DNA from: Setoptus koraiensis
Taxonomy: Eukaryota; Animalia; Arthropoda
Direction: 5' to 3'
Assembly: GCA_048013815.1 (NCBI GenBank)
Contig: CM106586.1
Location: 1,612,001 to 1,676,000 of the forward strand
Length of the DNA stretch: 64,000 bases
The notes below the pieces were generated by a model. The model was given only the letters and a program-made list of their open reading frames with translations, did no database searches and was not told the origin of the DNA. The translations under genes and the position numbers were made by a program. Of the stretch, positions 1-64,000 are shown piece after piece; positions within the stretch are counted from its first letter, which is position 1; each line of letters begins with the position of its first letter.

Positions 1-799
1 CATTATATTTAGATAACTCCTCTGGAGGGCTACCAATGGGTGGTCTAGTTTCCGCATCGAGCTTATTTTTTGCTAGTCGATAGAGTCGAAGATGTGATGC
101 AAAATCGTCAACTAATTTAGTTGTAATAAATCCTACAGTGTCTATGGATTTGAGTCGTTTACTGAGTGACCGTATAAAATATTTGATTATGTCATATAGA
201 TCATGTATAAACTCATTGTCATTTTCAGAGATCAATCTATACCAAGTGAGGATATAATCGCGGAATACAAGTGCCAACAAATCATTTAGTTGTGCATCAA
301 TAATAGGATCGCCAGTGATAACGGATTTATCATACTTCTCTTCTAGGTGGTTTCTTCTAGATGGCTCATATGATGCTTGAGTGGTATCTTTTGTCGCTTC
401 GTGAATTCTAATTGTACCCTCGCCAACTCTATAAGACAAACAAGCTTGCTTGTTGGAGGATAGCTTAATTAGGTCTTGATCATCATTTAATGAGTTTTTC
501 ATCGCCAGAATTCTATCCAACAGGATTTTTCTATCAGTTTGTTGCACATGGTCTATAGTTTGTTCGGCGGTTTTGCGGAGCTTAAGGGGACTAGAATCAA
601 CCAAAAACCTGGCTGTGCCATTAATTAGTATGTCGGCTTGTTCCGAGATGTAGCGTTTGTTGAAATTGAGACACGCCACAAATGCACAACCGATGCTAAG
701 GAAGCCACCAAATATTATAACTAGGATCTTGAGATTGATAGTGACTAATATGAAGAGAGCGAGGCCCGAATAAAGCCACATATTTTTGCTGACATCCAT
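1..799 (-). CDS. SNX13: Sorting nexin-13-like, 5' part (N-terminal TM helices + PXA domain); continues beyond the window edge
   Basis: Open minus frame from ATG at 799 to the window edge; absent from the ORF track, probably because it has no stop inside the window. Translation MDVSKNMWLYSGLALFILVTINLKILVIIFGGFLSIGCAFVACL...ITGDPIIDAQLNDLLALVFRDYILTWYRLISENDNEFIHDLYDIIKYFIRSLSKRLKSIDTVGFITTKLVDDFASHLRLYRLAK matches the PXA domain of SNX13/14/25, closest to SNX13 (RDY..YWY, TT+LVDDF.+HLR). Confidence 0.85.
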   Translation of the reverse strand, partial: MDVSKNMWLYSGLALFILVTINLKILVIIFGGFLSIGCAFVACLNFNKRYISEQADILINGTARFLVDSSPLKLRKTAEQTIDHVQQTDRKILLDRILAMKNSLNDDQDLIKLSSNKQACLSYRVGEGTIRIHEATKDTTQASYEPSRRNHLEEKYDKSVITGDPIIDAQLNDLLALVFRDYILTWYRLISENDNEFIHDLYDIIKYFIRSLSKRLKSIDTVGFITTKLVDDFASHLRLYRLAKNKLDAETRPPIGSPPEELSKYN

Positions 800-1464
800 C
801 TGGTTCTGGGATTTGTTTGCATTTGCTAAGAAGATACATTAGATAAGCATGTGTGCATAATATTATCAATGCGCTGTTGTGGGATGTTAATTGATGTTAA
901 ATGAACTGTCATTGCTGAAATGTCCAGTCCATGCTGTTTAACGGGCTTAATAATTGGTCCATTGATGAGTCTATGTAAGCGCTAATCGCTTGCCTGTAGT
1001 ATGAGTTAGACGAGCCGCGTCAGTCTTTGTGTTAGTGAGATAGCCAAGCTGGGAAAATATTCGAACGATGGGTACTTTCAAAAGGAGCCTTTTTTCAACA
1101 CATCTTTCGTCAACTAAATAATTATAATTGAATACGATAAAGAGCTTGATGACAACAGTAGTGTTTGGGGATCCGAATAAACACAAAAATAAAGGAAAGT
1201 CAATCAGCTGTTCAGCAGTTTATTTGTGAGTGCGCCGCAAATGCAAGACTCGATGCAACGAACGAAGGGTATATATGCCATATATGCCATAGACAAACAA
1301 TCGGTAAAATAATTGACTTTTCCGCCACAATTGCGAGATTGTTTGTAAAGCAATTGAGTGATCATCATCAGATTATCATCACCTAGGCTACGCGTGTTAA
1401 AACGGATAGACCACAACAGCCATATCTTTGAGAAGCTAATACCACCATCAGCTCGATACTAAAC

Positions 1465-1502
1465 AGAGTGAGTGAGTGAGAGAGAGAGAGAGAGAGGGAG
1501 AG
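1465..1502. repeat. (GAGT)n/(GA)n microsatellite
   Basis: Direct reading: agagtgagtgagtgagagagagagagagagagggagag. Confidence 0.9.
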
Positions 1503-1941
1503 TCATACTACAACTTGTGCAACCACTGCTGTGTTAGTCATACAGCAAACAACAAAATCTACTGATATTGTACTAAACTTGTACAGACAGAAAGTTGATT
1601 TTGTGCCTTCCCCTTTGGCATTGAAGATATAAACAAATATATGCCAGTAAAAGCATTAGATTTATCTAGTAGTAAAGTAAGTATTACAGGGGATAAAAGT
1701 CAGTCAGGAGTGCACACTGGCAGGCAAACAGGCACAGTAATATTACATCGCAATAACACACAATCATATCTACTTGTACTAATAGAGAATATGCCCAAGT
1801 ATAAAAGCATGAATTATTATTAGTAAAAAAAAATTAATAATACTAAAATTACAGTTATTAGTACCTATTATTATTTCTATTAGAATTAGATATTGGAATC
1901 AATTTAACCCGTGATTGACAAACTAACACACACAAATAAAC

Positions 1942-2955
1942 ATGGGCAACAAATCCTCCAGTATGCTGCAGGACGATGAGATCCAGCTTATCAGCTCGGA
2001 AACAGAATTTACACCAACACAAATTGAGAAATTATACACCAGGTTCACCAGTCTAGACAAGGAGGCAGTGGGATCGCTAAGTCGAGAGGACTTTCTACGG
2101 GTGCCAGAGTTGGCCATAAATCCATTGTGCAATAGAATAGTAGAAATGTTCTTCACAGAATTAGGAGATGCCGATCATTTTGCAGGTGTGGCGGGCGGCG
2201 CAGGAGGCGATGATCACGATAGGATTAATTTTAGGCAATTTATGAAAGTTTTAGCTACATTCCGTTCCTCGCCTCACAATCACCTCAACAATAATCACAA
2301 TAACAAACAACAATTAAACGGCCATAACAATGGCCCTAAACAGCAACCTGTACCAACAATTTCTGGTGCTGCCGGCACCACGGCCAACAACAACAACAGC
2401 ATCCTCAATAAGAATCACAACAACAACAACAATCAACATCCCAGGGTTGAGTTTACACAGGCCAACTCAGTTGCCATTTTGAACAATCATGGCGATCACC
2501 TAAGCGGACCATCACATAGTGGCCTTAATAGAAATGCTAGCAGCCCGCACATGTACAAGAACGGCCTGTTAGATGTACTTGATGATCACAACGGCCATCT
2601 TATGAATAGGAAAATATCTTCGCCAATTTATTCTTTGCACGATGCCAATCACACTAACAACTCTCCAATTTATGATGATGATGAACCCAAAAATAGTCGC
2701 AAACATAAATTGTACTTCATGTTCCGACTATATGATGTAGACAATGATAACCGAATTAGTTTTGATGACCTTAAATGTATCCTGAAACAAATGGTTGGCA
2801 ATTATATTGATGAGGAACATACCAACAAAATTGTAGCTAGAGCTTTCATGGAGGTGGATAAAGATGGTGATAATTTTATAAATTTTGATGAGTTCTGTCA
2901 AGTATTTGAAGGAAGTGATATAGATGATAAATTAAGAATCAAGTTCTCGCATTGA
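1942..2955 (+). CDS. CHP1: Calcineurin B homologous protein 1 (EF-hand, N-myristoylation motif), single exon, 337 aa, with a large His/Asn-rich insertion
   Basis: MGNKSS myristoylation motif; LYTRFTSLDK..G.LSREDFLRVPELAINPL; NSRKHKLYFMFRLYDVDND; C-terminal DDKLRIKFSH. All align with CHP1 (LYSRFTSLDK, RIPELAINPLG, NSRSNKLHFAFRLYD, KMSIRFLH). Confidence 0.95.
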   Translation: MGNKSSSMLQDDEIQLISSETEFTPTQIEKLYTRFTSLDKEAVGSLSREDFLRVPELAINPLCNRIVEMFFTELGDADHFAGVAGGAGGDDHDRINFRQFMKVLATFRSSPHNHLNNNHNNKQQLNGHNNGPKQQPVPTISGAAGTTANNNNSILNKNHNNNNNQHPRVEFTQANSVAILNNHGDHLSGPSHSGLNRNASSPHMYKNGLLDVLDDHNGHLMNRKISSPIYSLHDANHTNNSPIYDDDEPKNSRKHKLYFMFRLYDVDNDNRISFDDLKCILKQMVGNYIDEEHTNKIVARAFMEVDKDGDNFINFDEFCQVFEGSDIDDKLRIKFSH

Positions 2956-4738
2956 CTAACTACAAGTGCCTGATTACACATAATTCATTGCCGTGTCTTA
3001 TACAAATGTTCAAGATGAGAAAAGATAATTAGTTGCACAAGCGTTAGCACGTTCAACACTCATGTTTTTCAAAATTCTTGTCTTGTTTCTTATGACTTGT
3101 TAGCCAACGGCATTAACTTAGCCTTCGCTGTTTCGAGCAGATAAATTTAGTTGTGGTTGTATCACTCAATAGCTTGACGCGTATTTCGCAACACACTGGC
3201 ACATTTATTATCTAAAAGTAACTAGCGCCGATCTAAGCAATCGAAAAATTGATCGCAGATTGTCCTGACGTGCAAAGCCGTTTTATCTTATACGCAACAC
3301 TTGTTGTACTACAACAGGCTGTAGAACGGAGTGGGGGATTTTCTGGCGGTTTTCATCGCTTTGGCCAGAAGCTTGGATAGGCTGGCGAAACGCGGCACAG
3401 TCTAATCCGACACGTTGTTTATGCGATAAACAAAATGACATTGTCTCGTGAGTTTCCAAGAGTTTCCAGGAGTTACCCGCCACGAGAGTCCTAAAAGTAA
3501 GTTTACACAGTTAAAGTAACGACTAACAAGTTTAGAGTTAAAAGTACAGTGTAGTTACAGCAACAACAAAACAAAACAAACAATTGTCTGTAGGCCGCGT
3601 GAACCTCTCTTCTGTCGACCTGCAGATGGCGCGTGCAGCAAATTTCGGCTTACGCCGCAATTTGCAGTGTTATCGGTATTGTTGTTCTCTCGTGTTTGCG
3701 CCCCCTCCCCCGTTTCCTCTCACTTACAACAGATACGTCAGCTGAGCGACAATGCAAGCGCAAACCAGAGGCCTGTGGGGGATGTGAGAGGCAAGGGGGT
3801 AGCGGTGCTCATGAAAGCGCACTCATTGGTGCGATTGCAGCATTCACAGAGGACAGAGAGAAGGCAAAACACAAGGGGGCGAGCGAGTTTACTGAGCCTG
3901 CAAGCCGAATTGTATCATGTGTGTGTGTGCTTTCGCCGGACCACATCGCGCACAGAGAGTGAGATCGAGAGAGGGGGGGGGAGCGCGCGAACGGACAAGC
4001 GAGCTGATTCGATCGCCGAATGAGAGAGTTTGTTGCCGACTGCAAGTTGCTGATCATTTGGACATTGAACATTGCCGACATCACACACACACACGCACAC
4101 ACAAGCAACACACACACACACACGCACAAACGCATAGAAAGCTGAGTGAGTAGCAGACAGTCACAGTGGCAGCCTCACATTGGTTCGTTCACTCGTGAGT
4201 GTACACGCACTTGAGTGTCTATGCGGAGCAGCGACAGTTGACGATTGCCGACGGAATATTCGACATCGAACGTTCTATTTTGTCGCCTTTGTTTCATTCC
4301 ATTCCATATTATTCTATTTGATTATTCTATTTTATCTACATTGATATTTACAAGACACTCATACAAGCCGCAGCCATCAGTAGAATTTACACTAATCGTC
4401 ATTAGCAGTAGTATCAGCTCATTGAGCATCATGTACATTCATCATGTTGTATTATTATTATTGTATTCAGCCAGCCATTTAGCCAGCAAGACGACGGCAG
4501 CAGCAGCAGCAACCATAATTACAAATATATCCAATTGATTATTCAACTAGCAAACAACGACACAGAAAGAGAGAGACACACAGTTTTTATCTCTCGATCG
4601 CACAACTATATGCTGTTGGCAACAACAACACTTGCCAAATGGAGACTAGACGCAATTATCGCCGACAAACTTCAAATGTGAACTGCTCATCGGGATTACG
4701 ATCACTCTCCATATAGAAAAATATATATTTATATGTAT

Positions 4739-4765
4739 GATACACACACACACACACACACACAC
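4739..4765. repeat. (CA)n microsatellite
   Basis: Direct reading of the acacac run; similar CA/GT runs near 4081-4125, 9571-9595 and 24516-24537. Confidence 0.85.
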
Positions 4766-5086
4766 AGATTCGTTCATGTGAGATATATAAAGACACAGAG
4801 CCATGAACATCTCCACTGACACCCGTCGCTATCTAACTATTGTATTGTAGACGCGTTGCCGCCACAAGCTGACTGGTGCAAATGTCGCACTTCTCCTCGT
4901 GACTCATCACATCATCTTATGGAACACACACACAAACATACAACTATCATCTCCAATATCAACGTATAAATACACGACGCCGTAAATCAATATCACCCAA
5001 GTATCAGCATCATCGGCATCCACAGGATATCGCTTAGACAAAACTTAGCCAAAGACAGCGACAAATCCCAATATAGACACGCACAC

Positions 5087-7678
5087 ATGCCCACCATGGG
5101 CCAGGCTGGTCGGCAAGACTGTACCCAAATTCGCACCATGCAACGATTGAATTCCAGCACGCCCGCCACCCAAAGCAAACTGCCGCTAACCTCTCAGCTG
5201 GCCAAACAGTTTTTATCCCAACAGCAACAGCAGCAGCAGCAGCATAGCAGGCAACTGGCCAGCAGCAACCAGCAACAACCCAAGACGCCGCAACAGCGCC
5301 AACTGCACACTAATACTAATTGTGATAGCAATCAATTTACAACTACTCCAACAACGACCAGCACCATTCCATCTAGAAGATATTCGAGTGGTCCAACATT
5401 AAATAAGCTATATTACAATAGTGTTGTTTGCTCACCACCAACAACCACAACCACAACTGCCGCCTTGTGCTCGCCTTCAACCAACCATCAAATGGAAAAA
5501 ACCAGCAACAACAAAACCACATTGTTGCAAAAGAGCAACACCAGTCAAAGTCATGCAAACATCACAAGACCGCTGACAATGTCAAGCAGCGCCAGCAAAA
5601 ACAGCCAACAACAACAGTCTTCCTTGACGCAAATCACAAATTCAACAACCTACAGCAACTTGTCAACTCCATCAAGGTTGCCAACAGTGTCCGGCCACAG
5701 GATGGACAGATCAAACTCCAGTATGTCGGAACAACATCACCAACAAAAGCAACAACGACAACAAAATGCTACTCTCAACAAACGAAATGATTTTATGCGT
5801 GCCAATGAATCAAACACCAACACTCCAGTTAGTGGTAATGCCAACACCACTAATTTGCCGTTGTCTTTAACTACAACCAACAACAACAACGCTAATCATC
5901 ATCATCAATCCAGACCGACCAATCAATCATCGAATCATAATAATCTTTTTAATAACACTGCAAAAGTTCTTAGCCAAAACAGCAGCAACAATCATAACGG
6001 TACGATTATCGACGATATTTCTCCCACTAACACAACTGCGGCAACGCAACAATCCATGCAGTCCGCTTGTAACAACTATCATTTGAACGGCTTGATTAGC
6101 ATAGACCATCATGCAACATCGCTGATAAACACTGCTTCCTACTCGAGCTACTCCTCTCCGGGCGCCTCAAGCTCATCAGATGAAAGCTCCAGTTATTGTA
6201 GCTCGTCTTTCATCACAGGATCTCGTTATAATAGCCATCTAAACAACACCCAACAATTGACGTCCATTGAGCCTAGGCCATTTCGGCCATTCAAATCCAA
6301 TGTTGAATATTTATATGCCATGAAAGAGGATCTAGCTGAATGGCTGAATCGATTGTATGGCGACCTAGATATTAATGTTGACAATTTTATGCCCAAACTA
6401 GAGACTGGCGTTGTTTTATGTAGGCACGCTAATGCCGTTACAAGTATGGGCCGAAACTCATCCATATCTACATCAAATTCTTCTCTGTCAAGTGAGCTTA
6501 TTTCAAAGACAAAACACAACCATAAAACATCATCAATTATAGATAATGGCAGCACTTCTTGCAACAATTCTGAAAATGGATCTCGTTCTGATTTAGCATT
6601 AGATTGTTATAACAATCAATTCTCCTCTCTGTCTCTCTACACAAATGTAGCAAAAAGAGGCCTTTTGACCAGCTCACATCAGTCTGTTTCCTCTGATTTA
6701 GGCTCATCGAATTCATCGTCACCCCATTCGTCCATGTCGCCAGTGCCCACAGGACACACCAGTCACCAACTTCACAATGAACCACTGGTAGTTAAATGTC
6801 AGTCAACTAGCAAAGATGTCGGCAATTGTGATATAAATCGTTTCAATTCAGTAAACTGCTCATCACCAAAAGTTACTAAATCCTCATCAACTATTGCAGC
6901 AACCACCAATAGTCTATCTAAGAAGATTGATTCCACCACACCAGCAAGAAAGTCGTCATTGCCCACTCTCATCAAAACACCAACATTACTATCAACAAAT
7001 CTGCCTTCAAGTCAACTAAAATCATCAACTACAAAATTAATATTTAAAAGTAATACCCATTTGGATAATAATACCTCTGCCATTACTACAGCCACCAACA
7101 AATTGTCCAATGCAGAAAGTTCAATTTCAAAGAAAGATAGTTTGTTAAATGAAGCCAAAGAATCTAAAACAGTTGCAGCAAGTGAAACAATGAAGCCACC
7201 ATCAGAAGCTTATACTGCTTCATTGAAACAAACTAAATGCATTTATAATGGTTTTGAAATCGATTGGAACAAGATCAGAGATATTTCCTATAAATTGAAT
7301 GCAAATAGTGGAACATTCCACGCCCGTGACAATGTGTGTAACTTTATTAATTGGTGTCGCTCAATTCATGTTTTAGATTGTCTTCTATTTGAAACGGATG
7401 ACTTGGTTATGCGCAAAAATGAAAGAAGCTTTGTTCTTTGTTTGCTAGAAGTGGCTCGTCTTGGATTTAAAGTAGGTATGCCTACGCCATTACTTGTCCA
7501 AATGGAACAAGAAATAGATAGACAGATTGAACAAGAGACCAATGGAGCTCACCATGAAAGCTCAGGAGAGGAGGATAAAGACGAGAAAGAACATCAAGAC
7601 GAAGAACAAGAAAAGGAAGAGGAGGAAATACAGCAGGCACAAGTTATAACAAATGACTTAGTATCCTTACACGAAAGG
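5087..7678 (+). CDS. GAS2L: GAS2-like (pigs-type) cytolinker, coding exon 1: Q/N/T/S-rich N-terminus + calponin-homology domain split by a long insertion
   Basis: RPFRPFKSNVEYLYAMKEDLAEWLNRLY...LETGVVLCRHAN and [18 protein letters not shown]...[26 protein letters not shown]...LVQMEQEIDRQI are the two halves of the GAS2 CH region. Donor AGG|GTGAGT at 7678/7679, phase 0. Start codon uncertain (5087 or a downstream Met). Confidence 0.92.
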
Positions 7679-7949
7679 GTGAGTACTAACACGCAAAAAC
7701 AGCAGCACTACTTTTTTTAGTTGTCGTATTCAAATTTTGTTTCTATTGATTGTTGTTGTCCGTTGTTCCTTTAATTGCACAATTAATAGTTGCAAGCGAC
7801 AATTAGCCAATCCTCTCGTTTGTGTTGAGCAAAACTTAAATGCGCTTTGTCGCAATAATCATAATATTTGTTAATGTTTCCTAGTGTAAATGTAAAAGCA
7901 CGTATGCTTATACATTTGAACAACGGTTGTAAGCAACAAAATGTTGTGA

Positions 7950-8960
7950 TACTCCAGCGAAACATTGGCAATCCTAATGATATTATTTAGATCTTGACAG
8001 ATTGCTGTCCTGTACACTGGCACTAAAAGACATGATTTACTCAAACAAAATACGCTTTCCTGTGCCTCAATATGTTCGAGAAAAGCCCGAAATCATTTTT
8101 GTCAATGTGCAGAGTTCTAGATGCTTATGACTCATTCTAGTTCAAGTGACCATGTGTTAGATGGAGATAGAGAGAAGACCTTGTATATTATTGATTTAGA
8201 GTAGAGGTCTTATCAAGAAAAATTGCTCCATGTGAAGTCAGCTCTAGAGTTGTTATCAACGAAGAAAGAAAAACGAATCTTATCTCTGCATTATCGATGT
8301 TGTTGACGCTCTCACAATTGATCAAACTAAACAATGACTCAGTGACGGCTAACTATATATCTCCAAACAGTATTTGTGTGAGATGCAAAAAGCTCATTGT
8401 AAGGGTATCGTCGACGCCAAAGTAGATTGAATTTATTGAGATCAGATAAGCAAGCCAGTTGGAAAGCACTATTCATATTGTTGCAATTCATTCATATTCG
8501 CTGCGTGAGTGGCAAAGAAAATCCTTTTTTGCTTTTTGAGACCAAAATATGTTGCTGCTTGCGACACCTAATCAGTTAACAATGCACGAATATGAATTCA
8601 ATGTCTTTATTCGTGATGTTTGTGTATGTATTATATCTATTGTATTGGTTAGAAGTTAACATTACCTAAACTTGACACCGTGCTTAGTAAAAAAAATTCT
8701 AGAATGGTCTACCTTCGGCCTTTGATTAGTTGGACTACTTCTTCTCAAATTACTGATTCAGCCCCTTTGATATTAGCATAATTGAATGGCTCTAAGCCAC
8801 GAACCCAAATTCATTTCTTCGCTCACTGACTCTGCACCATATGGCAAACACAAGATGCAATTGGATGTAGGTAATATTCGACGTGCAATGGGTGATGTTT
8901 ATGAATAAACAATCAATGTTGCAGTATCAAATTCGTGTCACCTAATGTGGTTGTGATGAA
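7950..8960 (+). pseudogene. Possible decayed coding relic inside the GAS2 intron (family not recognised)
   Basis: High-complexity sequence, unlike the microsatellite-rich rest of the intron, giving protein-like fragments broken by stops (QEKLLHVKSALELLSTKKEKRILSL; ISKQYLCEMQKAHCKGIVDAKVD; FISSLTDSAPYGKHKMQLDVGNIRRAMGDVYE). No motif identified. Confidence 0.2.
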
Positions 8961-11900
8961 TGTCAATATAAACATTCCATTATTCATAGAATTCATTTAA
9001 TATCGCCCATGCTCGCGCGCCACAATAGGCTTATTATCAAGGCCTGTTCGCCAAGTCGTCTTTGACACCAACCAATCTATCTATTCTATGTGTTTGCCTC
9101 AAACTCAACTATCAACTATCATAATATCAACTTAATATTTGCGAATAGTAGCTAACCTTACCGGCAGCCAAAACCACTTAAATAATGCCATTCGTCCGTT
9201 CATTCATTCGACACACATATTGTATATTGGTTGATGATTGATCATCACAGGCTTAGGATTAGAGAGGCTCCAGTAAGGTATCCGATATAAACGATTATTC
9301 AAAATTGGTAGTTGTTGGTGTTAGGCGCGTTTCGTAAATTGCAATTGCAAGGAAGTAGTTAAGCAAGTGAATTTAATTTGATCGTGTGGTCGCATTAGAT
9401 AAGCCTTGTATATCACCCGAACCATGTTGAATTGTGTGATTTATCTCCAATCAACGAACACACAAACTCGTACGAGATGATTACTTTTTCTTTTCGTTGC
9501 TTCTTGTTGGCAGTGACTTTATGTAACTGTTTACAACACAGTATACACTGTATACCATCCTCCCCATACCATACACACACACACACACACACACACGTTA
9601 TGTGACGTACTGGCGTTTGTTGTTGATCGGCCAAGGCGATTAGAAGGTGATGGTTTCACATGCACCAACGTATTACTTGAGGCTATGTGAACTCATGCGT
9701 TTGCTGCCCATAATCTGGCGGGCTTTGCTCTGGGGTTCGATCATATTCGATTCAGGATGATTCGACATACACTGACACATGTAGTCATGAAAATAAAAAT
9801 CCCATCTCATCATATAAGTATATCTCGTCCTCGCACATCCGCGACTCTAATGGAGATTGGCCGGCAATAATAACTTGTTTGTTTGTTATTGCCTAGTGTC
9901 AGGGTGGATAAAGATTGGACGCGTGTTTATTTGCCTCTTTGTCTTGGTGTTTGTATTTGTTGTTGTCTCTTGTTAGTGCGCTTATACCGATATAATAATA
10001 ATAATAATAATCCACCAAGTTCTTATCTTATTTCAGCGAGAGCCTTGAGTCTAGTTATTTCCATCAAACAATGAACTCTAACGCTCGCCGCCATTGGCCT
10101 ATTTGCTTTTCGCTTGAATTTGCTCAAGGGCATTGGCAGCGAGAGTATGTTTTCTTCTTTCATAATGTGGGCCTTTCACACACGAGTGGATGAAACGAGA
10201 AAGAAGAGGACGCCACCACTAGCTATACTTATGCAACACTGCTATATATGAGGAGGCAACAAAGCCCATGGTTTTGTCTATCCGATCACAACACTCTCAC
10301 TCTCGCACAAACGAAATAACGAAAAACTCAACGAACCGAGATGCAATTGAATGACCAAAAAAGAATCTCCCATCTTTGCAAAGCTGTCAAATGTGTATTA
10401 GTTTTCGGATGGATCAATCTGTGCGAGCTGTCTTTGGAAATCGAATAGAATTGTCTCTTTCTTTCTTCTGTCTGTCTTTCTGTCGTGCCCACACACACAC
10501 ACACACGCACACATCACCAGATCTATTCAGAGTTGACTGTGCGCTGCCAAAAGAAGCAACTGTACCTGATGCAATACAACTCAATTCAATTTGAATATTA
10601 TTATATATTACTGGCGCTTGTTCCAGCGAGCCCCTGGAAGCGCCAGGGACTTATTGCAAAGCTGCACTGCTTTACATTCGGCACATAGAGAGTGAGAGAG
10701 ATTCGAATCTATTCCGGACGCAATCTATTCGAGAATATTTACTATTAGCTATACTGTGTGCTCTCCGGAATCACAAGTGGCCCACACTCACTAGTGCTTC
10801 ATTGAGCCGTATAAGCTGGCACATATACATCAGTCATCTTTTTTCAGCCTAATTCGCACAATAACAATTGTGAACGGTCTCCCACTTCCCCCACAGCACG
10901 GTGCTAAATGGTGATTTCGTCATATAGGCGTGCATGTGTTGTGGTGAGTGGATCCCCTCAAGCGTTGTTTGTCCTCCTCAAATTCGGAGGTTATTGCTCG
11001 CCAGGAGGGCCAGCTTATGCAGCATAATTTGTGTTTGGCGTATCGTGGGCGCATGTGGCCGCACATGTGCCACATGTACATTGAGAAGCAAAAGAACCAT
11101 ATATCACAAGTTACACAACAAACGCTAGTTCGAAATTGGGTCCATCGCAGTTGGGGCCAGTGCAGCCGCTGCACCAATACATCTGAGTCCATGGCATAGC
11201 GTATTATGAAACGCGGGCCCAAAATAGAATTTGTTAGTGATCGTCGAAGATGCAATTTGTAATCTGTGAGCTCGAGGTTGTTTATGTTCCGGCTGATGGT
11301 TGTGGATACCACTTGTGTATGCATACTAATAATACCAAAAGTAATAATGTATGGTCGCTATGTCGCTGGCAAATTGCATTGTTGTTCCATTTTCAAGCAG
11401 TGTCTTAGATAGCATTGGGCAAATAATGGCCAGTAGTCTATGGCCAGAACCATTAATATGATAATCATCATTATGCTCATGATGACAATAGGAAAATTGT
11501 CATAATCATCATCGTTGTCGCAATCTTTCTTGTTTCGCTGTTGTGCATCACCGCCGCTATGTCACCATTATACGTTAATGTTGCTATTGTTTGCGAGGGA
11601 CAACGTAACAAAAATATATTAATATGTCAACTGTTTGGCCATGTGTGATACAATTGAATAGAGTCATAACATAATTTTCATCGCCGACTTGCTGGTCTCA
11701 CTTGGCGCTCGTAGTAATATTATTGATAGTATTGCCCCTACAACGACAAAAGGGCCAACACTGTGTAATGATCCCATGATTTCATTACGCCCGCTTCACA
11801 CAGCAATAATCATCTCGAGCACCCTCACACACACGCATTAGACACTCTACAGGGAATCTGTGTCGGAACAGTTACGTCATAACCATTAAATATTGTCCTC

Positions 11901-13169
11901 GTTTATGTATGTAGTGCGCATAGGTGTCCTTCATCACCATCTAAAGTGATGACAGCTACACATGACGATAAAATGACGACAATCCCCTCTGATGATACGT
12001 GATAATTTGTTTGTTTGTTGTGTGCACTACAGCAGCATTGTTGTGTGATAGTTTAGACAGCTATAGAGAGGCGCTAGTTAACAAAATTTAAGTGGGCAAC
12101 ACAACGCAACACAAACAACGTAAATGGCATGATACTATTGTGATACTCATGTTATGCGTTTGTATACATTTATTAATTGCTGTTGCTTCTGTGTTCTATG
12201 TGTTATATAACTCGAAAGTGACTCAACCAAAAAGGTCGTTAGCCTTTGCACTACTGTATGTTACACTGCTCTATGACACCATTATGCAACCATTAACTCT
12301 GTCTACCATCAAAGAGAAACTCTTCCATGATAACAGTTGATATATTATTATTGATCACCCTCTAATTGGGGGCCACATAGCTAGCAAAAGCTGAACAAAT
12401 TGCTATTCAAAATTGGTCAAATGGCCTAAAACTGATCGTCATGCTATTCAAGCATCATGTACAATATTTGATTGCAAGTCGATTATTATTCAATTTACAC
12501 GAGTCACTCCAATAATGAATGTACATGGATATGGTACATGGATGTACATAGATTGGACTGTAGGCATTAAACAATTATCCAAACTGGGAAAGCTTTTAAT
12601 TTGTCCATTTAGACATAAGTTGGCGTGATTGAAAACTTTGCCCTGGTCTTGAACCATACATGAATGTTGTGTATGTTCATCACATACTCATACTCATTTG
12701 GTTACTATTTGGAATTTGTTTGTTGCCGAGCTCGAATCATGTGTAGTAGTAGTTGACTTAATTATGCACAGTCACACTTTACTCGTTAGCTGTTCACATT
12801 TTTAGTGACAAGAGAGCTGTTGCTTGGCACTTCCTCTCTCCCATTACATAGCTCCTTGTTTGTTGCTAGCTAATGAAGAGCTATACACAGCTCGCCATCC
12901 AACAACAAACGAGTCCACTCTTGGCAGGCTCAACAAGACATTGTATTAGGCGGCAGCGGCGGCGGCGGCGCCAGCATTAGCAAATTGAAACTCTGAGAGA
13001 AACATGAATAAAAAATCAAGTTTAGAAAAGAAGCTGGACTAGTCGATGCTGGTGATTGACTGCCATTGTGGGATGCCCTCTGGCAAGTACAATCGCATAG
13101 AAAGCACTACAAACAAGATGTTTTAGTGATTATACATCTATCTCTTTCTCCGGCTAACTCTACATGCTA

Positions 13170-13206
13170 ATTAACACATGGCCATGCAGACCGGCCATGT
13201 GTTAAT
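13170..13206. repeat. Perfect 14-bp inverted repeat, 9-nt loop
   Basis: attaacacatggcc-atgcagacc-ggccatgtgttaat. Confidence 0.9.
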
Positions 13207-16200
13207 CAACGGCGATAATAAATGCAAGCTTTCCTTTTTGGAGTTTGCTTCGATTTGCTAATTTTAAGGTCGTTGCGCTACTGTCACATAGACAGGAGAC
13301 TATTAGGGCCTTTATGTTGTCGCCGGCGTTGTCGTTGTTGCGCTGCAAGCGATTATACGACTTCGAGTGACTGACCCATGCGCCGGCGACAAAATGCTAT
13401 TCTAAATTGGCTCTGATATTAAAATGTGTGTGTGTGCCCCCTGCCGACTAGATGCCGGCCAGTGTCTAACTGCAGCGAGGCACACAAACCGCCAGCAAAC
13501 ATTATTATAATATTTGAATTCATTACACTTCTTTCTATCATCTATGTGTGTAATGGTATGCGGCTGGCGTGTTGCCGACGCAGCTGATGCAGTCTGACGT
13601 AATTTACCAAACTCGAATAATCTCGATCGACCTTCTACTCCGTAGCTGACCGCCACCGTCAGCCAACTTCCCCTTCTGTTTCGCTATTTGCGAAGCACTA
13701 CAACTAATTTCTGGCTCCATTTGCTCGCTGGCTCACCGGCTGGTCAGCTTGTATTAGTGCCAATTACTCAGCACATATGACTAGTGTTTCGAACTTGATT
13801 TTTCTGACTTGAGATTTTGCAAATATTCAATCCACACACACGCATTAAACTGGCGGCAATTTGAGTGACAGCCGTGTCAGAGCGAGGGCCTTTGTCTGGC
13901 TTGTTAGCTCACTGGTAGAGAGCATCATCGTCGGTTGTTGTTGTTACTGTTGGTCAACTGGCTTGCTGTTGGCCTAGTAGCCTTGCCAATGTTGATAATA
14001 ATAATCATAATATTTTAATGGCCATGTAAAAAGAATTTTGCCAGTGCCATCAGCAACAGCGACAGCAACGGTGGCAATGCCAGTCAAAAGAGCGTGTCCA
14101 CTTGGTGGCGGTTACCACTTTTTTAATTGATTTGCATAGCTGCGCTCTATTCAGTTGCTATCTCCACCATATAGATAGATACAGATAGAGAAAAAGCGGT
14201 CAGTCTATTCGGTGTCCATCACAGGTAGTCGATCTACCACTGTGTCGACTTTGATCTTTATTTAGTGGCTGCTGTTGTTGCAACGATAACCACCACGCTG
14301 ACGGTCAAGCTCGTCGACACACAGCGCAAGCGGCCAAGGAACTTGACTGTGGATAAATTTGGCCAACCATTTGCCCTCTAGTTGTCACTCATCTTTTCTA
14401 TGCAAAACGTTGTTGCCTTTGTTGCTGTTGTTGTGGTTGCTGTTGTTGTTGCTGTCGTTGTTGTTGTTGTTGTTGCTACTGTTGTTGCTGTCCTGCCCGA
14501 CAAACGCTTAACAATATTCATTCATCGGTCTGTTACAAGCATTTTGTGGGTTCACCTGACACACCGACACACAGGTGATGTAAGCAGTTTAACATGCAGT
14601 AGAGAGAAAGTTGATGCTGGCGAGCTTGTTGTCGGTCGTCAGTCAGCCATTGAATGCGGCCATGTTTAGCGGCGTGTTAGCAGGCCACCGCCATTGCACA
14701 TTAAGCGCATGAGAGCGAAGATGTATTTTCTAGCTTCGAGCTAGACAGTATTTAACGGTAGCACAACAACGCTGTATAAGTGTAAAAATGTAGCTGTTAT
14801 TTTGCCGTTGCTGCTGCTGTATTCTGCTCACATCTAACAGCACACCTCTCACATCTCAATCGTAGCTATCGATTGCCAGATTGGATAACTTGGCTTGCTT
14901 GTGCCCATGTTAACAATGCAAAAGTCAAGCGCGCCAGCACGACCGATGGGCCATCGCCGGCCGGCCCGCCATCCATTCATTTTGGCTAGCTCGCTGTGCA
15001 TCAACTGCGTTTCTCGAATTGCCCATTTTACCGATTAAAGATTACAGATTACGCGCACTCAGTTGGCACTTCCTTTTCTCTCTCTCTCTCGCCCTGTCTA
15101 CTCTTATATTTCTTTTGACTACTTGGTCGTCGGGGGTGTGCGAGCCGCACACCCTGTCATTATGTGTTTGGTCTTGGGTAGACACCGCTCACTTGTTGAT
15201 TGCGACCAGCGACTCGTCACTGAAATTCTGCTCTCTTTCAGATACGATACATGCGATGTTGACCTTGGACCTGTGATACTGTCTATACATGTGTTGTTGT
15301 TGTTGTTGAGAGCCAAGCAGCATTTTGATAATGAGCAACAGTAAGATGCAACAACAGCAGCAGCAACAGCAAGGCATTTGTTGGAATAAACTCATTTATC
15401 AGATTCAAAGGATGAAAACAATTACAACTGTAATCAGCATGTTATGATCTCTGATCGCATAACAACAAATCTGTTTTCGGTTGCAGTTTCTTTGCATCTT
15501 CTTGCCTTCGCATTCCTTTGCGCTCGTTTCGTTGTTGGGTTTGCTTTGTTGCGAACATATGAATATATTTCATGCTAGTCAACATAGTTTCCATTAGCTA
15601 CTCTCATTCAGCTAGCCAGCCAGCCAGTTCAGTTAGCTAGTCGGCCGGTTAGTGGCAAAGATAGCAATCTAAATAGCTACTCAACTTGCAGCCAGCAGTA
15701 CTTTGGGTTCTTATTTAGGTTAGAGGAGGCAACATGATCGACATGATTGAGTAAATAGAGGCATTTGTGACTTGTTGTGTTTGTTGCTGCTACCATCATA
15801 CCTGAGACATGAGATGTGTGTTTCTCTGATGATGATTATAGCACATCATTTGTTCTCGTTCTCGTTGTTTTGTTGATGTTGTCAGATGTTGTATAGAGTA
15901 ACACAGCAGCAAATTGATTCATTGATACTGTTTGTTTGTTCCTGTAGAGCACAAACCAAACAAAATCATATTGTTTGCCCATCATTATTATCATGGGCCA
16001 AAATTACATCATGAGCGCCATAGAGAGCCGGTCGTGTTTTCAGCTTGTTGTTGTGTATTGTACGTCAGAGGTAGTTTTGTGTTTGTCTTCGTGTGTGTCC
16101 TCTTTATGCCGGCAACAACAACAGCAGCAGCATTTAGACAAGCATTGAAACATTTTGGCAACAGCATACCCACTGATTAAACAAAGAGTTACTTGCCCCT

Positions 16201-17424
16201 ACACTGAGAGCCAGTGTGTGGTAGTTTCAGCTACACGCCGCCATGACCTAATAATAATGGCATGATGAATTAATGTACTTTTATTTTATACTTTATGCTG
16301 TTTCTTGTTGCCTTTTATATCATATATCACTCAACATAAAACACTGACAAACCGCAACAACCACAACACAACAGCAACATCGATTCAGACAACATTGTGC
16401 CTTATAAATCGCTATACTATCTATCGCTTCCTTTACATTGTCCTCTATTTCTGACAGTTCGCTTTCTGTCTAATAGACAATGTCCAATGTAGACAGAAAG
16501 TGCCAGTTGTGTGCCGGTGTTGGTAACCACGGCAACGTTATAAATTTTCAGCTGTTAGGTGGCACTTTTGAACGGCGCGACCTTGAGCCGTGTGTGTATG
16601 CATTTTTATTATTATATCTTGTGGCCACACTCAACACACATATATGAATATATAAATAAGCATTTATGGTGCGCTGATTGCATAACAACAACAACAACAA
16701 CTACGACGCCATAACAACTATGGCGTTGGCGTTGCCTGTAACAACAGTTGCACCACAATTGCAACAATGCCCTTGATCGCAGGCGTGACCAAAATTTGCT
16801 GTTGGCTTTTTGTCTGCTCTTACTCAGCCATCTTATCTTCTTCTAGCTCATTTATTTATTGTTGTTTATCATGCCGCCTGCCTGTGTGCTGACCGGCCAA
16901 AGAAACAACCGAAAACTGACCAAAGAATTGACCAAAAAACCGAGGCGTCGCAGAATCGGAGAAGGGCGAACAAGCGAAGAAAGAGAAACTCTGGCGATAA
17001 TAGATGCGCCGAACGGGCACCGTTGACCAGATTGTGTCGCCATTGTTGGTTCTCTCTCTGGGTCGCTGGTCACGCCTCGCTCTTCTTCGCGTTCTCGCCT
17101 AATTTTTTTGTCGACTCAGCAACTTAACAACAGGCCAACTTTGGCCCCACTGCAAACTGACTGCGCTAATTTTATCCTTCTGTCGGACCGAGCCAAGCTA
17201 AACTTAACTCAACTGTTTCTTTTTGTTCAGCAGTGCCTTTATCCTGGCACAAGTTTCTTTTTATTAGCGAACACACAACGAACAGACACAAATTATCTCT
17301 GGGCGTCAGCCCTATATACATGTTGCTGTTTGAATACACTGCTCTCGGCTCATTAGCTCACTGGCCGGCTGCTGACGAAAGTATCATAACGGGTTGGCCT
17401 TGTTCAACACCAACCATCATGTCC

Positions 17425-17502
17425 AGCTCACAAGCTCACAAGCTCACATGCTCACATGCTCACTAACTCACTAGCTCACTAGCAGACATGCTCGCTAGCT
17501 CA
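17425..17502. repeat. Degenerate 7-bp tandem repeat (GCTCACA[A/T]-like)
   Basis: agctcacaagctcacaagctcacatgctcacatgctcactaactcactagctcactag. Confidence 0.8.
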
Positions 17503-20500
17503 ACGAGAGTAATGATGCGCTCGTTGAGCCAGTCGGCAAATGACGTAACAGCGATGCTCGTTAGGGGTAAAAGTGCTCACGTTAGTGTGTGCTGTTAGCT
17601 GGCTAAAATAGCCAAACAACAAGTTGGAGAGGCCGAGAATAAAAAGTGCAAAGCGAAAAGAAGAAGCCCATTAGTGATTAGAGCACATTAACGAGCCAAC
17701 CTGATGATGATAGCACCTTCTTTTGCATAAACAATACACAACATACGGCCAGATATGTGTTTGTGTGTGTATGTTGGTTGTTGTTATTTTTTAATGAACA
17801 CCACAGACTTGCGCCCACTCACCCGAATCGGCAACCTTGATAATTTTTCTGTCTCTATATATACACTTACCATTTTATGTTCGCCTAAGCACTATATTTA
17901 ACACGGCAACATGATGCTCATTTATATATCTTGTCCAGCGTATTACATGTTGGCAAATGAGAGAACGTTTGCGTCAAAGTTGTTGTTGGTTAATTAGAAT
18001 TGGAGAATTGATCTCATCATCTCACCTCCTTTATCAACGCGAATCTGCGTGTGTTTGCGGCCACTCATAAATCATGTGTAGCCATGCGAATGATGTTGCC
18101 CATAAACATATGATGTGCGCTCGATGAGCGAACAGCAACTTGCTGGCAGCTCGCTTCGCAACGATCAACCAGGTCCCGAACTGGCCAGTGGTCAGTGTGT
18201 CTTTGTATTGTCCAACCGGCTGCTTGGCTCGCTGGCTGCCAACAAGAATCGATCATCAGAGAGGGAGAGAGTCCGGCCACATTTCTATCTGTTAATGTTA
18301 GATTGCTTTCCTCTCTGCAGTTTGTAGCAAACGGGGGGAGGGCGAAATATGTCGAAGAATCGAGACCAGCAGCCCTCTGGCTGAAGGCGATAATTTTCGC
18401 AAATCACCGCATGTGATCTAATCTGATCTGATTGGTCGCAAGCTGCTGCTAATGCCGCCGCTGGTATTACACTGCTGTATTAACCAATTCTGTAGCAACC
18501 TGTTGATTCATGTCTCATTCACGGACCTGTTTCTATCTTGTGTGTCTCTCGTTGTTTGTGCATGTGTCAAAATGAAGGCGAAAGAACGAGAGAGCCAGAG
18601 AATGAGCGAGAGCCAGAAAGGGGAAATCGATCGGTGATTGCGAGATCAAATTTATCATGTCAATTAGTATTGTCTACACCAAGTGATATTGGCCATGGTG
18701 CGCGCGTCCGCGAACCGTCACCGCTAATGTTGCTCACGTAAGACACGACGATTGGCCCATGTATGTAACTGTTGTATGTTTCATCAGGTTCCTGCATTCG
18801 TTAATTTCCGATTCCAATACGCCTGTCAGTGACAGCGAGAGAGAGATGTTGATTGATTTGAGCAAAACACACACAGAAACATAAATTAAGACCAATTTTC
18901 ACTCACACACACACAGAGGAAACATCACATTTTCACAAGAAAAGTAACAGTAATTTCTACAACAGGCCGACATGACACATTTTCTCTATCTAGACATTTG
19001 TCTGACAACTGGCGTTAGTTGATGGTGGCACATCCTGATTATTATTTGAATCACTGACTCAATCGATGAGTGCAATTCCAACGATAAGATCACTATGGCA
19101 ACAAACTGGCTAGCTAGCTTTAAAATGGGGTAGGCCAATTGAATTAAGATACTTATCAATAGTTATCATTTGATGTGTGTTGTTTTCCTGTCGGCTGAAC
19201 GCCGCATATACACATTAAACACAGCGCCGGTTTTTTTTTGTTTTTGTGTTTATCGCCAATTGCAGCTTTGTTTTTACTTACTTTTAAGCTTTTCAACATC
19301 AATGTGCCAACTTCAAACACACTAGCTGTGATTGGCTGGCGTGTCGAGAAGCCGTCAAACGCAACTAAAGATATCAATCGCTTGTGCACATTGATTGCAA
19401 ATGGACACTGCCATTTGCTTGGCTAACCCGCATCAATCATGTAGCTGTAGGCCTAGTGTTTGACGACTGCCACAGCCACGATGACGCCGACCTTAATTGA
19501 ATTAATTAGAAGCAAGAGTTAAAAGAAAGTGGCTGCTCAACTAGCCTGCCCGTCGTTGCTTGGTCATTGTTGTGAGTCCTCGGCATCATTTGAATAGCTC
19601 CCTTGGTCACTGGCGGCACTAACAACAGCAACGGCAACATCAACAGAAATAGCAGCCACTGACAGCAACGCCTAGTCGTTTCCTGTGAGATTCAGCCATG
19701 CCAATGGTCATTTTGTTGTTTCTGTTGCAGTTGTGTCCATGCAGCTAGCGTGAGCCTTAATTAAGGGCTCGAATGAGGATGACCAGTTTGTTGTTGTTGG
19801 GCAACTCTCTCTCTCTCAGCAGCATCACCTTTGTTGGGGAGCATCGTGTGTGCTGGTCTCGGTGCAGCAGCAACAACAAGTTGTTTAATTGCCAGTTAAA
19901 CTTCAGGCCAAGAAGAAGAGGAGCTTGTTAGCTGATTAGAGTGGACTCTGAACTATTATTTCTTTAGTGGCTCTTCTTCTTATTCTCTCTCTCTCTCTCT
20001 CTCTCTCAGATAATAAGGAGCATTGCCTTGCTGGCCACTGATCTTTCTCACTCTCTCATTATAATCTGCATCTGCACACTCTAAAAGATTAACGGGCCGA
20101 ATAACGTGGAGACGTTGTTGTTCTACTGCGGAGAACAACAACACCAGCAAGAATAATAAGAAGAAAAGAACTTGATGTAGAACAGTGCCTAGTCACACCG
20201 ACATATCTCTATATCTATCTTCTGACCAATAATTGTAACTCTAAATAGTAGCGCCACTACAAGGGTCACCTGGCCAAGAAAATCATATCATCGCGCTTAG
20301 ACACGATGATGATGATGTTTCTATTGCTCGAACTCACACTCACACTCGAACACTCAAGCTGGCAATTGTTGTTAGAGAATTACCGTCAGATTGTTTGAAT
20401 GAAGGATGCTCTTCGTTTTTTGCCTCCCTTTCGCCACTTGTCTTGAATAGTTTGTTCGTTAGAGATTTCATCATTATTGTGCTATTAGTGAGTTTTATGT

Positions 20501-23500
20501 TGCTGCTGCCTAAGAGTGTTGCATCTCTCGTCGTCGTCATCGTCGGTCTCATTGATCGTCGGTCTCATCGGGATAACACCAAGAAGAAATAAATAGAATA
20601 AAATGAAATGAAATAAAATAAAACAAAATAAAAGAATAATTCTAATCAGCGCGCCAGCGAATTGCATCCTCGTTTCGAGTCCCGGCGAATAGCTTCGATT
20701 AATCAAGCTGGCCACAAGCGCAACATGTTGCTCACTCTTCTTTTATCTCAGCATAAGCTAGATTATGAACTCACCCTGGCTCTCTGCAGCTCAGCTAAAC
20801 TCACCTCACCTATCCTCGCCTCGCCTTGCCTCACCTTACATGATGAGTCTGCCTCATCGCGCATCTTCTCAATCAAGCCCACTTATTGCCAAGTTGTTAC
20901 CGCCGCTGTAATCAATTCCGCCGTTCTATGGCCCGTTACTCCGACGCTTCTTTTTCACTTGCAACGTTGGTTTGGCCGCGCCGGCTCGCTTGCAAGCCAG
21001 ACAAGACGCCACTTACCCTAGGGTCAACATTATTGCCAATTTCACCTGTTGTTGATGTTCTTTGTGTGCTTGTTCTGTTTTCGATCGCCACTAACGGGCC
21101 ACTTCTAAGTATAGTAAGTCAGTGAGTATTACACATGTTTGCAACAGCTATGATCAAGCAACAACAACAACCACAGAGATATGATTTACATTGGTTAAAG
21201 CTGGCTGCTTTCGGCCATTGAGCGGCTTATGAGTTTCTTATTTATTTGCTACATAATCTCTTTGTGAGACGACAACGACGACGACTCACACTGACCACTG
21301 CTGTCTGTCTTGCTATCATCGACATCATCTAAGCGAGCAAGTTTTACATAAATCGTCTGTCGTCTGTCGGTTGTTGTTGCCGTTGTTAGTGTAGCTGTTG
21401 GTGATGCCATTAGTCGGCTGTATGAGTAGTGGTCATTTCAGAAAGGAAATGTCTGTCTGTCTGTCTGTCGTTGGTGCCACCCACCGCAAACGACAACACC
21501 GATAAAAAGCCTTATCAGTGTCTATCTGTTGTTGGCCACACATTGAACCACCCATTGAACGGAAGCGCAGTGTTTACTTTCTCTTAATTGATCTTACTTG
21601 TTAGTTGTTGTTGTCGTTGTTATTGCGCATGATGAATAGCATCATTTGCGCTAATGACTAATATGATCCGTTGAATAATCATAAGCCGATCGCTGGCAAA
21701 CGATCAACGCAATATGGTAGCCGAGCTTAAACAAGATCCATCTTTTCCTCTGGCGGTGCACTTGTTGCTTGTTGTTTAGGTATTTGCAGATCATCATTAT
21801 TATCACCATTAGAGACTAATTTCTGCACACATATTCACGAATGAACGTCGTCAGTGTGTCGAGCTGAGCACAAACAGTAGTTAACTAAGGGATAAATCAG
21901 GTTTGATAGATGCATTTGATCGAGTGTGACAAAGAGCAATTTTATCTAGGTTGCGCACAACATCGCCTCTCTAGTTATTCATACCACTACGTATATTAAG
22001 ATAATGTGTCTAATGTTGTGTATGTTGGCCAGCAACAGCAACAGCAAAACTAACACCATACAGGACTAATGCCAATAGTAATAAACAACAACCTGTTCGT
22101 CGTCGTGATGTTTACATCATCAGTCTTGATACATCTCACGCGCGCCGCTTGACGTTCTCAATTCAGCTGTTTGTGAGCCAATAAATGATTAATCTTGCCA
22201 CTCATCCCACAACTATTATTCTCTTACCGCTGGCATTCTGCTCGCTTGCTGTGCATCCATTATTCAGTGGTCGTAATCTGCACTAAAGTATCATTGCCGA
22301 TACACCAAGTGCAGTTGTTGTTGTCGTTGCTAACGTTAATCTTAATCTCAATGTTATTGTTTAGCTTATTTAGTTGTCTAGTTAGAGTTTGCTAGTTTCC
22401 TATCACTATATGCACTGGCTATCGCGGCACTTGTATACGCAGCATAAACATCATTTGCGCCATCGAGCTGCTGCATCCATCGAGCTTCGAACAGCTTTTG
22501 ATATTTTGATCTCTCTTATTCTTGAATTTACATAATAAATATTAATGCGCTTTTGTGTGTGTATAATTATGAAGATGACCAAGTTGTCGGTCTGTCTATT
22601 CTTCTCCATTTATGTTATAACTGGTCATTCGGAATCTACAAACAAACAAACGAGCAAACACAAACTTGCATTGACTCCTCCTGTTTCGTTCACTTATCGT
22701 GTTTGTGTGTGTGTGTTTGTTACACTTGTCTCTTGATACATTTGTGTTGTCTGGCCATTCGAGTTACACTGTCTGTCCAAACAAGCCAACAGACAACAAC
22801 AACAAGTGCCTCTCAATAAAAGTGATGCACTCCACAGCTAGAGGAAGTTTGCCGCCTCAAGCTGCGGCTCGATGCCATTGCCTGTGAGAGCATCATCAAC
22901 AAATCAAGATCAAGATACCAGCAATATAACTGTAAAGCGCTATACTGGCTCGACAGTTATTTATGTATGCTCACGAATTACTATATAACGTATGTATAAC
23001 GTTGTTCCACTTTACTTGTTTGTTGTCGTGGTATCTATAATTTTGTTTCAAAGTGGTTCTCGCCTAGTTGTTGCTGTCCGATGCCAACAACATTGCAAAA
23101 CGAAAAACAACACCGAGCCAATGTTTGCTTTCATCTTGTCCCTCTCAAGTGTTGTTGTTGTTGTTGTTGCCGCTGATGTTGTCTATGCAAATTATCAAAT
23201 TGCTCACACAACTTATGTGAAAACCAATTGATGTTTTTGCAACAGTCTTGTCGCGCCAACATTCATGCCACTTTGCATAAATGCTGCCAACTGCGCTTTG
23301 TGTGTCTGCCCAGATCGCCTGTCTTAACATTCGAATGGGCCCATTGAGAGCACCGCGAGAGAAATCAAATTTGCCACTTAATGTCCAGTTTGTCGGGCCT
23401 TACGGTGCCTATGTTTACCTAGTGTCTTATTGATACTCCTACAACAGCAACTTGTTGCGCTCTCCGTTGCTTGTTTTGCTGCAACGGCACACCATGGGCC

Positions 23501-24042
23501 AGGCTAAGCGAACAATTATCTCATGAGAGCTGTTGCATCTCATTTTTAAGCCAGATATTCATTAGTGAGTGAAACGAAATTGCGTTCATACCTTCGCCAA
23601 TTTCGCAATTTGTGAGTCGAGGTTTGTGTGTTTGCGTCGGAATCGGCCGCTTCGAAATCATTATTGGTTTATGGCGGCAGGTGCTATTATTATTGAGCAG
23701 CAATCGCTTGTGTTTAAGGCGTTTAGGGCGAAACATTTCGCACATTTGACACACATCCCGGTACCAACAGACACATGACCAGCAACAAGTGTTGGCACAA
23801 TAATCGCTCTGGGAAACTCGCCAACTCTCGCCGATTCTTTGCGCCAACCTATTTGTGTGAGTGTTTGTAGAAGTCAATCTATTCACTCCCCCGTTTGGGC
23901 TATTATTATAACTTGAGAAGTAATTAGAGTCGATTGCTCGTTTCTCATTTTTCTCTGTTTGTTTGTTTGTTTGTGTTCACTGGCGATCATGTGTAAATCG
24001 ATTCCTCTTCTTCTTCCAATCCATTGCTGGTTGGTCCATTGC

Positions 24043-24110
24043 GAGTCGACTATTGACAATTGAGAGCCAACTATCAACAATTGAGAGTCAACTATCAAGA
24101 ATTGAGAGTC
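24043..24110. repeat. 21-bp minisatellite, ~3.3 copies
   Basis: Unit gagagtcaactatcaacaatt with 1-3 mismatches per copy. Confidence 0.85.
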
Positions 24111-25206
24111 GGGGTTTTGTCACGACGAATATGAAATATGCTGCATTATGTCTATTCGCCTCTCGTCTGATATTATTCGACATTTAGCACACAACAACAT
24201 CAGCAACAACAACAGCGACCTCGATGATGCCTCGCTCTCGGGTTACTTGACTGCCAGAACTCTACATGTTTGCTTTGTTTGCCTGCAAGATGTCTCAGAG
24301 TTTTCTTTGAGTCGCTAAAACAATAAGCTGTGTCATTTGTGTCCTCTCTTTCCCTCTTAACAGCCCATTGCTATTCAGCAAATATTTGCCTGCTTAAATA
24401 TGGAAACTCGACAACAATACTGGCAAATCCTCGCAGCATCACGGGACTGTTTGCCCGAATCGATATTATCATTTGATGAGCCGAAAGCTAATGAGTTTGC
24501 CGTGCAACGACAAGCTGTGTGTGTGTGTGTGTGTGTGTTGTGAGTAGTCAGTCAATCATCAAGACTCCTTAAAAAAGGCATTTCAGTAACTAGAGTCTAG
24601 TTAAACTTAATCAGCGACAAGCCAAGAATTAGCTTTGTTGGGGTCGTTGTCAGACGGAGCCAGAGGAGTGTGCCATTATTCAAAGAGCAAAGCTCTTAAA
24701 TTAGCGAACAATTTTATTATTTATCCGCCAGTGTATTACAACGGCCGACAGGCCGCTAATAACTAAACAGAGTCAATATTTACCGGCAACAAAGACAATT
24801 GTTGCGATTGTGTTTCGCCGAAAAGTTTGTGTGCTTTTCTCATACTTGCCTCGCGCTGTTCGGATGGGGCGCTGAATTGTTGGCGCGGTCACTCGGCTGC
24901 AACTGTTATCATTTCATGGTGAGACCGTGTCCAGCTCACCATCTCACCTGGCTCAGCTTGCGCCACCAGTGGCCACCTTTGTAAGCCTCTCGGTCTGTCA
25001 CACACACACTGTTGGAATACGACGGACACGGTGAGCTAGGTGAACTCTCAGATATCATTTCAGTCAGATGATCATGTGAGTCAGCTGATCGGTGTGAGTC
25101 AGATCTGCAAAATAGACGACCCATTAGAGAAAAACTGCACACATTACAGTTATGCTCACTTGGGCCGGCTTCTGAGTGCCTCTGACAAGTCAGCTGACTT
25201 GCGAGC

Positions 25207-25265
25207 TTCCAAATACAATCAGTGTATTCCAAATAAGATCAGCGTATTCCAAATACAATCAGTGT
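25207..25265. repeat. 20-bp minisatellite, ~3 copies
   Basis: ttccaaatacaatcagtgta / ttccaaataagatcagcgta / ttccaaatacaatcagtgt. Confidence 0.9.
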
Positions 25266-26226
25266 GGGCAACAAGCTAGTATCAGTTACATAATCATGAT
25301 CGAGTTGTGCGTCTGGCTATTGTTGTCGTTTGTTCGATTCGAAGGTTGCAAATTGATGGTTTATTTGACGCTCACACTCTAAAGTTATCGACTCAATGGT
25401 GACTATCATTTTATTTGTTGTGCTAGTTGTCAATTGTGCGTCACTTATTGTCGGCGTGGTTATTACTGTTGTTGTTGCCGTTGTTGTTGCTGTTGTTGTT
25501 GCTGGTGCCGGTGTTGTTGCGGCCACCTGTCACAGCAACAACAGCGCAACTGCCACCACCCAATTGTCGCTATTTAATACAATATATCACCAGCAGACAG
25601 GCCAGCCAGCCAGCCAGCAAAGTGGTCATGCCAGTCACAAAAGAGTCTATGTGTGTGCCAGACGATATCTCACATTATTACATCATGCCAGTGTGATATT
25701 ATCAATATGTTTGGGCTAGCAGCACACGAGCGATTGCCGCTTGCCCGCTTAACGGTGCTCGCTCGGTTAGCCTGTTAGTTGCAATCCGAAAGCGAGTTTG
25801 TGTGTGCGAGAGTATGAGCGAGTAAATTCGAAGAAAGTGCGGATAGCAAACCGTTGTTATTTTATCAATATCAATCAATTGTTTGTGTTCAATTGTTGTG
25901 TTTGCCACTCGCTGCCACCAGAGTGCTAATATGCTGATACATGTGATTATGGCATTATGAAAGCCAGCCAGCCAACAGTGAAACACTATACACCAGTTAT
26001 GCGTAACAGCAACAACAACGAGCGATCTCTACTGGCCGATAAGCTGGGTAATTGTTGCACTGGCAAACAACAAACAGCAAGCTTGCCATCACGCGCAATC
26101 CTGATAAGGAAATTGGCTGACCACGCGATTATATTCATTGCAAGCGAGCCATGGGAGCTCGCTTACACGCACAACAATCGCAGCACCATTACTGCCAGTG
26201 AAATGTAAATGATCTGGCTGTGCCTT

Positions 26227-26295
26227 TTGTTGTTGCTGTTGTTGTTGCTGTTGTTGTTGCTGTTGTTGTTGCTGTTGTTGTTGCTGCTGTTGTTG
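26227..26295. repeat. Compound (TTG)3CTG trinucleotide repeat
   Basis: Direct reading; 12-bp period. Confidence 0.9.
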
Positions 26296-27365
26296 GATGG
26301 TCCCAATTTGTGATCATTGTTGTTAATTGGATGCATTAGATAATGCACCACCGATAATGCGTGCCCATTTCAATTGATTTGAATGGTATGTCGTGGCCGC
26401 TTTGAGTGTGTGTTGCGTCGAGCAAGTCGAGCAATTGTTGCTGTTGTTGTTTGTTGGCTCGCCACATTGCGACAACCAGCAATCAGGCCATCGTGAAATC
26501 CTCAATCTGAAACGAGATTCAGTGTAGTGGCCAACGCACAACGAAACAGTTATCTCTCTCTCTCTCTCTTTCTCTCGGTGTCTGGCTGGCTTGGCGCGCT
26601 TATGCAACGAGTTGCAAGCAGAGAAAATCTCTTTATGTGTGTGTTGTTGCGTAACGCATTAGAGAATGAGCGTCTAATTTGACTAATTCACTCAATCGGC
26701 CTTCGTGCCTTGCCGCCAACTAATTCACTCGAGCCACTACAATAGCCGCCACTACGTTAACTGATGGCCATTTGACCGGCCAGCAGCAACGACGCCGTTA
26801 AAAACGTAACGGAACTCAACAAAACCCCATCCCGTTTTTATCAGGCCAGCTACTCGGCTCAGTGTGGAGTGTGTGGAGTGTGTATCGTCCGCAAGGCGGA
26901 ACACACAACCGGGGCTAGCTAATTCTAATTGGGCGCCCAACCAACATACACTAAAACCATAGATAATAATATCAAGCCGGCGCGACACACTGACAAAATT
27001 TATGGCAGCGTGTTACTCTCTCAACATGGCTCACTAGTAAAATTGTAATTTATGTCTTTTGTTTCAGTTCGCAGGGTCATCTAATTTGGAGCCAATCTAT
27101 AGATTAGCTTCGCATGGGCTTTTATTCGCTCTGTTCCTCTCGAATTTCTCGGTTGTGTCAGTTTTTTGCATGCCCAGTGCCCAGTGCCCAGTGCATCTCG
27201 TGAGCCCGGCGAGCCTTACTCTCCGTTTGTTTGCGCAATCCACACACCAACAATGATACCAACATTCATGCCAACATGTGACGCTAACCACTGATATCCA
27301 ATCTAATCTCACTTGTCTCCTCTTCTACAACCCAAATAAAAAACGCCAACCAAATCCGACGACAG

Positions 27366-27470
27366 GTCGTTGAGCTGCTCAACATGTGCTCTTGTCCGAC
27401 ACAATTTCCCATGGTGCGAATAGCGGACGGAAAGTATCGCGTCGGCGACAAACTAATCATATTTCTGCGG
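27366..27470 (+). CDS. GAS2L: GAS2-like exon 2 (GAR/GAS2 domain, first half)
   Basis: cag|GTC...CGG|gtgagt, 105 nt: VVELLNMCSCPTQFPMVRIADGKYRVGDKLIIFLR, the GAR consensus C.CP.QFPM.+...GKYR+GD. Confidence 0.92.
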
Positions 27471-27690
27471 GTGAGTACACAGCGTTTGTTAACGAGTTCA
27501 CTTTGCTGCAATTGTTAGTCGCACAGCTATTAAAGAGCTATTAATTGCGTCAACATTTTATGCGACCACCAATAATTCATTGTTGCAAATTTTCTCATCT
27601 CTCTCTCTGCCTCTCGTTTTTTCATCTCTCGCTCACTTTCACTGCTTTCGGCGCTGCTGTCGTCACCTCACTTACGACCACCACCGACAG

Positions 27691-27784
27691 ATCTTGCGTA
27701 ACCACATCATGGTTCGGGTTGGAGGAGGCTGGGATACACTAGAGCACTACCTGGACAAGCACGATCCGTGCCGTTGCAAAGCTA
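27691..27784 (+). CDS. GAS2L: GAS2-like exon 3 (GAR domain, second half)
   Basis: cag|ATC...GCT A|gtaagt, 94 nt: [31 protein letters not shown], the hallmark GAR motif [12 protein letters not shown]. Confidence 0.95.
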
Positions 27785-27879
27785 GTAAGTATCTGGTGCC
27801 GCTGAGCAGTGCCCAATGCTCACTCATATTCTATCTGACATTCAACTGACCATTGTATTATTGCATTTATTTCCGCTAG

Positions 27880-28097
27880 GTCATCGTTTCTCAACGGGAG
27901 TGAAGCTGTCTTGCTTTGAGCAACAGCAACAGGCGCTCAGAAGCACGCCAACAATTGCAAACAATCATGCACAAACTAATAGAGACACCAGCATGCAAGT
28001 AACCTATGATAGGACACCGTCTAGGTTGCAAAATATCGACAATAGACCGCGCACCATATCGACATCGGCCTCGCTCGGATGGATTCAGCCCAGTTGA
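27880..28097 (+). CDS. GAS2L: GAS2-like terminal coding exon
   Basis: tag|GT CAT CGT (phase 1, completes Ser), then HRFSTGVKLSCFEQQQQ...LGWIQPS* in the frame of track ORF 27816-28097. Confidence 0.75.
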
Positions 28098-28824
28098 TAT
28101 GAGTAGTGGCAGCAAACACAATACCAATCAACACCAACACAGGCTCTGTCGATAGATCAACGGACCAACAAAGTATTAACAATTATATTAACTTGGCCAG
28201 CACCCATCAGCACCCATCATAAATACATAGAGATACATGTTGTCTGTTGTTGTTGTCGTATCTCTCTCACCAATGGATAATTCTTTCACGGACTTGCAGT
28301 TGTCATTTTTCAGTTTATTTCAAACCATTCATGATCGCCTCGAAATGTCTGCAATCAATTTAGATCAATTTTACAATTGATAGCCATTATTAATACACTA
28401 TTATGTATACACTATGTAGATATCGCTCATGTGACCTAGGCCATTCAGATAATTAGTAGCGGGTTGCTGCTCGTACCAGCGAAATGCGGACAATAGTTTA
28501 GATTTTAATTGTGCCGTTTATTGTTTTGGCATACATAAAGAAGAAATGTTCCTTCTATCACACTAATTGACATTATACTAGCACAATGAACACTTTGAAT
28601 AATATATTTGTACATGTATGGCTGTTCTCACGCCAAAACGTTGATATAATTAATTAAATCCGCATGACCTTACCATGAACATACTCGTTATACTAATTTA
28701 CAATTATGCTAACTCATTTGAGTTTTTCTCATTGACCAGTAATAATAAGAGCGATGAGCTGAAAGTTCTCTCGTGAATGTTCGCCTATCTCACACTAGCT
28801 CTCTTTGATTATCACCCATTTCAG

Positions 28825-29361
28825 ACAGATAAATGCGAGCTGATTATTCACTATCTTTGAGGCCGCCGAACAGACATTTTAGATTGATTTGTTGTCATCT
28901 GGCGCCGGTCCCCAGGCTGGCAGAGCAGGTGATTAATATTGTGATCGCCAACGAAAATGCCGACACATCAAGGATGCTTCTACCAATTGATGGTGAGACT
29001 CGATCAATGATGATATACACTCCACAAGTGCAACCGGCAGGTTGTTGGACCTGACTGACAACTGTGCCGAACACTGGCGATTCTTGCCATTTTGACCTGA
29101 TGATATTGGCGAGTATATTTGCCTGGATACACTGAAAACGACACTCTTTGTCAGTGACAAATTGAATCTAGTAAGTATGGGACGTCACAACAAGTCTCTC
29201 TCGTACCGAATGATGTTTGGCTAAGCGACATCATTTGCGACTAGACAGGATTATATGGGATTTCACTTGATGAGATAAATCTTTTATTGTTTCAGACAGA
29301 AGCTGACTGCTTTGAGGTGCCAGTGCGTGGCAATAAAACTTTTGGATATTGCACTACAATG
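28825..29361 (+). pseudogene. Possible immunoglobulin-domain gene relic
   Basis: Exon-like boundaries (ttcag|28825 ... 29170|gtaagt; ttcag|29296 ... 29361|gtaac). Fragments FVVIWRR and PDDIGEYIC (Ig DxGxYxC motif at 29102-29122) lie in different frames and are interrupted by TGA stops. Confidence 0.3.
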
Positions 29362-29934
29362 GTAACATGGCTGCTTATTGACTAACTGCTCAATGAATGA
29401 GATCATTACGTGATACAATTCATGTAAACCGACAATAACTAGATAATGTGGAATGTGAGTGCTAGACTGGTGCATGTGGGCGCGTAACTCAGCTGAAACA
29501 ATTCATAATTTTTGTTCGAAAGTCCGATGTCCAATTGTTAGTGCATCATAAACTACAAGTTTGCCGATTCAACAAAACTTCAGCTTTAGTACAGGGCCTC
29601 TTCTAGACATTCTCATGTAAACTCATGAGTAAATCACCCTCGCAAAGAGTTTACATTTGCCCCCATTGGGCGAAAATCAGCTCAGTTATAGACCCACCCA
29701 TAGATGCAACTTGGGACCTGCACCCAAAAAACAAACTCATTGAAATTCATAGTTCACGCGTGTGAAGGGCTATTCATCCAACAATGGATATCTGGATATC
29801 TTTGATCCAGGTCAATCCTTTCCATACATATCATCGCCCTATCTTAGATACAATATAAAATTATTGAAACTAAGCAAGCTCGGGTGAACGTGGACGGATG
29901 TTGGACATGTTGATTATTTGTTGATTGTCTCAGC

Positions 29935-31806
29935 TTACCATTGGAAAATGTCTTGGCCATTTTCAATGGATTTTTTTTTATTATTTTTATAAGTGGAGAA
30001 CAGGCATTTTTCATTGACACGCTGCTTTCTACCGCCAGTCATCAAACTAACGACGCACATTATTGTGAGTGTCACAACTAATGATATTGCTGGAACCCAT
30101 AGATAGGACACATCAAAGATGCTCTTAGACGAGGGTGCTACGAAATCAGGGACATCGCCATGAGTTTGATTGTAGAATTCTGGGATACAGCCTGTAGTGG
30201 ATGTTGGCAAATTGATAGGTGGTGTTGCGTATATCTGTTGAGCAATCTGAAATAAAAAGCCAAATATTACTGAAAATGCAATACCCGTTACGACGCCAAT
30301 GGTATTGCAAAATTTGACATGCATTCCTACCACGAAGGCAGCTAAAAAGGGAGATCCTATTGTCGCAAATAGAGTTAGTGCTGTCTCTAGAAGCCTCTCG
30401 ACATAATCGACAGCAAAACTGATCGCGACACATAGTACACAGTAGAAAAAGGCCAAAAATTTGCATATCAACGTAGCTGATCTGTCGCCTATTTGTTTTC
30501 CGCTCAATGGTCTTATAAAATCATCCAATGTTATTGCCGCTAATGAGTTTGCAAACGACGACAAAGTTGACAATGTCGCACTGACTATTCCCGCTATAAA
30601 CAATCCACATAGGCCAGGTATGTTGCTGAGTTCTCTCACTATGTACAGAGGTAATATTGCGTCACCTTTTTGAATTTCCCCAGTGGTGACTGGATTACAA
30701 TCTCTGTATTTGTAATAAACGATGAGACCAGTATAGCCACAAAGTAGATAAATTGCCATTGTCACCAGTGTGGACAATAGCAAGGCAATTTGCGCTTTTC
30801 TCAACGTTGGCAAACAAAATGTTCGTTGCACTTGAATTTGATTGGTTGCGTTCATATAAATATTCAATATGACACAGCCAGTGAGAATATTATATAAGGT
30901 AGTTCTAGTGGACAAGTCAAAATTAAACATGTCGTCTATGTCCAATCTGCCACCCTCTTTCGCCGCTGACCATATGTCCATGAAACCGCCCGGCGAACGG
31001 TAGGTGCCGGCAATGCAAACGACCAACAACGAGACAATCATCATAGAGCCTTGCAATAAATCTGTCCAAATGACGGCTTTTATCCCACCTAATGTGCAGT
31101 ATATGGCACAAGCCGCTCCCACTCCTAAAATTAAATATTCCTTATCCATACCAGTGGTTGCTTGTAGAGCCAAACTAGGCACATATATCACCATTGCATT
31201 GTATAACAGCATCTGAAGGATAAATAGCACCGAAACAAATAATCGCACCTTCTTGTTGAAACGTTCCTCTAGATACTGTCTTAGCATTGAATAGAGCAAT
31301 TGTATACAATACATTGATTAGCTAGACACAGTAAGTCGTCGGTTATTACATGTCTGTCTGTGGGCAATGTAACTTACCTCGTATATGCTCAGATAGTTGC
31401 CCTCGTAGAAGACAGGCACAATTAGAAAGACGGTAATGGGGCTAGCCACCAGAGATCCGAGAGCCATCAGACCATAGAACCAACCCTGAGAGAATACTTC
31501 GTAAGGAGCTGAAACCATTGTGACGCCAGATACAAAACTCGTCATCATGGACATAGCCACTGGCAGTACCCCCATACTCTTGGCACCTGTTGAAAAATCG
31601 TTCGTATGCAGCGCAATCTGGCTGTTGTCATTTTGTCGATACATCTGTACAGTTTTTGAATTTATGAATTAGTATTTGGTTTATTTACCTAACATATAAT
31701 CGGACATGGTTTTGTTTCGGTTGGCGAAATACACTCCAATCATTATACTCATCAAGACCACTGATATGAACACCACAACATCGAGAAATTCCACTTGGGT
31801 CGCCAT
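29935..31806 (-). CDS. SLC5 sodium:solute symporter (SMCT/SMVT-like), ~555 aa; exons 31806-31689, 31586-31378, 31275-29935
   Basis: MATQVEFLDVVVFISVVLMSIMIGVYFANR..DYMLG|AKSMGVLPVAMSMMTSFVSG...SIYE|YLEERF...GGIKAVIWTDLLQ...NQIQVQR...GLFIAGIVSATLSTLSSFANSLAA. Typical SSS-family motifs; GT-AG introns with consistent phases (1, 0). Confidence 0.93.
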
Positions 31807-32473
31807 TATGCGACCTTATGCGATGTTCGCAGCTTCTATTTTTTGCAATTCTCTGAGTATCTATTTGAGATCCGCACCCTCTAAATGATATTGTCATTCT
31901 GGCGTAAAAATTTCAGATGGTAAACTCTTTTTCTCATATACAGAAACTTTTTTCCTTAGTCTTATGACTGCAGGATTACGATATCGCGATGGAATCTATC
32001 CTTTTTTATTAGTCTAGATATTCTGTGCGTAATGTAAGGCAATCACTGATTAAGTGAGAATTGATTTTTATTAACACGGGGCTGCGATGTTGCAATTAAT
32101 TTTTTATAGATAATAATTGAGATTGGCTTATAGACGCCGGCGTTGGTTTAAATATGACATGTACATTAGAACAGATTAGTCAAAAAGTAGGTCGTTTCGT
32201 GCATATTGTTGGACAGGTGAACTGCAGCACTCATTAATAGAATCCAGAATACATTTATGATTGCCGAAATTGAAATATGTGTGTTATAGTATCAAAACTA
32301 AAATGCATTTGGATGGATTTGAATTACTTTAGTGGTCTCTATGTTTCATTGTGTCTGTATGAACCTGTGTAATATAGACTTGATATGGTAGAAGCATTCG
32401 ATCTAAGTTTATGATGGACAAATAATTCATGTATGTGCAACTTATCTTGGATCTCCAATACAATGGTGGTGAC

Positions 32474-33413
32474 TTATGTTGCTGGCAAACTTGTTGCATT
32501 TTTATTATCACTGGCAATATCATTGGTTTTTTGTTCGCCCTGTAATACATTTTTATGACTAAATTCATTGAATGTAGGTCCTTCAGTAGTCTTTTGTCTT
32601 TTCGCTGGAGGTTCATTGTTGCCACTAGTTGCATCGGTTTCGCCGTTTAATCTGTTGCTACAAGTTGAATTAGTGGATCCTTCATCGTTGTTGACGGAAT
32701 CACTATGTGAAGTAGCAGCACTGGAATTGTTTCCAGTTCCTGGCTCGACAGCGCCAACACATATATCGCTCGAACTATTGGGTTGATTGCTGGCTTTTTG
32801 TCGCGTTTCCGTTAGCGTGGAATCACGATCGGTCGTGCTGTGATTAGTGTCAGATTCCTTCTGCTGAGGAGCCGCATCATTGGTAGTGGTGATTTCGGAA
32901 CTAGAACAGTCAATTCGAGTTGCAAGTTGAGAATCATCATCATTGTCGGTCAGTTCCGTTTTGACTAAGCCGTCTTGAACTATTTCATCTGTTTTTGTTG
33001 TCGTGGCAGTAGATGAATCAGTGATGATGTTCTCTTTATTCTGACAGCATTGGATAACCTCGCTTATGATGTGATCGCTATGATTTGATTCTGACTGAAC
33101 GTTAACTGCAGAATTCTGCACCGAAGCTTTGAGGAGATTATCATCGACATTGGGTATCTGTTGCGGGACCCATTTGTAGATTTGCATGGATGTATCGCCT
33201 ATGGTGACCCACTTTTTCTCCCTTTTTCGTGTTATCGATTGAAAAGAGGATAAAGTTAAGGTTTTAGATAATCTAGTTCGGTGATAATGTTAGGTTCGAT
33301 ATGTAGTTTAAAAAAAATACTAACCATTTTCTGACTTTGCCGATGGAATGCATTGCACGCTTAATATCATCTTTGTGTCGACTACGAGTCTCAGCTCTGA
33401 CTGATCGAGACAT
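32474..33413 (-). CDS. BCL7: BCL7-like SWI/SNF (BAF) subunit, 278 aa; exons 33413-33325 and 33221-32474
   Basis: [30 protein letters not shown]|[19 protein letters not shown] is the BCL7 N-terminal signature; phase-2 intron gttagt...aaaag; acidic, low-complexity C-terminus. Confidence 0.95.
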
Positions 33414-33868
33414 GTTGGAGTGGGTGCCACTAACTGCGGAGAGTTCCTGTCGTTAATAAAATAATGACGATATTGAATTACTAATAATAGCACTGTAGAA
33501 AGTATAAGTGTTTAATTAGTGTCCAAGTCCCAGTTGAATAGCTAGAGATCCAATATAATTTTAAAGATTCCTAGACATGCGAGCTAAAGAAAGAGCAAAC
33601 AAACAAAAAATGGCCTGTAATGGGACACTACTGGCAGATTTGCGCGAGATTTGAATGAGTCTTGTAGCACTGCGCATGCTCAGATGAATATCCACATGTA
33701 CTGTCAGTACCCAGTGCATACTAACAGTTGTAAGGCTCAGCCATGTCGTGGTGAAGTTTGTACGTACAATGAACGCGAGGTCAGTATCCTTTATCGCCCA
33801 TGTTACATAACCATTCTCTCGACATCTCGACATAATCATTATAGTGAATTTGAACTATCTTCAAAAAT

Positions 33869-34402
33869 ATGGGTGATGACGACTGGGAAGTTAAGGATGT
33901 TGTGGATGTTAGATTTAACAAAAAGACTGGTGGAATAGAGTACCAGTTAGAATGGGAGAACTGGGATGGCGATCCAACTTGGGAACCAGAGAACAACTGT
34001 GCCTGTCCCGATCTAATACAAAGATTCCAAGAAGCAAATCCGGACAAATGGAGAGAAGTGCAAAGGCAACGCGACATACATTTACTGCCCAGGAGTCCCA
34101 CACCTACAGCTGCACCAGATACTACCACAACTGGGATCTCTCCTACACCTACACCTTCATCTCCAGTCCCAGCTAAGCAAAAGAATGGGTTCCAAAGGAA
34201 GGCCACATTACAGAAGATTTTAGCTGCTGATATGGTTGATAAATATTTGGTTTTTGTTGTCAAATTTGACGATAGGGACGAGCCTGAGATTATAAGAAGG
34301 AAATCTTGTAAAGGAAAGGGTGATCATGTTGATAAATTAGTGCTCAATTTCCTAACGAAGCGACTCACTCCAGTCATCAAACCAAATAATTACAAAATTT
34401 GA
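33869..34402 (+). CDS. HP1/CBX-like protein: chromodomain + Pro/Thr hinge + divergent chromoshadow domain, 177 aa, single coding exon
   Basis: Chromo: DWEVKDVVDVR...EYQLEWENW...TWEPENNCACPDLIQRF. Chromoshadow-like: GFQRKATLQKILAAD...LVFVVKF...LVLNFLTKRL (HP1 GF.RGLE.EKI+GA...VI.FYEERL). Orthology to a specific CBX/HP1 not assigned. Confidence 0.85.
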   Translation: MGDDDWEVKDVVDVRFNKKTGGIEYQLEWENWDGDPTWEPENNCACPDLIQRFQEANPDKWREVQRQRDIHLLPRSPTPTAAPDTTTTGISPTPTPSSPVPAKQKNGFQRKATLQKILAADMVDKYLVFVVKFDDRDEPEIIRRKSCKGKGDHVDKLVLNFLTKRLTPVIKPNNYKI

Positions 34403-34649
34403 TTCATCTAAAATCATTAATACTTGAGTGTTGTCCCCTATTTTGTTTACATAACTCATATCTAGTGAATGTCATTAAAAGCTGCCAGCCCACGGAGGCG
34501 CCCACATTTTTCAATTGAACATTTTTTTGAATTTTGCGCTCACAACTAGAAGTATCACTTATGTCACTTCTTGTATTATTGTTGTCTCCGACATTGACGA
34601 ATTGTTAACCATTTAGGTCAAGTTGTCACGTTCGTCGAGATATTAAAAT

Positions 34650-37600
34650 ATGTGGCCTGTCAAAGTCAGGCTTGTTTCTTGTAAGCACTGCTTCATAGCC
34701 TTACCCAAGAGGTTTGGTAAAGAGAAGATCTCAGGGAATAACCATGAGGTGCAAGTATTCAAACTGGAACACCTAGACGACAAGGATAAAAATATCACCT
34801 ATGTCTCTTGGAATGGTGCAATCTCAACATCAAACGATCACATCGAAATCGATGAAGCATTCGCTAGTGAGAACGGACTGAAGGAAGATCTATTAGTGAT
34901 CTTGAAACTTCTGAAAAATCAGACTGAAGAGCCCGCGAAAGATTGCTCTCAATGCACTGTTGTGACACCATCGATTGACGATTACGAACTGCTAACCAGG
35001 AATGCGGAGCAAGTCGAAAACCTGTTGATTCATAGTATCAGAGTTGTCACAAATAATCTTCGAATACCATTATGGATATTCAATGGAAACATGAAGATCA
35101 TGATCACAGTTGTCAAGATACATCCACAGAGTTCCAATTATGCTATCTTATCTAATAGGACCGAGCTGAATATTCTAGAGTCGCAAAAATCCCCGTCTTA
35201 TGACGCTGCACCCAGTTCCACAAACTCATCGTTGATGCATCCGGCAAAACAGAATGATAATGTGAAAAATCCATCAATCATCTCATCCATGTTTGGAATA
35301 GTCAAATCTTATATCAATGATTCCAACGCGATAGAATCTCCTGCGCCAAGTGTGCCTCAGCCAGATGCTACCTTATCGACTCATTTGAGTTCGGATTATG
35401 AAATAGATGAACGGCCATTTAGGGTTTCGCCACTGAAAGACAGTGTACTTGATCGACGATACCTTTGTTCCATTCTAGTCAACGAGAAAGACATGGTGAC
35501 TAGCTCTATCGGACCAAAGTCAGATGAGATAATATTGGCCACAGTCACAAAGATACTATCTTACAATGAATATTGTCAGCCAACAGACTCCTCTTCAGAA
35601 AGGGAATCTTCCAAGACAAATAGCGGACTTCATGATAATAAAAAATCTCAATTATGCGAGAGTTATTTTCGTTCAACTACTGTTTTAGTTGTAATAGATA
35701 GCGCTTGTGCTCCTGGCACTTGTCAAGTACCATACAACTTAAGGAGAAAACTAGGGCTTACGATAAGTTCAAAAATAAGTATAGGAGCCGCTAAGAAGCT
35801 GAATCTGAGTCCATCAACCACACTGGATGTTACACCTTTAGATGGAACAAATTCATCGACTAAAACTAGCCAAGATATTTGCTCCATGATACTGTCATAC
35901 ATACAAGATGACTTGGCGGACCGGTTCCTTCTTGTAAACAAATTTACATTGATAACTCTAGGAGGGACTGATTACTTGCTAGATGGAATCGCTCATCAGT
36001 CCTCTACTTTGCCCTATATTAGTGAGACTTCTTTGCAGGACCCAAATAATTTAAATTTGAATTCTCCAATGCTTGCTAGAGTAAATACTTCATACGGACT
36101 CAAACTACCACTCAAGACTATCGTAGACATTGATGCGTCTCTTGGCTTTCAATTAAATGATAATTGCAGCGACAAGGTTGATCAAATGAACGATCTAGTT
36201 TATGGGGACATGTACGCTTCTGTCGATCTAATTATAAAGAAGCAACTTCAACTCACAGACAACTGTTTGCGTAGATCGAAGCCATTCGATTATGGACCCA
36301 TATTATTGCATGGACCTAAGAAAAGCGGTAAAACCTTCTTCATCAATAACATTTCAAAATCTCTTCGTCGGTCAAAAGACTTAATATATACTACAATTCT
36401 TCAATTTAAACAATTGCGAGGCAAGCGTGTAGATACTTTTAGGAAGACATTAGTTAAAGTTTTGGCTGAGTCCTACTATCGTCAACCATCGGTTATATTC
36501 TTCGATGATATAGACTCAGTAGTTGGGAAGGACCTCCGGCACGTAGAGGAAAGGGGTCCTGATAGTATGTATAGAAAACGTGTGATAGCCACTTTCATTG
36601 CTACTTTAGCCCAATTAGAACAAAATAATTTGTGCTTCGGAAACAGAGTTGCAATTATAGCCACTTGTTCATCTCTGGAAAATCTGGATGACCAGATAAT
36701 AAATCTCGATGATAGGAATTACTTTACGAATCTGATCGAAATCATTCCCCCAGACATTGAAAGGAGAGTGGAAATCTTGAAGAACCTCATTAATGATCAC
36801 AAAAATATCGAGTGTCTTTTAAACCATAACAACCTGACTAGCATATCAGAGAAATGTGACCTATTTTTACCCCAAGATTTGAAAACACTATTTGAGAGAG
36901 CCATGATACGAGCAGCTTCTCGCGATAGACTTGATTTTGCCACACAAAACAGCATCAATGTAACTCTAAGCGATCTAGAACAATCTTTAGAGGGTTATAT
37001 CCCCATCCGGTTGAGAGGTGTTACTCTGCAAAAGAAATCTGGAAGAGGGCTAAGTCAGATTGGCGGCATGAAAAATGCAAAGGACACACTTATAGCAACA
37101 GTCTTACTTCCCATGAAATATCCAGCCCTGTTTGGCAAATGCCCGATCAAGTTTCAAACGTCTGTACTTCTGTATGGACCTCCAGGTTGCGGCAAGACGC
37201 TAATAGCTGAGGCTATCGCCAATGAGGTATCATTGAATCTCATTTGTGTTCGAGGACCCGAACTACTATCTAAATACATAGGTGCCAGTGAAGCCGCGGT
37301 GAGAGATTTGTTTGATAAGGCAGAAGCAGCTAAACCGTGTATAGTGTTTTTTGATGAATTTGAGTCAATCGCCCCCAAGAGAGGACACGATTCTACAGGT
37401 GTCACAGATAGAGTAGTGAATCAAATGCTCACAATGATGGACGGTTTCGAGGAATTGAGCAAAGGTATATTTATTTTAGCTGCAACTTCACGCCCTGAAC
37501 TTATTGATCCAGCACTGCTCAGACCGGGCCGATTTGATGTGCATGTTTATTGTGGCCTACCAGATGAGTCGGACCGGCTTGAGATTTTAACTATTGTTTG

Positions 37601-37952
37601 TTCTAAGATCAAGATGGACGATGATGTTGATCTCGGTGCTTGGGCAAAAAATACAAATTGCTTCAGTGGAGCTGATTTACAGTCGCTCATTTATTCTGCT
37701 CAACTAGTGTCACTCAATGAGAAAATCGAAAATACATCTATAGAGAACGCTACCGATAAAAAGACGACTACACCAGAGGAACGGAATCTCGTTGAGATAG
37801 TAGTTGCGAACAGGCATTTGGTGGTAGCACTCAATGATTTACGTGATAGTATAATGAAAAACAATTCCATGTATCATATAGAATTTCCTAAGAACTTTCT
37901 CGCATCAACCACACAAACAGGGATGGTATCCTCCAGGGCTACCCTGGCTTAA
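34650..37952 (+). CDS. PEX1: Peroxisome biogenesis AAA ATPase PEX1, single exon, 1100 aa
   Basis: N-domain with ELLTRNAEQVENLLIHSIRVV and W-containing motifs typical of PEX1; degenerate D1 (GPKKSGKT, IFFDDID); canonical D2 (GPPGCGKT, VFFDEFESIAPKRGHDSTGVTDRVVNQMLT, IDPALLRPGRFD); C-terminal SRATLA. Confidence 0.95.
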   Translation: MWPVKVRLVSCKHCFIALPKRFGKEKISGNNHEVQVFKLEHLDDKDKNITYVSWNGAISTSNDHIEIDEAFASENGLKEDLLVILKLLKNQTEEPAKDCSQCTVVTPSIDDYELLTRNAEQVENLLIHSIRVVTNNLRIPLWIFNGNMKIMITVVKIHPQSSNYAILSNRTELNILESQKSPSYDAAPSSTNSSLMHPAKQNDNVKNPSIISSMFGIVKSYINDSNAIESPAPSVPQPDATLSTHLSSDYEIDERPFRVSPLKDSVLDRRYLCSILVNEKDMVTSSIGPKSDEIILATVTKILSYNEYCQPTDSSSERESSKTNSGLHDNKKSQLCESYFRSTTVLVVIDSACAPGTCQVPYNLRRKLGLTISSKISIGAAKKLNLSPSTTLDVTPLDGTNSSTKTSQDICSMILSYIQDDLADRFLLVNKFTLITLGGTDYLLDGIAHQSSTLPYISETSLQDPNNLNLNSPMLARVNTSYGLKLPLKTIVDIDASLGFQLNDNCSDKVDQMNDLVYGDMYASVDLIIKKQLQLTDNCLRRSKPFDYGPILLHGPKKSGKTFFINNISKSLRRSKDLIYTTILQFKQLRGKRVDTFRKTLVKVLAESYYRQPSVIFFDDIDSVVGKDLRHVEERGPDSMYRKRVIATFIATLAQLEQNNLCFGNRVAIIATCSSLENLDDQIINLDDRNYFTNLIEIIPPDIERRVEILKNLINDHKNIECLLNHNNLTSISEKCDLFLPQDLKTLFERAMIRAASRDRLDFATQNSINVTLSDLEQSLEGYIPIRLRGVTLQKKSGRGLSQIGGMKNAKDTLIATVLLPMKYPALFGKCPIKFQTSVLLYGPPGCGKTLIAEAIANEVSLNLICVRGPELLSKYIGASEAAVRDLFDKAEAAKPCIVFFDEFESIAPKRGHDSTGVTDRVVNQMLTMMDGFEELSKGIFILAATSRPELIDPALLRPGRFDVHVYCGLPDESDRLEILTIVCSKIKMDDDVDLGAWAKNTNCFSGADLQSLIYSAQLVSLNEKIENTSIENATDKKTTTPEERNLVEIVVANRHLVVALNDLRDSIMKNNSMYHIEFPKNFLASTTQTGMVSSRATLA

Positions 37953-38236
37953 TGCGATGCAATATTGTCAGCACTATCTACTAGTATTTTTTTATATAGA
38001 TTATCATTACAGTTGTTTATTAAATAAACGTGCCAGATAAATTGCTCATGGTGCTCATTTGGAGCTATGGATTAGATTTTTTTTGGGGTTCCTTTTTCTC
38101 GATTCTATAGTCATAATGTTTTGTTGAATATCCGTTGCAAATTTTATCTACTCTCAAATTTTTGGGATTCTTTTTTTCGCTCGTCTATATCCACTGTGCA
38201 TGTACAATGCATCAAATCAAAGCTGAGGTCAACGTC

Positions 38237-39350
38237 TTAGGTTATACTGAACAAAATCTGCAATATCAAAGATACCAACCCGTCATATTTGTCTGATTTT
38301 CGCACTACATAACCCTTGAATAGGTCCTTGCATGTTGGCGCGCGACATATTAAGTTGATGACATCTTCCAGTATCGATTTATACAATCTGACAATTACTC
38401 TAGTTTCTTGCGCACATTTGGGGCCGAGATTTTGAGTGATGGCTACCTCTGTGTCGCCGAGCATGCAACAAACTGTTGTTGTTTTCCTGTCTAAATCTGT
38501 TATTTGATCAGTAATGACTCTCATATGATCGGTGACGTTATGCATAACCGTTTGTACGGAGTCTTGGTTCTTTTCAACGCAATTCACCGCCTTGAATGTA
38601 TTGATGTGATTCTTGGGGACGCATTCTCGTTTTCTAGTCCGCGACCACGCATTGGCAAACGCTTATTTTTAACAACGAAAAAAAAGGAAAAACTCTCAAT
38701 TATCATGTTGGATTTCGAAAAAATTCAGAGTCAGTTTGCTATGAGTCAAATTGATCAGATGGCACTTACTCGTAACAATTGTCCGCTGTAATCCCACCAC
38801 GCACTCACGTCCAGCATCTCTTATGCATCTTTCAGCTTTTTCCATCTAATTGGACGCCAGGGAATAAGTAGCGACGAAATCTTAATTATTGTAACTGGGT
38901 TCATGCAAGGACACGAGGAGTTCATGAATGAAGAGACTTACCTCTTTGCAAAAGTCCACCATATCGTTAGGTCCGGCAGGCCACTTTTTAACGGTGCCCT
39001 CTAAAATATCCACTAAAGCTCTAGCGCAAGTCTCTATGCGCTTTGCAATTAGCTCAGTTGAGCCACATTTTGATATGGGAGATTGGTTTTCGTTGACTTT
39101 CAATTTTGGTTGTCTCTGGGCGACAGCGTTGTTTCGTTGAGCACCCACTTGAGTGACTTGCCATCGGATTAACGATGCCAAAACTATATTATTTTGAATG
39201 GTTTCATAAGAAACATTGGTGTTAATCCAAGTTGAATCAAGAGCAACTAATCAGTTGAATAATAAAGAAGAATGTAAGTCAGTCGGTTGACAAATCCAGA
39301 TCATTACCTAGAACGGATGCCACAACTAGTATACTGTTTAATTTGGCCAT
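38237..39350 (-). CDS. Secreted 12-cysteine protein, paralog 1, 261 aa; exons 39350-39308, 39183-38942, 38845-38770, 38661-38237
   Basis: Signal peptide MAKLNSILVVASVL|VLASLIRWQVTQVGA; three GT-AG introns with consistent phases (1, 0, 1); Cys spacing 12-25-8-7-23-13-36-CC-16-22-4, matching the neighbouring paralog. Confidence 0.85.
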
Positions 39351-40768
39351 ATTGATGGTCTTCAGATGATTATTTTGTCAACTTAAATTTATTTTCAGAT
39401 CGATATGTCGGCTTGTCGATTTAAAATGAAAACATAAAATAAATCCCTTCATATGAATAGTTCTTGTTTATGTGATTATTCAATTATTGACTTCTTGTTA
39501 TGGGCTAGTCAGTAAGTTATGGAATAAAACTCCTCGGACGGCTGTTGCGAAACAACCAGCCTGAACTGTTGCTACGAAATTATCTTACAAACCTTGCAAG
39601 TTCAAGACAGGTGCAAGTATAACTCTTATACTTACACCCCTCTCTCAGTGATCACCCAAAATTACTAAAACACTGCGTCCGATTGTGACGAAAGGGAGGA
39701 ATGGTTCCCTCTTCAAGTTTATAAACAAGCTAATTTGTTGTTAGTAATAAACAAACACTAAAAAAACTTGATCATTTGCAGCAACACATTTTGTGTGTCT
39801 CTATCGACAATCAACAACAATTCACAACAATGAATGGTGCTTCGTAATATCATCACTATTGCACCATTTACTGTCTCGACGAGATAAAGCTGTTATTAAA
39901 ACCAGCACATTAATAGTGAAAATAATGACGAAAGTCACTCGGCTTCCTCTGTTCGATTATAACCTGTTGTGTTGCTGGTGATGAAAATCCTGAGGTAATA
40001 TAATCTGATCATAATTGGAAGTCAGCTCACTCTCCATCTCTTTTCTAATGGTGCGATGATGCAGGTCGTGCTAGTTGCCAAGAGTGAAGTTCACGAAACG
40101 AAATTCCTTGAAAATGTGCGACTTTCCAAATTAATAGTGCTCCGCAAATCTAACCCCCAAGAGCATCTGTTTGCAGCTAATTGACGAAGGCGATAAACTT
40201 AACTAACTCTGCTCCACGTCGTAGTTAGCATTCGTTGCAAGAGTCAGTGAATTAATTAGCTCGACAAATAAGTTGCATCAGTGACGCTCTTGAGACTTAC
40301 CTGCTGGAGAGCATCGTTCATAAAGAAGTTGCAAAAAATCGGCAATTTACTTTTCACTAGTTTTGTTTATCATAAGTATTGTTTATCTCATTCAACGTAT
40401 AACATGGATGACTTTCATATTAATGCTCTGCGACAAGTTGTCTAGACAATCTGTATTACTATTATCGTTGTGAATAGTCTCTAATGATAACTTGTCGACT
40501 GATATTATTATGATATGCACATTTGCATGATGATAATGATTCGTTGTGATTGATATAATTGTAGGAAATTTTTGTTTTCTTGTGACTCTGTCAGTATAAT
40601 TGACGCGACAACAGCAAAGTATTTTCATTGGCTGACTTCAGAATGTTGCAGAGTTATGGCACTCTATATTATGGTGGGCATGTCTTCAGTGGGACAAGTA
40701 CCCATGGTGAGTTAGTCCAAAGTTTAGTTTGCTCAAATGACAACACTAGTCAACATGAGCTTCAACAC

Positions 40769-42195
40769 TCAAAGGGCAAACACTATCTCCAGTATGGGCT
40801 CAATAATATCCTGATCCGGTTGATACGGGCTATTGATGACACTATTGAGAACACCATTACATTTGGGCCTCAAACAAAGAGTGTTTCTGGCATCGTCGGT
40901 GATAGCGTGCATCATGCTCAGAATTAAAGGCACAGATTCCGGACATAAAACTCCGAATTTTTCCTGATAATAATGATCCATCGCAATCAGCAAACAACAG
41001 CCGGCAATCAGGCGATCCTCTGGCGGTTTTTTCATATCGCGAATACCCTGCGCTAAGGCCGTGTGATTGCGTATTATTGCCTGCGATTCCTTCCAGTACT
41101 ATAGTATTTAATATAATATTTAAAATAATATGTAATACATAGTTATACACACGGATAATCAGATGATTAGATATTGCGACCTGATAAGTTTCCAATTAGA
41201 TGATTGGATGATGCACCATACCTTATTTAAGCACTCTAATGAATTAATATATTTTGCCCGAGTGGCGACACTCTTGCACTCCGCCACTCTAAATCTTCTT
41301 GTTGCCGATGCCACCTGAATCAGTATCATTAATGAAGATCAGATATATCCGATTAGATGGGGCCATATCAGGCAGTGTGTTTTATTTTCACAAATGTCAG
41401 GCGACATTGAATCAGTTGGGCAGCTGTCTTGCAACACTTACGGAGCTCACAGCAGTCTTGTGTACACCTATAGTGAGTCAGTTATGTGGTCATGAAAAAT
41501 ATAATGAATAAACAGAAAAATTCAATTCTAGTTGTTAGACAGAGTGGTTGGCGTTTGGATAAGATAGATGAAATGTGTCACTTTTTACCTGACAACACCT
41601 ACCTTGGAGACAATCCCTTGCAAGACCTCTCACACATCGCTCTGACTCATTGAACCTTTGGCAAGCATCTTGAAGGCCCTGGTCGTTGGCGGGCAATAAT
41701 GATTTGCCCTCTAACATATCAAACACTGGCTGTGTGCATTTTCCCGTCTTGCCGGCCACTTGCTTCGCATTGCCACAAGACGACATAAATGCACCCTTGT
41801 TTTGAGCATCCTTGCCTCGCACTTGAGTTCATACAATCCATTAAGAGGGTTTATGGTGACGATGATAATTGATTGTGTGTAGGATGAGGGTATCAACAGT
41901 GTTTTGAGGGTATCAACAGTGTTTTGAGGGTATCAACAGCATTCACGCAATGCTTGTATAACCGAGATAGCATGTTATTAAGCAATTAATTGAATAAAGA
42001 TGTCACATGGCCCACACACTGCTCACGGGTGCCTCACCAATTGAAACAGTTACATCTATCTAGCTACCGGTTCATTTAGTGGTACGCACACATTCCAGCT
42101 AGTTTTTGCTTACCTGTATTGAGAGATGATGCAACCAATACGATGATCAAAAGAACAAACAGAGAACAACCGACTTGATTTGATAACAGTGCCAT
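40769..42195 (-). CDS. Secreted 12-cysteine protein, paralog 2, 249 aa; exons 42195-42114, 41821-41603, 41467-41442 (26-nt microexon), 41314-41222, 41098-40769
   Basis: Signal peptide MALLSNQVGCSLFVLLIIVLVASSLNT|VRG; four GT-AG introns (phases 1, 1, 0, 0); Cys spacing 12-24-8-7-23-14-36-CC-16-22-4; C-terminus IIEPILEIVFAL parallels LVSLILQILFSIT of paralog 1. Confidence 0.85.
41885..41939. repeat. 20-bp minisatellite, ~2.8 copies, in intron 1 of secreted paralog 2
   Basis: tgagggtatcaacagtgttt repeated. Confidence 0.9.
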
Positions 42196-42230
42196 GTTGA
42201 TTGTTAAATTTGCTATTTTGCACTACTAGA

Positions 42231-43600
42231 TTAGAGTTATTATTCACTTGGATTCGCTTTCAGTTGTATTTGGAATGTCTTGTCGTGACTATCTGATGCT
42301 TCTTTGTACCTCTGGTGGTTTATTTGCACTAATTCAAAGGTTGTCGAACGATCAAGTCAATGAATCTGATGTTGATACGTGCAACGAATGCGTGCAAGCT
42401 CTTTGTGAAAGTGGATACTATTCACAAGTGTGCTTACAATATCAAGAAAGATCTGATGCCATTTCGAACAGCTACATTTGTTGGCTTCAAAATATCCCTG
42501 CCGACATTCTCATTGCCTCCCCATTCATACGCGCCATCTCGTCGTATCTAAGCGACGAGATCGACATTGGCACTGCATAAAGCGGCAGCGGCAGCGTCAC
42601 CAGTAGCCCGTCGTCACATTTGTAGATGCGCGCGGTGACAAGATCTATCTATCTTGCTAGATCTGCAGTGGTGAATTTCCATGATTTAAGATCATAACTT
42701 TATGCTAGAGTGAACTAAATAGTCTCTAAAAGAGCACTCATGAATGCGTGAACTATGGTAAACGATGGCAAAAGATGAAGCACCGAAATACAAAGATGAT
42801 GGTGCAACAAATTAACAAGGAAATATCAGTGAAATTTCTAGTTGAATCAATGGTGCGATCACAATAATAGCAAATCAAACTGCAAGTGTTTGCTTGCAAC
42901 CTCGTACGTATTCGTGGAAGTTTTTGCTCGGGGAAATACCTAAATATGTGCGACCACTAATACTATGCCTATGATGATATAACCTGTTGATGTGATGGCG
43001 CTGGTAGTGATAATGCCACTAGTCTCAACAGATAATGTCGCCGTATGGCAGTATACGTTTTATCCATGTGTTTTTTTGTTTGTTAGATCACTCATATTGA
43101 TGTGTGACTTGTACGGAATCCGGTTTAGCGTCGCCACTACCATTTTCAGCAGCGACGTATAAGCTGCATTCGAATTGAAGACGAGCCAGCTACGACGACA
43201 GCAATTTTTCAATTGCTATCAACAAGAAGAATTGAATGGTTGCAATCACTGATCATCATTGATTTAATAAGTAGTCTGCAGGTGAGAATAAATCAACTAG
43301 ACAAATAAATGCTTAATTGTAACTACTGCCAACAATGTGTTCATGTGTAAACATAGTTCTGTGTGTGTCACGACGGCACCACTTTCAGTTTGATAGACGT
43401 TATCTTGATTTCAGGATGTTGTCGTTGGATCGCTAGAAAGCATTCGGCACACTTCTCCGTCTACAATCAACTAATTGCAGCGACACTTAGACCTTGGTGC
43501 TGCTGTCGACATTATGATGGCGCACGGGCAACTCGGTGTGTCTTCAAATAGTCCAAATACATCTTTACGCTTATTCTAGAGTCTAGACACCGGCAGGGAT
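42231..43600 (+). pseudogene. Possible decayed multi-exon gene (family not recognised)
   Basis: 110-aa Cys-containing ORF 42248-42580 behind a tag acceptor; 195-nt symmetrical exon-like unit ttag|43087...43281|gtgag with two in-frame stops; other stop-broken, protein-like frames nearby. Confidence 0.2.
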
Positions 43601-45961
43601 ATGGTACGCGAGAATGCTATTTTTAATACTTCCCACGGCTTACACATCCGCATAAATCAATTAATAACCAACTTAGTGCCAAGTGGGCGCACTCCGAATA
43701 AAAGTTAAAAGTCATTTTTTATCAGATTATAATTATTGTGCAATGCTCATGACATTTTTTAGTCATACATGGAGTCACAACTAACAGTTTAGCAGCTCCA
43801 TTGTTAAACTGTTAGTTGTGCTGCCTAATCCTGCCTAATGATTGCCGTTACTGTCAGCCGTATGAATGACCATTATTACATATTGAGCAATCAGACACTC
43901 GGTTGCTCAATATTTCAAATGTTTCAAACATTCAGTCTCTTGCATCACAGTGATGTGACAATTTTCTCTTTCGGGTTCAACAAAATTTTAAGTTTAAACT
44001 GTCGCCTAGCACCCGAAAGACACCATTAACGCTAGCCGGCAAAACCTCTCTCCGAGCTGACAACAACTTAATCCACGTATTGACAAATATAAAACAGCAT
44101 CATTAGTGGCGCAACCAGACGCCTAACAATCTTCTGCAATCCAACAATTCAATTTTTCTTTTCCTCAAAATCACAATTGCCTGATTGTTCCTCTTGGTCC
44201 CTATTTGTTGTTTGCTCTGTTGTTTTGTGCCTCACACACTGCCAACCACAACAATTGACAGTTCTCGAATGATCAGCCACTATAATTGAGATGTCAGTGC
44301 TTGTGTCTGGCACGCGACATACCAGAATTACTAATAATCACCAGCTGCACCACCATTTCATTGCGATCACATCCGATCTATTAGAGCTGTGTCCGTAACT
44401 CGCTGCTAAAAGCCAACTTAGCGATCACGCGCTACCACTTATAATCATAATAAATTGTTTTTCTCTCTTCCCTCCGCCGCCGTGTATTACAACTGTTTAA
44501 TATTCATTTTTTTATCCTTTGCAACTTACCATTTACAACATTACTCGAAAAATAAAACCATAACGACATAACAGCTACCCCAGTGATCCAGCTGTCCGGC
44601 ACATCAGCTTACATAATTTTTGTGCACCCATTTTGTGTTTGTTGGGTCTGCTGTGTTGATCGCTCGAGCGCACTTGGTTGTTGCTGCTAATGCTGCTGCT
44701 GCTGTTGTCGCTGTTTCACAGACCGGCACCACCACAATAGAGAATTCTTTACACAATTCTTTATTCTAAATCCAAACCATTCTTGTCCACCATTGTCAAA
44801 CGGCATCCACTCGTCGCTAATCAAAGACTTCTTCACACACTGAGTGGTTGCCATCTCTATCACAATGGCACTAGATGCTGGCCAGCCAAAACTGCGCATA
44901 TAGGTGACAACAAGAAAGGGTCAACCAAAAATAAAAAGTGTCTCTATGTTGGTTTTTCAAACGAATTATCCACTTGATGATTGTGTTTGTTTGCGAACAA
45001 ACACACTTGATACTGCTTCTGATCTTGATCCAACTGCAGCAGATGATCACATAGAGATCGTACTTGTCATTAGCATCTAGTGAGCTTTCCGACACATCTC
45101 GCAGTGGCTCTCTCGCACTGTGAGTAGGATTGAACTGTTCGTTTGTTTCTCCGCTTCGATTGTCGTTGTTAGCCAACTATATGCATCTACACTCAACAAG
45201 CGACTACTTTCGAAACAAAGACAATTTGGCTGTTCCAACTTTGAGATATAATCAAATTGGTCTCTAGAATCATTAGAATTAGAGCTTTTAGAAACAGCAG
45301 TCAACTCAATGAAACTGCTCACTGCAATGCTCAAACAATAACAAAGAACTTGCTTTTCGATGTCTGCCAATTATTCTTAGCCAGCAGTGAGCTAATTATT
45401 CTGGTTACTTACACAATATATAGCTGAGTATCACAAAGGAGAGGAAAACAGCCACGCTAATCAGGATACAACAACCAGCCAAATAGTGGTCGATTGCAGC
45501 ATTCTCTTTACACTCGACACCTCTATTCTTTTCAACCAAATGGATCAGTGCACCAAATACCGGTTCAACAATTCACATGGGCATTTGTGTTGCAGAGGTA
45601 CAATGAATACAGGTACAGAGATTCAGTGCATGTGTATATAGTTTCCTTTTGTTATTTATTCTAACTAAAGCATTACTACTCATGTGCATATGCTACAACA
45701 ATCATCTCATTTATATTCTTATTTTATTCAGGTCTGTGCATTCGGTTTATTCTCGATTTGATCATCCTGCATTGATTAGTAGAATCTTTAATAGGAGGAA
45801 TATAGCTTTATCGCTGCTTGAGACAACTGTTTCTATCGTTTTTGTCTCCTTTGTGAATATGGAGTGAATCTATGAGAAATAAAACATGAAATAAAACATA
45901 CATTGAGAAACCTATAAATGGTGCAACGACATACTATAGTATTGATTACAACAGGTATGGA

Positions 45962-47446
45962 TCATGTTGGCACTGGTATAGAAGACGATGCTTTTGTTGT
46001 CTGTAGCTTTTGTTGTTGTTGTTGTTGTTGCTGCTGTTGTTGTTGCTGTTGCTGCTGCTGTCGTATGGATAAAGCTGAATTGTTGTTTGCATTATTCAAT
46101 GAAAGCTGCTTCGGTTGACTATTGTTATCACTATTTTGATTGTTATTGTTGAACAACACACTATTAGACCCCATCTGACTTAAGCAGTCAGCGTTTTTGC
46201 CTCCACTACTTGATGATTTGTTGTTCGCTCGAGATGCAGGAGATTCCTGTTGTTGTTGTTGCGCATGCATCTTCATGTGATTATGTAATTCGTCGCTACG
46301 CGTAAATCGCTTTCCACAGTATGACAGTCGACAGGCAATCGGCCGCTCACCTGAATGCCATCTAAGATGTGCTCTTAAGTGAGAGGTTTTAGTATATTCC
46401 TTACCACAACCGGGCACGTGGCACGAGTGCATGTTCTTCTTTGTATCTCCCAATAGGGCACTCAATTCTGGTCCCAGACGTTCCAGTTCTAAGCAATTAG
46501 GACAATCACAACTGACTCGACCTGCGTAACGACGCTGAGACCTGTTTGTGGCCGGTTTGGTCGGATTTGTAGCAGTCTGTTGTGGGTTAGTTGCACTTGT
46601 TGAGCTTGATCCCACTGAGGTTGCATTATTAGCGGGTATCTTAGCTTGAGTGCGTGCTTTAGTAATCTTGGAAGATGCACTGATAGGAGTTACATGCTTA
46701 GATTGTCTATTGCCGATATTTTTGTTACCTTGTTTCACTTTTGGTCCATTTGCAACTAGATTTGTCTTGGTTTGGAGCTGAAAATGTTGGCTTTGTGCAT
46801 CTTGATTCGCGCCACCAATATTGAGCTCAATTTTAATACCATTAGAAGAATAAACACTGGCCGTTTGTTGGCTACTGCTGTTATGATTCTGTTGCTGTTG
46901 CTGCTGATTTTGGACAGCGATCGGGTGTTGATGTGATGAGAAGGTGGATGTTGAACAATAACCAACATTGTAAGCAGTGGCATAGTTAGCGGCATCGTAA
47001 CTAGTGTTTGTGCCGGCCATCATTAATTGTTGTTGATGGTTGTTGTTGTTTAAATGTTGTTGCTCTAAATGATTGCTGCTGAACAGGTGATATGGCGTTG
47101 CATATCCGTGATGATGAGTTTGCCCATTGATGGATTGATGGAGTTGGTCGTCTGCCTGGTACTGCTGATGAAGTTGCTGTTGCTGCTGCTGGTCGTGCTG
47201 GTGATGTTGGTGCACCATTTGATGGTGCTGATAATTAGTTGCTGCTTGCTGTTGGTTAGTGGAACCTTGCTGATGATTGTGGTGCTGATGGTGATGGTTA
47301 TATGGGGCCATCATAGTGGTGAAATTGTTTGATTGTGAGCCAATCTCTGTTGTCTCATTGGCGGCCATGCCGTTGCTTGCAAGATGCTGGTGGTGATGAT
47401 TCGGATGCGATGCCAGTTGTGCCAAATAGCTATCCATGGTAGCCAT
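45962..47446 (-). CDS. Sp6-9-type transcription factor copy A, 494 aa, buttonhead box + only two C2H2 fingers + polyQ tail
   Basis: Btd box [22 protein letters not shown] (Sp6-9 type [14 protein letters not shown]); ZF1 [23 protein letters not shown]; ZF2 [23 protein letters not shown]; no third finger; intact single-exon ORF. Confidence 0.9.
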
Positions 47447-47869
47447 ATTATTACGTTATTATTTTGTCGATGTTGTTGTTGTTGTTATTATTATTCTAAA
47501 ATAATAGTAATGATAAAGATAAAGATCAAAATAAAGATCAAAAACGTTATAGATTGAGGATTGTTCAAACTATATTGTTGTGGGCCGAGCGATTGTGCTG
47601 TTGTGCTTGCTTCTATTTGTGCTTCTATGGTCGCGTTTGATGGGCCCGTTCTGCGCATTTATTCCATGTACGCATGCACTGTGTGCATATATTCGCAACA
47701 CTGAACACTGTACAGTGTGTGTGTGTGTGAGGGTGTTGTGATGCGCACATCGAACAAACTCAAACTGCTGACGAAATTCAAAAAGAGCGCCAATGAACAA
47801 GAGAGTTCGTCAGAGAGTCTCTGGCAGAGAGGTATCAAATTGAGTGACTCGCACACAACAAACATACAA
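46779..47869 (-). repeat. Segment duplicated in the same orientation at ~62796-63874 (5' flank + N-terminal half of the Sp genes)
   Basis: By-eye alignment, roughly nine in ten bases identical including ~420 bp upstream of the ATG. Similarity drops abruptly after codons [18 protein letters not shown]. Confidence 0.92.
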
Positions 47870-50800
47870 CTTGAACTAACCAGACTAACTCAATTGGACT
47901 CAACTTGATACTGGCTACCTCGCTCCCTCCCTCCCACCAATGTTGCTGCTGCTGCTGCTATTTATATATTGTCACGCCCAGCACACACAGTCTCAATTCG
48001 CGGCAACGAAAAGGGTACCGCCTGGCAACTCTTTGTTGTTACATATAAATAGTGTATATTTTATGTGATGATACACGGTGGTTGCAGTCCGTTGCCGACG
48101 TATATTGTTGCCGCTCTTGATATTGGTAGGTGGTTGTTGTTGTTGTTGTTGCCGGTGCCGGCGCGCTGCCTCCCTTGTGCGCGAGGCCAGTTGTGCACGA
48201 GCCACGGCAAGGCTGGCACCATCTTCACGAGACATCATTGGGCACCAGTGAGCAGAACGAGCTCTTTGACGTTTAGCGCGAGTCGGGAGAGAAAGCGAAA
48301 AAGGAAAAACGAAAACGAATATCAACGAGAACAACAACAACAATGAGTAGTGATACTTAATTATAGGCCGTCGGTTGCACACAGCTTGCAATTGTAGAGG
48401 CGCCAGTTCGCGGCAATGGGAGCAATATGATGAATAACAACGACCAACGGAAATGACGGCGTTGCCAATCACGAGCGAGCGAACGAACGGCTTGCAATTG
48501 ATGTAGCGCAATGATGTAGTAAATTGGCATGTTGTGCACACTATGAGTGAGGAGCGAACACAGTTACCCGTTGTGTCGCACAATAGGAAGTGTGCGAGTA
48601 TATAGGCCGATTAGCCGATGCCTTCCCCCTGTGAGAGTGAGCTGCTTATGTTGCCGAATTGAAATTATTATATTCTATTTGCTGCTATCTGTTTGGTGTG
48701 TCGCAATTTTTATGCACACACACACACACACACAATTCGCACGCACTTAATTCAATTGGGCCGGAATAGTGGCGTCAAATTGATGCAACTCGGACGCTAT
48801 TAGGTCGTGAGATGAATAGAATGCGTGTGAGTTTGTCGTTGCGCAAATTTGTGGTTCGCGTAATTGAGCGACTAGCCACTGCACGAAGCTGTGTTATGCT
48901 CATTCTGTGCGCGATTGTGTGCGCATCACGACCTCTGTGCAGTAGCTGCTATATATACAATATAGGCACATGGGAAAATGGCATCTGTTGATGGCTGCTC
49001 GAGTGTCGTTGCACAAACAAAGCAAGCGATATTCACAATAAATACGACCATTTTGTATAATTGTCTTGTCGGACAAAAATTAAAAATTAATTTCAAATGA
49101 CAGAATCTTAAGTTTGAGTTTTATCTCTGGTGACTTTTCGATGGTTTGATTAATTCAGCTGGCTCGAGTGCGAACAAGCACCAAGAGGAAAAGGATGGGC
49201 GACGGGCGTAATGAATTTTATCATTTGAGATGAGGATATTCTCACTAAATTACATCTCGTTATAGGTGGACATGAGCGGCTGCTGGTCACTCGCAACATA
49301 TCATGAGTTAACAATTATTATAATATGCTCCTAATGAACTAGCACAGGCTTGCGTGTCCGGCGTTGACGTGACCAAAACTTACCGGCGTGTCCACTTTGT
49401 AGCAGCCACTTGCTACTTGCCACTGGAATGGGCAGTGCACCCAAGCCTGAATGTGACTCCCCTAATGGCAGCAGTTTGATGATGTAAACAACAGGCAGCA
49501 ACTGTAACTACCATGACGATCAATATACGCGTCGTAACACCAGATCATGACCATTATAGTGAGGGCACCGTGAAAAAAATGAAAAGATGACGTTGTGCAC
49601 ACCATATACACATTGTCACCTATAACAGCTATGTGTACATCAATGTTCTCACAACCAAACAAGATAGGTGGACAGGTAACAATAGCCTTGATCGTGGTGC
49701 TTGTATACTCTGTGATATTGTTATGGCCAAGCCAGAGAAGCAGCGAGCAGCCAACAAAAGGACATTAATATAAATGGAGCCAATGGAACAAAAACATTTA
49801 TTTCATATTTTGCATTTAGCCTTTTCGGTAGCAGTTTTTTGTGTGTTCACCTTTGCATCAACATTTGTGTGAACTCTGTATAGCTAATGCAAATGAGTGT
49901 GTGTGTGTGTGCCACCAATTGCGGCTCGCAAGCAATTATGCAACGACATGAGCATGCATAAAGACAAGACATGACAGCTTGCAACAAAAAAACAACTGAC
50001 ATTAGCTGCAAAAAACATTAATACACACAATATGTTAGGTAAAATGATGCGGAGCTGATAACTAGATGCTCTCCCATTGCATTTGTGCACCCATTTCACT
50101 CATGATCGCACGCACTTTGATAAGCGTCTCTATACGTCTGCAAGCAAGCCATATGTCATTATAGGAACGGCACCAGTCAAATGGCAACATGACGGCCATC
50201 GTCTGGTTTCATTCCCCACTCCAAACTTTGCGGTCCAAAGAGCGACACAGACAGAGCCAACGATCAACTCAATGGCTCGTCATCAATTCGGCTGGGCTAA
50301 TTAAGCTTATTCACACAGATACACTTGACATCATCATTGGCCAGTCTGCCACAATCGGCGTCAATTATGGGAAGCGCCAACAAACCAATACAAGGCTGAC
50401 TGGCTGGCTGGCTGGCCGGCCGGCTTCTGTTTCGGCAATAATTGGTGCAATAAGCACAACTCAACTCACTCGCTTCTCTTGCATACGCTTGTTCGAGTTG
50501 ATCGAGTATTGCACTGGTGCTAGATAGACTCGCCGCGGAGAAGTGCTATAGAGATAGTCAAAAGCAAGTATTGACAATATTCATCAGGATGAAAATTGTG
50601 TTTGCAAGCAAGTCTGTCAATTTATCAAGTCGCAACTCCGTCGGTGCTCAGTGCATATGTGAAGGGATTTTATTTGGCCTCATCACGTCTTTGGAGCGAC
50701 AATTGCGCCAACAGTTTGGATCAGCTGTATGTGGTGGAAAGACAACAGGACTTTGTAGTGACTTGCTTGACTTGGGCTAGTTACAAGTCTGGTCTAATTT

Positions 50801-53800
50801 AGTCTAGCCTGTTGTGGCAATCAAAGAGTGACTGTCAATCAGATGAGCCGGCCTGCCCGCCCGCCTGTCACTCAATCAGCCAAACAGGGTGGCCAGCTGA
50901 TGGGGTAGCTCGGACACAATTTGGCTACTCTACAGCAACTCCAGCTGACCATTCACTTCACCGGCTGACCGGTAGTGAAGAAGTTGAGCTGATTGTGAGT
51001 GCAGAAGCGGAATATCGGCACACAAGAAATAGGAGCTTGTCCTGTGAGTTTGCACAGACAGATGTGTCAGTGAGACAGTGTTGCCAGGTAAAACTGGAAG
51101 GGGTTTCTCTGTATCGCTTACCTTGTGATGTGTTTGACCGTTCATCAGTCGCTTCTTCTTCTTCCTTCAACTAAAATTATCAACTACAATTTCAGCCCGA
51201 CTGAGCCTAAAAGTCAGCTGAGTATTGAGTCAACGTTCACAACAAACCAAACAGGTGACCAGCAAGCGATTGTGTGGGATTAGAAGTGCGAATGCAATTT
51301 GCTGGCGCGAACACAACGAACGCAAATCGCTACGAACTGCCGCTACGAACTCTAGCGATGAGTGCTAAATTTTCGGCAGGCAAGCAGACAGATAGATAGA
51401 AATAATGAGAATGGAGAACAACAAAAAACAATGCAAATACATTGTCTATTCGACAATCGGACCAATGGAGGCGCGTTGAACTGCAACTGAGGCTGCAAAA
51501 GTCTGTGTCAGCGGAATATTGGAGTAGCAGCCAGCGACATGGAGATGATGATAATAGTGATGATCACCTTTCATTAGCGTTAGTTTGCCGCCGCCATTGA
51601 CCATTACCACAGCTAAACCGACTGTTCATCTGGCTGCATTTTGGAAAAGCGTCAGACAGATATAATAAGTCTGCTGCCGCCGCTGCTATCCAATTGCAGT
51701 TGTCGGCGAACGTGTAACATCAACTTCAAATTTCGAACCTGGGCTCATATACCAACTCAAACCGGACTGCCAGTGACACTGCCAGTAAGTGTTGGCTGTC
51801 GCTGCCAGACGACCGAGATGAGACAGACTGGGCCGGTTTGGCGCTAGACGACACTGGCAAATTGATAATGATAATAATAATAATGTGACCATCGCACCTA
51901 TAAAGATGCACGTTTTGCGCACGCCTCACGCTCGAGTGACATTCTTGCACGGGTTCGCTCTCTCTCTGGCGTGTTGTCAGAGAGATTATACATATGCAAG
52001 ATATGTTGTAGCATATACGTTGTTTTCGTGATGTATTGTGCCTCAGTAAATGCAACTAGTGGAGCCATGCAAACGAGCACAGTTACCTTTGTTTGGTGGC
52101 TCTCGTGCAACTTTACCTGGCTCTCTACCTGTCTGATATGCATGCATTTATTGGCACAGTTGAATATGCAAAAGTAGAGTAATTGAATTGGCGCACAATG
52201 GTCATCTGCTGGCCTGGCGTTGCGCGCGAGCTGCCCAGCATATGCTAATGATGCCATGCGATGCCGTGTGATGCCATGTTGTGGCCGCTCATCACAGGTG
52301 ATGACTCCGTCTGGCGCTAGTTATAGATTTCGGCCGCAGTTGAGACCATGATTAATGTAAATGGATCCGCGGCCGACGCTTAGAGCGGAGGGCGTGCGTC
52401 TTGGAGTATCACGGACACGGCCAAAGTGAGACAAAGTATCCTGCGAGTATCCACTTTCAGCTGGGCTCCACACCAGTCACACCGCAGGCCTGCTATCTGG
52501 CCAAATAAAACTGCGAATGGCCAAGAAGCGCCAGGTAATTAGCGGTAAAATGAGCGGTATAATTAACTAACGATAAATCATCATTTATTTCTCGTTGTTT
52601 GCTTGCCGCTGCTCGCCGCGTGTGTGTGTGTGTGCTGTCAGCCATCATTTGGGCCAGTCGCAGCCCTCAGCCCAATTTAGCTAACCCAATGCCTGGATTT
52701 AGTGATTGGTCTTTGCTCGTGTTGGCCCGAGCCGGCCGAAATTCAGCGATTTCAGTTACACATTCAGTCCATTTGCTTATTGTGGCCGGCGTGTCACAAC
52801 CTAACGCTCACCTGAAGCAGCCCGGCCAATATGTACATACGTATATAGTCCTGAGGCGCTGTTTGTCGAGACTGCACAATTGCATCATCGCCCAGTCCGC
52901 TATAGTGATGAGTAAAATGAGAGTCTAGTGACTGCTGTAAGTAACAACATTAGGCAACAGCAGTCATAATGAGTCGCTGGCTCGAGCCGCCGAAGCAACA
53001 AGATTTGCCAGAAAAACCAAATAAAGAATATCGATTACCGAATATTGTAGAGAATTGTGTTTGCTAGCGTCGCTGGTTAGCGCCAGTTTGTTTGTTGCGC
53101 TATAGCTACAACAACAGCAACAGCAACGGCAACAACAATTTCAATAATAATCAATAATAATCGCTCGCCTCTAATATGGCCCGATGGAGCCTGGCCCTAT
53201 TAGAAATATCAGACACAATTATGGCATTGTGGCAATTCGTTTGCAGTTGGTAAACGTTGCCAGTAAATTATATGTTGCGTTTTTGCGCACACAACACGTT
53301 TAAAGTTTGAGCTGTGAGCTCTTGAAACGGAAAAGTTCATCTGTTTGCTCTTTGCTTTTTATCACTTTACAAGCAGAGTAATACATGGATCGAGCAGGAA
53401 TATTGTGTGCGTCTGGCAAGCCGACACAGAATCAACATCAACTGGCATGAGTGCAGCTGAGGGGACAATGAAATGAATCCAAGTGAATCAATCACTATCA
53501 ATTATTGGATAGCTATTGGATATCCATGCCACACAATGGCTAGAATAAAATGGATAGATTTGCACCGTTACAGCCATGAAATATGATGCCATGAGCGGGC
53601 ATGAGATGACTCTTCTTTGTTCGCTTCGTTGGCCGGCCGTTTGGTTGGTTGGTTGGCTGCTTTCGTTGCCATCGGAACGTGATTTACTTCTTTTTTGCTG
53701 GCGACGTTCCATCGTTGGACTTGCCTCATCACGACCCATACAAACTCAGCCTGCGAGTTTGTGCAACGTCCAAAATGAAAATTACAGCCTGCGCTCGTAG

Positions 53801-55837
53801 CCTATATATCGGCCATTTGGGCCCCCGTTGTAGCTGCATTTGTTGTTGCCGTTGTTGCTGTTGCGCCAAACAAACGATTGCTTCAGAGTGCATTGATTTT
53901 GCCCATTATCCGCTCTTGTCATTGTATTATCGGGCGTGATGATGATATAGAAACATATTTCTATATGGTCGGGCAAGGCATTGTTGCATTGTCGATTGGT
54001 CGAGCTAGTGCGAGCGTGATCTTACAAAAGAAGCGCACAAAAGAAGCGTGCTTTTTTGTTTGTTATTGGGCAAGCGAGCCAGCCGAGCAGACGCACACTT
54101 GTTTTATCGCTTCAATGTATCTTTTAGCTCGATGGCAACATGTGGTATGTCGAGGTGCACTGATGTGCACGCAATATCGCCGACAATGGTCGACAATTTA
54201 AACAATCAAAGTGGCATGGCGAATAATGGTTCACTAGGCGATGTGCCCAATGTCAATAGCGACGACAATAGGCACGCCTCTGATCGCTAAAGTGGCGAAT
54301 AATGATAATAATGCTCCCAGATAAAGCAGCGAATCTGTGGCGACGCGCGCAGACAAAGAATGCGGATTTGTTGAGATCGAGCGGTTTGTGTGTCATTTGT
54401 TTGTCGTGCGAGTCATGCGATATCTTGCATTATCCGACAGTGTCAATGTGACCGTTACCAACTCAACGGTACGTGATAATCTGCGATCGTGTCGCATGCA
54501 ACCCATAGTTAGAGGAGGAAAGTTACACGCATTTTAGTGACACAGTGTATATTATCAGTGTGTCGCCTCGTATGCCAACAATGGCCAGGCAACCTGTTCA
54601 TGGTGCATCAATAGTCTAGTCGGCGTATTGTAATGGTCAGTTGATCAGGTGCCGCCAGGGGGCTGACAGTGTCATCGGAAAGAGCAAACACAAGCGATGG
54701 TAAACAAACAACTTTGGTTTGCATTGAACAGACAGCGAGTAACGTTACACTTTGCAAACAATATGTTGCTGTGTCGCAATTGTTCATTGTTTTAGCTACG
54801 TCATGAGCTCGCTTCTAAGGTTACATTACGTCAGCACGTATCCTTGAATAGGTGTCATGTGTCAGCTGGTTCGTTTATATAGTTTATATAGTGTGTGTGT
54901 GTTGAGTCAACAGTCGACAGTGAACAATCATGAGCATGAACCAGTGAACAGGTTGCATAATAGCTGTTAAGTGGCCGCCAAAGTGAGTAGCTCATAAGTG
55001 AATAGTTATTATTGGATTAGGCAGCTCATTTCTCAAGTGACTGCTGCTTTATAATTGCATAACGTGGGCGGATAGTTGGCATCCTTGATTTGTTGGGATC
55101 ACATTGAAAGTGACTGTGAGATATGCGGGTGTTGACGCGCATAGTATGACGCTCATACTGTGACGCTACCATTGCGATATGGCCCGCTCATTGTGGGACG
55201 AGTCGGTGAATTATGCGCATGATGATACATGTGCAATTGTGTATTATGTGTATATCGAGAAGTGAATCAGGTGGCGAGCGAGCAACACCTTGTTAATGTG
55301 TGACGATAACGTATGGCAACGCTTAAAATGCAAATGATTGGCAAGAGGCAACGAGCCAAAAACAATGATACTGGCATGCGTATGGCGCCTATACACTTAC
55401 ACTTGTTAAGAGGGCAATAGGCGTGCTGTTGGCAGCACTTGAGCCACCTATTACCTGGCCCAGCTCACCTGGCTACCTCACAGCTGAGCTGGCCTTACCT
55501 GTCGGCACAGTGAGACTGGGTGGTCGACGGACGAGGCATGAGTGACTGCACTGACACAGCTTGTAAGAAGCTTCAAGTGGCCAGGCCCACTCACTCATCA
55601 TACTATTTGAATTCAGCAACTGCACAGACAGATGATGATCAAGCGGTCATCTGGTGGCAAGTTCAAAAGGAGCATTATTATTATTAAGGGCGCCACCTTG
55701 TAACACGCAAGGCACTGTTGCGTGAACTGAAACATTAGCGTATATCGTGTTACTGCTGCTGTTGCATGCACGACCGAGTGGCACCCATCGCTGGCTAGCG
55801 AAACTGGCCAACGAGTCGGCCACTCAACCAATCGGCC

Positions 55838-55879
55838 AGTCGGCAAGTCGGCGAGTCGGCGAGTCGGCGAGTCGGCGAA
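55838..55879. repeat. 8-bp tandem repeat (GAGTCGGC)~5
   Basis: agtcggcaagtcggcgagtcggcgagtcggcgagtcggcga. Confidence 0.9.
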
Positions 55880-58140
55880 TAAATAAAAGAAGAACAAAAG
55901 TCAAAATGACAAGGGGAAGGGCGCCAGGTGAGAATCACACGAAAATCAATTGTGTCTCATAGCGAGAGAAGCGAAAGTTGTTGGCTTCTTCTTCTTGCTT
56001 GGCTGACTTGTCTTATTCTCTCAGCCTTCTATTTCTTGTCTACAGTCTTCTCATCTAGTGTACATGCCAAGCTTTTGTTGTTGCCAGTTACAGTTTGCTG
56101 CCAGTTTAAGTGACTTTTCTAAACTTGTCAGCCACACACACACTGGCAGTGTGGCCAAATGAGTGTGAATGAATCACAGTTTCACATCTACATCATTGCC
56201 AATATAGCACCGAGCCAGTGATAAAATAAAGTATAATGTAAATCGATCGAGTGAACGCATTCCAATAGATTGGCACTGTGTGGCAATTTGTTCACTTGGC
56301 TAGACCGTCAATGTCTTTATCTTGTCAGTGGACGCTGCCGGCGACAAGTTTGCACCCAACAGAACTCACTCTCGCTAAGAGTGTGTCGCTAAAAGTAGCC
56401 GTGAGATAATGCGCTCGTTGTGGCTTTCTGGGCCCACTCACATATACTCATACAAACATACTCAGTAGTCAGTTGTCAACGAGGGCGACTACTCAGAGCT
56501 CACAATACACATACACACCACACCGTGAGGCAGCGTCCCATTCGAGCTGGCCCTTCCGTATTGCTTGTGTGGCGCCTATAGAGTAACTAATAACTTTGTC
56601 TACTCTCACTTGGTCACGCCATATAGGCAGCCTATAGTGTAATATAATAATAATATTATTATAATCAACTCTTCGTCTGCTTCCAGCATGAAAGTTGGCG
56701 CCAATTTCGGGCCAACTTTCATACATACTCTACTGATCTGGCTACTATCATTGCTATCATACCAATATAGAAAGCCCAATATAAATATTAAACACAATAC
56801 AATATGTAATAGTCGATACTATCGGCTATGTTTCCATAATTATGGTTAATTAATTTCATTCTGTGTGCAATTCACTGCGCCTATTCTGTTCGCCTATAAA
56901 TCTAGTGAGAAAATGTAGTTTTTAAACAGTCATTATCGGCTCATTAAACTGATTAAATGGATTTGTTACGATACAACTGTGCGTATGTTGTGCTGGTTTT
57001 GTTGCGTCTACAACTAGCAGCGATCAGCTATCAGCGTTGCACAACAACAACTACAACAGCAACAACAGCAATATTAAACAATAACAACCATAAAAATATA
57101 ATAGTAGTAATAATAGTTTCAATAATAAGAGCTGCGTTGTCATTGTTTTAGCTACTGCTGACCAGATGCCACTCGCCCCCTACCGGTGGGCACCATTTAG
57201 ATTAGTGGGTTGACGCCGCCCTTTTGGTTCGCTTCACTGACAACTCACTGGCTTGTGAGCTGTTGTGTTGTGGCTCTGGCGAGTGACCACACTGTGACCG
57301 GTCACAGATACAAAAATAGCCAGGCGTAAGGTAAAATAAAAAAGGCGCCTCTAGGAATGGGCAGCAAACACGGTTGTTGCAGTTGTTGCAGTTATAGTGG
57401 CAGTAGTACCAACAACAACAGTTGTTAGCCGCGTGAAAGTTGGCCTCTCAAACTATGAAACTGCGCTCTCACAGTTGGCCCCCTCCCCCTTACCTGTTCG
57501 TAGTGTCATATTGAAACTGGCCAGTATATTACACAATGAGACTTGTCAGCTGGCAGCAGCGGCTTGTCAACTAACAGTGGCACGTGTGTGAGTGCACTGA
57601 GCTGAGTGATCGATTTAATTGTATGGCCAAGTTGCATAAGTTGCATAAGTGGTTGTAGTGAATTGCGTAACTCACGCAATACACATTTCGCAATTTGAAT
57701 CAGGCTTTATAAGCGTATACACGGCGCGACACGTTTCAGTGTTTTTACAGCCTAGTTACACAACAACATGCACACACTCAGTTGAACATACAGTAGCTCA
57801 TAGCTCTAATTAGGCCTAGGTGAGTGATCGAGACACACAAACAATAACAGCAACAACAGTGGTGGCATGATAAAGGTCACTATTGTGCAACTAATCGCAA
57901 GGCTAACACAATGTGCACTATAAATTGTGCCTATAACACTCTTATCAGCGTGCTCTTGCTCTGTCGGTTGCAAGCTTTTGGCCGCTAACCATGACCATTG
58001 GTAACAAAACGATGAATAATAATTACGTAAGCAGCCAAAGCCGCAACAACGCAAGTGTTATTATTGGATTAGTTAGCAATGGCAATTTGTGGCAAAATGT
58101 GCAAACAATTAATCATTCAACTGATTACCAATCGATTAGT

Positions 58141-58172
58141 GCACGCTGACCACTGTTCAGTGGTCAGTGTGC
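58141..58172. repeat. 32-nt near-perfect hairpin
   Basis: gcacgctgaccactg-tt-cagtggtcagtgtgc; the single stem mismatch is a G-T(U) pair. Confidence 0.85.
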
Positions 58173-59690
58173 AGTGCCAGACTAAGACTAGCTGAGGCTA
58201 ATAATAGCAATAATAACCTATATTAAGTAGTATAATTACATGCTACCAGCGACTGCATGCAAATGCCGCCACCTTAGTATCGACTAACTGAATCTAATGT
58301 AATAATCTCTCTCTCTCTATCTCTTGCCCGCCTTGCTCGTCTCTCTCGGGCGACACGCCGCCCCAAATTAGCGCTCTCTAATTAGAACCTATCAACTGGC
58401 TTAACGAATCCACTCTAGTTGCGCCACGCTCAAGATGCACTCTCGATGCAAACTTTGCCACAACATATCTATATAATGGGTGCTGTTTATTGTGCCATTA
58501 GCTGGCATCAACTATCTTGCAGCTAGCAGAAGCCCCAAGCAAGGCTCGCAAAAATTCAACTGCACCCATAATTCCGTGCCACTTCTGCAACTGGGATAAA
58601 GCTTGGTGTTTTTTAAATTCAAGCACACGCACAAAGCGCCCTGTTACGTAAGCAATTTATGCTAGGCGCAATGAGAGTAGCAATGCAAGTAGTGGTAGTA
58701 ATGATAAATAGATGGCACACTTAATAGTGGCAACAAGCAGATAATTTAGCAGTGCCTGTGACCCAGGCGAAGGTCAGCTCTCTCTCTCTGTCTGCCTTTT
58801 GTGTTGTTCGCCAATATTAGCCAAGTCAAAGAACGAGCCTGTTTAAGTGGGCCGAAGAAGCTGAAAAAAGGCAAAAAAGGAGCTGTCAGGATGGCCGGCG
58901 AGCAAAATGAAAGAAGTTATTTTATTTATGCAAAGTGCGGATCTTTTTCCTCGTCATGTCGAATCCGTCATTGCACCAAACAACAACTGATAGTTGCGCT
59001 ATCATTTTATACATTTATACATTTGTGCATTTATACACTTGTCATGCATGTTCGGCTGTACATTTGCTTTGCTACATTGTAAGACGGCATACGAACGATG
59101 ATACGAAATGAAAAATGATACCAACTGACTCGTCGAAATCTCTCGCGTCTCTATGCAGCAGCTCGCGAGGCTTCCGCTGACTCGATAGCCTTTGTCCAGT
59201 GCTGGCGCATAGCGTTGCATTTTTGCTTCTTCTGTCTTGTTACACTTTCGGAATCACATCTCCAGATTCTGGAGTCCAGAAGCGATTGGCCGAAGCATTT
59301 GAGACGATTCGACCATCAGGCGCGGTTCTTCAACAACAGTACCAGACCAAGAGGGCAGGCCGGCCAACTGGCCCATCATTTGAGTGGTCGTCATCATCTG
59401 GTGATGGTGATGATGATGATGATCCACAGTCAGTTATCGCAAACTGTTATTGCTATACCGGCCCATTCTAATTGAATAATACCTGGGCCCGATAAATGGC
59501 TGAATTTGGCTGATAGTTTGCGATATTTGAGCGTTTCAAGTGACCGATAGAGGGCGCGCATCGTATTTCACATAGGCGTCATTGGTTGTGGTGCGGTGAT
59601 GAGGCCAGCAGACTGTAATAACTAGAGTATGGTGATTGGAACAGTTCAGTTTATAAACAGGCTCCTCTCTAACGACTGCGCTTCTGACGA

Positions 59691-59765
59691 CAACAGCAAC
59701 AACAGCAGCAACAACAGCAGCAACAACAACAGCAACAACAACAGCAACAACAACAACAACAACAA
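59691..59765. repeat. Compound CAA/CAG trinucleotide repeat
   Basis: Direct reading; reverse-complement type of the 26227-26295 repeat. Confidence 0.9.
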
Positions 59766-60821
59766 TTCGGATGATCCGACAGCCACAGCAGAAGCATCGC
59801 AGTCTTTATTCTGTTGTCAGTCTGTTTTGGCGTTGCTGTCTCTAATATATCATTATCTTGTTTCATGATCCAAAAACAAATACAACAGCGACAGTATAGA
59901 AGAAACTTGCGCCGACGACGACCAAGTGGAAGTAACAAATGACAAGCACGTTGTTGGCGTTGTTGTCAGTGGTCGTCGGTAGTTTCAGACTGTCGGCTGT
60001 GTCTGCAGTGTGTAATGTGAGAACAAGTCAGTCTATGTAAGGCCAGACTAGTGAGTTTTTTAGTTGCTGCTGCAAAGAGAGATTCGCTCAATAGTTGCCG
60101 TTGTTGTCACACATTGAAGCGCTCTCTTTTGGCCTCTCACTCGCTCGCTCTCTCCAAACACATCTCATTGTGGAAACATCTGAGACGGCCATGATCAAGA
60201 CTTGACGAAGATTTAAATTCGCTCACTTTTGCTTGTCATCTAGCTGTTGCCATTTCTACCGGTCGGCCCAACTCAGCTGATCCGATGCTCGTCAAATTAG
60301 GCAGACAGCGCGCTCTGCCTGGCGAGCAATTATCGTGTTGTCGGAGGGCGACCCTTCTTTCTCGCTCTTGCTGTCGTCGTTGTTGCTGTTGTTGTTTTTG
60401 TCTCACTATATGTAGATGCTTCAGACATAAACACACAGGTACAACAATCATCCTTGATCCGCCAATAGCTGACTGCTTGATTGGGTATGCGGCTGCACAA
60501 AGAATCGCACACAAGAAATCGCGCAAAGTACATTCGAGAGAAATCAACAACAATTGACTAGTTGGCCAAATCAAGGTGACAGGTGACGGCGATATCAGCT
60601 ATCATGTACGTATGTCTGGCCTGTCTCCTACTGAGCACTCTGCCAATGGTGGCTCTACATAGGATAGCTGATACAATGAAACACACCGCTAGGTGCTATA
60701 GGTCAGCGCACATGGTCTGGGTCGCTTCATCAACGTACATAGTTCATAGCAAGTATACATGATATAAATATATTTCATCAATAGTACATTTTATTCATAG
60801 TCTACATGATGCAACGTACAT

Positions 60822-61890
60822 TTAATGGAACCAGACCAGAGCCACTTCTAGCAGACAAAGAACAAAGTTTCGTTCATTTTCGCGCATAACCAAGTCATCC
60901 GTTTCAAATAGAAGACGGCCTAAAACATGAATTGAGCGACACCAATTAATAAAGTTGCACACATTGTCACGGGCGAGGAATGTTCCACTGTCTGCATTCA
61001 ATTTATGGGAAATATCTATGATCTTGTTCCAAAGTATCCGCAAATATTTTACATTATTCGACTTCATTCAACAAACTGTCTCTCTTCAACATTGAACTTT
61101 CTGCATTGGACAATTCGTGAGTGGCTGTAATCATGGCAGAGGTATTATTATCTACATGGGTATTACTTTTAAATATTAATTTTGTAGTTGATGGTTTTAA
61201 TTGACTTGAAGGCAGATTTGTTGATAGTAATGTTGGTGTTTTGATGAAAGCGAGCAATGACGACTTCCTTGCTGGTGTGGTGGAATCAATCTTTTTAGAT
61301 AGACTATTGGTGGTAGCTGTAATAGTTGATGAGGATTTAGTAACTTTTGGTGATGAGCAGTTTACTGAATTCAAACGATTTATATCACAATTGCCGACAT
61401 CTTTGCCAGTTGACTGACACTTGACTACCAGTGGTTCACTGTGGAGTGGGTGACTGGTGTGTCATGTGGGCACTGGCGACCTGGACGAATGGGGCGATGA
61501 TGAACTCGATGAGCCTAAATCAGACGAAACAGAGTGATGTGAGCTGGTCAAGAGTCCTCTTTTTGCTACATTTGTGTAGCAAAAAGAGACAGAGAGGAGA
61601 ATCGATTGTCATTATAAATATCTAGATTGCCGTAGAATCGAAAGGCCATTCAGCCGGGTCCTCTTTCATATCATACAACTATTGACGTTGGATTTGAATG
61701 GCCTAGGCTCAGTTGTTGGGTGCTGTTTTTATGGCTATCGTGAGGACATCCTGTGATGCAGGACGAGCTACGATGACTGGAGCTCTCATCTGATGAGCTT
61801 GAGGCATCCGAATAACTTTTTCAGAGCAATGCCAGACTGTTATTGTTTGTAAAAAGATCACTTTGGTTCGATGATTGATTGGTCAGTCGG
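60822..61890 (-). pseudogene. Inverted, internally deleted pseudogene copy of GAS2-like exon 1 (source ~5910-7470)
   Basis: Minus translation gives [49 protein letters not shown] and NSVNCSSPKVTKSSSTITATTNSLSKKIDSTT. 61261-61380 matches 6836-6955 at 115/120 nt. Frameshifts, a GGA>TGA stop and several deletions. Confidence 0.93.
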
Positions 61891-62251
61891 GACTTATGAC
61901 ACAAACAACTATCTATTGTGTGATGTTCGGTACGTAAATTTGTCACTCATCCAGCGAATAGATTGTATATACCATGAGGAAGATTTAACAGCAAATGCAT
62001 CATGTCGACAAAGACTACATCGTTATTTAGATTATCAAAGTCTAGGAATATGTAAGAGTCTAAAATTACAATGTATAACACTGACAAAATATAGTCGAAT
62101 ATATATGTGAATATAGTCGAATCACCTGTATTTCGATAATCGGTACATACATCGTACACTGCAAAATGACTTTATTGAATGCCAATAGATGGCGCCTCGA
62201 TCGGTGCAAAATTTTATTTGTGCTTCTTCTCCTATATTTCTTTATTATTTC

Positions 62252-63463
62252 TCAATTTTGTAACGATTTTGTGGATGCGTGAGTTTTCATATGTTTGGTC
62301 AGATGATCCGAGCGCATAAATTTCTTGGTACAAATCTGACACAGGAACTTCTTCTCTCCCGTATGGGTCCTGGTGTGTCGGTGTAGTTCGTCGCTACGTG
62401 TGAACGCTTTTGTGCACGTGGACCATCCACAAGCGAATGGTTTTTCGCCCGTGTGCCACCTCAAATGGGCCTTCAAATGTGAAGTTTTTCCATATTCTTT
62501 GAAGCAACCGGGCACATGACAACAGTGCATGTGCTTCTTAACGGTACCATTTGTGATATCGCCATTGGCACCATTAGTTATGGTGGAAATGGAGAGATCC
62601 GGCGGCATTCTTTCCAATTTCAAGCAATTGGGACAATCACAGGTTGCGCGACCAGTTAGGCGACGCTGCAATCTAGTGACAGTTGGCTTGCTTACTGCTG
62701 GCTTGGTAGTTGTGGTAGTGTTGTTGTTATGGTGTATTTGTGTGTTATGTAATTGTGTTGGCTGGTTTTGTTGTATTTGTTGTTTGTTGTTTGCTTGAAA
62801 CTGTTGGCTTTGCGTATCTTGATTGGCGCCAATGTTGAGCTCAATTTTGATACCATTAGAAGAATAAACACTGGCTGTTTGTTGGCTACTGCTGTTAGGA
62901 TTCTGTTGCTGCTGCTGCTGCTGTTGATTCTGGACAGCGATCGGGTGTTGATGTGGAAAGGTGGATGTTGAACAATAGCCAACATTATAAGCAGCAGCAT
63001 AGTTACTGGCATCGTAACTGGTATTTGTGGCCATCATTAATTGTTGCTGATGGTTGCTGTTTAAATGTTGCTGCTCTAAATGATTGCTGCTGAACAGGTG
63101 ATATGGCGTTGCATATCCGTGATGGTGACTTTGTCCACTGATTGTCAGATGGACTTGGTCGTTTGCCTGGTACTGCTGATGAAGCTGTTGCTGGTCGTAT
63201 TGGTGATGTTGGTGCACCATTTGGTGGTGTTGATAATTAGTTGCTGCTTGCTGTTGGGTAGTGGAACCTTGCTGATGGTTGTGGTGCTGATGGCTGTGGT
63301 GCTGATGGTGATGGTTGTATGGGGCCATCATAGTGCTGAAATTGTTTGAATGTGAACCAATCTCTGCAGTCTCATTGCCGGACATGCCGTAGCTTGCAAG
63401 ATGTTGGTGGTGATGATCTGGATGCGATGCCAGTTGTGCAAAATAGCTATCCATGGTAGCCAT
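62252..63463 (-). CDS. Sp6-9-type transcription factor copy B, 403 aa, buttonhead box + three C2H2 fingers
   Basis: [14 protein letters not shown]; [81 protein letters not shown] with canonical Sp recognition helices KTSHLKA/RSDELHR/RSDHLTK; AATAAA (tttatt on +) at ~62171 downstream of the stop. Confidence 0.93.
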
Positions 63464-63874
63464 ATTATTACGTTATTATTTTGTCGATGTTGTTGTTATT
63501 ATTGTTCTAAAATAATAGTAATGATAAAAGTAAAGATTAAAAACGTTATAGTTCGAGAATTGTTTGAACTATATTGTTGTGGGCCGAGTGATTGTGCTGT
63601 TGTGCTTGCTTCGATTCGTGCTTCTATGGTCGCGTTTGATGGGCCCGTTCTGCGCATTTGTTCGATGTACGCATGCACTGTGTGCATATATTCGCAACAC
63701 TGAACACTGTACAGTGTGTGTGTGCGTGTGTGTGTGAGGGTGTTGTGATGCGCACATCGAACAAACTCAAACTGCTGACGAAATTCAAAAAGAGCGCCAA
63801 TGAACAAGAGTTCGTCAAAAAGTCTCTCGCAGAGAGATATCAAATTGAGTGACTCACACACAACAAATATACAA
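62796..63874 (-). repeat. Second copy of the duplicated Sp 5' flank/N-terminal segment
   Basis: Aligns with 46779-47869 with substitutions and small repeat-length indels. Confidence 0.92.
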
Positions 63875-64000
63875 AATGATGAGTCTAATGTTTAGCTCGA
63901 ATCGATGCTCTCATTAGTAATAATATTACATTACAACATTCTCGTGATAATATATGAAGAATTCGTGCTCCACTCGACGCTGACAACAACACTGGACAAC

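Follow-up and report, generated by a model that had tools for sequence, protein, structure and literature searches.

Tandem Sp6-9-type genes in the window

The window (the whole stretch of DNA analysed, 64,000 nt) contains two intronless genes of the Sp6-9 type, copies A and B, which are arranged in tandem on the same (minus) strand with 16 kb between them. Their host, Setoptus koraiensis, is a tiny four-legged eriophyoid plant mite. The ORFs and the domains recognized in them are as follows.

45962-47446 (-): copy A, Sp6-9-type ORF of 494 aa, intronless, with Btd box, two C2H2 fingers and Q-rich tail (ORF list, Pfam zf-C2H2, Sp6-9 consensus alignment)
46493-46534 (-): Btd box of A, residues 305-318 (protein alignments)
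46265-46423 (-): two fingers of A (Pfam), the second an apparent finger 2/finger 3 hybrid
62252-63463 (-): copy B, Sp6-9-type ORF of 403 aa, intronless, with Btd box and three canonical C2H2 fingers (ORF list, Pfam, alignments)
62627-62668 (-): Btd box of B (protein alignments)
62279-62521 (-): three fingers of B (Pfam, alignment)

In both genes, the Btd box (C-x-C-P-x-C, with basic residues before it) was found directly N-terminal of the fingers, and the KLF-like loci elsewhere in the mite genome are without this box. The Btd box and the inter-domain stretch (RRY[TS]...) of A and B have the form seen in the consensus of 96 Sp6-9-type matches, in contrast to the Sp1-4 form R[VL]ACTCPNC, and the mite's own Sp1-4 gene carries RLACTCPNC. 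The assignment of A and B to Sp6-9 is based on these signature residues and on best-hit identity, the top matches in a search of 5.8 billion proteins being Sp8/Sp9 proteins; the Sp1-4 gene, which is split, and a small three-finger gene of the mite were read exon by exon. No further Sp6-9-type locus was detected in the 48.76-Mb, two-chromosome assembly, in which A and B are the sole two.

B has the three fingers that the Sp family is defined by, whereas A has two, and neither a remnant of a third finger nor a downstream exon encoding one was found within 8 kb 3' of A. With tblastn, finger 3 of B aligns with the last finger of A (endings HMKTHA in B and HMKMHA in A). The contact residues are canonical in all three fingers of B, and the second (hybrid) finger of A is without Arg6. 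Both proteins are strongly derived: 22-27 of 84 otherwise near-invariant Sp6-9 columns are altered in A and B, and six derived residues in the 84 conserved columns are common to the two when compared with 96 canonical Sp6-9 proteins. For the N-terminal 225 aa, no relative was found by HMMER over 1.84 billion representatives or by word search; the BLASTP match to scorpion Sp9 was not significant (E = 0.33), and YLAQLAS (residues 7-13) is only vaguely Sp-box-like. No Rfam family was detected in the A or B locus. The only sequence observed from a relative was a 78%-identical Pex1 protein on a 5970-nt Logan contig.

Divergence of the 5' and finger halves

The similarity between A and B is divided into a 5' module (M1) present in both genes and an unlike finger half, with the following limits.

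46779-47869 (-): M1 in A, the putative donor, comprising 423 nt of 5' flank and codons 1 to ~222 (blastn)
62796-63874 (-): M1 in B, the putative copied-in patch, comprising 411 nt of 5' flank and codons 1 to ~222, its 3'-ward end at a degenerate CAA-rich tract
62043-62795 (-): core of B, 753 nt, comprising 209 nt of 3' flank and the Btd-box/finger half, without a recent partner in the assembly

Over the 1.09 kb of M1, which occurs in only two copies genome-wide, the blastn identity was 87.5% across 1120 columns, against 69.6% (161 nt) in the finger region (46284-46441 and 62382-62539). No recent donor or third copy of either finger half was found anywhere in the assembly. By the Nei-Gojobori method, dS was not uniform along the gene, being 0.33 in the N-terminal 215 codons (dN 0.047), while the 100 codons from the Btd box to finger 2 gave a pS of 0.90, which is saturated, with dN 0.31. 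Differences at four-fold sites were 9/56 in the N-terminal half and 14/20 in the finger half (Fisher p = 2e-5), and same-residue codons differed in 28/192 and 36/64 cases, respectively (p = 2e-10). The counts given in the earlier note on this DNA were reproduced exactly, namely, for the first 55 codons, 8 replacements and, out of 47 same-residue codons, 5 that differ synonymously, and 16 of 26 same-residue codons differing over the 33 codons of finger 1 and its linker. The abrupt switch that it had placed at ~46779/62796 agrees with the blastn boundaries; at the codon level the change of age falls within ~15 codons of A codon 222, and the 3'-ward junction lies in low-complexity CAA sequence and is therefore not precisely placeable. 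The near-identity that it had reported for ~420 bp of non-coding 5' flank was also recovered, with 4.7% substitutions and 4 indels over 403 aligned nt; in the block from −350 to −120, A and B are more similar than in the coding part. A candidate Inr (TCAGT) lies at −258 in A and at −240 in B. A common promoter, judged by this alignment, could span at most ~420 nt of proximal flank, the sequence beyond being different.

The reading of A and B as an old paralog pair of the Sp6-9 type is supported, and the duplication appears to have taken place within this lineage, because the finger halves are saturated at synonymous sites the six derived residues are shared, and both Btd boxes are of the Sp6-9 type. 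The divergence data likewise support the 5' flank and N-terminal half being a copy far younger than the finger halves, where young is meant relatively, the neutral divergence of M1 being ~0.08-0.18 per site.

Copied segments around gene B

M1 is the sole duplicated piece at the A locus. At the B locus it is one of four copied pieces (G, D, M1 and M2), which together span 3.9 kb. The remaining pieces and their sources are listed below.

5902-7457 (+): donor of G, within an intact 877-aa CH-domain ORF (5087-7720)
60839-61899: patch G, copied in inverted orientation and with a broken frame from part of the CH-domain gene (76-93%), in two overlapping ORF pieces of different frames
61952-62042: patch D, 91 nt, a 90% copy of Ric8/synembryn coding sequence 48 kb off (G000:C2:1722360-1722450)
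63864-63874: M1/M2 junction, ~11 nt CAAATATACAA common to A, B and a third locus, C (three-way alignment)
63864-64000, on to window-equivalent 64777: patch M2, 914 nt, a copy of window-equivalent 78185-79112 (G000:C2:1690185-1691112, locus C) with 8.0% substitutions

Six internal duplications reach 75% identity or more within 124 kb, and each of them has a member in 60839-64777; the donors are located −55 kb (inverted), −16 kb, +14 kb and +48 kb from B, and the copies of all of them end in this interval. M2 is non-coding, has its source 14 kb upstream of B and occurs in only two copies genome-wide. Between G and D lie 52 nt of filler that could be assigned to no source. The Ric8 donor gene is intact (the Pfam Ric8 match covers residues 2-446 of 447), as is the CH-domain gene, while the copies beside B are short or frame-broken, indicating that these two patches were copied into B. 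Substitutions per site were 0.047-0.082 in M1, 0.080 in M2, 0.104 in G and 0.099 in D, with transitions exceeding transversions. No homology was found beyond the upstream end of M1 (47870 onwards against 63875 onwards or 64778 onwards), and the 3' halves of A and B are ~50-70% identical with a longest common exact word of 12 nt.

Several other origins and a further patch were considered and rejected. Transposon capture (Pack-TIR or Helitron) is out, as no TIR or TSD flanks the patchwork, the composite is single-copy and the donors are all local; the flanks share simple-repeat 11-mers only. Tandem-duplication and deletion-junction models for M1/M2 fail: the positions of the partners, with A on the left and C on the right, are wrong for them, and R1 and R2 have no sequence in common. 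An apparent fifth patch at 62709-62796 was a mere (TTG)n-type simple-repeat match.

Both ORFs are still open, and the indel lengths are divisible by three in 7/7 coding cases, against 4/12 in the non-coding patches. The dN/dS of the M1 coding part was ~0.14-0.26, with differences at 24/527 non-synonymous and 9/56 four-fold sites (p = 0.002), and the 5' flank is conserved above the level of M2 (p = 0.03). These patterns indicate that purifying selection has kept the chimera since the copying.

Origin of the mosaic and comparison with known systems

The abutment of M1 and M2 at a microhomology, together with the four-piece cluster, points to non-homologous multi-template copying with B as the recipient, and we consider it somewhat more probable than not that microhomology-mediated, multi-template repair grafted the 5' module of A onto the finger half of B. 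Under this explanation, an old duplication within the lineage would have given rise to A and B, and the original 5' end of B would have been replaced much later, at a depth of ~0.08-0.18 substitutions per neutral site, by FoSTeS/MMBIR-like template switching during repair or replication, in which several nearby templates were copied. The proximal 5' flank and first ~222 codons of A would have been joined in frame, at the CAA-rich tract, to the Btd-box/three-finger half of B, and upstream through the 11-nt microhomology to the 914-nt non-coding copy from 14 kb further up, while scraps of the CH-domain and Ric8 genes were inserted just 3' of B at roughly the same time. The outcome would be two genes with near-identical N-terminal regions and proximal promoter/5'UTR and differing DNA-binding ends, with three fingers in B and two in A. 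The presence of the 11-nt overlap in both A and C is what a template switch predicts, whereas two independent copy-outs from B would coincide in this way in ~1 in 100 cases; microhomology was assessed at this one junction. The similar patch divergences, whose errors are wide, suggest a single event.

Alternatively, the 5' half could have been homogenized by interlocus gene conversion of the classical kind, which depends on homology, or by unequal crossing-over, with selection keeping the finger halves distinct and the other patches at B arriving as unrelated later insertions. The tandem, co-oriented arrangement of A and B 16 kb apart would suit such an exchange, and the closeness of the −350 to −120 block would allow for a second, later conversion. 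This origin is nevertheless unlikely, as the tract has no homology upstream of it and only the ~50-70% identical sequence with its 12-nt longest word on the 3' side, and its end lies within 11 nt of the start of another copied segment; crossing-over should also have left a third gene or a deletion, neither of which was seen. Of the recent overwriting proposed in the earlier note, the much younger 5' flank and N-terminal half thus stand, while classical gene conversion is disfavoured, since upstream homology is missing and the longest 3' word is 12 nt. The copying could also have run in the opposite direction, with a native 5' module of B contiguous with M2, A overwritten from B, and C receiving M2 from B separately. 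B, with its canonical three fingers, is the likelier original Sp6-9 gene, and M1 itself carries no polarity information; but two independent copy-outs with ends coinciding within ~11 nt would be required, B has demonstrably received Ric8 and CH-domain fragments, and no other patch lies around A, which makes this direction quite unlikely.

It is improbable that B is a young composite throughout, its finger half having been templated as well from a third old Sp6-9 paralog now lost or absent from the assembly: the 753-nt core does have copied patches of similar age on either side, but no donor exists in the two-chromosome assembly and an additional gene loss would be needed. An assembly artefact from chimeric reads or a mis-join, to which junction-rich loci are prone, is very improbable, since the patches differ by 5-10% from their partners with transitions exceeding transversions and so are not donor chimeras formed at the read level; in addition, an assembler would not be misled by an overlap of only 11 nt, and the chimeric ORF is open with all its coding indels in frame. 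Finally, whole-gene duplicates of a single age with a faster-evolving finger half might be imagined, given that a finger and a contact residue are missing from A, so that constraint on its finger half was relaxed, but saturation at synonymous and four-fold sites is confined to the finger half; faster protein evolution cannot saturate synonymous sites, and this account is refuted.

If templated repair into B is the correct explanation, error-prone multi-template repair can do more than leave junk, having swapped a proximal promoter and half of a coding region in frame, and the A/B case would be a concrete one-step path to the reshuffling of transcription-factor domains. The class of mechanism is already known, so the locus serves as a good example of it without establishing a new principle. 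Sp6-9 is a key arthropod gene of appendage outgrowth and a regulator of limb patterning, and this four-legged mite has it only as two very derived copies, one with three fingers and one with two, behind the same front half. It might be conjectured, with little expectation of being right, that one template-switch event made a working hybrid regulator at once, combining the N-terminal effector region and core promoter of A with the canonical three-finger domain of B, and that A and B have since formed a matched pair in which the two-finger form competes with or modulates the three-finger form through shared partners; if true, such a rewired arthropod leg-gap gene could bear on why eriophyoids have lost two pairs of legs.

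The Sp6-9 subfamily comprises vertebrate Sp6-Sp9 and Drosophila Sp1 (Schaeper et al. 2010, PMC3087555). As in this subfamily, A and B have a Btd box of the form RR-x-x-GR-x-x-C-D-C-P-N-C and an ERLGP-like stretch followed by C2H2 fingers, which in B are three with canonical recognition residues; unlike in it, their N-terminus has no detectable relative, conserved columns are changed, A is two-fingered and both genes are intronless. Template-switch complex rearrangements (FoSTeS/MMBIR, chromoanasynthesis) have been reviewed (PMC6371609), and the B locus resembles them in its abutting short segments from within ~±55 kb in both orientations, in the microhomology at one junction and in the chimeric gene. 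It differs from them in being fixed, old (5-10% diverged) and germline, with a mechanism read from the sequence only, and in that its chimera arose by an exchange, in frame, between ancient paralogs and appears to be still under purifying selection. With partial interlocus conversion around a conversion-resistant domain, the pair has in common one young, near-identical part and one anciently diverged part, but the A/B tract is without flanking homology and its end coincides with a segment from a third locus.

Sequence and family of the gene pair

Two Sp6-9-type genes lie 16 kb apart, and both are intronless, which agrees with the massive intron loss described for eriophyoids (PMC7738191):

45962-47446, minus strand: gene A, uninterrupted ORF of 494 aa
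62252-63463, minus strand: gene B, uninterrupted ORF of 403 aa

The only Pfam matches in the two proteins were C2H2 fingers. The Btd box and the stretch after it have an Sp6-9 flavour in both, and the top database matches were Sp8/Sp9 proteins, obtained via the finger region alone. Protein identity between A and B was ~88% over the first ~225 residues and ~65% over the stretch that starts with the Btd box and closes with finger 2; the 45-80 residues in between could not be aligned.

The two genes are a mosaic of a young front and an old finger end, far beyond chance. With blastn, 46779-47869 and 62796-63874 were 87.5% identical over 1120 columns, which recovered the tract boundaries of the earlier note, but the finger region was just 69.6% identical over 161 nt. 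The codon counts of that note were reproduced exactly, both for the first 55 codons (8 replaced residues, with synonymous changes in 5 of 47 same-residue codons) and for finger 1 with its linker (16 of 26 same-residue codons differing), and the abrupt switch it described took place inside a single 15-codon step close to A codon 222. By the Nei-Gojobori method, dS was 0.33 and dN 0.047 over 215 aligned codons of the N-terminal half, against a saturated pS of 0.90 and a dN of 0.31 over the 100 codons from the Btd box to finger 2. Since this method gives too high a dS in Q/H/N-rich sequence, sites were also counted directly: four-fold sites differed at 9/56 in the N-terminal half vs 14/20 in the finger half (p = 2e-5), and same-residue codons at 28/192 vs 36/64 (p = 2e-10). 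The 5' flanks (47447-47869 and 63464-63874) showed 4.7% substitutions in 403 aligned nt.

A and B were scored at the 84 near-invariant columns of a consensus of 96 Sp6-9-type proteins, from which A departed at 27 columns and B at 22. Twelve columns were changed in both, six of them to the identical derived residue, where independent change would give ~1. These six residues indicate that the finger halves come from one already-derived Sp6-9 gene of the lineage and, judged by sequence, are true old paralogs, as the earlier note had proposed. No further Sp6-9-type locus was found in the assembly (48,755,295 nt, two contigs). No relative of the common N-terminal 225 residues was found by word search or among 1.84 billion representatives, and their similarity to a canonical chelicerate Sp9 N-terminus was not significant.

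The genome also has KLF-like genes and an Sp1-4 gene with the Btd box form RLACTCPNC; split Sp/KLF genes were read exon by exon, with exons unjoined. The first exon of the Sp1-4 orthologue (L027:1764-3050; G000:C1:2327764-2329050, minus strand) carries glutamine runs of ~60 residues in total and stops just past finger 1, pointing to an intron retained there, unlike in the intronless Sp6-9 pair. A small Sp/KLF-like gene with three fingers and no Btd box (L020:1265-1941; G000:C2:4154363-4155039, plus strand) has one short intron after finger 1. In the window, a 177-aa chromodomain ORF (33869-34402, plus strand) lies directly upstream of an intronless PEX1-type AAA ATPase of 1100 aa (34650-37952, plus strand), for which the one close database relative was a Logan-assembly protein at 78% identity.

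Predicted binding and constraint since copying

B has three fingers, all with the canonical recognition residues, and like other Sp6-9 proteins should, by prediction, bind GC/GT boxes. A has two fingers followed by a 100-residue Q-rich tail:

46265-46345, minus strand: second and last finger of A, with the look of a finger 2/finger 3 hybrid

This finger opens like finger 2 (C-x4-C, RSDEL) and closes like finger 3 (HMKMHA vs HMKTHA in B), which suggests an old in-register deletion of one finger unit. Its helix position 6 is Asn instead of the usual Arg, so that the predicted DNA binding of A should be shorter and altered.

The graft would give the two genes a common N-terminal region, presumably the effector part of the protein, together with ~420 nt of proximal flanking sequence. 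The single shared promoter suggested in the earlier note can thus hold for the core promoter but not beyond it, since the distal flanks are all different.

Both genes look functional from their pattern of change. All seven indels in the coding part of M1, the 5' module common to A and B (flank plus codons 1 to ~222), were multiples of three (3, 6, 3, 3, 3, 9 and 15), vs 4/12 in two non-coding stretches, the M1 flank and a second copied patch at B, M2; trinucleotide slippage may add to this in-frame pattern. M1 non-synonymous divergence (24/527) was below that at four-fold sites (9/56, p = 0.002) and below that of non-coding M2 (p = 0.01), the M1 values being pairwise between A and B and covering both lineages together. 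The 5' flank was also more conserved than M2 (p = 0.03), above all in one block:

47566-47796 (A) and 63583-63803 (B): conserved flank block of ~230 nt, -350 to -120 from the ATG

The block differs by ~6 substitutions and a (CA)n length change, contains an Inr-like TCAGT, and may be a transcription start or 5'UTR element that both genes have retained. The flank conservation suggests either that A and B both have a 5'UTR or core promoter under constraint, or that a second, later copying took place.

Patchwork at the B locus and its origin

The sequence was lengthened to 124 kb and compared with itself (at least 70 nt, at least 75% identity). Six internal duplications were found, and all six had one partner inside 60839-64777; no patch besides M1 was found at the A locus. 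The B locus reads as follows, window numbering being continued past the window end:

60839-61899: G, inverted, frame-broken copy of 5902-7457, inside an intact 877-aa CH-domain ORF
61952-62042: D, 90%-identical copy of 91 coding nt from an intact Ric8/synembryn gene, 48 kb off
62043-62795: B core, 3' flank and finger half of B, without a recent partner
62796-63874: M1 in B, partner A
63864-64777: M2, partner at 78185-79112 (locus C), 14 kb further up

M2 is present in two copies genome-wide. At 2.4-2.5 kb past M2 (67191-67502; L013:3191-3502), two further small patches abut, one of 104 nt with 88% identity to G000:C2:955198-955299 (minus strand, 700 kb away) and one of 199 nt with ~74% (73.6%) identity to 84605-84816. 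The CH-domain ORF that donated G (5087-7720, plus strand) belongs to a dispersed family with copies at 70-79% identity on both chromosomes (e.g., C1:18955609, C2:194254 and C1:7694125).

For G and D, the copying clearly ran into B: each partner is a section of an intact gene, and only scraps of it occur on the B side. The evidence on M1 and M2 lies at their junction, where A-B similarity ends and B-C similarity starts inside the same ~11 nt (CAAATATACAA), a stretch that occurs at A, B and C alike. A switch of template from A to C at the recipient B would leave this 11-nt overlap, whereas coinciding ends would be rare if B had been the source of two separate copies. Microhomology is readable at this junction only; M2 stops abruptly on its right, as does M1 on its coding side, and past this end of M1 B runs on as a degenerate CAA-rich tract whose sole outside match was a simple repeat.

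Gene conversion, which the earlier note put forward, would also make the front halves of A and B alike, but its classical homologous form lacks flanking homology at this tract: upstream, A and B have nothing in common, and the longest exact word common to the 3' halves is 12 nt. Transposon capture is unlikely, as terminal repeats and target duplications are absent, the composite is single-copy and the donors are all local. Substitution divergences of the patches were similar (M1 0.047-0.082, M2 0.080, G 0.104 and D ~0.10), which is compatible with, though not proof of, a single complex event or several events close together in time. Among known systems, the pattern at the B locus matches template switching at microhomologies, as in FoSTeS/MMBIR (reviewed in PMC6371609).
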